Virus record (IMG/VR): IMGVR_UViG_3300042564_002458
Location: 1-64,000 of that record
From: a virus
DNA length: 64,000 nucleotides
Strand: one strand, 5' to 3'
Part shown: piece by piece, positions 1 to 64,000 of the stretch
How positions within the stretch are numbered: the first letter of the stretch is position 1
Layout of the letters: each line of letters opens with the position of its first letter
Translations under genes and position numbers: made by a program
The notes under the pieces: model-generated
Seen by the model: the letters and a program-made list of their open reading frames with translations, nothing else
What the model was told of the DNA's origin: nothing
The model's database searches: none

Positions 1-269
1 GGATTTGATGTTCAAATTAAGTTAAGTAGTGCTAGTATGGCCAATTTATTAAAGAGAAATGAACGATGGGAATTACGAGATGTCAGTAGAAACGTACACA
101 ACATATGGTCAGGAAAAGGTAGAAACGGAAGAATGGACGTTAAAACATACAGTTTTAAGTTTTTAGACTGAAACAGATTGAAACAATTAAAGATATATCT
201 AATCCGAATTTAGTTGACTATAAACATAAATAGTAGTATTATAGTTAAAAGTCGATCAAAGGAGATCGT

Positions 270-650
270 ATGTTTATCAAATCAAAATTAGTATTATTGA
301 CCGTAAGTTTATTGTTATCATCCTCAGTATTAGCGGATGGACGTGGACGTAAACACCCACAGGATCATGGATATAATCGTGGTCATAATCATAATCATAA
401 TTATAATCATGGATATAATCGTGGTCATAATCATAATTACAATCGTGGGTATAATAATAATTGGATAGCTCCCGCACTTATTGGTGGAGCAATCGTGGGT
501 TCCATGATTTATGGTGTCACGAGACCTGACCCAGTATATGTAGCGCCGGATCCTGTATACGTTAATCCTCAGATTCCTTACGGATACCATTACGAAACAA
601 TATTTGATGGTAACTGTAATTGTTATAGACGAGTTTTAATTCAAGATTAA
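270..650 (+). CDS. Exported/membrane protein with His/Asn-rich repeats and PVYV motifs
   Basis: Signal-peptide-like N-terminus, GYNRGHNHN repeats, hydrophobic Gly-rich segment, PDPVYV repeats; AGGAG SD. Confidence 0.75.
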   Translation: MFIKSKLVLLTVSLLLSSSVLADGRGRKHPQDHGYNRGHNHNHNYNHGYNRGHNHNYNRGYNNNWIAPALIGGAIVGSMIYGVTRPDPVYVAPDPVYVNPQIPYGYHYETIFDGNCNCYRRVLIQD

Positions 651-834
651 TAATGACTACTACAATTTTCAGACAGTATTTGGATACAGAACTAAATGGA
701 TAAATTATTTCTCATATTGATTATGATTCCGATAATTGGATACACATGTTATAAAATTATAACTTATGATTGGTCTAATCATAATGAAGATATTAAAAGT
801 ATGGGCGATGACATATTTTAAAGAATTGTTGTAA

Positions 835-1236
835 ACCCTGAGTAATCAGGACAGAAGTAAAGAGAAAAGTGTTCAAGACGCGGTTATCGTATACCGCCAG
901 CTCCACCATAAAGGGATTACATGAATTACATTGACAATACTATAGTGCTTGAAAACGGCAGAACAGTACATTACACAAAAGATGTATCTAAAATGTCGCT
1001 TAAAGAAGCTAATAAAATGTTAGCCACTATTAGAAAGTCTCTTTATGATGGGGCTGAAAGGATTCGATTGGGCAACAAGTAACGGAATGGACAACTCGTC
1101 AGCGATAGACGTAAAAACTAAACAACCAATAAATGCTAACGATGAAAATTGGGCATTAGCCGCTTGAAAAAGTTGCTTAGGGTAGGAAATACCTCGTAAC
1201 AGAAAATACCAATAGGGACTTTCGGGTCCCTATTTT
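835..1236 (+). ncRNA. ssrA: Circularly permuted (two-piece) tmRNA; tag (A)ANDENWALAA
   Basis: Acceptor 3' strand CAGCTCC-A-CCA (898-908) lies before the 5' strand GGGGCTG (1050-1056), giving the G3:U Ala determinant. GGATTCGA D-loop-like motif; TTGGGCA/TGTTCAA P2 pairing; tag frame GCT AAC GAT GAA AAT TGG GCA TTA GCC GCT TGA at 1135-1167. The 5' boundary is approximate. Confidence 0.93.
1211..1236 (+). terminator. Intrinsic terminator ending the tmRNA coding piece
   Basis: AATAGGGACT-TTCG-GGTCCCTATT hairpin followed by T-run. Confidence 0.85.
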
Positions 1237-1257
1237 ATTAACACTAAATATCTAATC

Positions 1258-1512
1258 ATGGAAATAAAAACTTCTGCTGATTGGTGGGCAATTGAACAAG
1301 AATTAAAAACTCAATTGAAGTCAATGAATTATAATAGTGATCTTTACAAGATGAAAGATAATATTACAGTTATGGTGGTTGAATTAAACAAAGCTGAAGT
1401 TACTGCCAGAAGAATCAATAACTTTAAGTATTTGGAACCACAAATTTGTGAGATTAATCAAGCGATTAATAATCTAGAAAAATGGATCTTGATGTTGATC
1501 TTAAGCCAGTAA
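1258..1512 (+). CDS. Hypothetical protein
   Basis: 84-aa ORF 7 nt after an ACTAAATA late-like box. Confidence 0.6.
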   Translation: MEIKTSADWWAIEQELKTQLKSMNYNSDLYKMKDNITVMVVELNKAEVTARRINNFKYLEPQICEINQAINNLEKWILMLILSQ

Positions 1513-1536
1513 TAAATACATATGGAGAAAGACATC

Positions 1537-1689
1537 ATGGAAATGAAAACTTATTGGGCATTTGTAAAAGCTGGAACTGGGAACTTTATCAAAGTTACAA
1601 TTCAGGCTGATACCCCATACAATGCCTTACAAATACTAAAAAACACCTACGGTGACAATTTACAAAGTGGGCCGGCTTTAGTCAATTAA
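1537..1689 (+). CDS. Small hypothetical protein (MEMKTYWAFVKAGTGNFIKVTIQADTPYNALQIL...)
   Basis: 50-aa ORF read by eye, GGAG SD upstream, not in ORF track. Confidence 0.55.
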   Translation: MEMKTYWAFVKAGTGNFIKVTIQADTPYNALQILKNTYGDNLQSGPALVN

Positions 1690-1702
1690 TTGGATACTAA
1701 TC

Positions 1703-1915
1703 ATGAAAAAAGTTGTATTGGCAGTTATATTTGGAATCATTACTCTATTATCAGGTTGCGTGGCATATGATCCATATTATCAGTCACGACCAGTATATTA
1801 TCAACCACAACCAGTATATGTACCACGTCCAGTATATATACAACCACGTTGTACGTGGGTTACTCAATGGGACAGATATAATAGAACGTATAGAAACGTT
1901 AAAATTTGTCGTTAA
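1703..1915 (+). CDS. Small lipoprotein with PVY repeats
   Basis: Lipobox LLSG-C, then QPQPVYVPRPVY repeats. Confidence 0.75.
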   Translation: MKKVVLAVIFGIITLLSGCVAYDPYYQSRPVYYQPQPVYVPRPVYIQPRCTWVTQWDRYNRTYRNVKICR

Positions 1916-1918
1916 AAG

Positions 1919-2000
1919 TGTTGTAAAATTACAACAAAAATCTCTTGACATTTAATCAATATTAGTATATAATTATCACATACACTGATAAAAGGAACTA
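1919..2000 (+). promoter_or_regulatory. Early sigma70 promoter cassette with upstream palindrome
   Basis: TGTTGTAAAATTACAACA 1919-1936; TTGACA 1945, 17 bp spacer, TATAAT 1968; CACATACACTGA leader and AAGGA SD. Confidence 0.85.
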
Positions 2001-2003
2001 AAA

Positions 2004-2075
2004 ATGTTAGAAATCATCGTTTATCTCGCTATTTGTGCTGTAATTCAGATCGTTTTAATCAAACTTTTTTTCTAA
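2004..2075 (+). CDS. 23-aa hydrophobic micropeptide
   Basis: MLEIIVYLAICAVIQIVLIKLFF, alone between two promoter cassettes, with SD. Confidence 0.55.
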   Translation: MLEIIVYLAICAVIQIVLIKLFF

Positions 2076-2080
2076 AATAC

Positions 2081-2160
2081 TGTTGTTTTAATACAACATT
2101 ATAATTTGACAATAAATCCATTATCTGATATAATATACACATACACTGAGAAAACGGATA
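2081..2160 (+). promoter_or_regulatory. Early sigma70 promoter cassette with upstream palindrome
   Basis: TGTTGTTTTAATACAACA; TTGACA 2106, 17 bp, TATAAT 2129. Confidence 0.85.
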
Positions 2161-2165
2161 CGAAA

Positions 2166-2537
2166 ATGAACGAATTCAAAAGCTGGGAAGAAATGTCAGA
2201 ATTAGAACAACTCGCTTGCGAGTACTCTGATTTTTATAAGGACGCATACGGGTATCGCCCCCGTCTGGACACTTCCAGTTGGACTGTGGAAGAATTCGAA
2301 GTGGTATTTGAGGAACTCGCCAAGGTTTGTAAGGCAAACGCACTTGCTCGTAAAGAAGAAGAATCTTACAAAGCTCGCAAGTTGGAGGCTCGTATTTCTG
2401 AATTACTCACCATGGGTGCCAAAGATCGTGCAATGGCTATTCGCTGGATCAGTGAGGCGGAAGATGCCGGCGGGGATATGGAATATCTCTGTTTTCTACT
2501 CGGCGTAGAATACGGTTATTTTAAAAATAACCAGTAG
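2166..2537 (+). CDS. Early hypothetical phage protein
   Basis: Start moved from the TTG of the -35 box to ATG 2166; YSDFYKDAYGYRPR motif. Confidence 0.75.
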   Translation: MNEFKSWEEMSELEQLACEYSDFYKDAYGYRPRLDTSSWTVEEFEVVFEELAKVCKANALARKEEESYKARKLEARISELLTMGAKDRAMAIRWISEAEDAGGDMEYLCFLLGVEYGYFKNNQ

Positions 2538-2612
2538 TTGTATTTTTACAACAAATTTGTTGACAATAAATCCCATTTCAGTTATAATTATTACACACAC
2601 TCACAAAAAGGA
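2537..2612 (+). promoter_or_regulatory. Early sigma70 promoter cassette with upstream palindrome
   Basis: GTTGTATTTTTACAAC; TTGACA 2560, 17 bp, TATAAT 2583. Confidence 0.85.
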
Positions 2613-2619
2613 ATTAAAA

Positions 2620-2946
2620 ATGAAAGAAGCCGTTAAGTTGTTACACTATGTGGATCCGGGTCATTCTTGGTTACGTGTCCCTCTGAAAATGCTCAAGAAA
2701 TTGGGTATTGCCAATAAGATTTCATCTTTCTCGTACCAACGTACTGAATATGTTTATCTTGAAGAAGATTCTGATATGACCGTGTTCATGAAAGCCATGG
2801 AAGCCAAGGGTCAAAAAGTTGTATTCGTTACTCGTCGCACTGATCGCGAATCACGTATTCGTAAGTATGGGCAGTATCAATCTGCTCAATCAGTAGTTGA
2901 TAGCGTTACTCGCCGTTCGTTAGATGAATTGGTTTCGGAGGAATAA
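2620..2946 (+). CDS. Early hypothetical phage protein (DPGHSWL...YLEED family)
   Basis: ATG 2620 after AAGGA SD. Confidence 0.7.
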   Translation: MKEAVKLLHYVDPGHSWLRVPLKMLKKLGIANKISSFSYQRTEYVYLEEDSDMTVFMKAMEAKGQKVVFVTRRTDRESRIRKYGQYQSAQSVVDSVTRRSLDELVSEE

Positions 2947-3146
2947 AAATGTGTAAACCTAAATCACTCAAACGAATCACTCCAAAAATGTATGTGTTTT
3001 TAACTGCAAAATCTGGAACTATTTTTGAAGTGCCATATAAAATGGATATTCCTACTACTGCCTGTGCTAGTAGAGGGGTTAAACTTGTTCGTACTGATAG
3101 AAAAGCACTGAACAAAAGTTACGTTCTTGTATTATAATCGGGAGAA

Positions 3147-3434
3147 TTGTCAATGAGTAATACTACTCTGTCAGAAGTGGTCAGATCAATTATGTTTGGT
3201 GATTTGACCAATGATGAATTGAATAATGTTGCACAGGCGATTAAATTTCGCCGTACTGAATTGGCCAAAACTACCAAGAATAGTTTAACTATTGGATCCA
3301 AAGTCAGCTTTGTTGATCGTGGTGGTAGAAAATATTTGGGTAATGTTACTGGCATCAAAGTCAAAAACGTTATCGTCAATACCACTCTTGGAATTTACCG
3401 AGTACCAGCTTCAATGTTAACTGTAGAGGATTAA
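3147..3434 (+). CDS. Hypothetical SH3/KOW-like protein
   Basis: IGSKVSF...GNVTGIKVKNVIV beta-barrel pattern. Confidence 0.55.
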   Translation: MSMSNTTLSEVVRSIMFGDLTNDELNNVAQAIKFRRTELAKTTKNSLTIGSKVSFVDRGGRKYLGNVTGIKVKNVIVNTTLGIYRVPASMLTVED

Positions 3435-3436
3435 TC

Positions 3437-3880
3437 ATGGGTTTAGATATGTATTTGACGGCAAAACGTTATTTGCCAGAATATAACAAAGAAGTTAAAG
3501 AAATGCGAGAATCAATTACTGTCTCTATTGGTAGTCCATTTGGCACTGTTAATGAAGTGTCGGTGGAAGCTGGTTATTGGCGAAAAGCTAATGCCATTCA
3601 TAAATGGTTTGTGACTAATTGTCAAAACGGAATTGATGAATGTCAAGAAACTTATCTTACTCGTAAGAATATGGAATCATTGTTAGAAACGGTAAACACT
3701 GTGTTAGCCGATAATAGTACTGCGGGCGAATTATTGCCTCCATCAGATGGATTCTTTTTCGGATCAACCGAAATTGATGAATATTATATTCAAGATTTAG
3801 AATATACAAAAGAACTTTTAGAAAAGATTCTATCATCCGATCAAAAGGATTGGGATTTTTACTATCGTGCAAGTTGGTAA
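3437..3880 (+). CDS. Conserved phage protein (MGLDMYL...YWRKANAIH...YYRASW)
   Basis: Motif set common in phage early proteins; GAGG SD. Confidence 0.75.
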   Translation: MGLDMYLTAKRYLPEYNKEVKEMRESITVSIGSPFGTVNEVSVEAGYWRKANAIHKWFVTNCQNGIDECQETYLTRKNMESLLETVNTVLADNSTAGELLPPSDGFFFGSTEIDEYYIQDLEYTKELLEKILSSDQKDWDFYYRASW

Positions 3881-3901
3881 TTTAACTTAATAAGGAAATT
3901 T

Positions 3902-4132
3902 ATGAATTTAAAAGTAAAAGCGGGTTTAAAAACTCTAGCAGTATTCGGTGTTGCAATTGTATCTTCACTTGTGACTACATTGATTATTATGTATGTACCC
4001 CCAATGGTAATTGCCATGAGTTTATTGATTGTGGCACTAACTATTATATCTCATACAGTGTATAAGTATTTTCTTACAATTGGTGAAGTACAAGAAAAAT
4101 TAAACACTCTAATTGGTAAATTGGAAAAATGA
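3902..4132 (+). CDS. Small two-TM membrane protein
   Basis: Two hydrophobic segments; AAGGA SD. Confidence 0.6.
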   Translation: MNLKVKAGLKTLAVFGVAIVSSLVTTLIIMYVPPMVIAMSLLIVALTIISHTVYKYFLTIGEVQEKLNTLIGKLEK

Positions 4133-4305
4133 AATCTCATCCGGCAAAACTCAGTTACGATATTGTTACTATAGTACTGATGTTTGTGGCTGAAAGTTTA
4201 ATAATCGGACCTATGATTTATTGTATTGTTCAGATTATTTCTTGACAATAAATCGATTATCGTCTATACTATCTTTTCAATATTAATTTTAACGGAGTTT
4301 TCCAA

Positions 4306-5409
4306 ATGGCATCAAAACCAGAATCGTATACAGTAACCGCTGTACAGGCACGTAAAGCAATTTTACAATCATTTAAATCCAAACGCCCAACATTTATTTG
4401 GGGTCCACCAGGAATTGGTAAATCAGAAATTGTAGAAGAAATCACTAAAGAACTTGGCGGACATTTGATTGATTTGCGTATGGCTCAAATGGAACCAACC
4501 GACATTCGTGGTATTCCGTTTTATAACAAAGATTTAGGAAAAATGGATTGGGCACCTCCGATTGAATTGCCAGATGAAGAAATGGCTAGTAAATATAAAC
4601 GTATTGTATTGTTTATGGATGAAATGAATAGTGCCCCGCCAACGGTTCAAGCGGCAGCCTATCAATTGATTTTGAATCGCCGAATTGGTAAATATGTCTT
4701 GCCATCTAATGTTGATCTGATTGCCGGTGGTAATCGTGAATCAGACAAGGGTGTTACTTATCGTATGCCAATGCCATTAGCCAATCGTTTCTTACATATT
4801 GAAATGCGGTCTGACTTTAATACATGGCAAACATGGGCAGTTCTTAATGGTATTCATAAAGACGTTGTGTCATATTTGTCATTTGCCAAAAATGATTTGT
4901 ACGATTTTGATGCAAAATCTTCTAGTCATGCATTTGCTACTCCTCGTAGTTGGGTATTTGTATCAGATATCTTGAAAGATTATGATGACAATAGTGATAC
5001 TGATACATTATTTACATTGGTTGCTGGTTGTGTAGGTGAGGGATTGGCCGCAAAATTTTCCGCTCATCGTAAAATTTCAGGTAAACTTCCAAATCCATCC
5101 GATATTTTGAATGGCATCGTAACAACATTAGATATTAAAGAAGTATCGGCTATGTATTCATTGACCATTAGTATGTGTTATGAAATGAAAGACATGATTG
5201 ATAATAAACGAGTATCGATCAAAGATTTCAATCCTATTTTTGATAATTTTCTGTCTTATATGATGACCAACTTTGAAACTGAATTGGTTATCTTGGGCGC
5301 CAAAATTGCTCTCAAGACATATAACTTGGATATGGATCCAACAAAACTCAAACATTTTGAGGAATTTCACAAGAAGTTTGGTAAATATGTATTGGATGCC
5401 GTTAAGTAA
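4306..5409 (+). CDS. MoxR-like AAA+ ATPase
   Basis: Walker A GPPGIGKS, Walker B LFMDE, AGGN, PLANRF arginine finger, TPRSW; TTGACA-17-TATACT promoter at 4242. Confidence 0.9.
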   Translation: MASKPESYTVTAVQARKAILQSFKSKRPTFIWGPPGIGKSEIVEEITKELGGHLIDLRMAQMEPTDIRGIPFYNKDLGKMDWAPPIELPDEEMASKYKRIVLFMDEMNSAPPTVQAAAYQLILNRRIGKYVLPSNVDLIAGGNRESDKGVTYRMPMPLANRFLHIEMRSDFNTWQTWAVLNGIHKDVVSYLSFAKNDLYDFDAKSSSHAFATPRSWVFVSDILKDYDDNSDTDTLFTLVAGCVGEGLAAKFSAHRKISGKLPNPSDILNGIVTTLDIKEVSAMYSLTISMCYEMKDMIDNKRVSIKDFNPIFDNFLSYMMTNFETELVILGAKIALKTYNLDMDPTKLKHFEEFHKKFGKYVLDAVK

Positions 5410-5520
5410 AATTTAAAATGGATGATGCCATTTAAGGGATAATGAATTTTCATTATCCTTTTTTTAAACTTGACAATAAATCTATCATATGTTACAATAC
5501 AATATAAACTGGAGAATTTT

Positions 5521-6786
5521 ATGAGTGATGTAATTAATAAGTCCAAAAAGAAAAGTAAAAACAAAACTAATAAATTTGATAATCTTATTGGTGTTACAGA
5601 TTCAAAAATTGATGACCGTGCTCGTGATCTATTGATTACTGCTCGTGTTGGTTTGTTGATTCGTCATTCATTTTTTGGTAATTTGGCTACTCGTCTTAAA
5701 TTAATAAATGCAGATGAATGGTGTTCAACGGCAGCTACTGATGGACGTAATTTTTATTACAATAGTAAATTTATCTGTTTATTAAAACCAAAAGAAGTTG
5801 AATTTCTTGTTGGACATGAAGTACTTCATGTTGTATATGATCATATGGGTCGGCGTGATAATCGTGATCCACAAATGTGGAACATTGCCAATGATTATGC
5901 AGTCAATGCCGATTTGAAACGTCATAAAGTTGGTGAATTTATTACCAGTGTTCCCTGTTTGTATGAAGCAAAATATGATGGTAAATATTCAGAATATATC
6001 TATGATGATTTAATGAAAGATGTTACTAAGATTAATCTTGATGATCTTATTGACAAGATGTTAGATGAACATATGGATTCTGAAGATGATTCGGATGGTG
6101 AAGGTGAAGGTAAAGGACGTCCAAAGACAATGACTCAGGAAGAACGTGATGCTCTTCGTCAAGAAATTAAACAAAACATTATTAATGCCGCCAAAGGTGC
6201 TGAGGCCGGACAATTACCAGCTGGCGTTAAACGATTATTGGATGATGTCACCAATCCAAAAATGCCATGGCGCGAATTAATTCAAACTAATTTAACATCA
6301 TCTATTAAAACTGATTATTCATTCTCTCGTCCTAATCGTCGCGGTTGGCACTTAGATGCTATTATGCCTGGAACAACTCCGGGTGAAGAAATTGATGTTG
6401 TTGTTGCTATTGATATGTCAGGTAGTATTAGTAATACACAAGCTCAAATGTTTCTCGGTGAAGTGTCGGGAATGATGCAAATGTTTGATGGTTTCAAAAT
6501 TCATGTATTTTGTTTTGACACTAACATTTATAATCCTCAATCCTTTACTAGTGATAACTTGGATACTATGAGTGATTATGAACCTATGGGTGGTGGTGGA
6601 ACTGACTTTACTGTAATTTTTGATTATCTTAAAGAACGTGGCGAAGATACCAAACGATTAATTGTATTTACTGATGGTATGCCATTTGGTTCGTGGGGTG
6701 ATGAAGATTTTACAGACACAACTTGGATTATTCATGGCAATGACACTATCGTTCCTCCATTTGGGACACATGCATATTTTGATTGA
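5521..6786 (+). CDS. Zincin-like metallopeptidase plus vWA domain protein (DUF2201-type)
   Basis: TAATDG, HEVLH, MIDAS DMSGS, GGGGTDF, VFTDG; start moved to ATG 5521 (GGAG SD). Confidence 0.88.
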   Translation: MSDVINKSKKKSKNKTNKFDNLIGVTDSKIDDRARDLLITARVGLLIRHSFFGNLATRLKLINADEWCSTAATDGRNFYYNSKFICLLKPKEVEFLVGHEVLHVVYDHMGRRDNRDPQMWNIANDYAVNADLKRHKVGEFITSVPCLYEAKYDGKYSEYIYDDLMKDVTKINLDDLIDKMLDEHMDSEDDSDGEGEGKGRPKTMTQEERDALRQEIKQNIINAAKGAEAGQLPAGVKRLLDDVTNPKMPWRELIQTNLTSSIKTDYSFSRPNRRGWHLDAIMPGTTPGEEIDVVVAIDMSGSISNTQAQMFLGEVSGMMQMFDGFKIHVFCFDTNIYNPQSFTSDNLDTMSDYEPMGGGGTDFTVIFDYLKERGEDTKRLIVFTDGMPFGSWGDEDFTDTTWIIHGNDTIVPPFGTHAYFD

Positions 6787-6803
6787 TTATAAATACTATT
6801 ACT

Positions 6804-7637
6804 ATGATAGATTATTCAACTCTTAATACTAAAGGATATCTTGTTATTTCCAATATTCTGAATATTGAAGATTTAGAATGGATACGAAATGATTATAAAT
6901 CTATCAAACAGAGATTTGAATCAGAAGGTGCCTCAAACAAAAACTACAAATTATTACTTGGAACTATTAAAGATAATTTATACAATCAATTAAAAGAACA
7001 CTTGTATAACATTTCCAAATTAACCAATCTTAAAACTGATATGTTTTTTTCAAAACGTATTACGTATTTTGATTCATCGTTGATAAATTTTGACTGGCAC
7101 ATAGATCATGAAACATATTATAAGTATCAGCACACTAATAGTGTGCTGAATTTTTGGTTTCCGGTGGTTAAGTCAACGAGTACAACTAGCGGTCTTACAA
7201 TTATACCTCATGATGTTTTTCAAAGTCTTGCGCCAGATGTATTTGAAGAACGAATATTAAACAATGGGGCAAAAAGACTGCGAGTACAACAGAGAAAAAC
7301 CGTATTGTACGACGATGAAACTGGAGATGAGATCATATTAGATTTTGACATCAACGAATATGGTGTGACACCATCTGTTATGCCAGGTGATTTGCTATTA
7401 CTAAAAGGAGACGTAATTCATCGTACTCAGAAATCAAGCGTAGACAGAGTGGCATTTAGTATCCGAGCAATTGACGGAGATGAGGTGTTAACAAAAGAGA
7501 AATTTTATAGCGGTTGCTCACGTAAAAAATTGATGATAAAAAATAATATCGGTGACTATACTGAGGTTGTTAACGCCTTTAATCAATATAATAGTATTAC
7601 TATTAGAAGTTTGTTTAATTCTGATGTTATAAAATAA
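6804..7637 (+). CDS. PhyH-like 2OG-Fe(II) dioxygenase
   Basis: WHID, LNFWFP, GDLLL...IHR motifs; TATAAATA at 6788. Confidence 0.75.
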   Translation: MIDYSTLNTKGYLVISNILNIEDLEWIRNDYKSIKQRFESEGASNKNYKLLLGTIKDNLYNQLKEHLYNISKLTNLKTDMFFSKRITYFDSSLINFDWHIDHETYYKYQHTNSVLNFWFPVVKSTSTTSGLTIIPHDVFQSLAPDVFEERILNNGAKRLRVQQRKTVLYDDETGDEIILDFDINEYGVTPSVMPGDLLLLKGDVIHRTQKSSVDRVAFSIRAIDGDEVLTKEKFYSGCSRKKLMIKNNIGDYTEVVNAFNQYNSITIRSLFNSDVIK

Positions 7638-7699
7638 AAAAAATCGTCAACGTATCTCACTACTAAATATTATTAATAACTCATTTTTAGGAGAGTATC

Positions 7700-8434
7700 G
7701 TGGCAAAATTTATCAAACACGTTGGAAAAATAGGGGATCGTAAAGTTGCTGTTGTTTTTAGACAAATTCCCGGTGAAGAACATATGGCTCTGGTCGTATA
7801 TACGGAGTTACTTAATCAAAATATTCATGACCCATTAATTTCATGTATTGACAGTGAATCTGCTCAACGAGAGGATAATCTTGCCGAGGCATTAAATAAG
7901 AATTATACTCGTGATGGTAAAATTTTATTACAAGTTTTGCATCATGAAGGAATGATGAAAAAAGTTCAAACCGCTCAAGTCTTAATGACACCTGCTCCAA
8001 ATCAAGCAATTAAATTAAGTGAACTTAACAACATTTTAAATGAAATGTCCAAGGGTGAAGAGGCAGTTAAACGTTTACGTGAAATCGATGATAGTCGTGG
8101 ATTACAAGATCCAAAAGATATTGCTCGTAGAATGCGCGACAGTACAAAACCAGCGGTAACTGCGACAAGTCCAGATGTATATGGTGATACAGATTTGGCT
8201 CAACAACGTCTTCAACAGGCTCAAAAAATGGCCGCTGAAGCTCGTGGTTTATTGGCCGAAAGTGAAAGATTGGCACAAGAAGCATACGGTATGGATCCAT
8301 CATTGAATCCAGTACAACCAAAAGCTAAAAAGACTACTAAAAAGGCAACTGTTGAATTAACACCTCAACAAATCTTGGAATCCGCTACAGTTAAAAAGGC
8401 AGGACGCCCACGTAAGGCAACTGTAACAGGATAA
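7700..8434 (+). CDS. Conserved hypothetical phage protein
   Basis: GTG start with AGGAG SD; basic C-terminus with AT-hook-like KKAGRPRK. Confidence 0.7.
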   Translation: MAKFIKHVGKIGDRKVAVVFRQIPGEEHMALVVYTELLNQNIHDPLISCIDSESAQREDNLAEALNKNYTRDGKILLQVLHHEGMMKKVQTAQVLMTPAPNQAIKLSELNNILNEMSKGEEAVKRLREIDDSRGLQDPKDIARRMRDSTKPAVTATSPDVYGDTDLAQQRLQQAQKMAAEARGLLAESERLAQEAYGMDPSLNPVQPKAKKTTKKATVELTPQQILESATVKKAGRPRKATVTG

Positions 8435-8440
8435 TAATCA

Positions 8441-8740
8441 ATGTCGCCCGAAGTCTTCGCAAAGTGGGAACATATTGTAGACAGTGTTGAAAAAACAAAG
8501 ATACCATTAGAGTTTATTAAAAAACTAGTTATCAAGTTGAACGGAAGACGCCAACGAACAATAAACATTAAATCTCTGTTCAATCAAGGTTTAGAAAGTG
8601 ATGAGATTGAACAAGCTATTAGTCGTAAATTGGATGAATATGATGATGAAATGATTGGAATAGAATTTGTATTGGACATTGAAGGTATTGCAGAAATTGT
8701 TCAACCTGAAATTGATGATCTATTAAAATCGGTCAAGTAA
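8441..8740 (+). CDS. Hypothetical protein
   Basis: ORF co-oriented in operon. Confidence 0.65.
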   Translation: MSPEVFAKWEHIVDSVEKTKIPLEFIKKLVIKLNGRRQRTINIKSLFNQGLESDEIEQAISRKLDEYDDEMIGIEFVLDIEGIAEIVQPEIDDLLKSVK

Positions 8741-8791
8741 AAGTTGACATATTGAAAACAGTATGTCATACTCTAATTTTAGAGAACATTA

Positions 8792-9466
8792 ATGAAAGTA
8801 AAATTAATTAGTTATTCACAACCAAGTCAAGAAGTCTTAGAAGAAGGCTTAAAAGACGCTCAAGACTTGGTTGCATTTTGCGCTAGAGTATCCAATCCAA
8901 GTAATCAAATGAACACTGAAACAAGTGAAAAGTTGATTAAGTATCTTATCAAACATAAACATTGGTCTCCAATGGAAATGGTTTCAGTATGTTTAGAAGT
9001 AGAAACCACTAGAGATATTGGTCGTCAATTATTACGGCATCGTAGTTTTTCATTTCAAGAATTTTCACAACGTTATGCTGATCCAACAAAAGATTTAAGT
9101 TTTGTTGTTCGTGAAGCCAGACTTCAAGATACAAAAAATCGTCAAAATAGTATTGCACTAGATATGACTAACGATGATCAACGTCGCATTGCCTATCAAT
9201 GGGAACAGGGTCAATTAAATCTTACTAGACAAGCACAGGATTTATATGTCTGGGCAATATCAAAAGGTATTGCCAAAGAACAAGCACGTTCTGTGTTACC
9301 TGAAGGATTAACTATGAGTAGATTGTATGTTAATGGTACTTTACGTAGTTGGATTCATTATATTGATGTTAGAGCCGATGAAAGCACACAACTTGAACAT
9401 AGAGAAATTGCACTTGAATGTGCCAAAATTATTGCTAAAGTATTTCCATTAATATCTGATCTATGA
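8792..9466 (+). CDS. thyX: Flavin-dependent thymidylate synthase
   Basis: HWSPME, RHRSFSFQEFSQRY signature, ARSVLP, Q-x-EHR. Confidence 0.96.
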   Translation: MKVKLISYSQPSQEVLEEGLKDAQDLVAFCARVSNPSNQMNTETSEKLIKYLIKHKHWSPMEMVSVCLEVETTRDIGRQLLRHRSFSFQEFSQRYADPTKDLSFVVREARLQDTKNRQNSIALDMTNDDQRRIAYQWEQGQLNLTRQAQDLYVWAISKGIAKEQARSVLPEGLTMSRLYVNGTLRSWIHYIDVRADESTQLEHREIALECAKIIAKVFPLISDL

Positions 9467-10428
9467 AAATATTAATAACTGGTGGGTGTGGATTTATTGG
9501 ACATAATGTTGCTGCACAATTATCATCAAAAGGACATAATGTACGAATTGTTGATAACGAAACTGATTATGGAGTAATTTCATATGATGAAATTCAATAC
9601 ATTATGTCAGAGCGTAAAAAGAAAATCCCATCTTCTGTCATTACACATCTAATTGATATAGAAAGCGAAGTATTAAGATATGTATTTGATATGTTTCAAC
9701 CAGATACTATTGTACACTTAGCCAGTTTTCCTCGACAAAAAATAGTTAATAAAAATCCACAACAGGGTAGTAGAGTTATGTGTGAAGGACTACTTAACAT
9801 TCTAGAACTATCAGTCAATCATCAAGTGTCAAAATTTGTTTATATCAGTAGTAGTATGATATACGGCAACTTTAATGACGATGTTAAAGAAGATGCCATT
9901 TGTGATCCCATGGGCCAATATGCCATAATGAAATACATGGGAGAAAAACTTGTTCAAGATTATAGTAGACGAAATCTACTAAATCATACTATTATTAGAC
10001 CAAGTGCTGTATATGGTGAATTAGATGTTGAAGATCGTGTAATTAGTAAGTTCATGTTAGCGGCTTTGAGAGATGAAACTCTTGAAGTTCGTGGAGAAAA
10101 TGAACGATTGGATTTTACTTATGTTCAAGATGTAGTAGATGGAATTGTAGCCGCTACATTAAGTAACAATACTGAAAATAAAACATATAATATAACTAGA
10201 AGTAAATCAATATCTTTATTAGAGGCAGCAGAATTGATAGTTAAAATTGCTGGTAAAGGTACAGTAAATCTAATAGAACGAGATCATTCATTTCCAAGTC
10301 GTGGTTCATTAAATATTGATGCGGCTAAGAAAGATTTTGGATTTAATCCAGTGATTGATATTGATAATGGGTTTTCTTTGTATCATCACTGGATTACTAA
10401 TAGTTCATATTGGAAAAATAATATATAA
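9463..10428 (+). CDS. NAD-dependent nucleotide-sugar epimerase/dehydratase
   Basis: ITGGCGFIG Rossmann motif, SSS, YAIMK (YxxxK), DFTYV. Confidence 0.92.
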   Translation: MKILITGGCGFIGHNVAAQLSSKGHNVRIVDNETDYGVISYDEIQYIMSERKKKIPSSVITHLIDIESEVLRYVFDMFQPDTIVHLASFPRQKIVNKNPQQGSRVMCEGLLNILELSVNHQVSKFVYISSSMIYGNFNDDVKEDAICDPMGQYAIMKYMGEKLVQDYSRRNLLNHTIIRPSAVYGELDVEDRVISKFMLAALRDETLEVRGENERLDFTYVQDVVDGIVAATLSNNTENKTYNITRSKSISLLEAAELIVKIAGKGTVNLIERDHSFPSRGSLNIDAAKKDFGFNPVIDIDNGFSLYHHWITNSSYWKNNI

Positions 10429-11229
10429 TTATCTACATTTATCTCTTTTAGATTGAGTTAACTTACCAAAATCAACCTTCCATTCCCCACCAGCGGGTAA
10501 TTCATTTGCATTTGATGGAAAAAAGTAAACAACTCCAGATAATTTCATAATTTCTGAAACTGGGACACGAAATTTAGTTAAATCATTACCCAAGTTAGGA
10601 TAAGGCGCTGTATGCGGGAATAACCATCCTGCTACGGATCCTGTGTTATTGTCAATTACTATTTTATAGTAGGCGTGTGGAACAATTACATTATTGCCAA
10701 TTTTTTTATTGGTTGCATTATAAATTCCCCCAACATAGATAACAAATGGTCTATTATATTGAACGACCCATCCTCGAATACTAGTTTCCAACAATTTCCA
10801 AATACCACGATTTAATGATCCTGCTTGTGGTATCATATTAGTCATTAAGAAACTTTCATATTCTACTTGTTGATCCCAACTTTGATCTCCATTTGGCACA
10901 GCATGACCCTTATCATACCCAGTACTCACATAATCGTTTGGTGTAGCACCATTAGCAACACTTTTATCAGCGACAAAAGCATCGCTTCTGACCACACAAC
11001 CAAGAGCATTTTGTGGATGTAAAGTATATGTAACATATTTTGGTAATTTTGATGTGGCATCATATCCAACAAAGTATCCTTGACGACAAATGGATTGAAC
11101 CCCAGAAGTTTGTGGGAATCCATATGGTGTATGTGCAATACAGTTTTGAACTGGTTCTGGGACACGTTGATTCCATGCAAATACGTTAGTTGACATCAAC
11201 ATTGTTAATATGATTAAATATTTTTTCAT
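10429..11229 (-). CDS. Secreted DNA/RNA non-specific endonuclease (NucA/EndoG family)
   Basis: Signal peptide, YDKGH, TNMIPQ...LNRGIWKLLE. Confidence 0.9.
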   Translation of the reverse strand: MKKYLIILTMLMSTNVFAWNQRVPEPVQNCIAHTPYGFPQTSGVQSICRQGYFVGYDATSKLPKYVTYTLHPQNALGCVVRSDAFVADKSVANGATPNDYVSTGYDKGHAVPNGDQSWDQQVEYESFLMTNMIPQAGSLNRGIWKLLETSIRGWVVQYNRPFVIYVGGIYNATNKKIGNNVIVPHAYYKIVIDNNTGSVAGWLFPHTAPYPNLGNDLTKFRVPVSEIMKLSGVVYFFPSNANELPAGGEWKVDFGKLTQSKRDKCR

Positions 11230-11286
11230 AGATTTCTTCTTATTATTATGTCTTATTTATGGATAGTATTAAGATAAATACTCTTT

Positions 11287-11721
11287 ATGAGATTAAATGA
11301 AATTGAACAATCAAAGAGTAAGATAGACGATCTTAAGAAATTTATTTCTTGGGCATGTGATCGTTTAGACATTGAAAATATGCCTACTGTCAAGTTTGGT
11401 ACTGATTTATCTGATGTAAAACAAAAAAGAACATTTGGAAGTACTAATAGTGATGGTCAAATATGGGTACATATTGTCAATAGAAACACGGCTGATACAA
11501 TGCGAACATTATGTCATGAATTGATTCATCATAAACAATTTGAAATTGGTACGGCTTATGATGGAATGAATAAAGAACAAACACAATCAATTGAAGACGA
11601 GGCTAATGCTATCGCTGGACGAATGATGAGAGATTATGGTGCTGAACATGAAGAAATTTACGAATCTGTATCAATTTCTAAACATATACGTGATGCCATT
11701 AATGAAATAACAATAAAATAA
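11287..11721 (+). CDS. Zincin-like metallopeptidase with CTS-like leader
   Basis: TLCHELIHHKQ, EDEANA; N-terminus MRLNEIE. Confidence 0.75.
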   Translation: MRLNEIEQSKSKIDDLKKFISWACDRLDIENMPTVKFGTDLSDVKQKRTFGSTNSDGQIWVHIVNRNTADTMRTLCHELIHHKQFEIGTAYDGMNKEQTQSIEDEANAIAGRMMRDYGAEHEEIYESVSISKHIRDAINEITIK

Positions 11722-11733
11722 CTGAGGTAAATC

Positions 11734-13479
11734 ATGACAATTCGTAGAGATGACAACAAATATACAAAATTATCTAAAGCTGAATATGATGGTCAGGCTA
11801 GAAATGGTGAGATTGTTATTGATTTAGATAATCATAGTGTATGGGTTGGTGATGAGAATGGATATTTATTACCTGTAGGTGGAGTAGGTAGTATTGGTGC
11901 TACTGGGCCAAAAGGATTTACTGGAAGTACTGGTGCTACTGGATTTACTGGAAGTACTGGTGCTACTGGAAGTGGTGCTACTGGAGTTACTGGTTCAACT
12001 GGGTTCATTGGATCAACTGGTGCTACTGGATTTACTGGATCAACTGGTGCTACTGGATTTACTGGATCAACAGGCGCAACTGGGTTTGATGGGGCCACTG
12101 GTGCTGGTGCTACTGGCGCTAGTGGTGCAACTGGTCTTCCTGGTGATCGTTTTTCAACTACTAGTAGTAATACACTTACAATATCAACTGGACTTCAGTC
12201 ATTTACTGCCGGAACTGGATTAGGTTATACACCCGCTCAAGATGTAATTATTGCATATGATTTGAGTAATCATATGATAGGTATGGTAGTATCGTATGAT
12301 TATGTAACAGGCGCCATGATAGTAGATGTTAATAACATTGTTGGCGAAGGGTCTTATTCATTATGGACTATTAATCTTAATGGTGCTGTTGGTATTGCTG
12401 GCGCTACTGGGTTTACTGGTGCTACTGGAAGTACTGGTGCTACTGGTTTCACAGGTTCAACTGGTTTCACAGGTTCAACTGGGTTTACCGGCGCTACTGG
12501 TGCTACTGGAAGTACAGGTGCTACTGGAAGTACAGGTGCCACTGGATTTACTGGTTCCACTGGATTTACTGGTTCCACTGGATTTACTGGTTCCACTGGA
12601 TTTACTGGCGCTACTGGAAGTACGGGTGCTACTGGATTTATAGGAAGTACGGGTGCTACTGGATTTACTGGTGCTACTGGATCAACTGGTGCTACTGGAT
12701 TTATAGGAAGTACGGGTGCTACTGGATTTATAGGAAGTACGGGTGCAGGCGCAACTGGTTCCACTGGTCTTACAGGGGCTACTGGTCCAGTCGTATTGGG
12801 TCTATATTATGGATCGTTCTTCTCCGATTCTGATACTACGTTAGTAGATGCCATGAATACTAATAGCACTGCTCCTATAGTGGTGGTGAGTACAGCGGGA
12901 TTCAGATCGGCAGGATATCTTAACATAGAATCAGAACTTATAAGATATACTGGAATTGTAGGTAATACATTTACCGGAATTACTCGTGGAGTATCAAGCA
13001 GTACTAAAGCAGCACATGATCCTGGTGCATCAATTGGATTTGCTCAAGATGGAGCCGCTGGAGTAGCAGAGATAGCGTTGATAGACATAACCCAATTAAG
13101 TAATGGAGTTACTTTAAATGATGCTACTGGACAAGTAACTATAGTAAATGCCGGTACTTATAATATCACTTTCAGTATACAAGCGGCTAACTTTGGAAAT
13201 GCATATGATGACGTAGCAGTTTGGATTGCTGTTGATGGAGTTAACGTACCTCAAACTGCTAGCTATGCCACTATTTTTCTACCACATGCTGGTAAACCTG
13301 GAACCGTTATCATAACCGTGACATTGTATTATGCATTCACTGCTGGTCAAGTATTAACTGTCAAGTGGTACACACGCCTTGGTACCAGTGCGTTAATCTC
13401 AATACCAAAAATTAGCACTACAGTACCAACATCACCAAGTATTATCTTGGCTGTCAGTCAAATAGCATTGGTTCCATAA
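11734..13479 (+). CDS. Collagen-like (G-x-T) fibre protein
   Basis: Two long GATGSTGFT triplet tracts flanking a beta-rich domain; BclA/C1q-like C-terminus. Confidence 0.85.
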
Positions 13480-13549
13480 TTTTTGTCTAGTAATTTAATC
13501 AAGTTTTTATTTTGAGATAGATAAATACAGTATTACTTGGATTATTACA

Positions 13550-15868
13550 ATGTCAAACATGAAGAAATTACTGGATATTATGAATGAAACCACTGTTAGT
13601 GGTTCAATTGCTGCAGGCCCAGCAGTTGGTCTTGGTACTCAACGTAGAGTTCAAGAAGAAGATTCAGATGATGGTACAAAAGCGCCAGATGCTCCCAAAG
13701 CTAAAGAGTTTGGACTGTGGAAAAACAGTGTATTGGCTGGCGCTGAACAACGTGACAAGAAGAAATCTAAGAAAGTGGCAGAATCCAAAAGTGAAGAACG
13801 TAATGAAATGGATACTCCAGCCGTACAGAGCGGATTAAAGAAAATGGCTGCTCGTCATAATAATGAAAACTGGACTAAAGAACAATTGGCAGATTTAGGT
13901 AGACGATTGGCTTCAGTTAAAACTACACGTAAAAATGGATATACTGAATTCAACGGTATTGATAAGGCTATTATACGTAGTAAAAAGGTCAATGAACTTG
14001 ATTGTGGTTCTGGTCAACGTCAATTAAAATTAGCAGAAGAAAACATTTCAGAAGAACAATTGTTAGCCAAAGAATTGGCTCGTAGACTTGATTTGTTTAT
14101 GAAAGGTTTAGATCGTGACCTAGGTAAGAAATCATCAGATCGTGGAATTCAATCAAAAACTGAACCAAGTACTGGTGCTATGAGAGAAGATAATAAAAGT
14201 ATTGGCCCAGATAAAAATGATCCTTTTGAAAAAGGTTGGCGTGCTAGATACGATGATGCTAATCCATATTCTAAAGGTACTAAAGAATATAATGAGTGGC
14301 AACACGGTAAAGATGAACGTGAAGCACAACCAAATCATTATGATGAAAGTGTTGAAGAAAGTACAGAACAACAATTAAGTGTACAACAACTAGCTACTAT
14401 CAATGAGGGACTAGAAGATCCTAAAGATAATCCCTGCTGGAAAGGCTACAAGCCTGTGGGTACAAAGAAGAAGGCAGGCAAGACTGTACCTAATTGTGTT
14501 CCAAAAGAAGGTATGAAGGAACGTCTAAAAGAATTCGCCCCTAGTGATGGAGACGGTGGCGATGACGGCGAATTTGATGAAGACATATTGCGTAAGTTGG
14601 CCTCACAATGGTTTAACGGTGACGAAGATCCCCGAGTAGAACAGTTATTGGCAGCAGCCGGTTGGGAAATTGGACAGGACGAAGGTTATGACGATGAGCC
14701 TGGAGTATTTGTTGTTATGTCTGGAGACGACGATGGTCGATCTTACATCAGTTGGAGCGCAGATGATTTGCGATCCGAGATGTCTGAGGAATCAGTGATT
14801 GGAATTGGATCCAAACTTCCAAAGAGCGATATTGAAACTTTTGGAATACAAAAAGGACGACCATACAAAATCAATCCTCCTCAAGATTGGAAACCAGGCG
14901 ACAGAAAACGTGCTGTTCAACAACTTATTCCCACTCAAGACAAGAAAGATCACATTCGTAGTCGATTGGGTAAACATGTAGATCCTGTATTGCCCGAGCA
15001 AGATGCGGCCCACAGCTATAAAGACACCGGGGGTACTTTTGTGGATCGTGTAGTTGGAGAGATACTGAACTATCAGTCGCTGAACAATGCAAATCCCAAA
15101 TTTGCTGATCTTAGTTCTGCAGTAAAATCAAAACTAACATCTCTTGGAAAAGACAAGGAAAGTCAAATGTATCAGCAAGCACTCAAGCAATCTGCTGAAT
15201 TATCAGGAAAAGAAGATGTCACAGAAGGCGAGTATCAAGGTCAATACTCTTCGAAAAAGACAGCAATTGAATACGCTAAAGAAAAAGTAAAATCATTTCG
15301 TGATTGGCTCGACGGCATTGAAATATGGTCTTTACCCAGTGGTAGATTTGATGTAGTTCATACTAGCAATTCAAACGGTCGCGAACATGTTATAAAGAAT
15401 GGTGGTAAAAAATTAGGTACAATTTATCCAGAAAAACCATCATTTATAAAAAAGAAAGATGTGACAGAAAACAATTGGTCTCACGACCCTTGGAAAGACA
15501 AATATTTTGGGCCAACCGCTGGTGCAATGAAGAAAATATTTAAAATAAAAATTCAAGATGAAGATTCTAATGTTAAAGCTTTTAATGTTAAAGCAGAAAC
15601 AGAACAACAAGCCAAAGATATAATTGAAAAACATGTACCAGGTTCAAATATTCTATCTGTTAAGTTTGTTAAAAATCTAATGGCAGTTGAACAGATTAAA
15701 GAAACCTCTAACTATGGTGATCTAGATGAAGTTGCTCCACCTGGCAAAGAAGATTGGATTAAATCAAACAAAGACAGATTCAAAAAAGAATATGGCGATA
15801 AAAAAGGAACAAATATTTTATACGCAACTGCCTGGGCAGACTACAATAAAAAACATGGGAAGAAATAA
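13550..15868 (+). CDS. Modular late protein (putative polyprotein A)
   Basis: Unrelated short modules separated by VAE/VNE/INE/LKE/VTE/LDE; shares modules with 52344-54233. Confidence 0.75.
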   Translation: MSNMKKLLDIMNETTVSGSIAAGPAVGLGTQRRVQEEDSDDGTKAPDAPKAKEFGLWKNSVLAGAEQRDKKKSKKVAESKSEERNEMDTPAVQSGLKKMAARHNNENWTKEQLADLGRRLASVKTTRKNGYTEFNGIDKAIIRSKKVNELDCGSGQRQLKLAEENISEEQLLAKELARRLDLFMKGLDRDLGKKSSDRGIQSKTEPSTGAMREDNKSIGPDKNDPFEKGWRARYDDANPYSKGTKEYNEWQHGKDEREAQPNHYDESVEESTEQQLSVQQLATINEGLEDPKDNPCWKGYKPVGTKKKAGKTVPNCVPKEGMKERLKEFAPSDGDGGDDGEFDEDILRKLASQWFNGDEDPRVEQLLAAAGWEIGQDEGYDDEPGVFVVMSGDDDGRSYISWSADDLRSEMSEESVIGIGSKLPKSDIETFGIQKGRPYKINPPQDWKPGDRKRAVQQLIPTQDKKDHIRSRLGKHVDPVLPEQDAAHSYKDTGGTFVDRVVGEILNYQSLNNANPKFADLSSAVKSKLTSLGKDKESQMYQQALKQSAELSGKEDVTEGEYQGQYSSKKTAIEYAKEKVKSFRDWLDGIEIWSLPSGRFDVVHTSNSNGREHVIKNGGKKLGTIYPEKPSFIKKKDVTENNWSHDPWKDKYFGPTAGAMKKIFKIKIQDEDSNVKAFNVKAETEQQAKDIIEKHVPGSNILSVKFVKNLMAVEQIKETSNYGDLDEVAPPGKEDWIKSNKDRFKKEYGDKKGTNILYATAWADYNKKHGKK

Positions 15869-16308
15869 TGTTATCTGACGATTTAAAAGTATTACTTGGA
15901 AGTACATTTGTATTATATACAAAAATACATACCTTTCATTTTAATGTTGAAGGGCCAAGTTTCCCACAATATCATAAATTCTTAAAATCTTTCTATGAAG
16001 ATACATATGAAACTATTGATACTATTGGAGAATATATCAGATCATTAGATTCTTATACTCCAGTTAATTTGGCTAGAATGTTAGAGTTAAGCATCATTGA
16101 AGAACAGACTAAAATTCCTCGTGCCGAACTCATGTTTGCTGAACTGCTAACCAATACTGAGCAAATGATTGAGTTAGTTAAGCAGATATTTGATGTTGCC
16201 ACTGAGATGAAAGAACAGGGCATTTCCAATTTCATGGCCGATTTACAAGATTTGTATTCTAAAAAACGTTGGATGATTAGTAGTATATTGAAAAAAGAAA
16301 GAGCATAA
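15868..16308 (+). CDS. dps: Dps/ferritin-like DNA-protecting protein
   Basis: HTFHFNVEGPSFPQYH, DTIGEYIR ferroxidase-site pattern. Confidence 0.88.
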   Translation: MLSDDLKVLLGSTFVLYTKIHTFHFNVEGPSFPQYHKFLKSFYEDTYETIDTIGEYIRSLDSYTPVNLARMLELSIIEEQTKIPRAELMFAELLTNTEQMIELVKQIFDVATEMKEQGISNFMADLQDLYSKKRWMISSILKKERA

Positions 16309-16309
16309 T

Positions 16310-17482
16310 ATGAGATTTTATGAATTTTTAAAAGAAGCGAAACGAACGGGTGGCATTCAAATCATGTCATTAGATCAATTTGCTAATCAAGAAGAACAAA
16401 GTGAACTTGATGAGGCAGATTTATTAGGCGCTCCTACAACTGACTTTTCAGATCCAGAAATGCAAAAGTATCTACGAACAACTGTAGATAAAACAAAAAC
16501 TGCTAGTCAACGTTACAAAATGCCCTACGTACATCGTAGTTCGGCATTGAAATTTTATGATGAATCAGGAAAACAATTTGATCTAGACAAAATGAAAGGC
16601 ATCATCAGTGAGCGTCCAAAACGTTTACTCAAACAGAATGAAAAGATGGAACACAGCAATGGTGAAAAAGAACAATTCTTCAACATTGGTTTTGCTGCTC
16701 TAACTGGATTGGCATTAGATGAAAAGACAAATCAATTTAAGATTGTCAATACTTGCCCAGGTGCTGGTAGTTGTAAAGTAGATTGTTTCGCTCGTGGTGG
16801 TGGTAAGGTTCAGTTTGAAGGTCCATGGATCAGTGATGCTAGAATCTTAACATATTTGTTGAATGATCCAGAAGGATTCAAAAAACAATTGATCAGCGAG
16901 ATTGACAAAGAAAATAAAAAATATGCTAAACAGGGCGCCAAAGTTACTATTCGTTGGCATGATGCTGGTGATTTCTTTAGTCCAGAATATGTAGATTTGG
17001 CTGCTGATGTTGCCAAAACATTCCCAGATACTCAATTCTATGCCTATACTAAAATCGCTAAGGTTGCTCAAGGTGGATTACCAAGTAACTTTCATATTAA
17101 CTGGAGTGAAGGCGCTCATACAAGTCAAGAGAAACAAATCAAATTTGCAGATCCTAAACTTCAAACGACCAAACATAGTAGAATTGTTCCATCTAAGTTG
17201 ACTGATGGCACACCAATCTTCAATGATCTATTGAAGAAAGATGACGAAGGTAAGTTAGAGAAGACTGATGCTGGTGGTTGGATTGTCACTGATATGAACA
17301 AGTTGAAAGATCGTATTGCAAATTTATACAAGATTGATAAAGATACTATTTTGGATTATGATGAGATGATGGCTAAACCAGAAGGTAAAGATAAAAAGTG
17401 GAATGTAATCATTGTTCCTGGACAGGGCGACATCAGTGCCAAGCGTAGTGATGTATTGGGAACATTGTTATTGAAACATTAA
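16310..17482 (+). CDS. Gp88-like Cys-cluster protein with CTS-like leader
   Basis: TCPGAGSCKVDCFA, IRWHDAGDF, FYAYTK; N-terminus MRFYEFLKE. Confidence 0.7.
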   Translation: MRFYEFLKEAKRTGGIQIMSLDQFANQEEQSELDEADLLGAPTTDFSDPEMQKYLRTTVDKTKTASQRYKMPYVHRSSALKFYDESGKQFDLDKMKGIISERPKRLLKQNEKMEHSNGEKEQFFNIGFAALTGLALDEKTNQFKIVNTCPGAGSCKVDCFARGGGKVQFEGPWISDARILTYLLNDPEGFKKQLISEIDKENKKYAKQGAKVTIRWHDAGDFFSPEYVDLAADVAKTFPDTQFYAYTKIAKVAQGGLPSNFHINWSEGAHTSQEKQIKFADPKLQTTKHSRIVPSKLTDGTPIFNDLLKKDDEGKLEKTDAGGWIVTDMNKLKDRIANLYKIDKDTILDYDEMMAKPEGKDKKWNVIIVPGQGDISAKRSDVLGTLLLKH

Positions 17483-17573
17483 AGAACACCTACCATAGGA
17501 CCGGTGTGGGCGGGTGCTGCCCTAGTTAGTGATTCGCTACCACAATACTATAAAGTGACCATTGGAAACTATT

Positions 17574-17750
17574 ATGAAAATCAACGAACTATTATCCGAA
17601 ATGAAATCAGAATCTAACGAAGAAAAAGTTATTGATAATGAGTCAAAATATCTTACTGGTAAAGATAAAGTAGCCAAGATTAGTCCAGTATTGGGCGCCA
17701 AACCAAAAAAACAAAAAGCATTGATGAATAAGTTTTTCGGATCGGATTAA
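17574..17750 (+). CDS. Small basic protein with CTS-like leader
   Basis: MKINELLSE; start moved to ATG 17574. Confidence 0.6.
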   Translation: MKINELLSEMKSESNEEKVIDNESKYLTGKDKVAKISPVLGAKPKKQKALMNKFFGSD

Positions 17751-17752
17751 AT

Positions 17753-18229
17753 ATGGATGATCTTTTAAAAAAATTCAAAATTCAAAAGTTTGAAATGAAT
17801 TTAAATCAAGATTTGGCTGATAATATTTTAGAGTTGAAAAAAACTTTAAAAGGTGTTACATTGAGTAATAAAGGTGGTTGGCAGGGTGTAATAGATAATA
17901 ATACAAATGTTTCATGGGTAGCACAAACAATAACTCAGATTGAAAAATCCACTAATCTTAAAACTTCAAGATTTTGGTTTAACGTAAATGGTCCAAAACA
18001 TTATAATGATTGGCATATTCATCATAGAAATAGATTGGTTTGTGTGGCATATGTGAAAGTTCCAGAAAATTCTGGAGATATTGAATTTAAATCTAACAAC
18101 AACACAATCTTTTCAATAACTCCATATAACGGTCTTGTTTTGATATTTCCAGGAACATTAAATCATCGTGTATTGCCAAATGAATCAATGGACTACAGAA
18201 TAAGTCTATCAACAAATTTATTATCATGA
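17753..18229 (+). CDS. 2OG-Fe(II) oxygenase (phage TIGR02466-like)
   Basis: SNKGGWQ, WFNVN, WHIH, LIFPGTLNHRVLPN, RISLS. Confidence 0.85.
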   Translation: MDDLLKKFKIQKFEMNLNQDLADNILELKKTLKGVTLSNKGGWQGVIDNNTNVSWVAQTITQIEKSTNLKTSRFWFNVNGPKHYNDWHIHHRNRLVCVAYVKVPENSGDIEFKSNNNTIFSITPYNGLVLIFPGTLNHRVLPNESMDYRISLSTNLLS

Positions 18230-18255
18230 AAATTTAAATTAAGAGATAAATTAAA

Positions 18256-18642
18256 ATGAGAGCATATGAATTTCTAATTGAAAATGATATATCACTAAGT
18301 CAATTGTATTCTGACAACTATCCAGATCATGATGAAATTTTTTGGAATTATGTTTCAAATTCAGATTTAAATATCAAATTTGAAGTGGAAAAACTCTCAC
18401 CAATGAAACTAGATATTTTATTGTTGAGCCAATATCGTGTTGAACATATTGATGAAATTGTTGATATGTTAAAAGATGAACAAATTGAAATCATTAATGA
18501 CTATAGATCATCACCAAACTTATCTGATTCAATTATAGTAGTAGCAAACAATAGAATCATAGATGGTAATCATAGAGCATTAGCGGCAGCATTAAATAAT
18601 GTATCAATTAAATATATAGATTTGGATCAAGAGATAAATTAA
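18256..18642 (+). CDS. ParB/Srx-like domain protein with CTS-like leader
   Basis: IIVV...IIDGNHRALAA; N-terminus MRAYEFLIE. Confidence 0.75.
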   Translation: MRAYEFLIENDISLSQLYSDNYPDHDEIFWNYVSNSDLNIKFEVEKLSPMKLDILLLSQYRVEHIDEIVDMLKDEQIEIINDYRSSPNLSDSIIVVANNRIIDGNHRALAAALNNVSIKYIDLDQEIN

Positions 18643-18643
18643 A

Positions 18644-19357
18644 ATGAGAGCCAGTGAATTTCTTATAGAATCCGCTCAGAGTCTCAATAGACTAGACGAT
18701 CCGCAATATTATAAATCGTGTGTTGACAGTTGGACCAAATATTACGGTCACGAAGATCGCGCTCGTTCAGAACTTGATGATTATAAAAATGTTGTTGATG
18801 GTTTGATTCATCGTGGTGGTAAAGTATATCGAATAATATTTGCTGATAGTCCAGAAGAAATTAGAATGAACGATCTTGGCAGTCACTGGACAACTGAATC
18901 ACATAACATTGACGATTATCTAGATAGTCTTTGGTCTAATTATGGCAAAGGTAAAAAGAACTCATATGTTGTAGTAGCCACAGTTGGTCCAAATAATATC
19001 AGCAATGATGTGGTTGATATCTCTGGAAATCCAGAAGAAAAAGAAGTCAACATCAATGATACTAGTCGAGCAACTTATCAAGCATTTGAATACAAGGGCA
19101 AGCAAATAGGTCAAAGAGTTCGCGAGAATATGGATCATAGTAAAGATGATCAAGCCGTATCGCAATTGAAGGCGGCATTATTGGCTCAGAAAAATAAAAT
19201 CAAATCAGTTAAAAACGATAAAGATGATGTATATGATATCATTGATGATATGATGACTAGTATATCCAAATCACATGGTATCAGTGGACAAAAACTACAT
19301 GACATGTGGACATCCAAATATAAAGAAATTCCAGATACTTGGATCATGCATCAGTAA
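18644..19357 (+). CDS. Possible ADP-ribosyltransferase-fold protein with CTS-like leader and appended C-terminal module
   Basis: KVYR...GSHWT...EEKEV resembles the R-S-E layout; N-terminus MRASEFLIE; second module after VRE. Confidence 0.55.
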   Translation: MRASEFLIESAQSLNRLDDPQYYKSCVDSWTKYYGHEDRARSELDDYKNVVDGLIHRGGKVYRIIFADSPEEIRMNDLGSHWTTESHNIDDYLDSLWSNYGKGKKNSYVVVATVGPNNISNDVVDISGNPEEKEVNINDTSRATYQAFEYKGKQIGQRVRENMDHSKDDQAVSQLKAALLAQKNKIKSVKNDKDDVYDIIDDMMTSISKSHGISGQKLHDMWTSKYKEIPDTWIMHQ

Positions 19358-19424
19358 ATCTTCCAAAATGTATTGACATATAGCGCAACTCCTGTATAAT
19401 AAGTAGACTACTAAAGGAGTTACA

Positions 19425-19712
19425 ATGTCAGACACACAAGACAATCAAGAGCACGATACAACCATTTTCTCAAATGATCAAAAACTTAAACTCACTCAGT
19501 TGATCAACGAAGGGATGCAGATAATGAATGAAGTTGAAACACTCAACAGTGGTTTATCAGATACTATCAAGGCAGTAGCTGAAGAAATGAATATCAAATC
19601 AACTGTGCTTAAAAAGGCAATCAGAACCGCACATAAAATGGAATTTGGTAAAACACAAAAGGAACAAGAATTACTAGAAAATATATTGGTAACAGTAGGT
19701 AAAACGCTTTAA
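19425..19712 (+). CDS. Small dsDNA-binding protein (T4 DsbA/GapR-like)
   Basis: Helical pattern DTIKAVAEE...LKKAIR; directly upstream of the polymerase; sigma70 promoter at 19373-19400. Confidence 0.55.
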   Translation: MSDTQDNQEHDTTIFSNDQKLKLTQLINEGMQIMNEVETLNSGLSDTIKAVAEEMNIKSTVLKKAIRTAHKMEFGKTQKEQELLENILVTVGKTL

Positions 19713-22432
19713 TGTCATATGTAGATGCTATATTAGATAGAGACAAGGATATTATTCACGTTGTGGAACGTGATGCTGACGGTACTCGTCGTTATGATCA
19801 ATATCCAACCAATTACACTTTCTATTACTCCGATCCTAAAGGAAAATATCGTACTGTTTATGACGATACGGTAACTAGATTCTCTACTCGTAAGCGTAGT
19901 GAGTTTCAAAAAGAACTCAAAATGCATAGTGGTAAGAAAATCTTTGAAAGTGATATCAATCCTATCTTTCGTATGTTAGCTGATAACTATCTTGGAAAAG
20001 ATAGTCCACCACTTCATACTTGTTTTTTTGACATTGAAACGGATTTTGATCCGAAAAAAGGTTTTGCCCCAACCACTGATCCATTTAATCCAGTTACGGC
20101 AATTTCGTTATATCTAGATTGGTGTGATCAATTGGTTACCTTATGTATTCCACCAAAACATATGAGTTCAGAAATGGCCAAAGATATATCAAAAGATTTT
20201 GAAAATACTTTTGTATTTGATAATGAAATTGATATGTTCAATATGTTTTTTGATTTGATAGAAGATTCAGATGTATTAACTGGTTGGAACTCAGCTGGGT
20301 ATGATATACCATACATGGTTAATCGTGTTACTAGAGTTATGTCCAAGGATGATACTCGTAGATTTTGTTTATGGAATCAATTACCAAAACCAAGAACATA
20401 TATCATGTTTGATCAAGAACAAGAGACATATGACTTGTTTGGACGAGTTCATATGGATTATCTTGAACTATATAAGAAATATAACTATGAAAGTCGTCAT
20501 AGTTATAAACTTGATTATATTGGTGAAATGGAAGTTGGTGAAAACAAAACTCAATATGAAGGTTCATTGGATCAATTATACAATAAAGATTGGCGTAAGT
20601 TTCTAGAATACAATCGTCAAGATACAATGTTGTTGTTCAAGATTCACGACAAATTAAAATTCTTAAATCTCGCTAATGATATCGCTCATCAAAACGGCGT
20701 ATTGATAGCAACTGCCATGGGTTCTGTGGCCATGATTGATCAAGCAGTGGTCAATGAAGCTCATTCTCGTGGTCTAATAGTTCCTGACAAAGTAAGGAGA
20801 AGTAATGATTTATCGGACGAACCAACGGCAGCTGGTGCCTATGTTGCTGTGCCTAAAAAAGGAATCCATGAATGGATCGCGGCGGTTGACATCAACTCGC
20901 TTTACCCGTCAGTCATCCGTGCTCTTAACATGGCGCCAGAAACCATCGTTGGACAAATCAGACCACACATGACCGATAAGTATATCACTGATCGTATGAC
21001 TGATAAAGTGATAAACGGTAAGAAAGTTAAGGCAATGACTTTTGCTCAGGCATGGGACGGATTGTTTGGTACATTAGAATATACTGCTGTTATGAATCAA
21101 GAACGTGGCACTATATTAACCATTGATTGGGAACGTGGTAATAGTGAAGAAGCTAGTGCGGCAGAAATCTGGAAAATGATTTTTGATAGTAATCAACCAT
21201 GGATGTTATCGGCCAATGGAACCATTTATACCTATGAAAAAGAAGGTGTGATTCCAGGTCTATTAACTAAATGGTATAGTGAACGTAAAGATATTCAAAA
21301 GCAATTGAAATCTGCCACTACAAAAGAAGATAGAGAATTCTTTGACAAACGACAGTTAGTTAGAAAAATTCTACTTAACTCTGCATATGGGGCTTTGTTA
21401 AATCCACATTCACGATTTTATGATTTAAGATTAGGACAAAGTACTACGCTAAATGGACGTTGTATTGTTAGACATATGAGTGCCTATCTTAATGAAGCAA
21501 TTGCTGGAGTATATGATCATAACGGTGATGCAATTATTTACGGTGATACTGACTCATGTTATTTCAGTGCTTGGCCAATTCTAGGAAAAGATCCAGAGAT
21601 GAGTAAGAATTGGAACAAAGATGTAGCGGTAGAAATCTATGACAATCTTGGTGAGGCAGTTAATGCCAGTTTCCCTGAATTTATGGAACGATCATTTCAT
21701 ACTACACATAAGAATGGTTCTATTATTGCCGCTGGTCGTGAATTAGTGGCTGATCGTGGAATCTTTATGAGTAAGAAACGTTATGCTGTAAACATCTATG
21801 ATAAAGAAGGTAAACGATTGGATGTTAATGGTGAAACTGGTAAGATCAAAGCCATGGGTTTGGATTTGAAACGAGCCGATACTCCAAAATATGTACAGGA
21901 ATTTCTGTATGACATTCTTAAAATGGTTCTTCTTGGCACTGATCGTGAAAAAGTTATTGCTGACATTCGTGAATTCAAACTTAAATTATCCAAGAATGAA
22001 AGTTGGACCAAGGGTAGACCAATGGGTGTTAAGAAGATTACTCATTACGAAGAAATGTTACGTAGAGAAAATGAAAGTCATGGTAAAAGAACTGCCAAGA
22101 AAGTCAGTCCACCAGGTCACGTTAATGCCAGTATCAATTGGAACTATTTACGAAAAATGAATGGTGATAACTATTCACAACAAATTGTAGATGGTATGAA
22201 AATTGTAGTATGTCAGTTAAAAGCCAATCCGCTTGGTATGACCAGTGTGGCTTATCCAACTGATGAATTACGATTGCCAGATTGGTTCAAAGAACTTCCA
22301 TTTGATGATGAAGGTATGGAACGAAGTTTAGTAGATGAAAAGATTGAAAACATGATTGGTGTATTGGAATGGGATATTAGACAAGACACCAATATTAATT
22401 CAACATTTGGAACATTGTTTTCATTTGAATAG
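19712..22432 (+). CDS. polB: Family B DNA polymerase (T4 gp43-like)
   Basis: Exo I FDIET, Exo II WNSAGYD, DINSLYPS, KILLNSAYG, YGDTDS, KKRY; no intein seen. Confidence 0.97.
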   Translation: MSYVDAILDRDKDIIHVVERDADGTRRYDQYPTNYTFYYSDPKGKYRTVYDDTVTRFSTRKRSEFQKELKMHSGKKIFESDINPIFRMLADNYLGKDSPPLHTCFFDIETDFDPKKGFAPTTDPFNPVTAISLYLDWCDQLVTLCIPPKHMSSEMAKDISKDFENTFVFDNEIDMFNMFFDLIEDSDVLTGWNSAGYDIPYMVNRVTRVMSKDDTRRFCLWNQLPKPRTYIMFDQEQETYDLFGRVHMDYLELYKKYNYESRHSYKLDYIGEMEVGENKTQYEGSLDQLYNKDWRKFLEYNRQDTMLLFKIHDKLKFLNLANDIAHQNGVLIATAMGSVAMIDQAVVNEAHSRGLIVPDKVRRSNDLSDEPTAAGAYVAVPKKGIHEWIAAVDINSLYPSVIRALNMAPETIVGQIRPHMTDKYITDRMTDKVINGKKVKAMTFAQAWDGLFGTLEYTAVMNQERGTILTIDWERGNSEEASAAEIWKMIFDSNQPWMLSANGTIYTYEKEGVIPGLLTKWYSERKDIQKQLKSATTKEDREFFDKRQLVRKILLNSAYGALLNPHSRFYDLRLGQSTTLNGRCIVRHMSAYLNEAIAGVYDHNGDAIIYGDTDSCYFSAWPILGKDPEMSKNWNKDVAVEIYDNLGEAVNASFPEFMERSFHTTHKNGSIIAAGRELVADRGIFMSKKRYAVNIYDKEGKRLDVNGETGKIKAMGLDLKRADTPKYVQEFLYDILKMVLLGTDREKVIADIREFKLKLSKNESWTKGRPMGVKKITHYEEMLRRENESHGKRTAKKVSPPGHVNASINWNYLRKMNGDNYSQQIVDGMKIVVCQLKANPLGMTSVAYPTDELRLPDWFKELPFDDEGMERSLVDEKIENMIGVLEWDIRQDTNINSTFGTLFSFE

Positions 22433-22503
22433 TTGTCCAAATGATTTGACAATCTATACAAAATACAGTATTATTACACTAACGAGCAAATAAAAGGAAA
22501 AAA

Positions 22504-23235
22504 ATGAAGGATTATCTAACAGATATTATTAGTCACACAAGTCAATTAGGTTTTATTAATCTTATTAAGATTACTGGAACTGATAAAGAAACCATTATTA
22601 ATGCTATGGCTGAAGACAGAACAGTTATTGTTTCTGCAAAGTTTAAGAATCCACAATCGGATTTTAAAGGTATATTTGGTATGCCAAATCTTCCTAAACT
22701 CAAAACCATTCTTGGATTTGATGAATATAATGAAAATGCCACTATTGTCATGACACGTAAAATTCGTGATGGCGAAGATGTTCCAGAGGCAATTCACTTT
22801 GAAACCAGTACTGGAGATTTTGTCAATGACTATCGTTTGATGGGTAAGTCAGTTGTTGAAGATACAGTCAAGCCAGTTAAGTTTGCTGGTGCTGCTTGGA
22901 ACGTAGAATTTGTTCCTAAAGTTGTAAACATTCTTCGTCTTAAGAAACAGTCAGGCGCTAATAGTGAACAAACTACATTTACTACCAAAACTGATGGTAC
23001 TAATCTTAAAGTATATTTTGGTGATGTAAGTACACATAGTGCCAATTTTGTATTTGAAGAAAACATTGTTGGATCATTACAGCGTACATGGGCATGGCCA
23101 GTAACTCAAGTATTGGCTATTCTCGGTCTTGATGGTGACAAAAAGATGTATATCGGTGATGCTGGTGCTATGAAAATCACTGTTGATAGTGGTCTTGTTG
23201 AGTATGAATATTTAATGCCAGCACAACAACCATAA
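22504..23235 (+). CDS. Probable sliding clamp/processivity factor
   Basis: Position after PolB, 243 aa, alternating beta pattern, C-terminal YEYLMPA. Confidence 0.5.
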   Translation: MKDYLTDIISHTSQLGFINLIKITGTDKETIINAMAEDRTVIVSAKFKNPQSDFKGIFGMPNLPKLKTILGFDEYNENATIVMTRKIRDGEDVPEAIHFETSTGDFVNDYRLMGKSVVEDTVKPVKFAGAAWNVEFVPKVVNILRLKKQSGANSEQTTFTTKTDGTNLKVYFGDVSTHSANFVFEENIVGSLQRTWAWPVTQVLAILGLDGDKKMYIGDAGAMKITVDSGLVEYEYLMPAQQP

Positions 23236-23599
23236 GTAAGGATTAATAATGGATCCTCATCAGACAGCAATGGCCGAACGCAGAATTAAAAATTCATTTA
23301 ATGCCACTAGGATATTTTGGCTACCAGTTAATTTCAAAGAATATGAAATTAACATTGGGGTTCAAGTAACCAATGATACTGATTTATCCAATCTTGACAA
23401 ATTAGAGTTGTCCAATGTCATTGACAATATAGATGACAATGTGTTACAATCTAATTTGTTGGACCTAATAGTAGTTAGCAATTTACTTTATGATTATGTT
23501 GCTAGTTATTATACCACACATGATATTCGTATTGATATCATGAATTTTAATCAACCGGTATTTACTACCATTTATCTTTTTAAACAATAGAGAAACATC

Positions 23600-23833
23600 A
23601 TGGCAAAACCACAAATTCAATCTAATCCTCGTGTCAACCAAATTTTTGATGACTTGGAAAAGTTCAAAGATTTCTGTGTAGAATTCGGATATAAGTTTGA
23701 TGAATCATGTCTTTATAACATGCGAAATTATGCTTATCAACAGTATTCAAAGTTTTGTAGTCATAAAAACTTTAAGAATCAATGGACGGAAGATCAACGA
23801 AGATTTGCCCAACAAGAACAACGCTTTTCGTAA
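23600..23833 (+). CDS. Conserved hypothetical phage protein
   Basis: ORF with GAGA SD. Confidence 0.6.
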   Translation: MAKPQIQSNPRVNQIFDDLEKFKDFCVEFGYKFDESCLYNMRNYAYQQYSKFCSHKNFKNQWTEDQRRFAQQEQRFS

Positions 23834-24363
23834 TGTCTATTTCTTTGATAGAACAGAAGAACAATAAACTTAAAATTGGGTTTAATTGTTCTTCTTTTGA
23901 CATGTTACATCCTGGACACATAACCATGCTTAAAATGGAAAAGCAGTTATGTGATTATCTTATAGTTGGACTTCAAGTTGATCCAACTATTGATCGCCCT
24001 GGCATCAAGAACAAACCTGTTCAAAGTGTCTACGAACGTTATGTACAACTTCAAGGTTGTAAATATGTAGATGAAATTCTAGTATATGAAACTGAGTTTG
24101 ATTTATTACAACTACTTAAAACTCAAATGATTCATATTAGATTTTTAGGAGATGAATACAGATCACGAGACTTCACTGGAAAAGAATATTGTCTTAACAA
24201 TGATATTGAGTTATATTATCATGTTCGTCAACATATATATTCTTCTACTGAATTACGTGAACGTGTGACCAGATTGGAAAATTTAAAGATCAAAGATAAA
24301 TCTGTTAGTTTGCCGCAACATTCGTCAGATTTGATCAACTCGAAATTATTTGACAACAAATAA
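23833..24363 (+). CDS. tagD: Glycerol-3-phosphate cytidylyltransferase-like
   Basis: SSFDMLHPGH (HxGH), CKYVDE, YSSTELR. Confidence 0.85.
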   Translation: MSISLIEQKNNKLKIGFNCSSFDMLHPGHITMLKMEKQLCDYLIVGLQVDPTIDRPGIKNKPVQSVYERYVQLQGCKYVDEILVYETEFDLLQLLKTQMIHIRFLGDEYRSRDFTGKEYCLNNDIELYYHVRQHIYSSTELRERVTRLENLKIKDKSVSLPQHSSDLINSKLFDNK

Positions 24364-24533
24364 CAATTAAGATATACTCATATTATGAAATCATTTATAT
24401 CACTTATTTTACTCGTGGCTTGGTTAGGTGGAATTTATTTGGCCAAAGGTTTTTGGTCAGTATTTTTTGCCGTAATTTTTCCATTTTGGGGATATTATCT
24501 TGTCGTTGAACAATTAATAATTAAATATCTATT

Positions 24534-25550
24534 ATGAACAAAATTGGATTTGCTTGTAAATGGATTGATACTCCAGATCAAGTCAATGGTATCAAACCTA
24601 AAGATGATGCTAAAAAGTATACAACTGGAACAACAACTGTAGCCTGGCTTAATCGTCAAACTCGTGACGTAGCAGAACAACGATTGTGGGACTTGATGAT
24701 TCAAAACATCGAATCCACTCGTAAACTTGTAGAAAAGGTAGGAAAATTAGATGAAAATCTTAGAATGGTACGACTCAGTAGCGATATACTTCCTGTATAT
24801 ACTGAGTCTAGCTGGTCGTGGTTTTATAGACAGCAATTCATACGAGATGCCGCCGCTAGAGGATTTGCGGAAATCGGAAATATTGCTCGCGAGATGGGTG
24901 TTAGGCTTAGTATGCATCCTGGTCAGTTTGTTGTTCTTGCTAGTATTGATGAGGGTATTGTTCAACGAAGTATAGAGGAGTTTGAATATCATGCAGACAT
25001 GGCTAGATGGATGGGATATGGAAAAACTTTTCAAGATTTTAAAATTAATGTACATATCTCTGGTAAACGAGGACCAGAAGGTATTAGATTAGCATATAAA
25101 CGCTTATCGCCAGAGGCAAGAAATTGCATCACAATCGAAAACGAAGAAAACTCATGGGGATTAGAAGATGTACTTACTATTAGAGATATCGTTCCTATTG
25201 TTGTTGATATCCATCATCATTGGATACATTCGGGGGAATATATTCAATCTGAAGATGATCGTATATTACGGGTGTTGGATAGCTGGCGTGGTATCAGGCC
25301 TACTTGCCATTATTCTGTTAGTCGCGAAGATTGGTTAAAAGATCATTGTATTAATACGTTACCTAATCGTGATCGTTTAGTTGAGAGTAAAATCAACAAA
25401 CAAAAATTACGTGCTCACAGTAATTTTTATTGGAATAATGCTGTGAATGATTGGGCATTGAGTCATTGGAAATGGGCTGATATTATGTGTGAGAGTAAAG
25501 GTAAAAACTTAGCTTCATTTGAATTATATAGGAGAATTAAAAATGAGTAA
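24534..25550 (+). CDS. uvsE: UV-damage endonuclease
   Basis: IGFAC, RLSSD, RLSMHPGQF, IENEE, DIHHH, RAHS, MCESKGK. Confidence 0.93.
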   Translation: MNKIGFACKWIDTPDQVNGIKPKDDAKKYTTGTTTVAWLNRQTRDVAEQRLWDLMIQNIESTRKLVEKVGKLDENLRMVRLSSDILPVYTESSWSWFYRQQFIRDAAARGFAEIGNIAREMGVRLSMHPGQFVVLASIDEGIVQRSIEEFEYHADMARWMGYGKTFQDFKINVHISGKRGPEGIRLAYKRLSPEARNCITIENEENSWGLEDVLTIRDIVPIVVDIHHHWIHSGEYIQSEDDRILRVLDSWRGIRPTCHYSVSREDWLKDHCINTLPNRDRLVESKINKQKLRAHSNFYWNNAVNDWALSHWKWADIMCESKGKNLASFELYRRIKNE

Positions 25551-26202
25551 AATGGGTAAAATTATTAAGATTCCAAAATCTAAACTTATAACATTGTCTA
25601 ATAAAATGTATGATGACATTAACATTTTTAAACCTGACGAAATTATTATATGTTCTGAACTTAATACTACGGCAGAGATATATGAAAAACTGAGATCAAT
25701 GAATACATCATCATTTGCTTACATGTTTAACTATGCTCCATATAATAAATATCCAGATGAAGAAGGAAGTTATCTTGAATATGCTTTTTTAAAAGCTGGT
25801 GAAAGTAATGGATATGTTAAGGGTGAAAGACTTGTTAGACAATTGCGTCATTTAGATGGTTGGAACGAGAAGAAACCCCCATATAGTTGTAATGGAGTTG
25901 ATTTTAAAGGTGGACTAGAACGATTAATTGCAGAACTTGATTATCCATTAGATATATTAAATAAAAATAATATTAATATTGGAATTTGGAGTATCAACGA
26001 TGAATTTAGATGGTCTAATTTACTGACAGAAGAAGATGGTGAAAAAGCTATATGGATAGAGGGTGAACTATGTGATCAACATATTAAAATTTACGGTAAA
26101 TTGCCACCATTGAATATAAAAGATCCATCTAAGTGTAAGATTTATACTGATCCAAGAATGCCAAATCCGAATATTAGACCAGTACAATTTAAAGTTGGCT
26201 AA
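25543..26202 (+). CDS. Hypothetical protein, weak GIY-YIG-like pattern
   Basis: FLKAGES...ERL and EGEL...YGKLPPLN. Confidence 0.45.
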   Translation: MSKMGKIIKIPKSKLITLSNKMYDDINIFKPDEIIICSELNTTAEIYEKLRSMNTSSFAYMFNYAPYNKYPDEEGSYLEYAFLKAGESNGYVKGERLVRQLRHLDGWNEKKPPYSCNGVDFKGGLERLIAELDYPLDILNKNNINIGIWSINDEFRWSNLLTEEDGEKAIWIEGELCDQHIKIYGKLPPLNIKDPSKCKIYTDPRMPNPNIRPVQFKVG

Positions 26203-26207
26203 AATAT

Positions 26208-26438
26208 ATGTCTGATCTTCATTTACCAATTAGTCCATTCTTAGATAATGCTTCTAATTGGTATCTTAGTACTCATAGGAATCCTTATGATGATCATTCC
26301 GAACTTTATTCTAGATATAAAGTTTGGATTAATGAACAAGGTGTTATATTACGAGATATGGATGAGAAAGTTAGAACATATCTTTATTTTAAAGATGAAC
26401 AATCAATGTTGTTATTTGCCCTACGTTGGGGAAATTAA
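26208..26438 (+). CDS. Small FxL[KR]W-family protein
   Basis: C-terminus YFKDEQSMLLFALRW. Confidence 0.65.
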   Translation: MSDLHLPISPFLDNASNWYLSTHRNPYDDHSELYSRYKVWINEQGVILRDMDEKVRTYLYFKDEQSMLLFALRWGN

Positions 26439-26709
26439 TTGGATGAAATTGAATATTATAAATATACTATGCCACTAGATAATCTTTTTTTGATTGGCAA
26501 TCATGCAATATATTCTAATGTTGTATTTAATAGAAAATTTGCTTGGTTTCCTCATCGTTGTAAATTAAGTAATAGAATTATATGGTTACAAATGGCACAA
26601 TATGTAACTGAGATGTGGATCTCAATACGAATAGATGGTCCAATATATGAAAATTATTGGCATCATGATCATGAACATTTAATCTGGCTATTAAAGAAAT
26701 AGGAAAAAC

Positions 26710-27153
26710 ATGTTTGAATTATTAAAGAAATTATTTATTAACCAAGAACCAATTATAGAATCAAAACCTGAAGTGGTTAAAAATCCTCGCAAACCACGTA
26801 AATCTAAAGTTGTACTTAGTGAAAAAGAACGAGCAACGGCCGCGGGTGAACCATATATCAGCGTACTTAAAATGGATATTGATCCAGAAAATATCAATAG
26901 CGGTAGTTTTGAACTGGATTGGAATAGTAAATTTGCCGCTAATTTGGCACGTGCTGGATATCAACAAAAACCAGGCGAAAGTGAAGATGTAATCGTTGAT
27001 CGTTGGTTTCAAACTGTATGTAGAAATATAGCACTTGAAGTATATGAACAAAATATTGCAGATCCAATTAATCGTGAAACTGATCAATTAAAAGAAGAAT
27101 TACGAAATATCCGCCGCACTGATATAGGTAACGGTCGTTCAGAAATCAGTTGA
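26710..27153 (+). CDS. Conserved hypothetical phage protein
   Basis: AGGA SD; FELDWN...IVDRWF. Confidence 0.7.
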   Translation: MFELLKKLFINQEPIIESKPEVVKNPRKPRKSKVVLSEKERATAAGEPYISVLKMDIDPENINSGSFELDWNSKFAANLARAGYQQKPGESEDVIVDRWFQTVCRNIALEVYEQNIADPINRETDQLKEELRNIRRTDIGNGRSEIS

Positions 27154-27239
27154 TTTAGATCAATTCATCCATATTTCATTGACATAAACGCTTAATAATA
27201 GTATAATATACGTATATTATAAGCTAAATAAAGATCACA

Positions 27240-28271
27240 ATGAAATATATACTCATAGATACTGCCAATCTGTTTTTCAAAAGCCGTCATTTTGCTAGTA
27301 AACACAGTGACGATTGGGAAAAGATTGGAATGGCATTACATCTTACTTTAAGTGGTGTTCAAAGTATTGTCAGACGTTTCATTGGTTCAGAACCATGTCA
27401 TGTTATCTTTGCTCTTGAAGGTAGATCCTGGCGTAAAGATTTTTATCTGCCTTACAAAGCCAATCGTGCTGTCAAACGTGCGGCACTAACAGAAAAAGAA
27501 GTTGAACAGGATCAAATGTTCTGGGATACTTATGACACATTCACAAAATTTCTAGACGAAAAAACCAACGTATCAGTATTACGTTGTCCTACGGCAGAAG
27601 CAGATGATATCATTGCCAGATTTGTACAACTTCATACAGAAGATGAACATTTCATTATCAGTAGTGATGGTGATTTTGCTCAACTTATTGATTCAAATGT
27701 AAAACAATATAACAGTATGACTGGTCATTTGATTACACTTGAAGGATATTATGATGATCGTGGACGTGAAGTTAAAGATAAAAAAACAAAAGAACATAAA
27801 AAACTAGAAGCCCCACAATATTTGTTGTTTGAAAAATGTATGCGTGGTGATACTAGTGATAATGTATTCAGTGCCTATCCTGGCATTAGAACTAAAGGCA
27901 CCAAGAAAACAGTTGGATTGATTGACGCTTATCATGATCGTGAAAGCAAAGGATTCAATTGGAATAACGTAATGTTACAACGTTGGGTTGATCATAATGG
28001 TGTTGAACATAGAGTTTTGGATGATTATAATCGTAATGTTACATTGTGTGACTTAACAGCACAACCACAAGAAGTCAAGAATGCAGTAGATCAATGTATA
28101 CATGAACAGATCAGAGTAGTTCCCAAAACAGGAGTTGGAATGAGTCTTATGAAGTTTGTTGCCAAATATGAACTAACAAAAATCAGCGAACAAGTTGAGC
28201 AATATGCCAAGTGGATGAATGCAACTTATGATGGAAAACTTAAACTTATAGAAGAAAATAATGTGGTATGA
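27240..28271 (+). CDS. rnh: 5'-3' exonuclease / T4 RNase H-like (FEN family)
   Basis: ILID, SWRK...YKANR, EADDII, SSDGDF, GDTSDNV. Confidence 0.9.
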   Translation: MKYILIDTANLFFKSRHFASKHSDDWEKIGMALHLTLSGVQSIVRRFIGSEPCHVIFALEGRSWRKDFYLPYKANRAVKRAALTEKEVEQDQMFWDTYDTFTKFLDEKTNVSVLRCPTAEADDIIARFVQLHTEDEHFIISSDGDFAQLIDSNVKQYNSMTGHLITLEGYYDDRGREVKDKKTKEHKKLEAPQYLLFEKCMRGDTSDNVFSAYPGIRTKGTKKTVGLIDAYHDRESKGFNWNNVMLQRWVDHNGVEHRVLDDYNRNVTLCDLTAQPQEVKNAVDQCIHEQIRVVPKTGVGMSLMKFVAKYELTKISEQVEQYAKWMNATYDGKLKLIEENNVV

Positions 28272-28500
28272 ATTCCCAAAAATGTATAAATGTCCCAAAT
28301 GTCATCATACAATGAATTATAGTTCATATGATGATTACAAAGAGACGCCGCTTACACAAAACAATAATCCAATTTGTCCTAAATGTTGGAATGATTTTAT
28401 TCTAGGTATTGGGGCGGAAATGCGATGTATAGTTGATTTTGGTGTTGGTAGTGATTATGATAATACTCATGGAGATAAGAAATTAAATAATGAAATCTGA
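28261..28500 (+). CDS. Small zinc-ribbon protein
   Basis: Two CPKC motifs. Confidence 0.55.
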   Translation: MWYEFPKMYKCPKCHHTMNYSSYDDYKETPLTQNNNPICPKCWNDFILGIGAEMRCIVDFGVGSDYDNTHGDKKLNNEI

Positions 28501-28695
28501 ATTTAAGAAAATAGCAGATGATTGTGAGTTGTACATTGAGCCACAAAGTCAAAGTAGAATGTTAGAAGTAGAATTCTTTGGCGAACAAGTGGCTAAGAAA
28601 TGTTGCGAGATACTTGATGATAAACGTTTTGATAATGTTAGACCAAGTATGATAATTGATCAGGCAATGATTAAACAATTTTTTGAGATAAAATA

Positions 28696-29376
28696 ATGAG
28701 TAATGTTTGGGATACACTAATTAAAGTAGAACAATACTTTGAAAGTCAGTTTTATGCTACTGGTAGTATAATTGAAGAACCTGGAATGCATCGTTTTAAT
28801 CAATCAGGTTGGATCAATAAAGTTTGGGCAAGTAGCAGATATCGTAGAGCGCACATTGACGTTGTAGATGCCAGAGACACTAAAGGATTGTGGATGATGC
28901 ATTGTTGTGTTTTCCCACATTTACATAATCCTGCTCCTATCTTTGGATTTGATGTAGTCGCAGGTAAAAATAAAATTACAGGATGTTTTCATGATTTTAG
29001 TCCAGCCGGAGATGCAGAACATCCGCTAATAGATTGGTTTGCAAACGAATCTGGCAAATTAGAATGGAATAAGCCACGTCCATTACCTGAGTGGGCACAA
29101 CGTATATTTACTAAACATATGATTGCCGCTGGTAATGTAAGTGATCCTATAGAATTAGAACAAATATTAGTTATGTCTAGAAAACATCTAGATCATTATC
29201 TGAATGTCATAGATGAAACTAATAATACAGTAACTAGTACCAAAGATCATCAAAATTATTACGCACAAAATCAGAAACAAAACCCACATACACCTAAAGT
29301 AATGGTTAGTTTAGGGTTAAGTGAATCAGATGTAAAAGTTTTTGTACAGGATTGTTTGTTTCCAGAAATACTATAA
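28696..29376 (+). CDS. pcyX: Ferredoxin-dependent bilin reductase, PcyX type
   Basis: RRAHIDVVD, LWMMHCCVFP, PIFGFD, DFSP, RPLPEWAQRIF, QKQNPHT; His69/Asp86 pair; adjacent to heme oxygenase. Confidence 0.9.
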   Translation: MSNVWDTLIKVEQYFESQFYATGSIIEEPGMHRFNQSGWINKVWASSRYRRAHIDVVDARDTKGLWMMHCCVFPHLHNPAPIFGFDVVAGKNKITGCFHDFSPAGDAEHPLIDWFANESGKLEWNKPRPLPEWAQRIFTKHMIAAGNVSDPIELEQILVMSRKHLDHYLNVIDETNNTVTSTKDHQNYYAQNQKQNPHTPKVMVSLGLSESDVKVFVQDCLFPEIL

Positions 29377-29420
29377 TAAAGTATGGAAATTGATCACTAA
29401 AAAATTTTAAAGGTAAAACA

Positions 29421-29978
29421 ATGAGTATTTTAAGAGAACATACAAACGAAAAACATAGAGCGATAGAAAGTCATATATTTGTACAAATGATGATGAATGG
29501 TGAATTGTCTAAAGAACAACATGCCATGTATTTACAACAAATGTATCATGTTTATCGTGATATTGAATATTATGGTGAAATGGTTGGATTATTTCATGAT
29601 ATGCGTTCTATTAAAAGAACAGATGCCATTAAAGAAGATATTCATGAACTTGGATATAAAGTATTAAACTCTGATGAAATTTTTCCTAGTACACAAGCCT
29701 ATCGTGAACATATTTTAAATTTGTACTATGGTAAAAAAGGTGATCAGATTTTAGCTCATATTTATGTAAGACATATGGGTGATTTATATGGTGGTAAACT
29801 TATTGCTAGAAAAGTACCAGGATCAGGAAAGGTCTATCAATTTGAGAATAGTCAAGAATTGATTAAGACATTAGATGCAAAACTAACTATGAATATTCTT
29901 GATGAAGCTTTGTTGGCATTTGATATGAATGGTCATATGTTTGATGATATGTTAAAAAAGGTAAATGAAACAAAATGA
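29421..29978 (+). CDS. hemO: Heme oxygenase
   Basis: LREHTNEKH proximal His; AHIYVRHMGDLYGG signature. Confidence 0.9.
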   Translation: MSILREHTNEKHRAIESHIFVQMMMNGELSKEQHAMYLQQMYHVYRDIEYYGEMVGLFHDMRSIKRTDAIKEDIHELGYKVLNSDEIFPSTQAYREHILNLYYGKKGDQILAHIYVRHMGDLYGGKLIARKVPGSGKVYQFENSQELIKTLDAKLTMNILDEALLAFDMNGHMFDDMLKKVNETK

Positions 29979-30511
29979 TTACTTTAAAAGATTTTATGGA
30001 AACAGTTAACTACAAGATCAGTGAAGGTAGTGATTACTTGTGGAACTGTTATGGTGAAAATAGTTATCGTTTAGATAGTTGGAATGGTGAAAATGATGGA
30101 TACAGTGCTAGTATAGTATTTGATACAAAAACTCAAGTAGTTTACGAAACAACAGCATATGACTATCAGTTTAATCGTGCCTATCGTATGATCAATCCAG
30201 ACTATATTAAGAAACATAACAAAGAAGGAAAAAAATGTGGTGTTAACGTAAAACAAGCATGGGACGATGTTGATTATGTTGATCTAGACGTTGAAGAAGA
30301 CTTTTTAGAAAAATTGTTAGCTATTGTATCAGGAGAGGATTATGATACTAGAGTATTAATTCCTGTTGATATGACTGAAGTTCAATTCGCATTAGTTGCT
30401 CGTGCTGCTCATGAGGCTGATATTACAGTGAATGAATTTTTTGAACGAGCCTTGACTGAATATGTCAAAGAGAATCATAAATTAAAGGAACAAAATGACA
30501 CTGATTGCTAA
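29975..30511 (+). CDS. Conserved hypothetical phage protein, possible C-terminal RHH
   Basis: AAHEADITVNEFFERAL resembles ribbon-helix-helix. Confidence 0.6.
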   Translation: MITLKDFMETVNYKISEGSDYLWNCYGENSYRLDSWNGENDGYSASIVFDTKTQVVYETTAYDYQFNRAYRMINPDYIKKHNKEGKKCGVNVKQAWDDVDYVDLDVEEDFLEKLLAIVSGEDYDTRVLIPVDMTEVQFALVARAAHEADITVNEFFERALTEYVKENHKLKEQNDTDC

Positions 30512-30938
30512 AACTATTGTACGAGATCAACTATGGGTTATTACTGATGGTGATAGAAAAATTGGTAATGTAGAGGCAGATCAATCGGGTTATTGTATTA
30601 AGATTGGTGGTGATACTAAACATTATGCCAGTACTAAGGCCATTGAACAAACACTTCACGTAATGTTTGATAAACCAGTGACATTAGAATCACATGAAGA
30701 AACTCCATTTGCTCATTGGCCAGTAGAAGGAAAAACGTTTAATAATTTTTATGATATCAAACGTAAGTTACATGTTTATACCAAAAGTGAAAAGAGTTTA
30801 TGTTATCATTGTGCCGGATATTTTAATATCAAAATGAATGATGAATGGGAAACAATATTTTGTCCAAAATATATCTTTGTTCAACGATATCCATATCATG
30901 GTCCATTTAAAACCAAAGATGAGGCTTTATATAGATAA
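30495..30938 (+). CDS. Conserved hypothetical phage protein
   Basis: AAGGA SD; FCPK...YHGPFKT. Confidence 0.65.
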   Translation: MTLIAKTIVRDQLWVITDGDRKIGNVEADQSGYCIKIGGDTKHYASTKAIEQTLHVMFDKPVTLESHEETPFAHWPVEGKTFNNFYDIKRKLHVYTKSEKSLCYHCAGYFNIKMNDEWETIFCPKYIFVQRYPYHGPFKTKDEALYR

Positions 30939-30948
30939 ATAATTAACT

Positions 30949-31838
30949 ATGGTAAATATTAAACGTTTTATTGATAGAGTAAGTTCTATGGATCAAAATC
31001 CAGGAAAAAATCTAGTTCTTCCAATAGATGAGGCAAGACAATTGCGCGATGAAATCGTTAAATTGTTGGCAGATAAACTTAATGATAGAATAAATGCCCC
31101 ACAGGATGTGATTCAGATAGAAGTCACTGGTGGTGGTTTCTAATGTCAAGAACTCAACCAAAAATCCTATTAGAATTAGTAGACAAACAAACTTATAAAG
31201 TAGATCAGATTGTAGAGGCCAGTGGTATTTGGGCAGTTTATTATAATGATCAGCCAATCAATTTAAAAAATCAACATTACTTAGACAGTAATAGTGTACC
31301 TAAATATAAGAAAACTAGTTTTAGTAATCCAGGACATGCTAGAAATTTATGTCGTAAATTGAACAATCAATTTAAAACCGATCAATTTTCAGTTGTATTT
31401 TTAAATCAGGGACAAAAAGTTTATCCGGATTAATATATGATATCATACGTAACTAATAAAGAAGAAATAACTAGAAAAATTCTTCCTTTGATAGATTCAA
31501 CGGAGATATCAGATTTTGATTATGCCATGAAAACATGGTGGGTTAACATTCGTAATACGGGTGGATTATGTTTAACTGCACTTGGTGATAAAGTGTTTCG
31601 TCAGGCAAAGATAGAATGTTATGATTTAATTTTTAGTTGGACAAATTTCAACAATTCCAGTGTATTAAAGTTAGATAGAAAAATGCCATGTCCATATCAT
31701 TTATATGTTTCTAACAAACAAAATTTTGTTAGAGTATATGATAGTAGAGTGGCAATGATGATTGCTCTACAGGGTGGAATAGAACACTTTTTGAAAAATA
31801 AAGTAGATATAAATTACTCAGAGACCGATAATGACTGA
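30949..31838 (+). other. Three small conserved hypothetical CDS (30949-31143, 31143-31433, 31437-31838)
   Basis: Coupled ORFs after a GATAAATA box at 30934. Confidence 0.65.
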
Positions 31839-32579
31839 AAAAAAACACAATCCAAACCCATTTATAAGATTAGCTCAAGAGGCTAAAGAACAAAAACAAG
31901 CCTTAACTGGGATTATTGACAAAACTGATAAGTTATCTCATACTGGGACTGCCCCAAAAATAACTCCAAGAGCTACTAAAATTATGAGAAAAGCTGGAAG
32001 AGGACGTTAAGGCGTAATATAGTATCATATTATGTATTAGTGGAAACGAGTAAGTATTTGTGTATAAAAACAGTTTATACTTACACACAGGACACTAATA
32101 TGAAAACACTATACACAATTTTTGAAAAACTTACAAACATGATTCCAAAACAAGATTATGGACATCGTTTGAATCGCTATGTAAAATTAAATAGACCAAC
32201 CAATCCCTCTGAAGTAGAATACTTGATTAAAAGTTTTGAACGTAGAGAATTTAGAGGATTTCATTAATGAAAACAATTATAACAGCCATAATTAATTATA
32301 TGCAACGATATGAAGAATATCGTATGAAACAATTTGATCGTGTATTGCGTATAAGAGGGTGGGAATAATGATGAAAATTTTAAAATCAATTTGGGCCAGT
32401 TTAGAATATATTGGTCGTGTCAGAGCGGCTGGTGTATTAGCTCGTCAGGGAAATACTAAAGGCGCAATTGAGTTAATGGATAAAAAGTTCATTTAACCAA
32501 ATCACTTGATTTTTGTATAAATATCAAGTACACTAGTACTACAGTAGAAATACTGTTTTGACACACACAGGAGATTATT

Positions 32580-32849
32580 ATGTCATTTGAAACACCAAAA
32601 CTACCAGAAGTTAAATTCAACAAGAACGGCTATGAGATTCGTACAGAAATCTTAGATATGGCCAAGAGCATGGTTAGTGAAGAATTTCACGCCAAGTTTC
32701 TAGGATGGGAAATGTCTACCGCCAAAGATGAAAAAACAGGCAAATTGGTTACCACAGTTGGTATGCCAGAATTTCCAGGACTTGATAAAGTTCTTGAAAC
32801 TGCAGAAAAAATGTATGCCTTTGTAAACGCCTCATCTTCAAAGAAGTAA
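32580..32849 (+). CDS. Conserved hypothetical protein (KNGYEIR family)
   Basis: ACACACAGGAGA leader/SD. Confidence 0.7.
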   Translation: MSFETPKLPEVKFNKNGYEIRTEILDMAKSMVSEEFHAKFLGWEMSTAKDEKTGKLVTTVGMPEFPGLDKVLETAEKMYAFVNASSSKK

Positions 32850-32852
32850 TCA

Positions 32853-33143
32853 ATGACCGAAATTCTATTCAATGTATTTGAATGGATACGCCAAGATTTT
32901 CGTAGCAACAGTATTCGTTGTGTATTGGAAATCTTGGCGTGGTTTCTTAGTATCTCATGTAGTGTTGTTATGATGCTAACAGTACCAAATCCACCATTTC
33001 TAATCTTATATCCATTGTTCATCGCTCAATGTGTAATATTTGCATGGGCATCATATTCTAGACGTTCATTTGGCATGTTAGCCAATTATATTTTACTTAG
33101 TTCCATTGACGGAATAGCGTTAGTTAGACTGATTCTAATGTAA
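32853..33143 (+). CDS. Small three-TM membrane protein
   Basis: Three hydrophobic segments. Confidence 0.65.
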   Translation: MTEILFNVFEWIRQDFRSNSIRCVLEILAWFLSISCSVVMMLTVPNPPFLILYPLFIAQCVIFAWASYSRRSFGMLANYILLSSIDGIALVRLILM

Positions 33144-33509
33144 ATTTAGTGTTGTTTTTATACAACAATAATTATTGACAATAAATCTATTATAGTTTAT
33201 AATAGTTGTACAGTAAATAAAACGGAATGAAAATGTCAGATAAAATTGATCGTAATGAATACGATATGTTATTTCCCTTAGAACAAGAATTCAAAACTTG
33301 GGTCAAACATCAAGAAGTTCGAGCCGAACTCAAAAAACGCTTAATGACTAGTTTGAGTGAAAACACTCGTAAATCTTCTAAAGAAGATTTTAGTCCATTT
33401 AATACTGTTAATAGTTAATTTGTTGTTTTTATACAACAATAATTATTGACAATAAATCCATTTTGTGCTATAATATATACATACAATTGAATAATACAAG
33501 GATCTACAA

Positions 33510-33851
33510 ATGGAATACACTCAAACACAAATTAATGTAATCGTTGCAGAATCTCAACAAGCCGCTCAAAAAGCCGCAATTAAATTTTTCAATGAGAAAC
33601 TGGGTGGTCGCGATCAGTTTGCCTGTGGTTTTGCATGGGTTGAGATTTTTGGTGTAAAAGGAAATACTAAGTTGGGCAAGATGTTGAAGGCGGCAGGCGT
33701 GAGTCAGAATTATAATAAAACTTTTGAAATTTGGAATCCCAGTGGTGTTAACTGTCAAAACATTGACACCAAAGAAGAGGGTGCACGAGCCGCGGCAGAA
33801 GTGTTCACTCGATATGGATTTAAAGCCTATGCTGGCTCACGATTAGATTAA
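33510..33851 (+). CDS. Early conserved phage protein (CGFAWV...AGSRLD)
   Basis: Follows a promoter cassette; AAGGA SD. Confidence 0.75.
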   Translation: MEYTQTQINVIVAESQQAAQKAAIKFFNEKLGGRDQFACGFAWVEIFGVKGNTKLGKMLKAAGVSQNYNKTFEIWNPSGVNCQNIDTKEEGARAAAEVFTRYGFKAYAGSRLD

Positions 33852-33949
33852 TATAGTATTGTGTGTTGTAAAAATACAACAGTATTAATTGACAACAAAT
33901 CCATATTCCTGTATAATATACACATACACTGATAAAAAGGAAGTAAAAA

Positions 33950-34186
33950 ATGAATCCAAATTTTCTCAAAGCCCTGACTGAGCCTACGGTTTTTGTCGTA
34001 AGTATGAAATATACATTAGACGGTCAGGATATTGATGATGTTGATGCCGATCAAGTGGCAGAAATGGTTCGTGGCGTTTTCTCTACTGAGAAAGCCGCAT
34101 TGGATTTTGTCAAGACTAAGAATAAAGAATATAAGGGACAAGATGATGTTCATTTCACCGTTCGTATGCACTTTATTCAAGACTAA
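33950..34186 (+). CDS. Early hypothetical protein
   Basis: Follows a promoter cassette; AAGGA SD. Confidence 0.7.
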   Translation: MNPNFLKALTEPTVFVVSMKYTLDGQDIDDVDADQVAEMVRGVFSTEKAALDFVKTKNKEYKGQDDVHFTVRMHFIQD

Positions 34187-34273
34187 TTTGTTGTTTAAAT
34201 ACAACAGTATTAATTGACAACAAATCCATATTCCTGTATAATATACACATACACTGATGAAAAGGAAGTAAAT

Positions 34274-34543
34274 ATGAAAGTTGATTTAAGCCCACAATCT
34301 AATCGTTTTGTTGAGTCAATTCTAGTTGCCTGTCCGGCTGGTTTACGTGAACGTGCCACATATAAAAATATTCCCATTGAATATTTGCCACAAGTCCGTG
34401 CCTATTTCAAATCACTGGGTAAAAAAATTCATGTTCGTTTTCGCGGCCCACGTAATAACCCACTTGACCGCCGTTATCGTAATCAACGAATGCAAGATTG
34501 TGTCAAACAATTCGCTAATCGTTTCACGATTTATTTTAAATAA
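34274..34543 (+). CDS. Early basic hypothetical protein
   Basis: Start moved to ATG 34274 after the cassette SD. Confidence 0.7.
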   Translation: MKVDLSPQSNRFVESILVACPAGLRERATYKNIPIEYLPQVRAYFKSLGKKIHVRFRGPRNNPLDRRYRNQRMQDCVKQFANRFTIYFK

Positions 34544-34746
34544 TTTTAAGGATAAAACATGACTAACGAAGAACTCGCACGAAAAATTCGTTGTAACTGG
34601 TTTGCTGATCGTGACTCACTTGACGAGGCATTTGAATACGCCCACATGGTGATGAAGGGTGACCCAGCGACAATGACTGCCATGTACGTGATTTTGAATA
34701 CTGTGGCTAAAGAACTTCTCAAATTAGAACAAAAGGAAACTGTATA

Positions 34747-35178
34747 ATGGCAACTCGCTCAACAATCGCCGTAATTCATGAAGACGGAACTGTATCACAA
34801 ATTTATTGTCATTATGATGGTTATGTATCACATAATGGTCAACTATTAGTAACAAATTATAATAGTCTTTTAGCTGCCGAATTTTTGGTAAGTAAAGGCG
34901 ACCTCAGTACATTGGGTGAACGTGTTACTGCTCAAGGTGAACATTCATTTTCAAATCCTGAAGATGGTGTATGCGTTTATTATGGTCGTGATCGTGGCGA
35001 AACTGGGGTTGAACCTCGTGTATTTGCCAGTGTTCATGATTATCGTCTTTATGCCAAACTTCAAGAAGTAAATTACTTGTTTATCAATGGCGAATGGTTA
35101 TATCAATATGAAGTCAATGATCCCACTATGAAATCTGTGGCAGAAGAATTGAAATTTTGCACTCCAATTGAAGATTGA
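34747..35178 (+). CDS. Conserved phage protein (MATRSTI...IYCHYDGY)
   Basis: Recognisable phage motif set. Confidence 0.75.
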   Translation: MATRSTIAVIHEDGTVSQIYCHYDGYVSHNGQLLVTNYNSLLAAEFLVSKGDLSTLGERVTAQGEHSFSNPEDGVCVYYGRDRGETGVEPRVFASVHDYRLYAKLQEVNYLFINGEWLYQYEVNDPTMKSVAEELKFCTPIED

Positions 35179-35533
35179 AGAAATGAAATTTCTTAAAGAA
35201 CTTACGGAATGGTCAGATAATACTCCCAATCATACTTATCTAGTAGTAGATAGTAAAGATAAGATGTTGGGATATATTCGGTCGGATTCTAAGAAATTAG
35301 AAATGTTCAAGCAGCCCTTGCCATTTGATGCTCGCCGCCGCAAGTTTACAGAAGTTGCCAATACTTTTGGTTATGTAGAACCAAAATTGGTAAATACTGC
35401 TAATAGTTGGCAGGTGAAATCGTCAAGTGGATCAGTATATACACTAGAACGAAATGATGGACGTATCTCATGTAGTTGTAGCGGGTTTAAATTTAGAGGG
35501 AAATGTAAACATGTTGAGGCTGAGACTGTATGA
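35168..35533 (+). CDS. SWIM zinc-finger protein
   Basis: SCSCSGFKFRGKCKH. Confidence 0.8.
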   Translation: MKIEEMKFLKELTEWSDNTPNHTYLVVDSKDKMLGYIRSDSKKLEMFKQPLPFDARRRKFTEVANTFGYVEPKLVNTANSWQVKSSSGSVYTLERNDGRISCSCSGFKFRGKCKHVEAETV

Positions 35534-37028
35534 AAAACAGTAATTTCAGAAAATGGGTAGAAGACATTTGGAAAGAGAATTGTGAAGAATGTCGTGAATG
35601 GCGAGAAACCCCTTTAACACTAAATTTATATTGGAACAAATATAAATGGTGGTTAAAACGAGAATTCAAATATCGTAATTTGGACAAATAATCTATTGTA
35701 GTTAATATCAATAAATGTTATAATTAGTTATATAGGAAATAAAATGAAATTTTTAGCTGGTGTTGTAGTTGGTGTTGTTCTCTCTGTTATTGGAGTGGAT
35801 GGTGCTGTTCGTGTACTTACCAATGCCGTAGATTCTATCAAAACATATTCACAAGGTTTGTCCAAATAATGTTTAACTTTTTAAAATCATCAAAATCTGA
35901 TTATATTGTTCCGTCTGAAACTGTTCCGTCTGAAATTCCATATTCTATTCCAGAGAAAAAACAAGCTAACGGTGGATATACTGTTGGGATCAATAGTATG
36001 GGTTTTACTACATTGACATTAATTGATGGTAATTCTAGTATTACTATGACCATGTCTGACACTGGGATCAATAAACTTATCAGTCTATTACAGGCTGCTT
36101 TGCCAGAAGAACATGATGGAGTTGAAGAATGAAATACGATAGATTTGATTTAGAACAACAAATACTAGATTGTTGGAAAATCACAGATGATATTCCCATG
36201 ATGGAACAACAAGACGCAAATACCGCGGACATGACTAGTTTGGCATGTGTGTATGAATACAAGTTCAAAAAACTTTGGGATACATTTACACATCTAGTTG
36301 AAACTAAACAATTTAAATGGAATGATGAATGAAAGTTAATTTTTATTATGTAGTTAAAGTACATCAACCTGGAACTGATAGTATAGATCGTTCGGCTGAT
36401 GCAGAATATGTGGCTGGCCCATTTAGAACAGATGGCGAAGGTCGCGATTATATCAAAGATAATTTTATTCTTCAAAGTGATCGTATGATTCATACAGTTG
36501 TACATATTAATACAAAAGTGACTCTATAATGAACTATAAATGGATTGGTTCTATTTCAGAAAAAGATCATTATTTGATTTGGGGTATTATTGAACTTGAT
36601 CGTGCAGGTTTTGATCCAGTTGCCAATGATAATGTCAATACATATAGAATGTTTAGTGGTCGTTCAGATAAAAAATTAACTACTAAAAATTTTATTGATA
36701 CTGAAGGTAGTATCATTGAATTAATCAAACGTAAACAACTTAAAGGATATACACTTCTTTCAGAACAAAAATTCTTAGAGTTAATTCCAAACGTGAAAAG
36801 CACATTGACAGTATGATTGATCTTGATGAACAACCATTGACATTTGGTAAATATATCGGATATAGTTCTGATAAAATCGCCAAAACTGATCCAGAATATT
36901 TGATTTGGCTATATGATAATAGCGAAGTAAAACCATGTACTAAACATCTACGTGATTTATGTGAGATGGATATTCACGAAGAACAAGAATGGTTTAATGA
37001 TAATGACATGGAATGTTAAAGGCATAAT

Positions 37029-38357
37029 ATGAGTTCAAATTGGATTAGAAAATTAAACGAATCAAATAGTAAACTTCATAAAGAGGATGTTTATAAACAA
37101 GCATTGTCTTTTGCAACATTAGGTGATAATAACAGTCATCGTTTTCTCACGTTGGTTCATTATTGTTATAATCCAATGATAACATTTGGAGTAAAACAAG
37201 TTCCAGAAACTGTTGGAATCACTAACGCAGAAAACCCATGGACAGAATTTCAAAGTTTATTAGATTCTTTAAGTCGTAGAGAATTAACTGGTAATGCAGC
37301 TCGTGATGCTATTGATGCAATGAGTCTACGTTTTGATACAGACGAATGGAATGAATTTTGTGCGGCGGTATTACGAAAAGATTTACGAACCAATTGTAGT
37401 GAAAAGACAATTAATAAAGTTTGTAAAAAAACTGATTATGAGATTCCAATTTTCAGTTGTCAATTGGCAACCAGTTGTGAAGATCGACCACAAATGAAAG
37501 GTGAAATGCGACTTGAACCAAAATTGGATGGGGTTCGAGTTCTCATGTGGTGCGCATATGATGAATTAAATGATGCTGTGGCAGTAGTTCCATATAGTCG
37601 TAATGGAAAAGTATTTGATAATTTTGGTCATATTGAAAGTCAAATTTCAAATCAATTAAAACATATTTGTAAAATTACAGGATATAATTCATTCTTTCTG
37701 GATGGTGAAGTAGTAGGTAAATCATTTAATGAGTTGATGAGAGTGGCTCGTAAAAAAGATGGTGTCGCGGCTACTGATAGTGTATTTCATATATTTGATT
37801 TTATACCTCATGTTAATTTTAAAGAAGGTTATTGGAATTCTCAACTATATAAGCGACTATCTGTCTTAGATAAAATGAAACGTTTTATTAACAAAATGTC
37901 AAGTGTAGAATATCCAGATCATTTGATTGTTAATTTAGATACAAGTCAGGGTCGTAATCAAATGGAACGTTATGCCAAAGATTGTGTCAATGATGGTTAT
38001 GAAGGTATTATGATTAAATCCATGGAAGCCCCATATGAATGTAGACGTAGCACATTCTGGATGAAATGGAAACCTGTAATTACAGTTGACTTACAAATTG
38101 TTGAAGTAGAACAGGGTACTGGTAAAAATAGTAAACGAATGGGTGCTTTTGTTTGTGAGGGTACAGATGATGGTAAATTCATTAGTGTGAATGTTGGTAG
38201 CGGAGTGTCGGATTCTGAACGAGAATCATATTGGGAAAATCGTGATCAATTAATTGGTCGTACAGTTGAAATTTTATGTGATAGTGTAAGTCAGAATCAG
38301 GATGAAACCTATTCTTTACGCTTTCCACGCTTTGTTCGTTTTAGAGATGATAAGTAA
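37029..38357 (+). CDS. ATP-dependent DNA ligase
   Basis: EPKLDGVR (KxDG), SRNGK, LDGE, EGIMIK, KWK, SLRFPRF. Confidence 0.95.
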   Translation: MSSNWIRKLNESNSKLHKEDVYKQALSFATLGDNNSHRFLTLVHYCYNPMITFGVKQVPETVGITNAENPWTEFQSLLDSLSRRELTGNAARDAIDAMSLRFDTDEWNEFCAAVLRKDLRTNCSEKTINKVCKKTDYEIPIFSCQLATSCEDRPQMKGEMRLEPKLDGVRVLMWCAYDELNDAVAVVPYSRNGKVFDNFGHIESQISNQLKHICKITGYNSFFLDGEVVGKSFNELMRVARKKDGVAATDSVFHIFDFIPHVNFKEGYWNSQLYKRLSVLDKMKRFINKMSSVEYPDHLIVNLDTSQGRNQMERYAKDCVNDGYEGIMIKSMEAPYECRRSTFWMKWKPVITVDLQIVEVEQGTGKNSKRMGAFVCEGTDDGKFISVNVGSGVSDSERESYWENRDQLIGRTVEILCDSVSQNQDETYSLRFPRFVRFRDDK

Positions 38358-38371
38358 TTAAGGAGATTATC

Positions 38372-39412
38372 ATGGTAACAATTGTTAAAAGTGAATGGCA
38401 TCAGGTAGAAAAACGTTATAATTTTGATTTTGACGAATCTATCTTATCTGAAATTTATCCTGATTTAGAAGAGGATGATATTAAAACACTACTAGTTAGA
38501 ATTCAAAATGGTGAGATTGATATTGAAGAATTAGTCAATAATGCCTGGGAAAATAGTGTTGATATTGATTGGGATTGGATGGATAAGGATGATTGGTGGA
38601 CTGATCGTAAAGGTGGATATGAAGTTACATACAGTGTGTCAGACGAATCAACAGAGATCAATCTTCCGTATTCAGTCGCCTGGCCATTTCCGGCTAGTAG
38701 TATAGTTCCCGAAACTGATGAAGTTGAAGATAAAGAAATATTAAACATGTTAGCTGAATTAACTGGTGCCTATGAAAAAAAACTTGAAAATTCAGAAATA
38801 AAAGAATTTACTATCAAACTTTATGGTCGTGGAACTGATCGTGGTATTGGTACTATTACCAAGGAACAATATGAATATTGGAATGAACATAGTGATGATC
38901 TAGGTGATGCACTTAATGATCAATATGATTATGAAGAAAATGAAACACCAGAAGATGCCAAACTTCCATATGAATATTATAATGAATATGAAGATATTGC
39001 CTTTGAAACTGGAATAGATGAAGATTCATGTTATATTTCAATCACTGATTCAGATGGTAATGAATTATATGATGATGAATTGTTTTCGTTCTTGACCACA
39101 GTTCATGGTGATTCTGACTCATGTGATGAGGCTACTGAAGAAAAAGACGAAGTATATTTTAATACTGCCTGTATGTCAGAGGGATATTATGTATATTGGC
39201 AACAGGGTGGTAAAGGAACATATTTTGAAGGAACAATTGAAATTGATAAAGATTCAGAATTTAATCCAAAATTATTAAAGTTTAACACTGTTGATTTTGA
39301 TGGTAATAGTATGGTTACCAATGTATTATATGATGATGAAGACATTGAAAATAGTGGTGGAGAATGGTCTGGTAAATGGGACGATTATCAAGTTATTAAA
39401 TTGGGATTATAA
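38372..39412 (+). CDS. Highly acidic hypothetical protein
   Basis: Very D/E-rich 346-aa ORF; AAGGAG SD. Confidence 0.7.
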   Translation: MVTIVKSEWHQVEKRYNFDFDESILSEIYPDLEEDDIKTLLVRIQNGEIDIEELVNNAWENSVDIDWDWMDKDDWWTDRKGGYEVTYSVSDESTEINLPYSVAWPFPASSIVPETDEVEDKEILNMLAELTGAYEKKLENSEIKEFTIKLYGRGTDRGIGTITKEQYEYWNEHSDDLGDALNDQYDYEENETPEDAKLPYEYYNEYEDIAFETGIDEDSCYISITDSDGNELYDDELFSFLTTVHGDSDSCDEATEEKDEVYFNTACMSEGYYVYWQQGGKGTYFEGTIEIDKDSEFNPKLLKFNTVDFDGNSMVTNVLYDDEDIENSGGEWSGKWDDYQVIKLGL

Positions 39413-39657
39413 TGTCTAGTGACATAGAACAATTTATTGGAAAAATATATGAGTTTGATGATGGTAGATCAATTAAGATTATTGATGTAACCTTACGAGA
39501 TACTGGCGAAGTTCAATACTATGTTAACTATGAAGTTAAGTATTCTAAAACTAGTATACCAAAAAGAATGTTAATGACTGAAAAAGAATTTATAAGTAAC
39601 TTCAATCATTTATTCTTTGATAAGGGTTTTTAGAAACAACTTTATGATAAATACTAC

Positions 39658-41589
39658 ATGCTATTAACTTATCTTATGTTATCAGTGGCTCTGTGTCTCA
39701 GCGCAGTAGCCGCTTTTTATTCTATAGTTGGTCTTACAGCGATATTTGCCGCGGCTGTAATTCCAGTTATCATCATGGGATCAATATTAGAAATAGCCAA
39801 ACTGGTAATTACAGTTTGGTTACATGAGTTTTGGACACAAGTCAAACTCACAATGAAAATATATTTGATTCCTGCCGTGATCACACTGATGTTCATTACT
39901 AGTATGGGTATCTTTGGATTCTTATCCAAAGCACATATTGAACAAGTGGGGGTTGGTCAAGAAAACGCAGCACAATTACAACGAATAACTGTAGAGATAC
40001 AGCGTCAGACAGACATTGTAAAAGCGGCCGAAGTCAGAGCAAAGACATTAGAAACTACTGGTACCGGAGCAGATGCCAACGTACAGAGTCAAATCAATCA
40101 AGAACAACAACGAATTGATAGTTCTTATACTAGAATTCAACCAGCAATAGAAGATCAACAAAAAATCATTGACGCTCAAACAAAGATTTATCAAGATCAG
40201 ATAACAAAAATAGATGAACAACTTGCTCAATTACAAAAGTACATGGACTCAAAAGAAGTTGAACGAGTACAGACCTTGGTTGGAGTAAAACCGGATGGAG
40301 ATTGGGGTCCGGGAACAGCCAGAGCAATAATTATATGGAAGAATCTACGAGTCAATGAACGATCAGCGGCAGTATCTAAATTAGAAGAGGCTAATACAAA
40401 TCCTACTATAAAATCAGCCAGAGATGAGATATTGCGTATAAGAAAAACGGTAGAAACTCAAATATCAGAGAGTAACAAACTTATTGATCGTTTACGAAAT
40501 CAATTGGGCAAGGGTGATACTGCCAGTGTAGAAACATTGGTTACAGAACAACAGGAAAAAATCAAAACTTCTAATTTAGAAATAGAAAAGTTAACACAAA
40601 AGAAATATGAACTAGAGGCTGAATATAGAAAATTAGAAGTAGAAGTTGGACCAATCAAGTATATTGCCGAATTAGTATATGGTGATAGTACTGATAAGAA
40701 TATGTTAGAGCATGCAGTTCGTTGGGTAATTATATTGATCGTGGCAGTGTTTGATCCTCTGGCAGTTATGATGTTGTTGGCTGCATCAGAAAGTATAGTA
40801 TGGATTCGTCAACGATTACCTAAACCTAAGACTGTAGTTACGGAACCAAATTTAGAAAAATCACATCATAATTCTCAATTGATAGAAGAACTAAACAGTA
40901 TGGTGTATAAATTTCAAGAAGAGAATACTTCTTTATATGATCAATTGGATGAGCGTGAACATCAATTAACAAAAGTTCAAAGTGAACGTGATAAATTATT
41001 CACTGCTCATGGTTATGAAATGGAACGAGCTGACACATTGGCAGTTAAATTGAGCGAAGTGAAAAGTAGCAAGCGTAAAAGTCTTACTGAATTACTGACA
41101 GAAACTCCTGAAAATATTGAGATTATCAAACCAGTGATCGAACCAGAAACTGTCACTGAACAAATTATAGAAATTCCAGTAGAAATACAGACTGAAGGAG
41201 TAACTACTCAAACTGTCATGTATCATCCGTCTGAGGGATATGTTACATTTGATGGAAAGTTAATAAGTATTGATGCATTGAAATCACTACGCCCAGACTT
41301 GGTACTATCAAACAATAATCACGCTACACAAATAATGTTTGGAAATAAATTCCCACAATATGCCAAGATGGGTGACATCTATATCAGAACTGATGTTGTT
41401 CCACATATTGTATTTAAATTCAATGGTCAAAAATGGATTGAAATTGATAAACAATTAAATCATTCATATTTACAGTACATTCCGTACATTCAATATTTGA
41501 TTCAAAAGATAGAAAGTGGTGAATATGATGCTGAATTATTAACCGAAGATGAGCGTGAAGAAATCGCCACTCATCTTCAACAAAAATAA
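39658..41589 (+). CDS. Multi-TM coiled-coil protein with peptidoglycan-binding-like motif
   Basis: Three N-terminal TM helices, long coiled coil containing VQTLVGVKPDGDWGPGT, fourth TM (VFDPLAV). Confidence 0.75.
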   Translation: MLLTYLMLSVALCLSAVAAFYSIVGLTAIFAAAVIPVIIMGSILEIAKLVITVWLHEFWTQVKLTMKIYLIPAVITLMFITSMGIFGFLSKAHIEQVGVGQENAAQLQRITVEIQRQTDIVKAAEVRAKTLETTGTGADANVQSQINQEQQRIDSSYTRIQPAIEDQQKIIDAQTKIYQDQITKIDEQLAQLQKYMDSKEVERVQTLVGVKPDGDWGPGTARAIIIWKNLRVNERSAAVSKLEEANTNPTIKSARDEILRIRKTVETQISESNKLIDRLRNQLGKGDTASVETLVTEQQEKIKTSNLEIEKLTQKKYELEAEYRKLEVEVGPIKYIAELVYGDSTDKNMLEHAVRWVIILIVAVFDPLAVMMLLAASESIVWIRQRLPKPKTVVTEPNLEKSHHNSQLIEELNSMVYKFQEENTSLYDQLDEREHQLTKVQSERDKLFTAHGYEMERADTLAVKLSEVKSSKRKSLTELLTETPENIEIIKPVIEPETVTEQIIEIPVEIQTEGVTTQTVMYHPSEGYVTFDGKLISIDALKSLRPDLVLSNNNHATQIMFGNKFPQYAKMGDIYIRTDVVPHIVFKFNGQKWIEIDKQLNHSYLQYIPYIQYLIQKIESGEYDAELLTEDEREEIATHLQQK

Positions 41590-43152
41590 TTAGAAAGTTA
41601 AACTCAGTCCGGGCGTTATATAAAATGCACCGCTAACTGACAATGTAGTTGTTGCTGAAACACTATATGGTTGATAGGCAAATAAATTTGCACCACCGTG
41701 AAGACTCTCAGCATTACTATAATCAGTAGACAATCCAGTACTATATAGTGCATCTGAAGTTCCAACATCTAATATTTCTTGTTTAATTTGAGCAGGAGTA
41801 TAACTTGGATATTTTTGAGCCATTTGTACTGCCACTCCGGCTACATTAGGACTTGCCATACTGGTGCCACTAATACTCATTATCTTATAATTAGAATCAA
41901 ATGGATAATCAGTAGTTGCCCCGAAATCATTTACTGTACTAGTAGTACTAACAATATTTGTTCCGGGTGCCCAAATATCTACTCTGGGTCCAGACTCACT
42001 AGATCCGGCTTTACGCTCTGGACTATCATATCCTGTGCTTACATTACCTACACAAATTACGCCGGGTGCGGATGGAGGACTTCCTCCCTGCATGTAATAT
42101 CGCGAACTTACACCATCAGTAAAATAATTATCATAATCTAATCCACCAGGAACATCAATAGTTTGATAATAGTTACCGGCTGCTCCACATAATATTACTC
42201 CAGCACTTAGTAGTTCATCAACATCAACATCAACAGTTCCTACTCTGATTCCGAAGCGTTCACCTGATCCACCAATCATTCCATAATTAGGTTGTTTTGT
42301 TGTTCCTGTCCATGAAGTACCACGATATACTCCACCTTGAATATTAGTAAATGTATTAACATAACTCCAACTCATATTAACTACGGTTGGTCTTTTATAT
42401 CCAGTAACAGGATCGATTGGCTTATTTAAATGCCATCCTTTTATAACATCAAATACATCACTAACTGGTAATCCTTGAGTTCCTCCCCCATTAAGTCCCT
42501 CAACCATGACTGAGTATATTCTAGCATTTTTAGCTCGGCCATATGTTAAACCAGCAGCAATTCCGGTACAGTGTGTTCCGTGACCATCAGTATCAGTATA
42601 AAAAAGATTATCGGCTGGTTGAGTACCTGCCAATCCACTGGCTGTATACCAATTTATTTTTTGAACTCTAGTTACCCCCAATGAATCATTAAATTCTGGA
42701 TGATCACACTGTAGACCACTATCTTGAATAACAAAATCGACACCAGTACCATCTAAAATATAATCATAGTCTAATGTACCACTAGAGCCTGGAGTATTAT
42801 TAGTAGTACTGTTTAGTCTAAATAACCCCCAATTAATTCCCATGTTATTAGCGGGATTTGTACCAGGAGATTTATAATATAATCCAGTTTGAGTAGTACT
42901 AGGCATTATCATAATGTCTGTACGTTGATCTGGTGGAATTTCTACACAATATACTCTGGGATCATTTCGTAATAAGGCAGCCTCTTCATCTGATAATTCA
43001 TATGTACAGGTTCGTAAACTCAAGTCACGATTGTTGACAATTTCTACTCTACGACTTGGTACAAAACCATCCTCACTAGATAGATTTTCAATTTCATTCC
43101 AGAATTGATTATAATCAATATCTTTGTTTAAACTTACAGAATATTCTCTCAT
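41590..43152 (-). CDS. Subtilisin-family S8 serine protease
   Basis: Catalytic triad motifs IQDSG, HGTHC, GTSMASP; NMSW; AAGN. Confidence 0.93.
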   Translation of the reverse strand: MREYSVSLNKDIDYNQFWNEIENLSSEDGFVPSRRVEIVNNRDLSLRTCTYELSDEEAALLRNDPRVYCVEIPPDQRTDIMIMPSTTQTGLYYKSPGTNPANNMGINWGLFRLNSTTNNTPGSSGTLDYDYILDGTGVDFVIQDSGLQCDHPEFNDSLGVTRVQKINWYTASGLAGTQPADNLFYTDTDGHGTHCTGIAAGLTYGRAKNARIYSVMVEGLNGGGTQGLPVSDVFDVIKGWHLNKPIDPVTGYKRPTVVNMSWSYVNTFTNIQGGVYRGTSWTGTTKQPNYGMIGGSGERFGIRVGTVDVDVDELLSAGVILCGAAGNYYQTIDVPGGLDYDNYFTDGVSSRYYMQGGSPPSAPGVICVGNVSTGYDSPERKAGSSESGPRVDIWAPGTNIVSTTSTVNDFGATTDYPFDSNYKIMSISGTSMASPNVAGVAVQMAQKYPSYTPAQIKQEILDVGTSDALYSTGLSTDYSNAESLHGGANLFAYQPYSVSATTTLSVSGAFYITPGLSLTF

Positions 43153-43154
43153 GA

Positions 43155-46100
43155 TTAAATTAAATTAGCCCAAGCACCGTTTTCATAACCCTGAAATTTG
43201 TTAAGATCAGTATCATATAATATGTCACCATTGACGGCGGCAAGAGTATTTTTTTGTACTGTACTTAATTTTGGTAGTCTGAATACAGCCCCACCCGTAA
43301 CATTAACAACTGTGGTACCCTGTAGAGTAATACTAGTAGTAGATACGAATGTTGGTGTTCCAACTGTATTACTAACAATATTACCACTAATATTAACATT
43401 ACCAGCACTAATATTACCAGTTACATCCAGACTACTTAATGTACCAACTGATGTAATATTTGGTTGAGCATTTGTCGTAATAGTTCCAGAATAATAATTA
43501 GCAGTTACTAAATTACCTAAATTTGCATTTGAACCATTAACATTTCCATTTGATTGAATTGTGTTGGCAATTACTATATTGGGAATTAATAAATTACCAG
43601 TACTTCCAAAAGTAAATGTACTTAGTGCATTTGCAGTTGAAATTGTTATAATACTATATTCGGTTGGAAGATATGCACCACTGGATTGAGGTAATCCAAT
43701 TGCCGTCATTTCTGTTCTTCCACCAAAACTCCATCCAGAAATAGAATCAATCGTTGTCAGTCCATTTCCAGTATATCCGTAATAAGTTTGTTTATAAATA
43801 TCATCATTGATCTGAACAATATTAATATTACCGGAGTCTGTTCCTCTGGCTCTTGCTGTTCTTGTACTATATTGATTTGCTATATTACTATATGCGGCTT
43901 GATTAATTTGTCCAGGAACTGTTAAGAGACCAGTATCATCCAATTTCAAATCATATTCAAGACCAGCATTATTAGTAGAATATATTTTTACTATAGACGG
44001 AATATATGAAGAACCACTACTAGCAGATCCATTAGCGATAACATTAATACCACCACCTTCTTGGTATTGATTATATGAAGTGTAACCTAAACTTTGTATG
44101 TCCAGCATTACATCATTTGTTTGAATCTGCAATGGAGAAGTACTAGTTCCACGAGATTTTTTCATTTCAATACCAAATAAATTAGCATCATTTGATGATG
44201 TACTAATTGTTATTCCATTTGATTGAATTGTGTTGGCAATTACTGTATTGGGAATTAATAAATTACCAGTACTTCCAAAAGTAAATGTATTTAAGGCATT
44301 TGCAGTTGAAATTGTTGTAACAAGATATTCAGTTGGAAGATATGCACCACTGGATTGAGGTAATCCAATCACTTGCATTTCTGTTCTTCCACCAAAACTC
44401 CATCCAGAAATAGAATCAATCGTTGTCAGTCCATTTCCAGTATATCCGTAATAAGTTTGTTTATAAATATCATCATTTACTTGAACAATATTAATATTAC
44501 CGGGATCTGTTCCTCTGGCTCTCGATGTTCTTGTACTATATTGAGTTGCTATATTACTGTATGCGGCTTGATTAATTTGTCCAGGAATTGTTAAGAGAGC
44601 AGTATCATCCAAGATCAAATCATATTCAAGACCAGCATTATTAGTAGAATATATTTTTACTATAGATGGGATGTATGAAGACCCGCCACTGGCAGATCCA
44701 TTAGCAATAATATTAATACCACCACCTTCCTGGTATTGGTTATATGAAGTGTAACCTAAACTTTGTATATTTAATAGTGTATCATTTGTTTGAATCTGCA
44801 ATGGAGAAGTACTAGTTCCACGAGATTTTTTCATTTCAATACCAAATAAATTAGCGTCATTTGATGATGTACTAATTGTTATTCCATTTGATTGAATAGT
44901 ATTGGAAATTACTGTATTGGCAATTACTGTATTGGGAATTAATAAATTACCAGTACTTCCAAAGGTAAATGTATTTAACGCATTTGCAGTTGAAATTGTT
45001 GTAATAAGATATTCGGTTGGAAGATATGCACCACTGGATTGAGGTAATCCAATTATCTGCATTTCTGTTCTTCCACCAAAACTCCATCCAGAAATAGAAT
45101 CAATTGTCGTCAATCCATTTCCGGTATATCCGTAATAAGTTTGCTTATAAATATCATCATTGATCTGAACAATATTAATATTACCGGAGTCTGTTCCTCT
45201 GGCTCTCGATGTTCTTGCACTATATTGTGTTGATACATTACTATATGCTATTTGATTAATTTGTCCAGGAACTGTTAAGAGAGCAGTATTGTCCAAGATC
45301 AAATCATATTCAAGGCCAGTATTATTAGTAGAATATATTTTTACTATAGATGGAATATATGAAGACCCATTACTAGCAGATCCATTAGCGATAATATTAA
45401 TACCACCACCTTCCTGGTATTGGTTATATGAAGTATAACCTAAACTTTGTAAATTTAATAGTGTATCATTTGTTTGAATCTGTAATGGAGAAGCATTGGT
45501 ACCACGAGATTTTTTCATTTCAATACCAAATAAATTAGCGTCATTTGATGATGTACTAATTTTTATTCCGGTATTACTATTTGGTGTAGTAACATTAATA
45601 CTATTAATATTTCCAATATTTGCGGTAATTTGATTTACTGTAACATTACTTGGTAAATCAACTGTTATATTTCCACTAGTGATGATAGGACTTCCTGTGA
45701 TTGTGAGATTATTACTTAATACTCCAACTCTAGTTACAGTCCCTCCCCCATTGCCACCACCGCCAGTCGCGCTTATAGTAACGGCACCATTTGATTGATT
45801 TATAGATACTCCACTACCGGCAACAATACTAGTTACTCCAGTATTGGTTATCGCTATTGTTCCGCTGGTTGTAATTGGACTTCCGCTTACTGATAACCCA
45901 GTTCCACCTGTTACGGCAATACTAGTAACAGTTCCACTACCGCTACCACTTGATGCACTAATTATTCTACCAAATTGATCTACTACTATATTAGCACTAG
46001 AATATGACCCTGATACTGATGGACTAATAGTGGGTAAATTAACATTAATATTTCCACTACTGATTATTGGACTATTAGTCACTGATAAAGTATTACTAGT

Positions 46101-46439
46101 AACACCAACACTATTTACCGAACCTCCGCCATTACCTGTTCCAGTACTATTAATTACTAATGTACCGTTACTACTTGGCGCGCCCCCGAGTGTCGTAATT
46201 GTTACATTTTCACCTGCTATTAGATTAGTTACACCAATATTAGTAATAACAAACGTTGAAGAATCACTATTACTAATAGCGATTCCATTACCTGGTAACA
46301 ATGTCTGAACTTGACCGGCGGTTTCGAATAATTCAGTAAAATTGTTTTGTATAGTGTTAAACGCTGTATACAAACTATCTGAGTTTGCTGAGTCGTTTGG
46401 TTGACCAATATTGATTAGTTGTTGACCTGGTATTGTCAT
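43155..46439 (-). CDS. Tail fibre/baseplate-attached fibre with three long tandem repeats
   Basis: N-terminal INIGQPND...DSLYTAF anchor; GTVTS spacer repeats; three 223-228 aa repeats. Confidence 0.85.
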   Translation of the reverse strand: MTIPGQQLINIGQPNDSANSDSLYTAFNTIQNNFTELFETAGQVQTLLPGNGIAISNSDSSTFVITNIGVTNLIAGENVTITTLGGAPSSNGTLVINSTGTGNGGGSVNSVGVTSNTLSVTNSPIISSGNINVNLPTISPSVSGSYSSANIVVDQFGRIISASSGSGSGTVTSIAVTGGTGLSVSGSPITTSGTIAITNTGVTSIVAGSGVSINQSNGAVTISATGGGGNGGGTVTRVGVLSNNLTITGSPIITSGNITVDLPSNVTVNQITANIGNINSINVTTPNSNTGIKISTSSNDANLFGIEMKKSRGTNASPLQIQTNDTLLNLQSLGYTSYNQYQEGGGINIIANGSASNGSSYIPSIVKIYSTNNTGLEYDLILDNTALLTVPGQINQIAYSNVSTQYSARTSRARGTDSGNINIVQINDDIYKQTYYGYTGNGLTTIDSISGWSFGGRTEMQIIGLPQSSGAYLPTEYLITTISTANALNTFTFGSTGNLLIPNTVIANTVISNTIQSNGITISTSSNDANLFGIEMKKSRGTSTSPLQIQTNDTLLNIQSLGYTSYNQYQEGGGINIIANGSASGGSSYIPSIVKIYSTNNAGLEYDLILDDTALLTIPGQINQAAYSNIATQYSTRTSRARGTDPGNINIVQVNDDIYKQTYYGYTGNGLTTIDSISGWSFGGRTEMQVIGLPQSSGAYLPTEYLVTTISTANALNTFTFGSTGNLLIPNTVIANTIQSNGITISTSSNDANLFGIEMKKSRGTSTSPLQIQTNDVMLDIQSLGYTSYNQYQEGGGINVIANGSASSGSSYIPSIVKIYSTNNAGLEYDLKLDDTGLLTVPGQINQAAYSNIANQYSTRTARARGTDSGNINIVQINDDIYKQTYYGYTGNGLTTIDSISGWSFGGRTEMTAIGLPQSSGAYLPTEYSIITISTANALSTFTFGSTGNLLIPNIVIANTIQSNGNVNGSNANLGNLVTANYYSGTITTNAQPNITSVGTLSSLDVTGNISAGNVNISGNIVSNTVGTPTFVSTTSITLQGTTVVNVTGGAVFRLPKLSTVQKNTLAAVNGDILYDTDLNKFQGYENGAWANLI
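43550..45560. repeat. Three near-identical direct repeats, periods 669 and 684 bp
   Basis: TCATTTGATGATGTACTAAT anchor at 44188, 44857 and 45541. Confidence 0.9.
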
Positions 46440-46494
46440 TGTTATTTTCCTCTATCTTATATTTATCTAATTTGATAGAGAAAATCAATGACAA

Positions 46495-46821
46495 TCAATA
46501 GGGATTAAATGAACTTCCGCATCCACATGTGGTTTGAGCATTGGGATTAGATATAACAAAATTACTACCCATATCGTCTTCACAAAAATCTATAGACGCT
46601 CCTTGAAGATATTGCATACTGGCACTATCTACTAATAAATTGATATCATCTGATTTAATTATAAAATCATCATCACTAATATCTTCATCTATTGTGAATC
46701 CATATGACATACCGCTACATCCACCACCTTTAACAAATACTCTGAGTTTAGCATTTGAGTTATTTTCATCAATTATGATGTCTTTAATACGATTGGTGGC
46801 TGATTCTGTTATTGTTATCAT
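46495..46821 (-). CDS. erpA: A-type Fe-S carrier (ErpA/IscA, HesB family)
   Basis: LRVFVKGGGCSG, VDSASMQYL, NPNAQTTCGCGSSF. Confidence 0.93.
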   Translation of the reverse strand: MITITESATNRIKDIIIDENNSNAKLRVFVKGGGCSGMSYGFTIDEDISDDDFIIKSDDINLLVDSASMQYLQGASIDFCEDDMGSNFVISNPNAQTTCGCGSSFNPY

Positions 46822-46835
46822 TTATTTTGTCCATA

Positions 46836-46857
46836 ATAAAAGGGCATAACGCCCTTT
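46836..46857 (-). terminator. Hairpin terminator after infA
   Basis: AAAGGGC-GTTAT-GCCCTTTT on the minus strand. Confidence 0.6.
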
Positions 46858-46864
46858 GATGTAT

Positions 46865-47080
46865 TTATCTACGTCTTGTTATTCTACCTCTTGTTAGATC
46901 GTAGGGTGAGAATTCCACCTCAACTGTATCTCCCAAGAGTATTTTAATGCCATTCTGACGCATTTTGCCAGAAATCACACCAATTATAATTTTTTCGTTT
47001 GGTAGTTTAACTCTAAACATAGCATTTGGAAGTAATTCCAGTACTATGCCATCTATCTTAATTCCGTCTTCTTTGGCCAT
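46865..47080 (-). CDS. infA: Translation initiation factor IF-1
   Basis: [29 protein letters not shown]. Confidence 0.95.
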
Positions 47081-47095
47081 ATAGTTTATTTAGTG

Positions 47096-47488
47096 CTACC
47101 CTCTCCGCATTTTAGAAATATCTACTGCTTCCTCATCTGAGAAAACAGGTACAGCATTACTCTTATGTAATACACCAATTCCAATCATTTTGTCACCTGT
47201 ATATATTGGAATATCTGTCTTAACTGCAGTTCCAACACCAGTACTTAATGATGGAAGATCAAGTAAACTTTGACCACGAAATACTCGTTTAGTTATTGTC
47301 AATGGTTTGACAATAAGTCCAGATTTTCGTTTCTTTTCATCCAATTCCGCACCATAAGATTTCTTTAGTACTTGCCAATCTTGTTCCAATTGTTCTGCCT
47401 GTCGTTTATGTTCAGCCGAAGCATACTTGAATTTGGCTCGTTTTTTGCCAGTAGTAGTAAATGCCGGACTCATCATGTGCATTGTCAT
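47096..47488 (-). CDS. Conserved phage protein (YTG...HKSNAVPVF)
   Basis: Recognisable phage motif; TTGACA-17-TATAAT promoter upstream near 47517-47546. Confidence 0.7.
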   Translation of the reverse strand: MTMHMMSPAFTTTGKKRAKFKYASAEHKRQAEQLEQDWQVLKKSYGAELDEKKRKSGLIVKPLTITKRVFRGQSLLDLPSLSTGVGTAVKTDIPIYTGDKMIGIGVLHKSNAVPVFSDEEAVDISKMRRG

Positions 47489-47551
47489 ATAGTTACCATT
47501 ATAGTAGATTATAGTACATTATATCACAAATCAGATTTATTGTCAAGTTTA

Positions 47552-47938
47552 TTATCGTTTAAGAATACGTATTATTTCTTCTTTTTCCAAAATATCTTTC
47601 TCTAATTTCAGATATTGGCGTCTAAGTTCTCTTAATGTTTCCCAGCGTTCTTCTAATTCTGTATTTGGTTTAAAAATTGACAATTTATCTTTTATTTCTT
47701 CTAATAAATCTTTTATACTTTCGCCCTGTATTTTTAGATCACCCTCTATGATTACGTCACCCTCTATGATTACGTCACCAGTAGCATGAATAGAACTATG
47801 TTTATTATTGGATGGGAACGTATTTGATGATGAGATTGTTCCAGTTTGCCAACTTTGATCAGATGCGGTCAACGTAATAGTTTGAATAGTTTCATCATCT
47901 GATGATAGTGATACTGTAGAAATTGATTGATCAGACAT
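47552..47938 (-). CDS. Hypothetical protein
   Basis: Contains an 18-bp tandem duplication (GDVIIE x2). Confidence 0.6.
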   Translation of the reverse strand: MSDQSISTVSLSSDDETIQTITLTASDQSWQTGTISSSNTFPSNNKHSSIHATGDVIIEGDVIIEGDLKIQGESIKDLLEEIKDKLSIFKPNTELEERWETLRELRRQYLKLEKDILEKEEIIRILKR

Positions 47939-48135
47939 TATGATCTTTTCATTATAATGATACGACCATCTTCATCTTGATTAAAATCAAAGTTATCACC
48001 CTCTTTCCAACCCATTTGAGTCATAAGTTCTGGTGGTAATGGTATTAACAATTCTCCAGTTTCTGGATCTTCTTGTACAATTACTTCATACATAGTGGAA
48101 TCAATGTTTTTTGTCATAATATTATTATAACACAA
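47938..48135 (-). CDS. AbrB/MazE-like DNA-binding protein
   Basis: GELLIPLPPELMTQMGWKEGD. Confidence 0.7.
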   Translation of the reverse strand: MCYNNIMTKNIDSTMYEVIVQEDPETGELLIPLPPELMTQMGWKEGDNFDFNQDEDGRIIIMKRS

Positions 48136-48170
48136 TGATTAAAAATGTCAATAAATTTGGATACATTTTA

Positions 48171-48881
48171 TTATAGAGGATTTAACTCTGGATTCCAACC
48201 AGTATTAATTTTAATCTTATCATTTTTCTTACTACGAGATTCTAACTCTTTATATATTTCAATTGCTTGTTTTTTACTAATTGTTGGCAATTCTTCCCAT
48301 GATCTGATTTTAAATCCTAATTCTATCAATCCTTTGGTCAAATTACAAGAATCAGTTTTTGTAAAAAATCTCGGAGCATCTGAATCATTAATAGTTAATC
48401 CACTTCCATTTTTCAATCCAGTTCCACCATTAGTAATGTCGGACTTTGCCTCAGTAACAAACGGATTAGCAATTATAGCTTGTTCTATTGTTACAGAATC
48501 TTCTTTTTCAAAATCAAATAAATTTTTAATTATTTCTTTCGATCTCCATACTTCAATTACATCTACACTATTGTTGAAAGGATTATTAATTTTAATTCTC
48601 CATACAATATTTCCCAGATGTCCTTGATTAATAATCAATGCGTTATGTGGAATCCAATACTTTTCTAAATTGACAGAAGATTTTCTAACATTAGATTTTA
48701 TTCCATCATGATTAGAATGATAATTCTCTAAAAAATTATCATCTTGATCTTTTTTTATCCATAGATATCTAATTGCCCATGGACCCAATTCATCAGGAAT
48801 AAACAACGGTATAGATTCTTCCAATATATCAGGCAATAATCCATTATATCCCGATACTGATTTTTTATCTTTATTAAACAT
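48171..48881 (-). CDS. Hypothetical protein
   Basis: ORF 5 nt after an AATAAATA box. Confidence 0.55.
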   Translation of the reverse strand: MFNKDKKSVSGYNGLLPDILEESIPLFIPDELGPWAIRYLWIKKDQDDNFLENYHSNHDGIKSNVRKSSVNLEKYWIPHNALIINQGHLGNIVWRIKINNPFNNSVDVIEVWRSKEIIKNLFDFEKEDSVTIEQAIIANPFVTEAKSDITNGGTGLKNGSGLTINDSDAPRFFTKTDSCNLTKGLIELGFKIRSWEELPTISKKQAIEIYKELESRSKKNDKIKINTGWNPELNPL

Positions 48882-48935
48882 GAATATATTTATTCAGAAT
48901 GATTAATGAAAATATTAATCACATTTGGATAACAA

Positions 48936-51026
48936 TTATCTGAAATTCTGTGCAACGTCAATTGGTACGTCTGGAATTGATTGACTACGTTGAGATGTGA
49001 CATTAGCAAGTTCTTGATCATCCGCTCTCTGTAACAAAAAGTCCTGACGAGGTATTCCCTGTGAAGTAGCCCATTGTCTAGCTTTTTCCATAGCATCTCT
49101 CACATCTGTGGCTGAGAATCTATACGCCACATTGCCCGCGCCGACCACACCCGCTCGTCTGCGCATTATATATTCTTGTGAACTTGCATTGTTTCCTCTA
49201 ACGGGTTCAGAGACAGGTTGTTCTTCATAGGGTCTTATTGGGCGAGCAATCATACCACGTTGATCTCTTATCCCCCATTCAAGTGCGGCTTTATTTTTGG
49301 CTTCTGGTTCACCAGTAGCTACTAATTCCATACTGTGGTTTCCAAGTGTTACATTCCACCACATTTTTTTATCAACATATTTGTTTTTTTCAACTTCTCT
49401 CTTGAATTGAACCTGTTTTAAATAATCTTTAAGTGTGGATACTGGCATTACTCCAGAGGAATATTGACTGAATAGTTGAATAATAGTTTGATCTTCTGGC
49501 ATAGCATCAGCAAATAATTTGTACAACTTTTTGGCATATTCTTCGCGTTCTAATTTTGGATTGCTGGCAATTGTAGTGGCATAAGCATATCTCAATAAAG
49601 TATTTTGTATTTTACTCATGTCTTCAAAATAATTCATACCACCAGCAGAACGAAATTCTATATATTTTTCTTTAGGATTAATACTTGTATATTTTCCAAA
49701 CCCACTAGGTTTAGCTAAACTATTACTTGCCAGTTGTGACAAATGATTACGCATTTGATTAAATGATGCCGTAATATCTATACCTTTGGCAGAACTTTTA
49801 ATCTTACTAATGGCACTTTTACAATAAGTATTAGCTGCACGATCAAATGATTGTAATACATATTCATCGCCCAAGAACAATGCAAGTTTAGTGAAATCAA
49901 TATTATCTGATGCATGATCAGGAAGACTTACTGACATATGAAACCCAGTTGATTCATTGGCATAAGCACCGTTATCTTCAGCCCACTTAAAAAACTTTGG
50001 TAACATTTCTATTGTTTCTGGTAATGGCATTGGTGGGCTAACAATTTCTACTGGCATATCTTCATCTTGATTTGCAGTCAAACTAGAATCAGGTTCAAAA
50101 ATCCATGTTGTATCATCTCTTCTAGCACTATGATAACCACTACTGACTATTGTATCAACATCTAAATCTTGTTCTAATGAGGAGGCTAAACTTTCAGCAT
50201 AGTCTTTATTAAACTCGCCATCACCGCTAAGACCTTCATTCTGATCATACATATGAGGCCATATAAGATCATAACGACCTTCTACATCTTGAGCAGAGTT
50301 AATACCTTGAGAACGTAACCATTCAGTTTCATCATAATCGGATTCCTCATTAGCCGTATCTAAAAAATTTTCGTATGCACTATCCCAATCATCATTATGA
50401 TCATTTATTGCTTCTTCTACACGATGATCTAATTGATCAGTGATTCCATCACTAGCGTTAATATAGTTATCAAAGTTTTTATTTTTTTTTCTAATTTCTG
50501 CTTGTTGTTTACTACTTTCTATTTTTCTTGACCACATTTGTCCAGCAGTCAGTGCGCTCTCAACTTCCCTATCACTGAGCTCCATTTCATCTCTCAAATA
50601 TTCTTCAATCTTAGAATCAAAATCCCAATCATCACCTTCAATCCAATCTTTTATTAATTCTTCTGCCTTATCAATAAAATCACTCATTAATTGTTCATCA
50701 CGCCATTCAAGATATTCGTTTAACATTTCTTCACGTATACGTTCTGATTGTCTTGGACCAAGATCAGAAAAATCACCACCTTGATAAAAATTTATGATAT
50801 CATCAATGTTATCAACACGTTCATCCGCATCATAATTATAATCATATTCTGGTTCATAATCATCACGAGATTCATTTCCTCCACTAAAGATTAATTCAGA
50901 TTCAAAACCGGCTTTCATACTTTGAGCTAATGGACTTTTAAGAAATTTTTGAAGATCACTAGAACCCATTCTTACTTCATCAAGTTCTTGATTTTCTAAT
51001 AATGATTTTATTTCTTGATATCTCAT
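48936..51026 (-). CDS. Putative amidoligase (COOH-NH2 ligase) with CTS-like leader and acidic insert
   Basis: GFESE, EPDSS, EIVSPP, STGFHMSVS, KYTSIN, YIEFRSAGG; N-terminus MRYQEIKSLLE. Confidence 0.8.
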   Translation of the reverse strand: MRYQEIKSLLENQELDEVRMGSSDLQKFLKSPLAQSMKAGFESELIFSGGNESRDDYEPEYDYNYDADERVDNIDDIINFYQGGDFSDLGPRQSERIREEMLNEYLEWRDEQLMSDFIDKAEELIKDWIEGDDWDFDSKIEEYLRDEMELSDREVESALTAGQMWSRKIESSKQQAEIRKKNKNFDNYINASDGITDQLDHRVEEAINDHNDDWDSAYENFLDTANEESDYDETEWLRSQGINSAQDVEGRYDLIWPHMYDQNEGLSGDGEFNKDYAESLASSLEQDLDVDTIVSSGYHSARRDDTTWIFEPDSSLTANQDEDMPVEIVSPPMPLPETIEMLPKFFKWAEDNGAYANESTGFHMSVSLPDHASDNIDFTKLALFLGDEYVLQSFDRAANTYCKSAISKIKSSAKGIDITASFNQMRNHLSQLASNSLAKPSGFGKYTSINPKEKYIEFRSAGGMNYFEDMSKIQNTLLRYAYATTIASNPKLEREEYAKKLYKLFADAMPEDQTIIQLFSQYSSGVMPVSTLKDYLKQVQFKREVEKNKYVDKKMWWNVTLGNHSMELVATGEPEAKNKAALEWGIRDQRGMIARPIRPYEEQPVSEPVRGNNASSQEYIMRRRAGVVGAGNVAYRFSATDVRDAMEKARQWATSQGIPRQDFLLQRADDQELANVTSQRSQSIPDVPIDVAQNFR

Positions 51027-51030
51027 GATA

Positions 51031-51351
51031 TTATTTTGTTGATCTTTGTCTTTTTACTTCAGTAACAGTTTCTAATATTGCCAATTTTACTTCTTGTTCA
51101 TGTAATTTATCGTGAATGTCGTTGACTGTACTTTCTATTTTATTTAATCTTTCTTCTAATATATCAGTTTTCTGTTGAATATGTTCTAACATATTGGTCT
51201 GATTATCATGTTGTAATAACGCCTGATCTAATCCACTTGTAACTTTAGCAAACCAATGTTTACCTTGCCACCAGGCTCCACCCATGCCGAATACAAACAC
51301 AAGTATAATCCAGTCTTCTTGAATAGTTTTAATAATATCTAATAAATTCAT
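51031..51351 (-). CDS. Single-TM coiled-coil protein (holin/chaperone-like, unresolved)
   Basis: TM segment followed by heptad repeats. Confidence 0.55.
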   Translation of the reverse strand: MNLLDIIKTIQEDWIILVFVFGMGGAWWQGKHWFAKVTSGLDQALLQHDNQTNMLEHIQQKTDILEERLNKIESTVNDIHDKLHEQEVKLAILETVTEVKRQRSTK

Positions 51352-51752
51352 CTTTCGTATCCTTTGAAACCTTGTATTGGACTATTAGTATCTACTTCAG
51401 ACATTTCTTCACTTTTTTTAGTACTAATCAACTTTTTGTCTGAAGATTTAAGACCAACGATATTAAGAGCATAGTCTATGATATCAGTATCTAAATCATA
51501 AGCTATAATAATTTCATTTTCACCCCATGCACTAGATGGAGCCATAGATGCGCCGCCAGAATCTGATAGTCTTTGTTCTGCGCTACGTGCACCCGCAATG
51601 GCTACTCCAAATCTATATTGTTTGTAGAAATCACTGTTTGGTAATGCGGGAATTGAATATGTGGATGGTAATGATCTTGAAACACTACTACTCAATCTAG
51701 TGTCACTGACTGGCATAGTACTGTTCTCAATTATGAATTCTTTTGCTCTCAT
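51348..51752 (-). CDS. CTS-leader protein, paralog of 51749-52132
   Basis: MRAKEFIIE...SEEMSEVDTNSPIQGFKGYER. Confidence 0.75.
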   Translation of the reverse strand: MRAKEFIIENSTMPVSDTRLSSSVSRSLPSTYSIPALPNSDFYKQYRFGVAIAGARSAEQRLSDSGGASMAPSSAWGENEIIIAYDLDTDIIDYALNIVGLKSSDKKLISTKKSEEMSEVDTNSPIQGFKGYER

Positions 51753-52132
51753 CTTTCATATCCTTTGAAACTTTGAACTGGACTAACTCTATTGACTTCT
51801 GGCATTTCTTCGCTGTTCATGTCACCACTATTTAAATCTTTATATTGTAATCCGGCAGCTTTATATGCCAATTTAAGCATATTCTCTTCTTCTTTAGTGT
51901 AAGCATGTGCAGTATTATGTTTGCCAACCCAACTTTCAGCATCCATTTCTATTGGGTTTATACCATCACTAGATGCAACTGCCATCATTAAACGATTTAA
52001 ATCATATAGTTTATCGTAAGCGTCTATTTTCTTTGTAAAAATATGTAATCCACGAGTTGATTGCTGATTTCCGGGAGAAATTTTGGAAGCCGCTTCGATT
52101 ATCGTAGTAGGAACGAATTCTTTTGCTCTCAT
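51749..52132 (-). CDS. CTS-leader protein, paralog of 51348-51752
   Basis: MRAKEFVPTTIIE...SEEMPEVNRVSPVQSFKGYER. Confidence 0.75.
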   Translation of the reverse strand: MRAKEFVPTTIIEAASKISPGNQQSTRGLHIFTKKIDAYDKLYDLNRLMMAVASSDGINPIEMDAESWVGKHNTAHAYTKEEENMLKLAYKAAGLQYKDLNSGDMNSEEMPEVNRVSPVQSFKGYER

Positions 52133-52134
52133 TA

Positions 52135-52344
52135 TTATTTTTCCAATTTACTAATACGGGGTTTAAATAATTTTTGATCACCTTTAGTAGTTTTTAACAC
52201 TGGTTGATTATGATCATCAGTACTGAATCCAGTTACTTCTGTCTTACGATTCTTGAATTTACCAACTTTAATCTCATCACCAACATTGATAGTAGGTGGT
52301 GTATATGTCTTGGAACTTTCTTGTATGATTTCGTTAATGTTCAT
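52135..52344 (-). CDS. Small KOW/SH3-like protein with CTS-like leader
   Basis: MNINEIIQE; INVGDEIKVGKFKN; TAATG overlap with the upstream gene. Confidence 0.65.
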   Translation of the reverse strand: MNINEIIQESSKTYTPPTINVGDEIKVGKFKNRKTEVTGFSTDDHNQPVLKTTKGDQKLFKPRISKLEK

Positions 52345-54233
52345 TAGCAGTTCCATTTACGTAGTGCTAATGCTTTACGAGTAGGTTTACCATCTTTTTT
52401 CATTGGTCCCTTGACCCCTGACATTCTGGCACAAAAACTCTTACGTCTTTTAGCAGCCTTACTTCCAGGCTTTAATTTACTTGGTTTAGTAGTCACTGCA
52501 GTTTGCAGTTTACTACCAGGATGTTCACGACGATAACTGTTAACACCCTTTTGATTGAGCCCACCAGTCTTGTTCTTACCTGATTTTTTCTGCCATGCAG
52601 CTACTTCATCTAACTTGTTTAATTCTTCTTGTAACCAATTTGATTCGTCTACTTGTGGATCAATACCTTGCTCTTCTTGACTTTTTAAATAATCCCATGA
52701 AGAAACAATCATACCTTCTACATTAGCAATTTTCTCTTGTACCCATTCTGGTAAATTTTCATTGTCATCAATAGTATCTAATAAACCTTCGGCTGCACGT
52801 ATAATAGTATGTAAATTAGTATGAGCCATGCCTGATTCATCATCATACTCAGCGTTATTTTCCATAATTCCAGCTGAACTAACACCTACCGCAACGCTCG
52901 CCAATCCAGTTTTAATGGCATCTGACCAACTCATACCGTGTAGTTTTGCGGCCAGTGTTGGTATTACTGAATTCATTGAACCTTGAAGTATCATGTTAAA
53001 TTGTTGTGGTGACAGACCCATGCTACCAAAATGTTTGATAACTGCACCTGATACTATACTACCAACGATAGTTATAATAACACCTTGTAGATAGGGATTT
53101 TTTGATCCTGCTTTCAACATTGTTAATACTTTGGCACGTTGTTTTCCTGTGGCTTGTGATAATAATTCTTTTGCTTTAGAATTATAATTCTCAACTTTTC
53201 CTGGTTTACTTTGTGACAATTGAGTTTTGTAGAAGTCAGTAATGACACTAGTGACATTTGATTTAGATTCACTACTGCCTTCCGCCACACCTTCTTTTGG
53301 CACACAGTTAGGAACTTTCTTACCGTTTTTCTTCTTCATGCCAACTTGCTTATAGTTATCCCAACATGGGTCTGAGTCTTCCGACACCGCTTGCTCTGCC
53401 AAATCACTATCATCATAATATTGTAGCGCATCCGATACACGATTAATAAGTTCTCTTTCAAGTTTTTGCATGAGAGCATCCGATGCTTTGATTTTTAACT
53501 TTTTAAGAGCGTCCAAAATGTCGTCATCTATATCCCAATGAACATTATTAGATAAAAGTATTCTCTCTACTGCGCTATACACTTGTTCAAACTTAGAGTT
53601 GGCAGATGGTTTCGCAACATCAGCAGCATTTTTAGTGATATTGTTCATCATGCTACCGTATGCTGTATCAGCACGTTGATCGGCTGCGGCACCTTTGTAT
53701 CTAGCACCTTTAACTATCTTTCCCATCATTGAATCAAATGATGTGTCGCCAGTTGTCTCCGCCACACCTTGCTGACCTTTAAGTGCTTGTAATAACGCTC
53801 TAGCAACTACACGATCTTTTTCTTGTTCTTCATCAGGCAATTGAGCATACCCAATGTTCATCAACTTTTCTCGTTGTTGAAGTTTTGCTTCTAATTTTCC
53901 AGCCGCTTTTAACTTTTCTGTATCATCAAATTGATCAGGATTTTGTACAAATGCTTTAGCCGTTACATTCCAACCTTTATGAATAGCATCACTGATTGCT
54001 TCAATATCAGTAATACCTTTATCAATCATTTGTTTAGCATATGCAGCTGATTTTAAATTTGCTTGCCATCCAAATGTATTACCAGGAGAACTACGACCAT
54101 AATGATATGCATTATCTAATGCTTCGTCACTGATAGTGGCCAGTTGTTGTACGCTTAATTGTTTTTGATCACCTTCCGCCACACCTTGAGCGTTCAAGAT
54201 AGTATTTTCTGAGAGAATTTGAGTTATTTTCAT
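52344..54233 (-). CDS. Modular late protein (putative polyprotein B)
   Basis: Modules joined by QGVAEG/QGVAET/QAVSED/EGVAEG linkers; basic C-terminal RKSFCARM module. Confidence 0.8.
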   Translation of the reverse strand: MKITQILSENTILNAQGVAEGDQKQLSVQQLATISDEALDNAYHYGRSSPGNTFGWQANLKSAAYAKQMIDKGITDIEAISDAIHKGWNVTAKAFVQNPDQFDDTEKLKAAGKLEAKLQQREKLMNIGYAQLPDEEQEKDRVVARALLQALKGQQGVAETTGDTSFDSMMGKIVKGARYKGAAADQRADTAYGSMMNNITKNAADVAKPSANSKFEQVYSAVERILLSNNVHWDIDDDILDALKKLKIKASDALMQKLERELINRVSDALQYYDDSDLAEQAVSEDSDPCWDNYKQVGMKKKNGKKVPNCVPKEGVAEGSSESKSNVTSVITDFYKTQLSQSKPGKVENYNSKAKELLSQATGKQRAKVLTMLKAGSKNPYLQGVIITIVGSIVSGAVIKHFGSMGLSPQQFNMILQGSMNSVIPTLAAKLHGMSWSDAIKTGLASVAVGVSSAGIMENNAEYDDESGMAHTNLHTIIRAAEGLLDTIDDNENLPEWVQEKIANVEGMIVSSWDYLKSQEEQGIDPQVDESNWLQEELNKLDEVAAWQKKSGKNKTGGLNQKGVNSYRREHPGSKLQTAVTTKPSKLKPGSKAAKRRKSFCARMSGVKGPMKKDGKPTRKALALRKWNC

Positions 54234-54334
54234 GTTATGTAACCAATATTACTTGTATTTATCAATAACAAATTATATTATAAATTCAAAATGTTACTTT
54301 ATTTTTATATCATATTCAATCTGATAAATAAATG

Positions 54335-54393
54335 TTACAGATGCCGATTGGGTCTGTAAATTTAACTTGCTTAATTAAGGAGATAATATCATG
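54335..54393 (+). promoter_or_regulatory. ROSE-like RNA thermometer in the dnaK 5' UTR
   Basis: 5' hairpin TTACAGA/TCTGTAA; CTTGCTT (54366-72) pairs with SD AAGGAG (54377-82) with a bulged G. Confidence 0.65.
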
Positions 54394-56253
54394 AGCAAAA
54401 ATGTTGTCATAGGCGTAGATTTGGGCACCACTAATAGTTGTGTATCCATTGTTGAAAACGGAAAATACAAAATCATTGAAAATAGCGAGGGTGGAAGAAC
54501 AACACCTAGTATTGTAGCATATTCGAACGATGAAATTCTAGTTGGCGCATCAGCCAAGAGACAATCCGTAACTAATCCCATAAATACAATTTATGCTGCC
54601 AAACGACTAATTGGTCGTAAATTCAAAGAACAGGCGGTTCAGAAAGACATTGACTTGATGCCATATAAAATCATTGAGTCAAAGAATGGCGATGCATGGG
54701 TATATGCCGCAGATAAAGAATTAGCACCACCTCAAATTAGTGCAGAAGTTCTTCGTAAAATGAAGAAGACTGCCGAAGATTATCTTGGTCATGAAGTCAC
54801 TCAGGCAGTTATAACAGTACCAGCCTACTTTAATGATAGTCAACGTCAAGCAACTAAAGATGCTGGTAAAATAGCTGGGCTTGAAGTTCTTCGTATTATC
54901 AATGAACCAACTGCTGCAGCGTTAGCATACGGTGTTGATAAACAAGATAAAAAAGATCGTAAAATTGCAGTATATGACTTGGGTGGTGGAACGTTTGATG
55001 TTTCAATTATAGAAATAGCCAATGTTGATGGAGATAAGCAAATTGAAGTTTTATCGACCAACGGAGATACATTCTTGGGCGGTGAAGATTTTGATCAACG
55101 ATTGATGGATTATTTAGTAGACGAATTCAAAAAAGATAGTGGAGTTGATCTTAAAAATGATATGTTGGCACTACAGAGATTAAAAGATTCTGCAGAACGA
55201 GCAAAGATTGAATTGTCAAGTTCACAACAAACTGCGGTTAATTTACCATATATTACCGCTGATAGTTCTGGCCCACGACACATGAATATTATTATTACTC
55301 GTTCTAAGTTGGAATCATTAGTAGAAGACTTAATCAAGCGTAGTATTGAACCATGTAAAATTGCTCTAAAAGATGCGGGAATGTCAACAAGTGACATAGA
55401 CGAGATAATTCTTGTTGGGGGGCAAACTCGTATGCCAAAAGTACAAGAGGCCGTAGAGAAATTATTTGGTAAAATTCCACGAAAAGATATTAATCCAGAT
55501 GAGGCTGTAGCCGCGGGCGCCGCAATTCAGGGTGCAGTATTATCAGGTGATCGCAATGATGTTCTATTACTTGATGTGACTCCACTATCACTTGGTATTG
55601 AAACAATGGGTGGTGTAATGACTAAATTAGTTCAAAAGAATACAACTATTCCAACCAAGGCAAGTCAAATATTCTCTACAGCAGAAGATAATCAATCGGC
55701 CGTTACTGTAAAAGTATTTCAGGGTGAACGTGAATTAGTTCAATACAATAAGTCATTAGGTGAGTTTAATTTGGAAGGAATTCCACCATCTCGTCGAGGT
55801 ATTCCACAAATTGAAGTTACATTTGATATTGACGCAAACGGAATCATGCATATCAAAGCTAGCGACAAAGGTACTGGTAAAGAAAATAAAATTACCATTA
55901 AATCAAATAGTGGATTGAGCGAAAGTGAAATTCAACAAATGGTTCAAGAAGCAGAAGACAATGCCGATTCTGATAAAAAGATGAAAGATTTAATTCTTAC
56001 AAGAAATCATGCTGAGTCAGTAATTCATGAATGTACAACAGATTTAAAAGATTTCGGAAATCAATTAAGTCAAGAAGAAAAAACTTCAATTGAATCTGTC
56101 ATTGAATCTATTAAAACTGTCATGACAGGTGAAGATAGTGAGTTGATTACTAGTGAAATAACAAAACTATATGAAGTTTCCAAACCGCTTAATGAGAAGA
56201 AAATGAAAAAACAGTCATCAGATGAATTAGATGATACTGTGGTAGATGTCTAA
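54391..56253 (+). CDS. dnaK: Hsp70 chaperone DnaK
   Basis: [40 protein letters not shown]. Confidence 0.98.
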
Positions 56254-56273
56254 TTTACAGAATCTAAGTAAAT

Positions 56274-56306
56274 AAAAATATCCACGATTAATCGTGGATA
56301 TTTTTT
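56274..56306. terminator. Bidirectional terminator between convergent dnaK and BI-1 genes
   Basis: Perfect 32-bp palindrome AAAAATATCCACGATT|AATCGTGGATATTTTT. Confidence 0.8.
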
Positions 56307-56321
56307 ATTGATAATTATTAA

Positions 56322-56993
56322 TCAGTCTTTCTTAATACCAAATAATTGTAATAGATTTAAGAATAAGTTAATAAAGTCCAAATATAATCTAAGTGCCCCA
56401 ACCACCTCGGCGTTACCATCAGTACTTATACTTAATTGTTCACGAATATTTTGTGTATCATAAGCAGTTAATCCCAAAAAGATTATAATGGCAATTGCAG
56501 AAATAACCATGGTCATTACTGTACTTCCAATAAAGATATTGATAATACTAGCAATAACAATAGCAATCAATCCAATAAACATAAATTGACCCATGGTTTC
56601 AAGACTTCGTTTTGTAAAATAACCATAAAAACTCATAGTACCAAACAAAACAGCAGCACCCATAAATGCCGATGTAATACTACCAATAGTATAAATTACA
56701 AAGATTGTGGCAAAACTCAATCCCATTAAGGCAGCAAATACATGTAACATCAATGTGGCAGCTACTTTTCCAACTTTATCAATAGTAAATGAAACTAGTA
56801 ATACAACAACCAATGGTGCAAAAATTACAACCCATTTAAGTGGCGTTCCAAAAATAGTTGCCATTAACTGGGTATTGGTACTAACAAGATAACCAACAAT
56901 CATTGAGTTTAATACAGCTAAACACATATGATTGTAAACACGAATCATACTATCATTCAATTCACTAACACTACGGTAAGATAAACTACTCAT
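56322..56993 (-). CDS. Bax inhibitor-1/YccA family membrane protein
   Basis: About seven TM segments; AYDTQ and GALRLYLDFINLFL. Confidence 0.92.
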   Translation of the reverse strand: MSSLSYRSVSELNDSMIRVYNHMCLAVLNSMIVGYLVSTNTQLMATIFGTPLKWVVIFAPLVVVLLVSFTIDKVGKVAATLMLHVFAALMGLSFATIFVIYTIGSITSAFMGAAVLFGTMSFYGYFTKRSLETMGQFMFIGLIAIVIASIINIFIGSTVMTMVISAIAIIIFLGLTAYDTQNIREQLSISTDGNAEVVGALRLYLDFINLFLNLLQLFGIKKD

Positions 56994-57011
56994 TTAAGTC
57001 TCCTATTTAAA

Positions 57012-57305
57012 TTAAATCCACTTTAGTGAAAACGCAATTGATTCAGAATCATCACGTAAATAAATTCGTGTACAATATGAATCATTTTGCCAACACCATC
57101 GTGAGTTACTACAACTAACATCATCAAACAAATCATGATTATCATAAGAATTCACTTCTTTACTGGGACCCCAATGAGCCCAACACCATTCACTCATTTT
57201 ACAAAAGTTAATTCTATCGTTTTTGTTATTAACCGATAACTGAACATAATATTTCCAATAAGAATATCCAACATTACGTTTGTCTAATTTTTTAATTTTG
57301 ATCAT
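57012..57305 (-). CDS. Small FxL[KR]W-family protein
   Basis: WCW..WGP; C-terminus IAFSLKW. Confidence 0.65.
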   Translation of the reverse strand: MIKIKKLDKRNVGYSYWKYYVQLSVNNKNDRINFCKMSEWCWAHWGPSKEVNSYDNHDLFDDVSCSNSRWCWQNDSYCTRIYLRDDSESIAFSLKWI

Positions 57306-57309
57306 AATA

Positions 57310-57516
57310 TTACATCCATCTTAGATTAAACATTACAAAATCTTTTTCACTATGAAATACAAAACTCCAACTATCCACATAATATGAATGTGGAGGATCG
57401 GTAAAATACCAATTTTCAGTACAATTCTTTTCACACCAATCAAGAATATTGGTCAATGATCCATGTTTAACAGAGATTGTAACTCTACAAGTATTATCCT
57501 TGATATTTTGTAACAT
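57310..57516 (-). CDS. Small FxL[KR]W-family protein
   Basis: DWCEKNC; FHSEKDFVMFNLRW. Confidence 0.65.
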   Translation of the reverse strand: MLQNIKDNTCRVTISVKHGSLTNILDWCEKNCTENWYFTDPPHSYYVDSWSFVFHSEKDFVMFNLRWM

Positions 57517-57982
57517 TCACTCCACTTTTAGTTAAGAACTCTAGTCCCAATTCATTCTTATATGTATCATGATAATATACAGTAAATATTCCAGCCTGAT
57601 AGATCATTTTTGCACAATCTATACAGGGAGCATGTGTACAAAATAATGTTGCTCCTTCACTAGATATAGTACTCTTGGCAATTTTCATCAAAGCATTAGC
57701 TTCGCTATGAAGCACCTCTGGTTTAGTTTTAAGTTTAATCCAATTGCTATTATCAGTTTGAGTGTATCCTAAGGATACCATATCAGTACCCATAACTTCT
57801 TCATTGATAACAAAAACAGTATCTTCACAGTTGTTGTCCCAACCACTGGGTGTTCCATTGTATCCAAATGTCACTACATTGTCTTTGACAATTACAGTAC
57901 CAACTTTTAATCTGACTGCACTACTCAATTGACTTACTGATTGAGCCATGTTCATATATAAATCAATGAATTTCTGTTTCAT
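57494..57982 (-). CDS. dCMP deaminase
   Basis: GYNGTP, HSEANA, PCIDC zinc motif. Confidence 0.92.
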   Translation of the reverse strand: MKQKFIDLYMNMAQSVSQLSSAVRLKVGTVIVKDNVVTFGYNGTPSGWDNNCEDTVFVINEEVMGTDMVSLGYTQTDNSNWIKLKTKPEVLHSEANALMKIAKSTISSEGATLFCTHAPCIDCAKMIYQAGIFTVYYHDTYKNELGLEFLTKSGVNVTKYQG

Positions 57983-58569
57983 TTTTTACCAAATAGTTGT
58001 CACAAATCCAACGATCACAAATTTCATGTGATTTAAAATAGTATAATGGACTACCGTTGGGTATATTAAATCTATCACAAAATGCCTGACCATAACGTTT
58101 ACCCTTCAGTACATCAATTACATAATAGTGTTTGAATTCTGTATATTGTTCTTGAGTTATAGTGTGATATATATCATCTTTAAAAGAGATAGGAATCATA
58201 TTTAAATCATGATAATGTTGTACGTCTTGCAAGTTGATCATTATTCTTCAACTCGTTCAATTTTACCATCAATAATAAAGAACGGTACATTTAATGGAGT
58301 TTCTTTAACATGACCAATATATCCAGCATAATTCAAACTATAGTTTTTAGCTGTTTCTTCTAATGTATTACCTTGACTGGCAAATGAATCATCTTCCATA
58401 AAATATAGATAATGTTGATCCTCTACAATCTCATGTTTTAGAAATTCAATTTGATCAGTAATCATATTGGACAATTCTTTGATCATTTTGTCATAACAAT
58501 ATTGATAACCTACATATCCACCAACTGAAAGACCAATTATAAATGATAATGGGATTAACATATCCATAA

Positions 58570-58848
58570 TTATTCCATATTCTTTAGATTAAGAGTGCTC
58601 CATTGACTAAGTTTTTTAAACTTACGTTGTTTGGCTTCTAATAATCTTTCTAATGATATTTCACCTTGATTAGTTAAGATATCAATCATTGCCAATACAT
58701 CTCCAATCTCTTGTTCTAGACGATCTAGATTAGATTGTTGTAAATACATACCATGTAATCCAAATCTAAAACATTTACTTGTGGCTTGTACAACTTCGGC
58801 ACATTCTTCTTGTAATATTAGCAATGCTTCTTTGGTAGATTCTTTCAT
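58570..58848 (-). CDS. MazG-like NTP pyrophosphohydrolase
   Basis: EECAEV...EQEIGDV. Confidence 0.75.
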   Translation of the reverse strand: MKESTKEALLILQEECAEVVQATSKCFRFGLHGMYLQQSNLDRLEQEIGDVLAMIDILTNQGEISLERLLEAKQRKFKKLSQWSTLNLKNME

Positions 58849-58949
58849 AATAGTATATTTGAAATTAGTAAGAGACTTTTGTATAGTGTCTCTCAAACTA
58901 TTTAATTATATTAATATTGTGTCGGGAATTTCACCCGATACTAATATAA

Positions 58950-59210
58950 TTACGCTACTAAACCAGCAGCCAAAGCACGATAACCAGCCGAGATAACTTT
59001 ACGTGTTGGTGTACCGATACGATAACGAGTTACTGATTGACCCTTGCTGTTTTTACGTGAGTTAGCATAAACAGCATAGCCAGCGAAACGAATATCGCTA
59101 ACAGTTGCAGTTGGGTTCTTGATGTCAAAACGAGCTGCAATTTGAGCTGCAGTAAGTTGTTCACCATTCAAGAGTGCTTCGGTAAGTTTAGATTGTTTAG
59201 TTACTTGCAT
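58950..59210 (-). CDS. Winged-HTH DNA-binding protein
   Basis: LTAAQIAARF..NPTATVSDIR; own TTGACT-17-TATAAT promoter at 59260-59288. Confidence 0.7.
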   Translation of the reverse strand: MQVTKQSKLTEALLNGEQLTAAQIAARFDIKNPTATVSDIRFAGYAVYANSRKNSKGQSVTRYRIGTPTRKVISAGYRALAAGLVA

Positions 59211-59291
59211 TTTATTTCCTTTTTAAGTTGTCACTGCAACAATGTTACAGCGTGATACTATTATAACATGACTTGTAATAATAGTCAATGT

Positions 59292-59316
59292 AAAATGGAC
59301 ACATAGTGTCCATTTT
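59292..59316 (-). terminator. Hairpin terminator after the phosphoesterase gene
   Basis: AAAATGGACAC/GTGTCCATTTT inverted repeat. Confidence 0.65.
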
Positions 59317-59318
59317 AA

Positions 59319-60167
59319 TTATACTTCAATGATCTTTGGATAGTATGGATCAGTTTCCTGTGAACCACGTTCATAACCAACATAACCACGTGGGTGGGCC
59401 ATGATTCGTGTTTCACCAATCATATAATCAAATTCATCATGTGTATGTCCATGAACCCAAACTTTGATTTGTGGACGATCCAAAATAAACTCAGATAAAT
59501 CAGTACTATAAGCACCATTCATATAACGATCATCAGCATAACGTGGATGTGTACTAAGTTTACTTGGTGCATGATGACCGATTACAAAGAACTTTTCATC
59601 TGACTTTTCGGCTGTTACATGACGAATATAATCCAATGTCTTATAGTGACGAACAATGGTATCGGCTGGACGTAAACGTCTAAATTCATCCTGTTCAACA
59701 CGAATAATACGAAAATCATTCATACTTGAATCAATAACTTTAAGCGTTAATGGATCAGATTTATTGCAATCAGTCCATAATGTTCCACCGATAAATGTTA
59801 CATCATCAAGTTTAAATACATCATTTTCCATAAAATGAACATTATGAAATTTTTTACATTCATCTTTTAATATATCTAAAGTTTGTACCCATTTACCATT
59901 ATAAAACTCATGATTGCCAGCAACATATAATACATGAGGAAACTCTGTACTACAACGCTTTAAAAAGTCCCGAAATTTCTGTGATTGTTGATAACGACCA
60001 GGCAAATTATTAACCCACTCTGGTTTCATAACATCTTCTGGAAAGTCATGCATATCAGCGGCAACCATAATATCACCAGCCAATATCAATACATCCGAGT
60101 TTTCTGTATTTTTAATATTCAAATCACCAAATTCTAGATGAAGATCACTACAAAGCGCCGCTTTCAT
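59319..60167 (-). CDS. Calcineurin-like metallophosphoesterase
   Basis: SDLH, LAGD, GNHE, HHAP, HGHTH. Confidence 0.92.
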   Translation of the reverse strand: MKAALCSDLHLEFGDLNIKNTENSDVLILAGDIMVAADMHDFPEDVMKPEWVNNLPGRYQQSQKFRDFLKRCSTEFPHVLYVAGNHEFYNGKWVQTLDILKDECKKFHNVHFMENDVFKLDDVTFIGGTLWTDCNKSDPLTLKVIDSSMNDFRIIRVEQDEFRRLRPADTIVRHYKTLDYIRHVTAEKSDEKFFVIGHHAPSKLSTHPRYADDRYMNGAYSTDLSEFILDRPQIKVWVHGHTHDEFDYMIGETRIMAHPRGYVGYERGSQETDPYYPKIIEV

Positions 60168-60169
60168 AA

Positions 60170-60583
60170 TTATTCCTTAACTCTATTTTCTCTTTCATTT
60201 TGATGTTCATCACATAATGTGATAATCCACCCTGATTGATTACTCTTTCCTGGTCTGCCGCACTGTTCGCAGATACGACCACTCATTGACTCAGCAAACC
60301 AAATCATACCATCTATCAGTCTGTCACCACCACTAGTGTAAAAACGTAGTGTGCCAAACTTTTCTTTGACCTGATCTGCCACTACCTGTGGAATAACTCT
60401 AGTCTCTGAACTGTTGTTGTCAATGTAGCTTTGAATATTCCAACATAATGTATCAATTAAATCATACCAACCATCACCAACGGATAAACCCCAATACATG
60501 CATGATTGAGTCATATCTTTGTCAACATTAACAAAAATCTTGGGATATTTCTTACATAGTTTAGATTCTAATTCTGGACTCAT
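60170..60583 (-). CDS. Conserved phage protein (QVKEKFGTLRFY, CxxC)
   Basis: Motif recognisable in many phages; GGAG SD. Confidence 0.7.
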   Translation of the reverse strand: MSPELESKLCKKYPKIFVNVDKDMTQSCMYWGLSVGDGWYDLIDTLCWNIQSYIDNNSSETRVIPQVVADQVKEKFGTLRFYTSGGDRLIDGMIWFAESMSGRICEQCGRPGKSNQSGWIITLCDEHQNERENRVKE

Positions 60584-60584
60584 A

Positions 60585-60911
60585 TTATTCTCCCATAAAA
60601 TTTGATTCAAGATTAATGATCTTAATTGATCCTTTATCTCCTAAATCGTTAACAAAACCGTTAAAAATACTTGAAGTATATCCACTCATACCAATATTAT
60701 GTTTACCACAATTGTAAATACTTCCGCTTGCATTATGAATTTCATAATGATTATCATGTTCTACAATGTTAGTGATACCTGAACTTAATTTCCAACGATC
60801 ACTACCTAAATAACCACCATACCAACTGGCTAATACTTTACGAGTACTTTCTTCATCTTCATTAAATTTTAGTTCTACAATTACCCAACTATCAGGTGTA
60901 TATGTGCTCAT
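60585..60911 (-). CDS. Conserved phage protein (WYGGYLGSDRWKLSSG)
   Basis: T4-like conserved hypothetical motif. Confidence 0.7.
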   Translation of the reverse strand: MSTYTPDSWVIVELKFNEDEESTRKVLASWYGGYLGSDRWKLSSGITNIVEHDNHYEIHNASGSIYNCGKHNIGMSGYTSSIFNGFVNDLGDKGSIKIINLESNFMGE

Positions 60912-60931
60912 TTTTAATCCTAAAGTTATTG

Positions 60932-61732
60932 TTAAATATCATCATATTGTATAATTTGTCTAGTATCCATATTAATAATTACTCCATCATAATTTAGATA
61001 TTTTTTAAACAAATAGTTATAAGTATTATACTCTGAATCGTTTACTAAAATAACATCATATATTTCATATTTATATTTTGATAAATGATCACTGAATGGT
61101 TCAGTCAATATATGTTTTTGAAATAAAGATGGGCATTTTTTTATTTTAATAAAATCATTATCATGGTCAATAGGCAGATAAAATAGATTTTTTATTTTTG
61201 GTAATGGATATCTACCCCACCAATATGAATATAAACCCCAAAACTCTGCATGAAATCTATAAGTCGGACTTAATTTCATTGGATCAATCAATTGTTTGAC
61301 ATATTCTGATTTGAACCAAAAGAAATTTCCCTTAAAATGCCAATGAAATAATGATCCAACAAAATCTGAACCACAATCTAAATGATAACGACATAGATCA
61401 CTATGATCAACTACACCATACATCATTAATGTAGACCAGTTTAAGCTATTGTGATATTCTGAACCATTCGGTCTACTAGCACCCTTACAATGAAGATATA
61501 ATCCATAAAAATCTAAAGTAGATGAATCTTTCCAAAGTTTCTGAAGAGCAGGATATTCATATGATGTTGCATCCAATCCGGTATCAAAATATTCAATATC
61601 TAAATTACTATTAGTTAAAAAATCATATTTTCCCCAGTTAAGAGAATGTACAATAATTATTTTTTCATATTTCAAATTACTATTTTGTATACTATTAATA
61701 ATATGTAATAAACTAGATTTAGTATTAATCAT
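60932..61732 (-). CDS. Glycosyltransferase-like protein (YxHxKG...GNFFW)
   Basis: YEYPAL, YLHCKG, HFKGNFFW, AEFW; markedly AT-rich. Confidence 0.5.
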   Translation of the reverse strand: MINTKSSLLHIINSIQNSNLKYEKIIIVHSLNWGKYDFLTNSNLDIEYFDTGLDATSYEYPALQKLWKDSSTLDFYGLYLHCKGASRPNGSEYHNSLNWSTLMMYGVVDHSDLCRYHLDCGSDFVGSLFHWHFKGNFFWFKSEYVKQLIDPMKLSPTYRFHAEFWGLYSYWWGRYPLPKIKNLFYLPIDHDNDFIKIKKCPSLFQKHILTEPFSDHLSKYKYEIYDVILVNDSEYNTYNYLFKKYLNYDGVIINMDTRQIIQYDDI

Positions 61733-61770
61733 TTCAATTACTGAAATATAAATTCGTACTGGTTTCACGT

Positions 61771-62472
61771 TTAATCCCAAAGACCTTGATAATATTTACC
61801 AAACAAACGAAAACCATTCTGAATACGATCTTGTACTAGTTTCATACCATCATAATCACATTCATATGTATGATTCGGGCCATCTGCCATCTGATAAAGT
61901 TTGGCATCTTCTTCTGGTACTGGGTTGCCATCTCGATCAACCGGTAACCAAACAGTATCAAAGTTTCCTGAACGGAACGCATCTTCCCACGAATCGTCTA
62001 GCTCACATTCAAATGCAAAGATCATTTCATCTATGACCCAATCCCAGCGTTTAAAATGATTATCATCTGTATCATATTCATTTTCTTTTGGTGATGCTTC
62101 TGTACTACGCAGATTCATGTTCTCCGGTACATCTTCGTCATCAACAAATGGAGCACCGTGCTTAGTTTCTTTCAATTGTTTAAGCATTGGAAGAATGATA
62201 TATGCCAATGTATGATCCATTGACCACGTATCCCAACGATCAATTTTTACTTTGATTGTACGTTGACGTTTAGATTCAACCCACAAACAAAATTTTTGTA
62301 GTAATGAATCTTTGTCGTCTCCCCCGGATAGCCAAGTACCAAAATTATGAACCCAGTCCGGTTTACGTTTGAATCCATATTCATCTGTTTCTTTTTTAGC
62401 CCAAAAGCATAGCATTTCCGCGATTTGGTAGGGACCAATCCAGTTCTTATACTTTCCAATTTTAACTTTCAT
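61771..62472 (-). CDS. Conserved phage protein (DTWSMDHTLA...FGKYYQGLWD)
   Basis: AGGA SD; sigma70 promoter near 62498-62526. Confidence 0.75.
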   Translation of the reverse strand: MKVKIGKYKNWIGPYQIAEMLCFWAKKETDEYGFKRKPDWVHNFGTWLSGGDDKDSLLQKFCLWVESKRQRTIKVKIDRWDTWSMDHTLAYIILPMLKQLKETKHGAPFVDDEDVPENMNLRSTEASPKENEYDTDDNHFKRWDWVIDEMIFAFECELDDSWEDAFRSGNFDTVWLPVDRDGNPVPEEDAKLYQMADGPNHTYECDYDGMKLVQDRIQNGFRLFGKYYQGLWD

Positions 62473-62529
62473 TTTTATCCTAAATCTATTATACTCTATT
62501 ATACTCTATTAATGAGTTATTGTCAAGAA

Positions 62530-64000
62530 TTATAACCACCGCAAAATGAACAACGCGGCCTGTTTTTCATCATGAAATCCGAATACATCATTCCATCCAT
62601 AATTTATACCATTACCACTCATACGAGAGAATAATTCTTTATTGTTTACGTAATAGAAATCCCATGTAGTCCCAGGTGGTCCAAAATGGTCAATGGCCCA
62701 ATCATAGGCTTGATTATAATCCAGACGTTTTTCTTCATTAAGTATAACTTCATGCTCAAATATTTCGTCTCTAGTAAAGTTAATCAATGCTCTTTTAACT
62801 CTACTATGTTTTGGAATGTATCTTATTCCCATTTTAATAAAAAAAATGTTAAATCTTCAGGATTTCTAAAATAGTACTTACTATGACCATCTATACTAAC
62901 ACACCATCTACTATCTGGAACACTTCTACGTTGAGCAATACCAAATTTTTTTGTACACCAACGATATATGTCAGCAGCCTCAAGATGATCAATATAATAT
63001 AGATGATTTCTCACTCTACGAGCCGTCATCCAAACTGTACCATTACTATGATAATCTTCTCTAACAACAAATTTCATGACCATTTCAATAAAAATAATGT
63101 GGCATCACTTTCTTTGTTAAATTCCGCCTCAAACTCAAACCATGGATCCGAATCTACACGATCAACAGTCCACTCTAGTTCTATTATACGAAAATTTATA
63201 AAACTTGTACAGTGTTCATTTATCCAATCCACAACTTCCTGTACATCAAAGTCATTGATAATTTTAATCTTGACTACGACCATTTTAATATAAATGCAGT
63301 TAATACTAGAGGATCATAAATTTTTAATGACAACCCAACAATATCAACCGAATTAATAATACACCATCTATTTAATTCGTCAAAATTATTATTCCAATAT
63401 GCTACATCGGTTAAAATTATTGAAGTATAATTAACGTCTTCTTCCAAATATTCTTCTGGAACCAAATAGAATTTATGTCCTTTCATTTCTGTCAATACAT
63501 CAATATGATCTTTTAACCAATGGTTACGTTGTGATTGATATTCGTCTGAATTCATAATATCCACTTTAATGTAAATATCAAAGCATCTTTGCTCTGAGTA
63601 AATGTAAATGTTCCATCAAACAAATCAAGACACCATTGACCGTCAATCCATCTGTCACCGGCCATAATACATGATCCAAAATTATCTGTGCACCAATCTT
63701 TCATTTCATATATTTTTTGAATACTAGAATCATTTTCAAATGATATTGGAATTTTTGTCATGACCATCTCAATAAAAATAAAAGTGCTGATTTCTCATCT
63801 GGTATACTCACAGTAACATGTAAGGTCGTTCCGACACTATTTGTTCTAGTTCCATGACCTCTCCATATATAGTCAATATTGTGTTCTTTCAACCAGTTAC
63901 ATATCTGATTCATAAAGATAGATGCATCACCATACTTACTACGATCTCCGTATACTGTACGGTCTGTATCAGGTCTCTGTAACTCACCAACATAATAAGT
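62530..64000 (-). repeat. Tandem array of at least six small paralogous CDS ending F-x-L-[KR]-W
   Basis: 62530-62832, 62823-63083, 63074-63283, 63274-63564, 63552-63767 and partial 63758-64000 (…DEKSALLFLLRWS). Confidence 0.8.

Follow-up and report, generated by a model that had tools for sequence, protein, structure and literature searches.

ORF A of a lake-water jumbo phage: a modular array of mini-domains and a possible head-packaged polyprotein

ORF A, a gene of 772 codons from a lake-water jumbo myovirus, encodes a modular array in which mini-domains are strung together as beads on a string. The gene lies in a stretch of 64,000 nucleotides (hereafter the window) taken from the viral record IMGVR_UViG_3300042564_002458, and the phage of this record is a 121-kb fragment of the Rak2/GAP32 type, with a CheckV completeness of 34%. 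With a rough probability of 0.55, ORF A is read here as a late-made polyprotein that would be packaged in the phage head and cut at its linkers into small cargo proteins ejected with the DNA.

Modular architecture of ORF A

ORF A occupies a single 2319-nt open frame, in which homology delimits the following leader and modules, the latter 16-89 aa in size.

13550..15868, plus strand: ORF A, leader and about 12 modules by homology
13550..13588, plus strand: leader, aa 1-13, MSNMKKLLDIMNE; homologue N-termini fall in few leader classes
13589..13783, plus strand: module M1, aa 14-78, ending KKVAE; low-confidence or disordered, pLDDT about 29
13784..13996, plus strand: module M2, aa 79-149, ending KKVNE; alignments tend to begin or stop at 76/89 and 144-155
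13997..14188, plus strand: module M3, aa 150-213, ending AMRE; helical
14189..14359, plus strand: module M4, aa 214-270, ending SVEE; weak likeness to ribosome modulation factor
14360..14407, plus strand: module M5, aa 271-286, ending QLSVQQLATINE; 16-aa remnant
14408..14521, plus strand: module M6, aa 287-324, with the pattern PCW..YK.VG.KKK.GK.VPNCVPKEG, then the decayed linker GGT ATG AAG GAA
14522..14788, plus strand: module M7, aa 325-413, ending EMSE; acidic mini-domain, net charge -19
14789..15013, plus strand: module M8, aa 414-488; basic, low-confidence (pLDDT about 30), in 66 of 241 homologues
15014..15226, plus strand: module M9, aa 489-559, ending EDVTE; helical
15227..15469, plus strand: module M10 (aa 560-628) and the spacer KPSFIKKKDVTE (aa 629-640); pLDDT 89-96
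15470..15691, plus strand: module M11, aa 641-714, ending MAVE; small alpha/beta domain, pLDDT about 91, in 11 homologues
15692..15865, plus strand: module M12, aa 715-772; helical C-terminal module, pLDDT 82-90, in 14 homologues

The initial annotation had described ORF A as about a dozen blocks, and had anticipated both pieces that recur in different combinations across phages and independent mini-domains with disordered linkers. Homology bears out the number of blocks, and their recombination is evident in the 241 mapped homologues, which show 49 module orders; 27 of the 89 multi-module homologues are non-collinear with ORF A. None of the listed homologues aligns with ORF A from end to end, apart from P0001, which is a shorter call of ORF A's own protein. 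For the near-length hits, of which 120 of 186 were listed, the best local alignment covers at most 37% of ORF A once P0001 is left out. The AlphaFold model (pTM 0.26) likewise departs from a single-domain fold, showing separate confident beads (residues 341-412, 561-630, 660-715, and 730-770) joined by low-confidence linkers (pLDDT < 50). Modules M1 and M8 are predicted from the model pLDDT to be disordered rather than folded domains.

Pfam returned no family for the whole of ORF A, which lacks the DUF6321 domain of its sister gene ORF B, and nothing usable for 11 single modules at E <= 1. The domains known from polyvalent proteins (zincin-like peptidase, ART, methylase/helicase, and others) were absent from these whole-protein and per-module searches. 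A Foldseek search of the whole model against the PDB gave nothing at E <= 0.001, with top rows at an rmsd of ~15 A, and tblastn against 50,697 isolated-phage records found three cyanophage records only, which cover at most 11% of ORF A.

Module M1 is carried by 27 proteins and stands first in every listed architecture that contains it; M2 is present in 26 homologues, sometimes in last place. M4 weakly resembles ribosome modulation factor (RMF), short of family membership. Six of the 17 M4-carrying homologues match RMF (PF04957) on this module with 15.6-25.4 bits, all below the gathering cut-off of 27.9, and a search of the PDB with the M4 profile returned RMF chains alone (E 0.35), while ORF A's own M4 has no Pfam match at E <= 1. 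M6 matches phrog_4359 and phrog_9737 and is also present in gp266 of Synechococcus phage B23. The most widespread module is M7, which is found in 110 of the 241 homologues, is matched by 459 representative proteins at E <= 0.001 (representatives of clusters at 50% identity), and is modeled with pLDDT > 87. Comparison of the M7 model with 48,161 chains by VIA-align gave a best Z of 4.6 and none of 5 or above, and the ESM Atlas gave no usable feature match for M7, its structure rows having a TM of ~0.5 or lower and no consistent family. Alignments stop at residue 629, the end of M10, and a weak DUF2188 match falls on the stretch of relative P0022 that corresponds to M10.

It is extremely improbable that this arrangement is an artefact, whether an assembly chimera or several small genes misread as one ORF. 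One mild point for an artefact is the start codon, which is ambiguous between the methionines at residues M1, M4, and M11, with homologue starts matching equivalents of all three. Against it stand the single open frame, the hundreds of independent homologues with the same architecture, and linker words that are mutually in frame (21/22; see below). In addition, contigs that carry ORF A come from every one of the 24 lake-water runs listed, and no run has less than 73% of its sampled words. In four of these runs, identical overlapping pieces add up to most of the gene, though none of the listed pieces spans the whole of it, and the contigs from these four runs have no joints inside ORF A.

The sister gene ORF B and the shared upstream box

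A second gene of the window, on the opposite strand, shares modules and an upstream box with ORF A.

52344..54233, minus strand: ORF B, 629 aa; leader MKITQILSE, three GVAE linkers, DUF6321 C-terminus
53278..53291, minus strand: canonical linker word GGTGTGGCGGAAGG in ORF B, peptide EGVAEGS
54172..54185, minus strand: canonical linker word GGTGTGGCGGAAGG in ORF B, peptide QGVAEGD
13520..13527, plus strand: GATAAATA box, 22 nt before the ORF A ATG; resembles the T4 late promoter
54256..54263, minus strand: GATAAATA box, 22 nt before the ORF B ATG

DUF6321 (PF19846) covers residues 552-627 of ORF B with 71.4 bits against a cut-off of 28.5, and no paper on this family was found in the literature searched. 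The proposal that ORFs A and B belong to the same system is upheld by two modules in common and by relative P0007, which fuses ORF A 4-286 (88% identity) and ORF B 16-319 (97% identity) in one protein. M6 and ORF B 288-318 are identical at 22 of 31 residues, and M5 is what remains of a larger module, of which ORF B and P0007 have the intact form. The sequence at 14501 had been said to be mirrored in ORF B, and both members of the pair were located: CCAAAAGAAGGTATGAAGGAA at 14501-14521 on the plus strand of ORF A and its counterpart CCAAAAGAAGGTGTGGCGGAA at 53280-53300 on the minus strand of ORF B.

The claim that both genes start exactly 22 nt after GATAAATA was verified at the positions listed above. 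The late promoter of T4 is TATAAATA; the GATAAATA box resembles it and is a candidate late box. A relative, L017, likewise has GATAAATA, 25 nt ahead of its polyprotein gene. The box is not enriched in the window, with eight matches against 7.7 +/- 3.0 expected. Coding sequence makes up 93% of the window, yet all eight copies are intergenic (two overlap a stop codon) and each points at the gene downstream. TATAAATA itself is under expectation in the window (7 vs 13). None of the 24 listed runs that carry ORF A is an RNA run.

Module boundaries and hydrophobic-x-Glu motifs

The linker motifs named in the initial annotation are all present in ORF A: KKVAE (aa 74-78), KKVNE (145-149), KLAE (160-163), AMRE (210-213), SVEE (267-270), TINE (283-286), KEGMKE (319-324), RLKE (325-328), VLPEQDAA (480-487), EDVTEG (555-560, nt 15212), KDVTEN (636-641, nt 15455), and DLDE (724-727). 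The position of KKVAE is nt 13769 rather than 13771. As bounds of blocks, most of these motifs match boundaries seen by homology, but KLAE, RLKE, and DLDE do not, and the boundaries at EMSE (410-413), IYPE (625-628), and MAVE (711-714) were absent from the list. BLAST alignment ends pile up at residues 286, 324, 413, 483-489, 560, and 629 of ORF A, on or beside the Glu of hydrophobic-x-Glu motifs.

ORF A contains 24 [VILMFY]-x-E sites, whereas 2000 shuffles gave 15.0 +/- 3.2 and 0.5% of them reach 24; the 12 sites of ORF B against 9.5 expected in shuffles are not a significant excess. Homology is the stronger test of the boundaries than the motif count. Of 1335 alignment-end peaks, 267 fall on the Glu of hydrophobic-x-E and 121 one residue later, compared with ~20-40 at most other offsets, and the logo built from 553 boundary contexts reads G-V-A-E-G.

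The linker peptide and its DNA word

The linker in relatives is Q-G-V-A-E-G, which is almost always spelled as one DNA word, GGTGTGGCGGAAGG(C/T), with GGTGTGGCGGAAGGY as its 15-nt form. Across 369 family proteins (210,984 aa), 256 copies of GVAEG were counted where 0.64 would be expected, and 558 copies of the strict linker motif, G[VILM][ASTV]E[GASE], where 20.7 would be. In loci chosen without regard to the linker, 15 of 20 G[VM]AE[GA] sites are spelled GGTGTGGCGGAAG, with unrelated flanks and at 34 to 53% GC. The word runs against the codon bias of the window's genome, in which GTG accounts for 10.7% of the Val codons and GCG for 8.0% of the Ala codons. The exact word has 102 matches in 80 viral loci, 86 of them in the G-V-A-E-G frame, inside open frames 150 codons or longer, vs 6 and 0 in the other frames. 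Same-strand spacings between linker words are multiples of 3 in 21 of 22 cases.

The linkers of ORF A had been called degenerate, and this proved correct, as ORF A has no strict linker site and no canonical 14-nt word, vs two of each in ORF B. They are decayed forms shifted towards A/T, with the V/M/I-x-E core retained at 9-10 of about 11 boundaries. The ESVEES and EDVTEG of ORF A (loose ends 14364 and 15207) are exactly where contigs from co-occurring relatives have the canonical word, and in run X24 the relative's contig runs on past 15207 as CAA GGT GTG GCG GAA GGT. Two other functions were considered for the linker and rejected: internal translation starts, given that no start codon follows the linkers inspected in ORF B, and 2A-like ribosome skipping, given a conserved peptide of just five residues.

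The T4 prohead protease gp21 cuts after Glu in L/I-x-E (PMC9026906, in part). Since gp21 needs just L/I-x-E, the conserved Gly at P4 and P1' and the conserved nucleotides of the linker want a second explanation, which could also be the linker's sole function. ORF A would then be an uncleaved beads-on-a-string protein that acts whole, in the virion or the cytoplasm, and the linker would be a flexible spacer and a DNA recombination joint or scar. This alternative is rather unlikely. The nucleotide word is conserved far past the need of the peptide, so that the linker could be accounted for by a role in the DNA alone, and the linkers of ORF A have decayed, yet the ORF is intact and is carried by contigs of all the lake-water runs listed. 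Polyvalent proteins are also multi-domain chains, some of which are transferred whole (PMC5512222, in part). However, the core is kept in ORF A where the DNA word has decayed, which argues for selection on the peptide. Moreover, the linker's invariant Glu corresponds to the P1 residue of S77 proteases, and the same cargo exists as single genes in which the hydrophobic-x-E of the leader immediately precedes the shared sequence. Cleavage at the linkers is the preferred reading. The nucleotide conservation of a coding linker, against codon bias and in genomes of 34-53% GC, is worth follow-up by itself.

Leaders, neighboring genes, and candidate proteases

Read from M4, the leader of ORF A is MKKLLDIMNE, 10 residues of the form M-K-x-hydrophobic...hydrophobic-M-x-E, and it resembles the T4 capsid-targeting sequence; T4 IPII and IPIII both begin MKTYQEFIAE. 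In T4, a 10-residue leader suffices for head targeting, and the roles of its residues have been described; an Asp at its position 10 prevents processing (PMC9026906, in part). Leaders of the same kind are common to the homologues. The strict leader, M[KR]xx[EQDN][FIL][FILV]xE, is found at 7 of 218 ORF starts in the genome of this phage vs 0 of 835 internal Met positions. The following ORFs of the window bear leaders or are candidates for processing.

11287..11721, plus strand: HExxH metallopeptidase-like ORF, 144 aa, leader-like start MRLNEIEQ; two genes upstream of ORF A
16310..19357, plus strand: cluster of four leader-bearing ORFs downstream of ORF A
16310-17482, plus strand: GP88-domain ORF, start MRFYEFLKE
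17574-17750, plus strand: leader-bearing ORF, start MKINELLSE
18256-18642, plus strand: leader-bearing ORF, start MRAYEFLIE
18644-19357, plus strand: leader-bearing ORF, start MRASEFLIE
41590-43152: subtilase, alternative candidate processing enzyme

Cargo of this kind occurs both in single genes and in fusions. P0172 consists of a leader and M7, P0240 of a leader, M6, and DUF6321, and a homologue of the GP88 ORF is fused behind M7 in P0111. P0247 (1639 aa) joins homologues of the peptidase ORF 11287, M7, and the amidoligase ORF 48936, and its homology to the single peptidase and amidoligase genes starts right after their leaders. Modules of some relatives also include ParB-like (ParB_N), sigma-70 region 4 (Sigma70_r4), cytidylyltransferase, GP88, amidoligase, and HExxH peptidase modules.

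Cleavage by another enzyme, either the HExxH metallopeptidase or the subtilase and possibly in the host after ejection, is distinctly unlikely. The peptidase ORF has its leader-like start and its place near ORF A in its favor, and its homologue in P0247 is an internal module directly before M7; autoproteolytic release by zincin-like peptidase domains has been proposed for polyvalent proteins (Iyer et al., 2017; PMC5512222, in part). However, the match of the metallopeptidase to Peptidase_M78 is weak and below the Pfam cut-off, and most family polyproteins are without a peptidase module. A cut after Glu with a hydrophobic residue two positions upstream is, moreover, the documented signature of T4-type head proteases (PMC9026906, in part).

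Processing by a T4-type prohead protease, the favored route, is consistent with the gene content of several relatives. Peptidase_S77 was detected in 5 of 10 related viral records, which are mostly fragments, and in one related contig a T4-type prohead protease lies about 5 kb from a polyprotein gene. In L017, the genes for portal, protease, scaffold, and major capsid protein follow in this order, and ~3 kb further on are a leader-bearing kinase and a polyprotein of 587 aa with six strict linkers. The window's own record, at 34% completeness, holds no S77 protease and no head genes, and ORF A is not beside head genes in its genome. Among five records tested for Gp23, S77 and Gp23 occur together in G001, G006, and G007, and both are absent from G008 and G009, in which no T4 portal or HK97 capsid was detected either. 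G008 is rated 99% complete and has four in-frame linker words. Either G008 is less complete than estimated or its linker can function in the absence of an S77 protease, and the linker arrays of G008 may speak for another enzyme.

Proposed packaging and exchange of cargo

In the favored reading, ORF A would be transcribed from the T4-late-type box, and the leader would direct the entire chain to the core of the prohead. Peptidase_S77, the prohead protease of T4 type, would then cut at the hydrophobic-x-Glu linkers, yielding about a dozen mini-proteins of 4-10 kDa that would be retained in the head. Entering the host with the DNA, these may act as early take-over or counter-defence factors, for which the RMF-like module and the very acidic module are candidates. 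A further role is proposed for the DNA word, that of a joint for recombination in frame, through which modules may be swapped, duplicated, or split off as leader-bearing single genes.

A broader proposal is more tentative: GGTGTGGCGGAAGGY may be the joint of an in-frame cassette system that draws on a pool of mini-protein cargo modules, which jumbo phages of this group would have in common and in which every module would have the word on both sides, with the encoded GVAE|G as the release site of the head protease. Arrays could be built up, rearranged, and divided by recombination at the word, always with the reading frame preserved. One short element would thereby be both a DNA shuffling site and a protein release site for an arsenal of injected effectors. 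No description of linker-delimited arrays was found in the open-access article texts searched (including PMC5512222 and PMC7824862), and as far as this search extends, such a dual-role linker element has not been described for phages.

If the proposal is true, a single targeting signal loads many small effectors into the capsid, and effectors are exchanged between genes and phages without frame errors. It would also reveal a large unannotated pool of candidate take-over and anti-defence mini-proteins, in units delimited by a searchable marker, and would carry the T4 model of capsid targeting and gp21 processing over to uncultivated jumbo phages from lakes. A possible practical use is as a blueprint from nature for loading phage heads with cargo made up of several proteins.

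Relation to known systems

A close parallel is with the T4 internal proteins IPI, IPII, and IPIII and with Alt, which share a short N-terminal leader (M-K/R-x-(Y)-x-E-F-I/L-x-E), an expected cut after the Glu of hydrophobic-x-E, and diverse, fast-evolving cargo of the take-over or anti-defence type. The phage lineage described here also has a T4-type module of portal, protease, scaffold, and capsid genes. However, the T4 proteins are one cargo each and are cut once, at the N-terminus (Alt is cut a second time, at the C-terminus). In the present family, a dozen cargos or even more can follow a single leader, and the site recurs between the cargos, fixed both as a peptide (GVAEG) and in its DNA spelling.

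In the giant myoviruses phiKZ, 201phi2-1, and SPN3US, too, a related prohead protease cuts many head proteins, the ejection and inner-body proteins, at several S/A-x-E sites before their delivery into the cell (PMC9026906, PMC5694885, PMC7411985, and PMC10052503, each in part). These substrates, in contrast, are large proteins with propeptides, for which no arrays of shuffled mini-modules and no linker word are reported.

The polyvalent proteins of phages and conjugative elements combine 2-15 unrelated effector domains per polypeptide in highly mosaic architectures, and the proposal is that they accompany the DNA and are set free by proteolysis (PMC5512222, in part). ORF A likewise has multiple unrelated domains and a mosaic architecture (about 12 modules, 49 orders). 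Unlike polyvalent proteins, it contains none of their known domains, its modules are much smaller, and one universal motif delimits them. In PMC5512222, the words 'linker', 'cyanophage', and 'marine' are absent, and 'prohead protease' occurs just in a reference title.

As a joint for exchange, the linker can be compared with demarcation motifs for module swapping, such as VENN in CdiA toxins and the glycine-rich motifs in T-even gp38 adhesins. In each case a short conserved coding motif beside variable modules gives the homology for in-frame exchange. VENN and the gp38 motifs mark one variable tip or a few loops, whereas copies of the linker run the length of the chain and, in addition, resemble a protease site. 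The polyproteins of RNA viruses (picorna-like viruses and potyvirids) are similarly one translation product with repeated protease sites between units. However, a dsDNA phage need not economise on initiation sites, and the family described here carries accessory cargo in no fixed order rather than a replication and capsid set.

Modular architecture of ORFs A and B

The putative cargo polyprotein and its sister are encoded as follows:

ORF A: 13550-15868, plus strand, 772 aa
ORF B ("polyprotein B" of the initial annotation): 52344-54233, minus strand, 629 aa, with a DUF6321 C-terminus

Protein searches with A returned 186 homologues of 424-1351 aa, 244 of 30-423 aa, and 14 of 1352-3860 aa, and the best 120 of the 186 and best 120 of the 244 were examined. 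Among the best 120 of the 186, end-to-end alignment as one conserved protein, which the initial annotation had set against its own reading, is absent except for P0001, a shorter call of the same protein that is 100% identical to A. In every other case the best local alignment spans no more than 37% of A, even where local identity is 70-95%. A is a mosaic rather than a single conserved protein, and a map built from all BLAST segments places twelve modules behind an N-terminal leader.

Modules of A derived from BLAST segments (residues of A)
M1: 14-78
M2: 79-149
M3: 150-213
M4: 214-270
M5: 271-286
M6: 287-324
M7: 325-413
M8: 414-488
M9: 489-559
M10: 560-628
M11: 641-714
M12: 715-772

As the initial annotation anticipated, pieces of A recur in different combinations across phages: the 241 mapped homologues display 49 distinct module orders. 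Of the 89 that carry at least two modules, 27 are arranged non-collinearly with A, as in P0012 (M1-M6-M11-M4-M3-M12) and P0020 (M8-M9-M7). Having been found with A as the query, each of the 241 holds at least one module by construction, which does not apply to the variety of orders. All 27 proteins that contain M1 have it in first place. The most frequent module, in 110 proteins, is M7, and a profile built on proteins carrying it matches 459 representative proteins at E ≤ 0.001 (287 at E ≤ 1e-30) among 1.84 billion, at widely varying positions within proteins of 104-1601 aa. A and B have two short blocks in common, PCW..YK.VG.KKK.GK.VPNCVPKEG (A 294-324 and B 288-318, 22/31 identical, E 9e-12) and QLSVQQLATI (A 266-286 and B 16-36, 12/21 identical), which are adjacent in A and separated by 250 residues in B. 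The homologue P0007 fuses A 4-286 (88% identity) to B 16-319 (97% identity).

The AlphaFold2 model of A, built on a 34-row alignment with the block alignment checked, has a mean pLDDT of 58 and a pTM of 0.26. It contains confident beads at 341-412, 561-630, 660-715, and 730-770 (block means 82-96), moderate confidence at 240-260 and 300-327, and pLDDT below 50 at 1-90, 265-294, 330-338, 413-495, 548-559, 632-658, and 719-725. The expectation of independent mini-domains with disordered linkers is thus borne out for the beads and the low-pLDDT stretches between them, but not for M1 and M8, which have no confident fold. Modelled alone, M7 reaches pLDDT 77 and pTM 0.62, and structure comparison gave it no convincing neighbour (best Z 4.6).

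Where translation of A starts is ambiguous (window 13550-13582), as the N-termini of homologues and that of the ESM Atlas record fall at the equivalents of Met 1, Met 4, or Met 11; counted from Met 4, the leader has 10 residues, as in T4. A collagen-repeat (G-x-T triplet) fibre-like protein of 581 aa lies directly 5′ of A (11734-13479).

The linker peptide

Alignment ends in A cluster at residues 286, 324, 413, 483-489, 560, and 629, and alignment starts at 294, 326, 411/419, 562, and 715, positions that sit on TINE, GMKE, EMSE, VLPE..AAH, DVTEG, IYPEK, and MAVE. All twelve motifs that the initial annotation listed in A were found, to within 2 nt. Across the family, 1335 alignment-end peaks were placed relative to hydrophobic-x-Glu motifs: 267 coincide with the Glu and 121 lie one residue past it, compared with about 20-40 at most other offsets. 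Numbered around the putative cut after Glu (P1), 553 distinct contexts give P4 Gly 0.26, P3 Val 0.33 (then Leu, Ala, Met, Ile), P2 Ala 0.32, P1 Glu, and P1′ Gly 0.29; P5 shows an excess of Gln. For 369 family proteins (210,984 aa), composition predicts 0.64 copies of GVAEG and 20.7 of the strict motif G[VILM][ASTV]E[GASE], whereas 256 and 558 are observed; 251 proteins hold at least one copy and 76 hold three or more. The window's own genome has four strict motifs in 36,697 residues, two of them in B and none in A. Since A nevertheless carries 24 hydrophobic-x-Glu sites, where shuffled sequences have 15.0 ± 3.2, its description as bearing degenerate versions of the same linker is accurate.

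The linker as a DNA word

The linker is also conserved in its nucleotide spelling. In loci fetched with P0016, picked by peptide patterns excluding the linker and ranging from 34 to 53% GC, together with the window, 15 of 20 distinct G[VM]AE[GA] sites are spelled GGTGTGGCGGAAG between unrelated flanks. All three GVAE sites of B read GGT GTG GCG GA(A/G), against the codon use of the genome, where only 10.7% of Val codons are GTG and 8.0% of Ala codons are GCG. The 14-nt word has exactly two copies in the 121-kb record, both in B, and no further ones even with two mismatches. Scanning IMG/VR for GGTGTGGCGGAAGGY returned at least 120 stretches; in the 80 loci analysed, 86 of 102 matches lie in the G-V-A-E-G frame of an open frame of at least 150 codons (other frames, 6 and 0), and same-strand spacings are divisible by three in 21 of 22 cases. 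With one ascertaining copy per ORF left out, 21 of 33 further GVAEG peptides in these ORFs use the exact word, and the remaining 12 depart from it by one to three synonymous changes.

The uniform word cannot be put down to selection on the peptide, which could be spelled in 512 ways. We infer that recombination at the word keeps it uniform, or that the word is under selection for such recombination, by which modules would be exchanged in frame; alternatively, it may serve an mRNA-level role. In the boldest of the readings, the linker may be a dual-use cassette joint.

The linkers of A look like decayed copies of this word, with mostly G or C changed to A: GGT ATG AAG GAA after M6, GAT GTC ACA GAA GGC after M9, and AAA GTG GCA GAA, AGT GTT GAA GAA, and GAG ATG TCT GAG at other boundaries. 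Direct positional support, at one contig per run, comes from co-occurring relatives in lake-water metagenomes. At 14364, relatives in runs X24 and X16 read ..GGTGTGGCGGAAGGA.. just before the match to A starts, and at 15207 a relative in X24 goes on ..CAAGGTGTGGCGGAAGGT.. in place of A's EDVTEG. As these contigs carry the word where A has decayed linkers, calling A an eroded array is fair. The paired 21-nt words of A and B were likewise recovered, at 14501-14521 (+) and 53280-53300 (-).

Leaders, head protease, and cargo

T4 gp21 cleaves after Glu in L/I-x-E, and the capsid-targeting sequence is the first 10 residues of IPIII, residues 4 and 7 being important for targeting and 8 and 10 for processing (review, PMC9026906). 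T4 IPII and IPIII both begin MKTYQEFIAE. In the window's own genome, M[KR]xx[EQDN][FIL][FILV]xE starts 7 of 218 ORFs (MRAYEFLIE, MRFYEFLKE, MRASEFLIE, MRAKEFIIE, MKINELLSE, MKITQILSE, and MKIHELLYE) as opposed to 0 of 835 internal Met positions, and these ORFs are grouped around A and B. The family has 173 distinct N-termini, which group into a few such leader classes, among them A's own MS[DN][IM]KK[LI]LD..xE.

In single-module proteins, the leader runs straight into a module that follows GVAEG elsewhere, such as M7 in P0172 and M6 with DUF6321 in P0240 and P0212. P0247 (1639 aa) joins homologues of three separate items of the phage's genome, an HExxH peptidase ORF (11287-11721), M7, and a 696-aa amidoligase ORF (48936-51026), its similarity to the two single genes starting at their residue 8, right behind the leaders; P0111 fuses a homologue of the GP88-domain ORF at 16310 behind M7. 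Peptidase_S77, the gp21-type prohead protease, is present in 2/5 and 3/5 related viral records, most of these records being fragments. L017, a related contig of 160.6 kb, carries in succession the portal, a 72-aa ORF, an acidic protein, the S77 protease, a scaffold-like protein, and the major head protein. A homing-endonuclease-like ORF and a 360-aa ORF follow, then a T7 gp0.7-like kinase with a leader and, after it, a polyprotein of 587 aa. This polyprotein has six strict linkers, compared with two strict motifs in the other 17 ORFs of the locus. A collagen-repeat protein of 1328 aa lies a few genes 3′ of this polyprotein.

The linker is accordingly read here as a candidate head-protease site. 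Beyond the observed modularity, linker, leaders, and presence and position of the protease in relatives, the leader would target the putative polyprotein to the head, where it would be cut at the linkers, and the released modules would be retained and later ejected.

Several observations count against this head-protease reading. A's neighbours are metabolic genes, and a gp21-type cut does not need the extra conservation of the linker at P4, P1′, and the nucleotide level. No Peptidase_S77 and no head or tail core genes were found in the phage's own record (120,921 bp, of which the window is the first 64 kb; CheckV completeness 34%), which holds many auxiliary genes. Neither the related record G008, rated 99% complete and with four in-frame words, nor G009 yielded S77, Gp23, T4 portal, or HK97 capsid. 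These absences may reflect a head module missing from the record, since in five records tested for both, S77 and Gp23 are both present in three and both absent in two.

No module of A matches a Pfam family. Ribosome modulation factor (RMF) is the only Pfam match on M4 in 6 of 17 carriers, all below cut-off, and RMF chains are the sole PDB matches to the M4 profile (E 0.35), a lead towards a possible resemblance, not family membership. The 89 residues of M7 sum to a net charge of -19. Elsewhere in the family, modules include Sigma70_r4, ParB_N, cytidylyltransferase, GP88, DUF2188, DUF5661, DUF5872, DUF6321, amidoligase, and HExxH peptidase. Leader-bearing homologues of the T7 gp0.7-like kinase (phrog_15752) occur at 94160-95352 (-) of the phage's record (G000) and 9305-9952 of L017, which suggests that a host shut-off kinase with a capsid-targeting-like leader may be delivered with the DNA. 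The cargo mix would fit proteins delivered early for host take-over.

The closest known systems are T4 internal proteins with a targeting leader, the multiply cleaved ejection proteins of phiKZ-like phages, and the polyvalent proteins of Iyer et al. (2017). The openly accessible articles searched, in their main texts, gave no account of shuffled mini-module chains with one universal peptide and DNA linker. In the cultured T4-like cyanophage Synechococcus phage B23, gp266 (L012 5569-6699, 376 aa), between the two terminase genes, chains DUF5661, the PCW module (M6 of A), and DUF6321. This protein seems to repeat A's architecture on a smaller scale and, if so, would provide a practical test system.

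Putative late boxes and genome context

The GATAAATA boxes, which resemble a T4 late promoter, were confirmed for A and B, each exactly 22 nt 5′ of its ATG, and the box also lies 25 nt upstream of the L017 polyprotein gene. The ATG of a Dps/ferritin-like gene (15868-16308) shares one base with the stop codon of A, and the leader-bearing GP88-domain gene (16310) begins 2 nt past its end; the three genes look translationally coupled behind A's box. In several genes, an (N)ATAAATA box ends 4-7 nt before the ATG (window 11273-11286, 30934-30948, and 39646-39657; L017 upstream of 9305 and 11809), with no space for a Shine-Dalgarno site. If this box is a T4-type late promoter, their mRNAs would be (nearly) leaderless.

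The genome has a GC content of ~33%, and contigs of all 24 listed lake-water metagenome runs contain the stretch, none with less than 73% of its sampled words. The phage's family-B DNA polymerase is nearest to those of jumbo myoviruses.

Relatives of the DNA polymerase (identity)
Sinorhizobium phage Phosso (469 kb): 49%
Xanthomonas phage XaC1: 45%
Pectobacterium phage CBB and Cronobacter phage GAP32: 44%

Auxiliary genes encode DnaK, ClpX, two ClpP homologues, ClpS, Hsp20, peptide deformylase, and IscU and IscA-type proteins, as well as CsgG, CsgF, a porin, a PstS-type phosphate-binding protein, a CHASE2 cyclase, RtcB, heme oxygenase, and bilin reductase. The near-complete proteostasis set and IscU/IscA-type Fe-S assembly genes lie at window 54391-56253 and G000 68076-74642 and neighbours. 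An envelope gene cluster (L002, G000 about 85.1-100.2 kb) holds OmpA-family, porin, PstS-like phosphate-binding, curlin-repeat, CsgG, CsgF, FecR-domain, and CHASE2-adenylate/guanylate cyclase genes. The polymerase groups with Rak2/GAP32-type jumbo phages, and the ferredoxin-dependent bilin reductase adjoins heme oxygenase (window 28696-29978), a pair that stands side by side in cyanophages as well.

Follow-up and report, generated by a model that had tools for sequence, protein, structure and literature searches.

A probable capsid-targeted polyprotein of a T4-like lake-water jumbo phage, its modules joined by a repeated in-frame DNA element

Why does a short DNA repeat recur, in frame and in GC-rich codons, between unrelated parts of a single phage protein? 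The question is raised by a 629-aa ORF in the window, i.e., the whole stretch of 64,000 nt of viral DNA analysed here (Table 1). The answer that we favor, with somewhat better than even confidence, is that the ORF encodes a capsid-targeted polyprotein of a T4-like lake-water jumbo phage, in which the repeat serves as a DNA joint and as a protease site. Proteins that a phage injects along with its DNA form a first line of counter-defence, and the diversification of their repertoire is poorly understood beyond the few internal proteins of T4.

The repeat and the modules that it separates

All four repeat sites that the preliminary description had placed on the minus strand were recovered where it had put them, inside this one ORF, three of them as exact copies of AGGTGTGGCGGA and the fourth as a decayed copy. 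A scan of the window for AGGTGTGGCGGA with up to one mismatch returned three matches (54175-54186, 53758-53769 and 53281-53292); 0.06 were expected in the shuffled window, and three copies were reached in 0 of 100 shuffles. The genome-wide search suggested in the same description found only these three copies of AGGTGTGGCGGA in the 120,921-base record and 0 in the reversed control. The protein of cluster P0001 (7 member sequences) is identical to that of the ORF, which comprises at least six modules bounded by homology breakpoints; that these modules are unrelated, as had been claimed, is borne out by homology to other proteins beginning and ending at the motifs. The site orthologous to the decayed linker 3 is the canonical GGTGTGGCGGAAGG in locus L087, and the counterpart of module E in the relative P0008 comes directly after a GVEEG linker. 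The Pfam search of the target recognised DUF6321 in module F (PF19846; aa 552-627, E 9.9e-20, 71.4 bits vs. the Pfam gathering cut-off of 28.5) and no other domain; it showed no peptidase domain and no detectable sequence homology to the T4 internal proteins. Weak matches to the RyR domain (PF02026; best E 0.013) were obtained for 23 of 40 module A sequences, and a PDB profile search with module A hit RyR chains along a 26-residue stretch (E 0.066-1.4).

Table 1 Features of the polyprotein locus and its surroundings, in coordinates of the 64,000-nt window. In peptide sequences, a raised dot follows the Glu of the hydrophobic-x-Glu motif.
Feature	Position	Strand	Remarks
Modular polyprotein ORF, 629 aa	52344..54233	minus	stop codon 52344-52346
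Leader MKITQILSE, capsid-targeting-sequence (CTS)-like, ends L-S-E	54207..54233	minus	compared with the T4 CTS as given in the text of PMC9026906
Linker 1, CAAGGTGTGGCGGAAGG, QGVAE·G	54172..54188	minus	BLASTP HSP starts cluster at aa 11-25
Module A, aa 21-159, most widespread module	53757..54173	minus	weak RyR-domain likeness
Linker 2, CAAGGTGTGGCGGAGA, QGVAE·T	53756..53771	minus	HSP ends cluster at aa 151-170
Module B, aa 160-285	53379..53756	minus	
Linker 3, decayed, CAAGCGGTGTCGGAAGA / GCGGTGTCGGA, QAVSE·D	53377..53393	minus	ORF nt 844
Module C, aa 286-318, small, basic, CW...NCVP motif	53280..53378	minus	phrog_727, 9737, 36547, 22379
Linker 4, GAAGGTGTGGCGGAAGG, EGVAE·G	53278..53294	minus	
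Module D, aa 319-458, basic with hydrophobic stretches	52860..53279	minus	
Decayed junction G-I-M-E·N closing module D	52860-52871	minus	HSP starts at aa 456-460
Module E, aa 459-530, acidic	52644..52859	minus	closes with Q-V-D-E·S (52644-52655)
Module F, aa 531-629, C-terminal, very basic	52347..52643	minus	DUF6321 domain
Promoter-like octamer GATAAATA	54256..54263	minus	23 nt upstream of the polyprotein ATG
Five co-directional genes downstream of the polyprotein ORF	48936..52356	minus	
Subtilase S8 (PF00082, E 2.5e-30)	41590-43152		9 kb from the polyprotein ORF
Second polyprotein of the window	13550..15868	plus	decayed linkers SVEE, GMKE, DVTE

In relatives, the motif takes the form of an 18-nt in-frame element, CAA GGT GTG GCG GAA GGC, which codes for QGVAEG and to which the information content is restricted. 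The linker 11-mer was in frame in all 151 copies found across 93 related loci and this record, and it also occurs in each of five other large records, with 0 in the reversed controls. Exactly GGTGTGGCGGAA was present in 106 of 155 GVAE motifs; in the junction classes (n=166), Val is encoded by GTG in 117 of 148 and Ala by GCG in 111 of 138 cases, i.e., in about 80%. The GC-rich linker codons remarked on in the preliminary description do stand out from their surroundings: the other VAE tripeptides in the ORFs of the record (n=13) use GCG 0 times and GTG 4 times, and in related genes GCG accounts for 6.4% of Ala codons and GTG for 19.9% of Val codons. Furthermore, the synonymous-site check proposed there found the synonymous sites of the linker kept across diverged phages.

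Module exchange at the element

The feature is real and reaches far beyond the window. In relatives, the motif joins hundreds of unrelated modules, with 221 distinct architectures and 611 segment families among 229 proteins; many of these counts are not independent because the data set was collected through module A. The modules are mostly small (median 73 aa) and of no known family. A representative search yielded 2,616 clusters at E values up to 0.001, and scanning metagenome contigs with module B gave two loci only.

The preliminary description had interpreted the repeat as a recombination joint and had proposed to look for breakpoints in relatives. This comparison speaks clearly for the joint, as near-identical relatives gain, lose and swap modules with breakpoints on the repeat. 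A single 105-aa cassette with the GVAEG repeat at its borders is all that distinguishes the proteins P0004 and P0005, which are otherwise 100% identical; P0001 and P0006 likewise match at 100% except for a 107-aa insert between linkers; and P0001 and P0002 are 99% identical up to aa 319 and unrelated thereafter. At the DNA level, L005 is 99.2% identical to nt 97-958 of the ORF, a match that ends right after linker 4 with unrelated sequence beyond, while L087-L093 show 93% identity solely between linkers 2 and 3, the flanks being unrelated on both sides. Among DNA matches of at least 90% identity, 69 of 258 internal ends lay within 12 nt of a linker-like 11-mer, compared with 2.2 at random, and 73% were not at recognisable linkers. 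For protein HSPs, 42% of 100,143 internal ends were within 8 aa of a linker vs. 9% at random, with a peak exactly at the Glu, and 58% lay away from recognisable linkers. We conclude with high confidence that the motif is a recombination joint for cassette exchange.

Traces of module A are also found elsewhere in the window. A 16-aa vestige of module A, from its beginning, persists in the second polyprotein, whose N-terminal part occurs as a fusion with modules A-B-C in the relatives P0004 and P0005. A weak hint comes from the loose contig ends in four lake-water runs, among which 6 of the 24 listed, out of 48, lie at or near linkers (linker 4, four entries in three runs, at 53276-53296; linker 1, two entries) and the other 18 elsewhere. 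No RNA run was listed as containing the sequence.

Probable head targeting, the candidate cleavage site and alternatives

According to the text of PMC9026906, the cleavage motif of T4 gp21 is L/I-X-E, and the 10-residue CTS of IPIII is sufficient for packaging. The linker fits the gp21 rule, hydrophobic-x-Glu, with mostly Val or Met at P3 compared with the Leu or Ile of the T4 consensus. The leader MKITQILSE, followed by N, shows the N-terminal propeptide pattern ending in hydrophobic-x-Glu that is seen in T4-type CTS proteins, and hydrophobic-x-E occurs in the first 20 aa of 162 of 214 homologues vs. a background of 29%. At 10 loci, module A has a gene of its own, in which it is preceded at a distance of a few residues by a 9-19-aa leader with I/L-N-E (ILE in L073) at its end, roughly at the position of the linker in the polyproteins. 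Decayed junctions retain hydrophobic-x-E in 45 of 53 cases on the C side and in at least 42 of 63 on the N side, compared with a background of 12%, and LVAEG, FVAES and LLAE·S, encoded by ordinary codons, are present in scaffold and capsid proteins of the relatives. Avoidance of hydrophobic-x-E inside the modules is weak: the target modules have 0 internal sites vs. 3.5 expected (P=0.017), and module A copies have a mean of 1.14 vs. 2.11 when shuffled, with at least one site in 124 of 211. Judged from these sequence patterns, V-A-E in the linker is likely a prohead-protease cleavage site.

The connection to T4 drawn in the preliminary description finds support in the relatives, which encode a gp21-type protease and gp23 and whose proteins begin with T4-like capsid-targeting leaders. 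PF03420 (gp21 type, Peptidase_S77) was detected in 8 of 15 related records, among them 7 of the 8 records with a completeness of 50% or more, and PF07068 (gp23) in 3 of 5 records; neither was seen in the fragment of this record (G000, 34% complete) or in G002 (75% complete). Across its whole length, the DNA polymerase of G000 shares 55-68% identity with its counterparts in four of the five records searched, and each of these four has gp21. G001 encodes gp21 together with a 560-aa protein that has the leader MRFTEFISE, five GVAE linkers and DUF6321. A tblastn search with module A against 50,697 records of cultured phages gave no match. The whole ORF matched phage records through DUF6321 alone, which is common to 516 records, and the polyprotein of G001 matched cultured phages through one 40-aa basic module alone. 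Both DUF6321 and the small basic module are also found in cultured podoviruses, which to our knowledge are not expected to have a gp21-type protease, and the two cyanophage DUF6321 proteins inspected are without GVAE linkers.

Close to the polyprotein gene, four of the five downstream genes start with CTS-like sequences (MELLMNINEIIQES, MRAKEFVPTTIIEA, MRAKEFIIEN and MRYQEIKSLLEN), and the last one carries Amidoligase_2 (Pfam). Of 14 copies of the octamer GATAAATA in the record, 13 are in sense orientation and precede a gene start by no more than 80 nt; it is presumably a one-base variant of the T4 late promoter. The T4 late-promoter octamer itself, TATAAATA, was rejected as the promoter of the polyprotein gene; it is not enriched in the record (7 copies vs. 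13 expected) and is absent upstream of the gene, where the variant GATAAATA stands instead.

In our reading, a short N-terminal capsid-targeting leader is followed by a string of unrelated small modules joined by the in-frame 18-nt element. At the DNA level, the element is the crossover point for homologous exchange, as the cassette differences among relatives show, permitting in-frame insertion, deletion and swapping of modules between paralogous loci and between phages. At the protein level, a gp21-type prohead protease would cut after the hydrophobic-x-Glu of the linker (V-A-E), and the polyprotein would be split inside the prohead into separate small internal proteins travelling with the DNA. 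Mutated junctions would freeze, retaining only the amino-acid rule hydrophobic-x-Glu, whereas continued participation in exchange would preserve the rare GTG and GCG wherever the DNA motif is intact. More tentatively, at a little less than an even chance, the 18-nt element is dual-coded in a lineage of T4-like jumbo phages, with recombination signal and prohead-protease site written in the same letters, and turns the repertoire of injected proteins into a combinatorial library, an 'effector integron'. If this is true, any module flanked by the element could be inserted into any polyprotein of any related phage, be packaged automatically via the shared leader and be released as a small protein inside the capsid, and the 'effector integron' would run on general homologous recombination and the head protease, without an integrase.

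The evidence for a DNA joint is explained equally well if the motif is a recombination joint plus a flexible interdomain spacer only, the product being a full-length 'polyvalent' multidomain protein, packaged or not, and hydrophobic-x-Glu a by-product of one ancestral linker. The weak avoidance of internal hydrophobic-x-E sites is in line with this, as are the polyvalent proteins described in PMC5512222, which need not be cleaved at every domain boundary. However, junctions lacking the DNA motif still retain hydrophobic-x-Glu at the frequencies given above, stand-alone module A genes have a CTS-type leader ending in I/L-N-E just upstream, and a gp21-type protease is present in relatives, and we regard a mere spacer as unlikely, if still worth serious consideration. 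Far less probable is cytoplasmic processing by another protease, the S8 subtilase or ClpP, with products that act late in the infected cell and are not packaged: the subtilase gene lies nearby and no gp21 was seen in the G000 fragment, but CTS-like N-terminal leaders are the rule and gp21 is present in nearly all of the more complete relatives. Cleavage after Glu with a hydrophobic P3 is a signature of the gp21 family, and we know of no subtilases that cut after Glu following a hydrophobic P3.

The conserved codons might instead serve translation or RNA, as a rare-codon or Shine-Dalgarno-like AAGGTG pause for module folding or as a protein-binding site on the RNA, with exchange being incidental. 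GTG, GCG and TCG are indeed rare in related genes, AAGGTG is present in the motif, and the motif is invariably in frame. Nevertheless, RNA folding of the surroundings of the three copies revealed neither a stable structure nor one that they share (fold z -0.11, -0.39 and -0.13), and Gly and Glu are encoded in the motif by GGT and GAA, which are common codons. A pause predicts neither that blocks of DNA identity between phages start and stop at the motif nor that Ser variants of the motif retain TCG (7 of 9), the pattern to be expected if they derive from GCG by one substitution; we therefore consider a role of this kind improbable. Finally, with just three exact copies in the record, the repeat could be thought of as chance or as the local product of a recent intragenic duplication of no wider meaning. 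Such an origin is refuted by the recurrence of the 11-mer in frame in relatives and in the five other large records; moreover, no shuffle reached three copies, and the sequences between the copies are mutually unrelated. Under the preferred reading, in which the element is joint and cleavage site at once, the codon-level conservation may be a rare case where second-order selection for exchangeability is visible in sequence.

One 18-nt motif appears to supply frame keeping, homology for exchange and a release site, which makes for a simple, testable rule. Scanning for motif and leader offers a handle for finding capsid-delivered proteins of uncultured jumbo phages, and the resulting catalogue of hundreds of small modules without known function consists of candidate anti-defence or DNA-condensing proteins. 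The arrangement may also be of use for designing phage heads to deliver multiple cargos encoded by a single gene.

Comparison with known systems

No description of GVAE-type linkers was found in the article texts searched. The integron-like array of the preliminary description holds as an analogy only: exchangeable cassettes are bounded by a repeated site, as in integron cassette arrays, but integrase and attC-like structures are lacking, and one ORF spans the whole array. A search of five records for a tyrosine recombinase (PF00589) gave no hit (the control was positive in 14 of 14 genomes). As attC sites, the motifs were rejected as well, being 18 nt long and non-palindromic, with fold z from -0.11 to -0.39, and the cassettes are not separate ORFs. 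Polymorphic toxins such as Rhs and CdiA are bacterial secreted toxins in which a conserved peptide and DNA motif marks the point of exchange of variable modules, in Rhs also the point of cleavage, with one junction per protein. Here, there are many junctions per protein, in what is probably a phage head protein.

The organization resembles that of T4 IPI, IPII, IPIII and Alt, for which the texts of PMC9026906 and PMC3012670 describe a short leader ending in hydrophobic-x-Glu, diverse fast-evolving cargo and clustered genes; a gp21-type protease is present in the relatives studied here. Unlike the T4 internal proteins, many cargos share one ORF, the site is repeated internally, and leader and linker are kept at the DNA level. 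Head proteins of phiKZ, 201phi2-1 and SPN3US are cut after Glu at S/A-X-E and A-X-E by gp21-related proteases, often at several sites (texts of PMC9026906 and PMC5694885); like these head and inner-body proteins, the polyprotein has several short motifs ending in Glu, at which cleavage is predicted. In those accounts, however, the P3 preference is different, the cuts remove propeptides instead of separating cassettes, and DNA-level conservation of the sites is not reported.

Polyvalent proteins are described in the text of Iyer et al. (2017; PMC5512222) as mosaic phage polypeptides with 2-15 unrelated domains, thought to be packaged and injected. Several unrelated domains per polypeptide and highly mosaic architectures are shared features, as are ParB, GNAT and deaminase-type domains in the relatives. 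The effector domains recognised in polyvalent proteins (ParB-like, GNAT, methylase, MPTase and others) are lacking in the target, whereas ParBc, GNAT, dCMP deaminase or cytidylyltransferase is found in some of its relatives (precomputed Pfam). The processing of polyvalent proteins, where there is any, is thought to be performed by an MPTase-type peptidase domain of their own, and, in contrast to the situation here, that text describes no conserved junction motif, the word 'linker' occurring 0 times in it.

Exchange breakpoints that coincide with a short, repeated and conserved DNA motif are also known from PeSLs, short repeated DNA elements that serve as sites of module shuffling by recombination in the plastic parts of T4-type genomes (Arbiol et al. 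2010; PMC2839356). As described there, PeSLs are intergenic, combine a sigma-70-like promoter with a terminator stem-loop and shuffle whole genes. The present element, in contrast, is 18 nt long, coding, in frame and without a stem-loop, and it shuffles parts of one protein. Tetart et al. (1998) reportedly dealt with conserved motifs in the tail fibre genes of T-even phages. In the gp38 adhesins, conserved coding glycine-rich motifs (GRMs) part hypervariable segments, and exchanges in or near them give in-frame chimeras (text of Trojet et al. 2011; PMC3157838), a likeness that extends to exchange at a short conserved coding motif. By that account, the GRMs make up the core of a single folded domain and keep a fixed order, whereas the motif described here parts independent modules of varying order, number and identity and also fits a protease site.

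The linkers and the phage that carries them

The sequence AGGTGTGGCGGA occurs three times in the open reading frame of the 629-aa modular polyprotein (P0001), at the places named in the preliminary description, compared with 0.06 expected from shuffling (0 of 100 shuffles reached three), and a record-wide search found no copy in the 121-kb record beyond these three. The fourth, decayed linker copy was likewise as described, and the four sites encode QGVAE/G, QGVAE/T, QAVSE/D and EGVAE/G (the slash marks the putative cut after Glu). The reported GC-rich codons were also borne out, since 13 other VAE tripeptides in ORFs of the record use GCG in 0/13 and GTG in 4/13 cases. The observation itself is confirmed. 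DUF6321 at the C-terminus was the only named domain that Pfam assigned to the polyprotein, and PHROGs returned only families of unknown function.

The window covers the first 64 kb of the record. The record has a GC content of 33.8% and is 34% complete by CheckV, which for its 120,921 bases implies a genome of ~350 kb. The window also encodes a family-B DNA polymerase, and the target gene is present in 20 public runs labelled lake water metagenome. In full-length comparison, this polymerase shares 55-68% identity with its counterparts in four larger related records, all of which encode a T4 gp21-type prohead protease (PF03420, E 1e-23 to 1e-30). The T4 gp23 capsid protein (PF07068, E ~1e-99) was found in two of them (G001 and G004) and in a further related record (G003). 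PF03420 occurs in 8 of 15 related records, a share that rises to 7 of 8 where completeness is 50% or more; neither it nor PF07068 was found in the 34%-complete fragment itself. From this polymerase kinship and the missing gp21 and gp23 genes, we read the fragment as part of a T4-like jumbo phage in which the block of head genes would lie outside the sampled part.

Features of the record; (-) marks the minus strand where a row lists several positions, and CTS stands for capsid-targeting sequence
Feature	Position	Strand	Remark
Target polyprotein gene	52344-54233	-
Linkers 1-4	54172-54188, 53756-53771, 53377-53393, 53278-53294	-
Module A region	53757-54173	-	weak RyR-domain signal around ...Y-x-Q-L-P-x-E-E-x-E-K-D-R... 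(alignment A1)
DnaK homologue, full-length	54391-56253	+	adjoins polyprotein gene, divergent transcription
Second polyprotein, 772 aa	13550-15868	+	decayed linkers SVEE, GMKE, DVTE; 16-aa remnant of module A start; CW...NCVP module
S8 subtilase	41590-43152	-
Collagen-triple-helix repeat protein	11734-13479	+
GATAAATA, window	11273, 13520, 30934, 39646, 46460(-), 46862(-), 54256(-), 54323
GATAAATA, record	88215, 95358(-), 102792, 112085(-)
CTS-leader genes besides target, window	11287, 13550, 16310, 17574, 18256, 18644, 48936-51026, 51348-51752, 51749-52132, 52135-52356
CTS-leader genes, record	94160-94804, 94801-95352

Coding sequence fills 90% of the record, and 13 of the 14 copies of the octamer GATAAATA lie in sense orientation at most 80 nt upstream of a predicted gene start, which makes it a likely promoter. 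Among the genes that follow it are the target, dnaK and three further CTS genes. TATAAATA, the exact T4 late promoter octamer, is not enriched in the record.

Module exchange at the linkers

A word-indexed search with aa 1-330 yielded 703 homologous proteins among 8,000 scored candidates, and an exhaustive search with aa 1-318 yielded 2,616 representatives at E <=0.001, 218 of them at E <=1e-30. The only part common to almost all matches is module A (aa 21-159, 60-97% identity), the most widespread module, which takes variable positions in proteins of 177-1,399 aa with unrelated neighbouring sequence. PF02026 (RyR) weakly matches 23 of 40 module A members (best E 0.013; PDB RyR chains, E 0.066). 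Of 266 BLASTP HSPs against the target, 191 begin around linker 1 (aa 11-25) and 136 finish around linker 2 (aa 151-170); module B matches span the stretch between linkers 2 and 3 (aa 150-157 to aa 283-288). No other tetrapeptide is as common as GVAE in the first 120 homologues (224 observed, 2.4 expected). A linker pattern kept permissive on purpose split 229 proteins into 1,548 segments (median 73 aa; median 6 and maximum 16 per protein); the segments of at least 25 aa form 611 families, of which 439 have a single member. Distinct architectures numbered 221 among the 229 proteins, and the 211 copies of module A, in slots 0 to 11, had 112 left and 129 right neighbour families, all different; in the all-against-all comparison, 42% of 100,143 internal HSP ends lay within 8 aa of a linker (9% at random positions), with a peak exactly at the linker Glu. 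Module A dominates these counts, which are not independent.

At the DNA level, a related locus (L005) is 99.2% identical to nt 97-958 of the target ORF through AAGGTGTGGCGGAAGGCA of linker 4, where the match stops completely. Loci L087-L093 match at 93% solely between the first base of linker 2 and a point just beyond linker 3, which is canonical in them and decayed in the window, and both their flanks are unrelated. Two related proteins, P0004 and P0005, agree at every residue over 563 + 231 aa (100% identity), the sole difference being one 105-aa cassette with both ends in a GVAEG direct repeat; P0001 is 100% identical to P0006 except for a 107-aa insert between two linkers, and 99% identical to P0002 up to aa 319 and unrelated beyond. 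The breakpoints of module gain and loss in these relatives thus fall on the repeat, as had been predicted. The first 285 aa of the second polyprotein are shared with P0004 and P0005, in both of which they are joined to the target gene's modules A-B-C, in P0005 via SVAE/S. Over 95 loci and the window region, DNA matches at >=90% identity have 258 internal ends. Of these, 69 fall no more than 12 nt from a linker-like 11-mer, compared with 2.2 at random positions; the other 189 lie elsewhere, many within flanking genes. The motif is very probably a recombination joint.

The codons themselves are conserved. In 80 module-A loci and the record, GGTGTGGCGGAA is the exact sequence of 106 of 155 GVAE motifs, and GGTGTGGCGGAG that of another 12. 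After similar flanks were merged into 166 junction classes, Val was GTG in 117/148 and Ala GCG in 111/138, compared with background use of 19.9% and 6.4% in the same ORFs; with stricter merging, 62 of 111 classes were canonical. Ser variants use TCG, one change from GCG, in 7/9 cases (background 4.3%), the preceding codon is CAA (79) or CAG (3), the following Gly is mostly GGC, and conserved Val and Ala columns within module A use GTA/GTT and GCA/GCT. Over a stretch of exactly 18 nt, information content climbs from ~0.1 bit to 1-2 bits, at third codon positions too, and it drops again on both sides, which upholds the proposed synonymous-site conservation. Each of the 151 copies of the 11-mer reads in frame as GVAE within an open frame of 100 aa or more, and the 12-mer occurs 1-6 times in each of five other large records (reversed controls, 0). 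A protease site by itself does not require these codons, since the scaffold and capsid genes that relatives carry use GCG in 0/25 cases at their likely sites (LVAEG, FVAES, LLAE/S), so the polyprotein junctions carry additional identity at the DNA level. The integron-like array suggested earlier failed its tests: we found no integrase in the five records searched, and no RNA or attC-like structure at the linkers. In our reading, junctions that keep the motif would keep recombining and spreading, and mutated ones would freeze; a dedicated motif-recognising enzyme may take part.

Putative head targeting and protease site

T4 gp21 cleaves after L/I-X-E, and the 10 N-terminal residues of IPIII are enough to target a protein into the T4 head (PMC9026906); T4 internal proteins are diverse, with the targeting sequence alone conserved (PMC3012670). 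The target begins MKITQILSE/N, and 13 genes of the record, the target included, carry CTS-like leaders (MRAKEFIIEN, MRAYEFLIEN, MKINELLSEM and others; pattern M-R/K-x-x-E-F/I/L-...-E). Their products include GP88 (PF17338) and Amidoligase_2 domain proteins, which suggests a large set of head-packaged proteins. Hydrophobic-x-Glu occurs within the first 20 aa of 162/214 homologues (background 29%). At ten loci, some in gp21-bearing records, module A stands alone as a gene of 139-158 aa. A leader of 9-19 aa precedes the module there; the final I/L-N-E of this leader (ILE in L073) lies a few residues ahead of the module, hence at roughly the position of the polyprotein linker, and the gene ends where the next linker would be. 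Junctions lacking the DNA motif still retain hydrophobic-x-Glu: it is present at 45/53 C-side junctions (only 21 canonical) and at least 42/63 N-side junctions (8 canonical, several misses lying just beyond the scan window), compared with a background of 12%. G001, with gp21 and gp23, also encodes a 560-aa protein with the leader MRFTEFISE, five GVAE linkers and DUF6321 and without module A. Against a protease site stand the Val/Met rather than Leu/Ile at P3, the weak avoidance of hydrophobic-x-Glu within modules and the presence of small basic modules in cultured podoviruses. From these patterns, we consider it reasonably probable that the linker is a gp21-type head-protease site; that it is both joint and protease site we favour with moderate confidence.

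Comparison with known systems

DUF6321 ends long lysine-rich proteins of cultured T4-like Synechococcus phages (L104:1441-3351, L105:964-3411), one annotated as 'structural protein'; L105 has a small Cys-containing module common to the polyprotein family, with V-K-E on both sides, and neither protein has GVAE DNA linkers. The 40-aa basic module GLWANIHAK...GSKGAPT (L106:2342-4024, aa 11-52) occurs in 77 cultured phage records, including cyanopodoviruses, pelagiphages and roseophages, so the modules are in circulation far outside the T4-like phages. A repeated, codon-conserved in-frame junction that marks exchange breakpoints and fits a head-protease site was neither described in the literature we found nor present among 50,697 phage records. 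Each component by itself is known: CTS-targeted internal proteins of T4 (PMC9026906, PMC3012670), polyvalent phage proteins (PMC5512222), T4-type phages that recombine at conserved motifs, as for PeSLs (PMC2839356) and the gp38 glycine-rich motifs (PMC3157838), and head proteins of jumbo phages that are cut after Glu at multiple sites (PMC9026906, PMC5694885).
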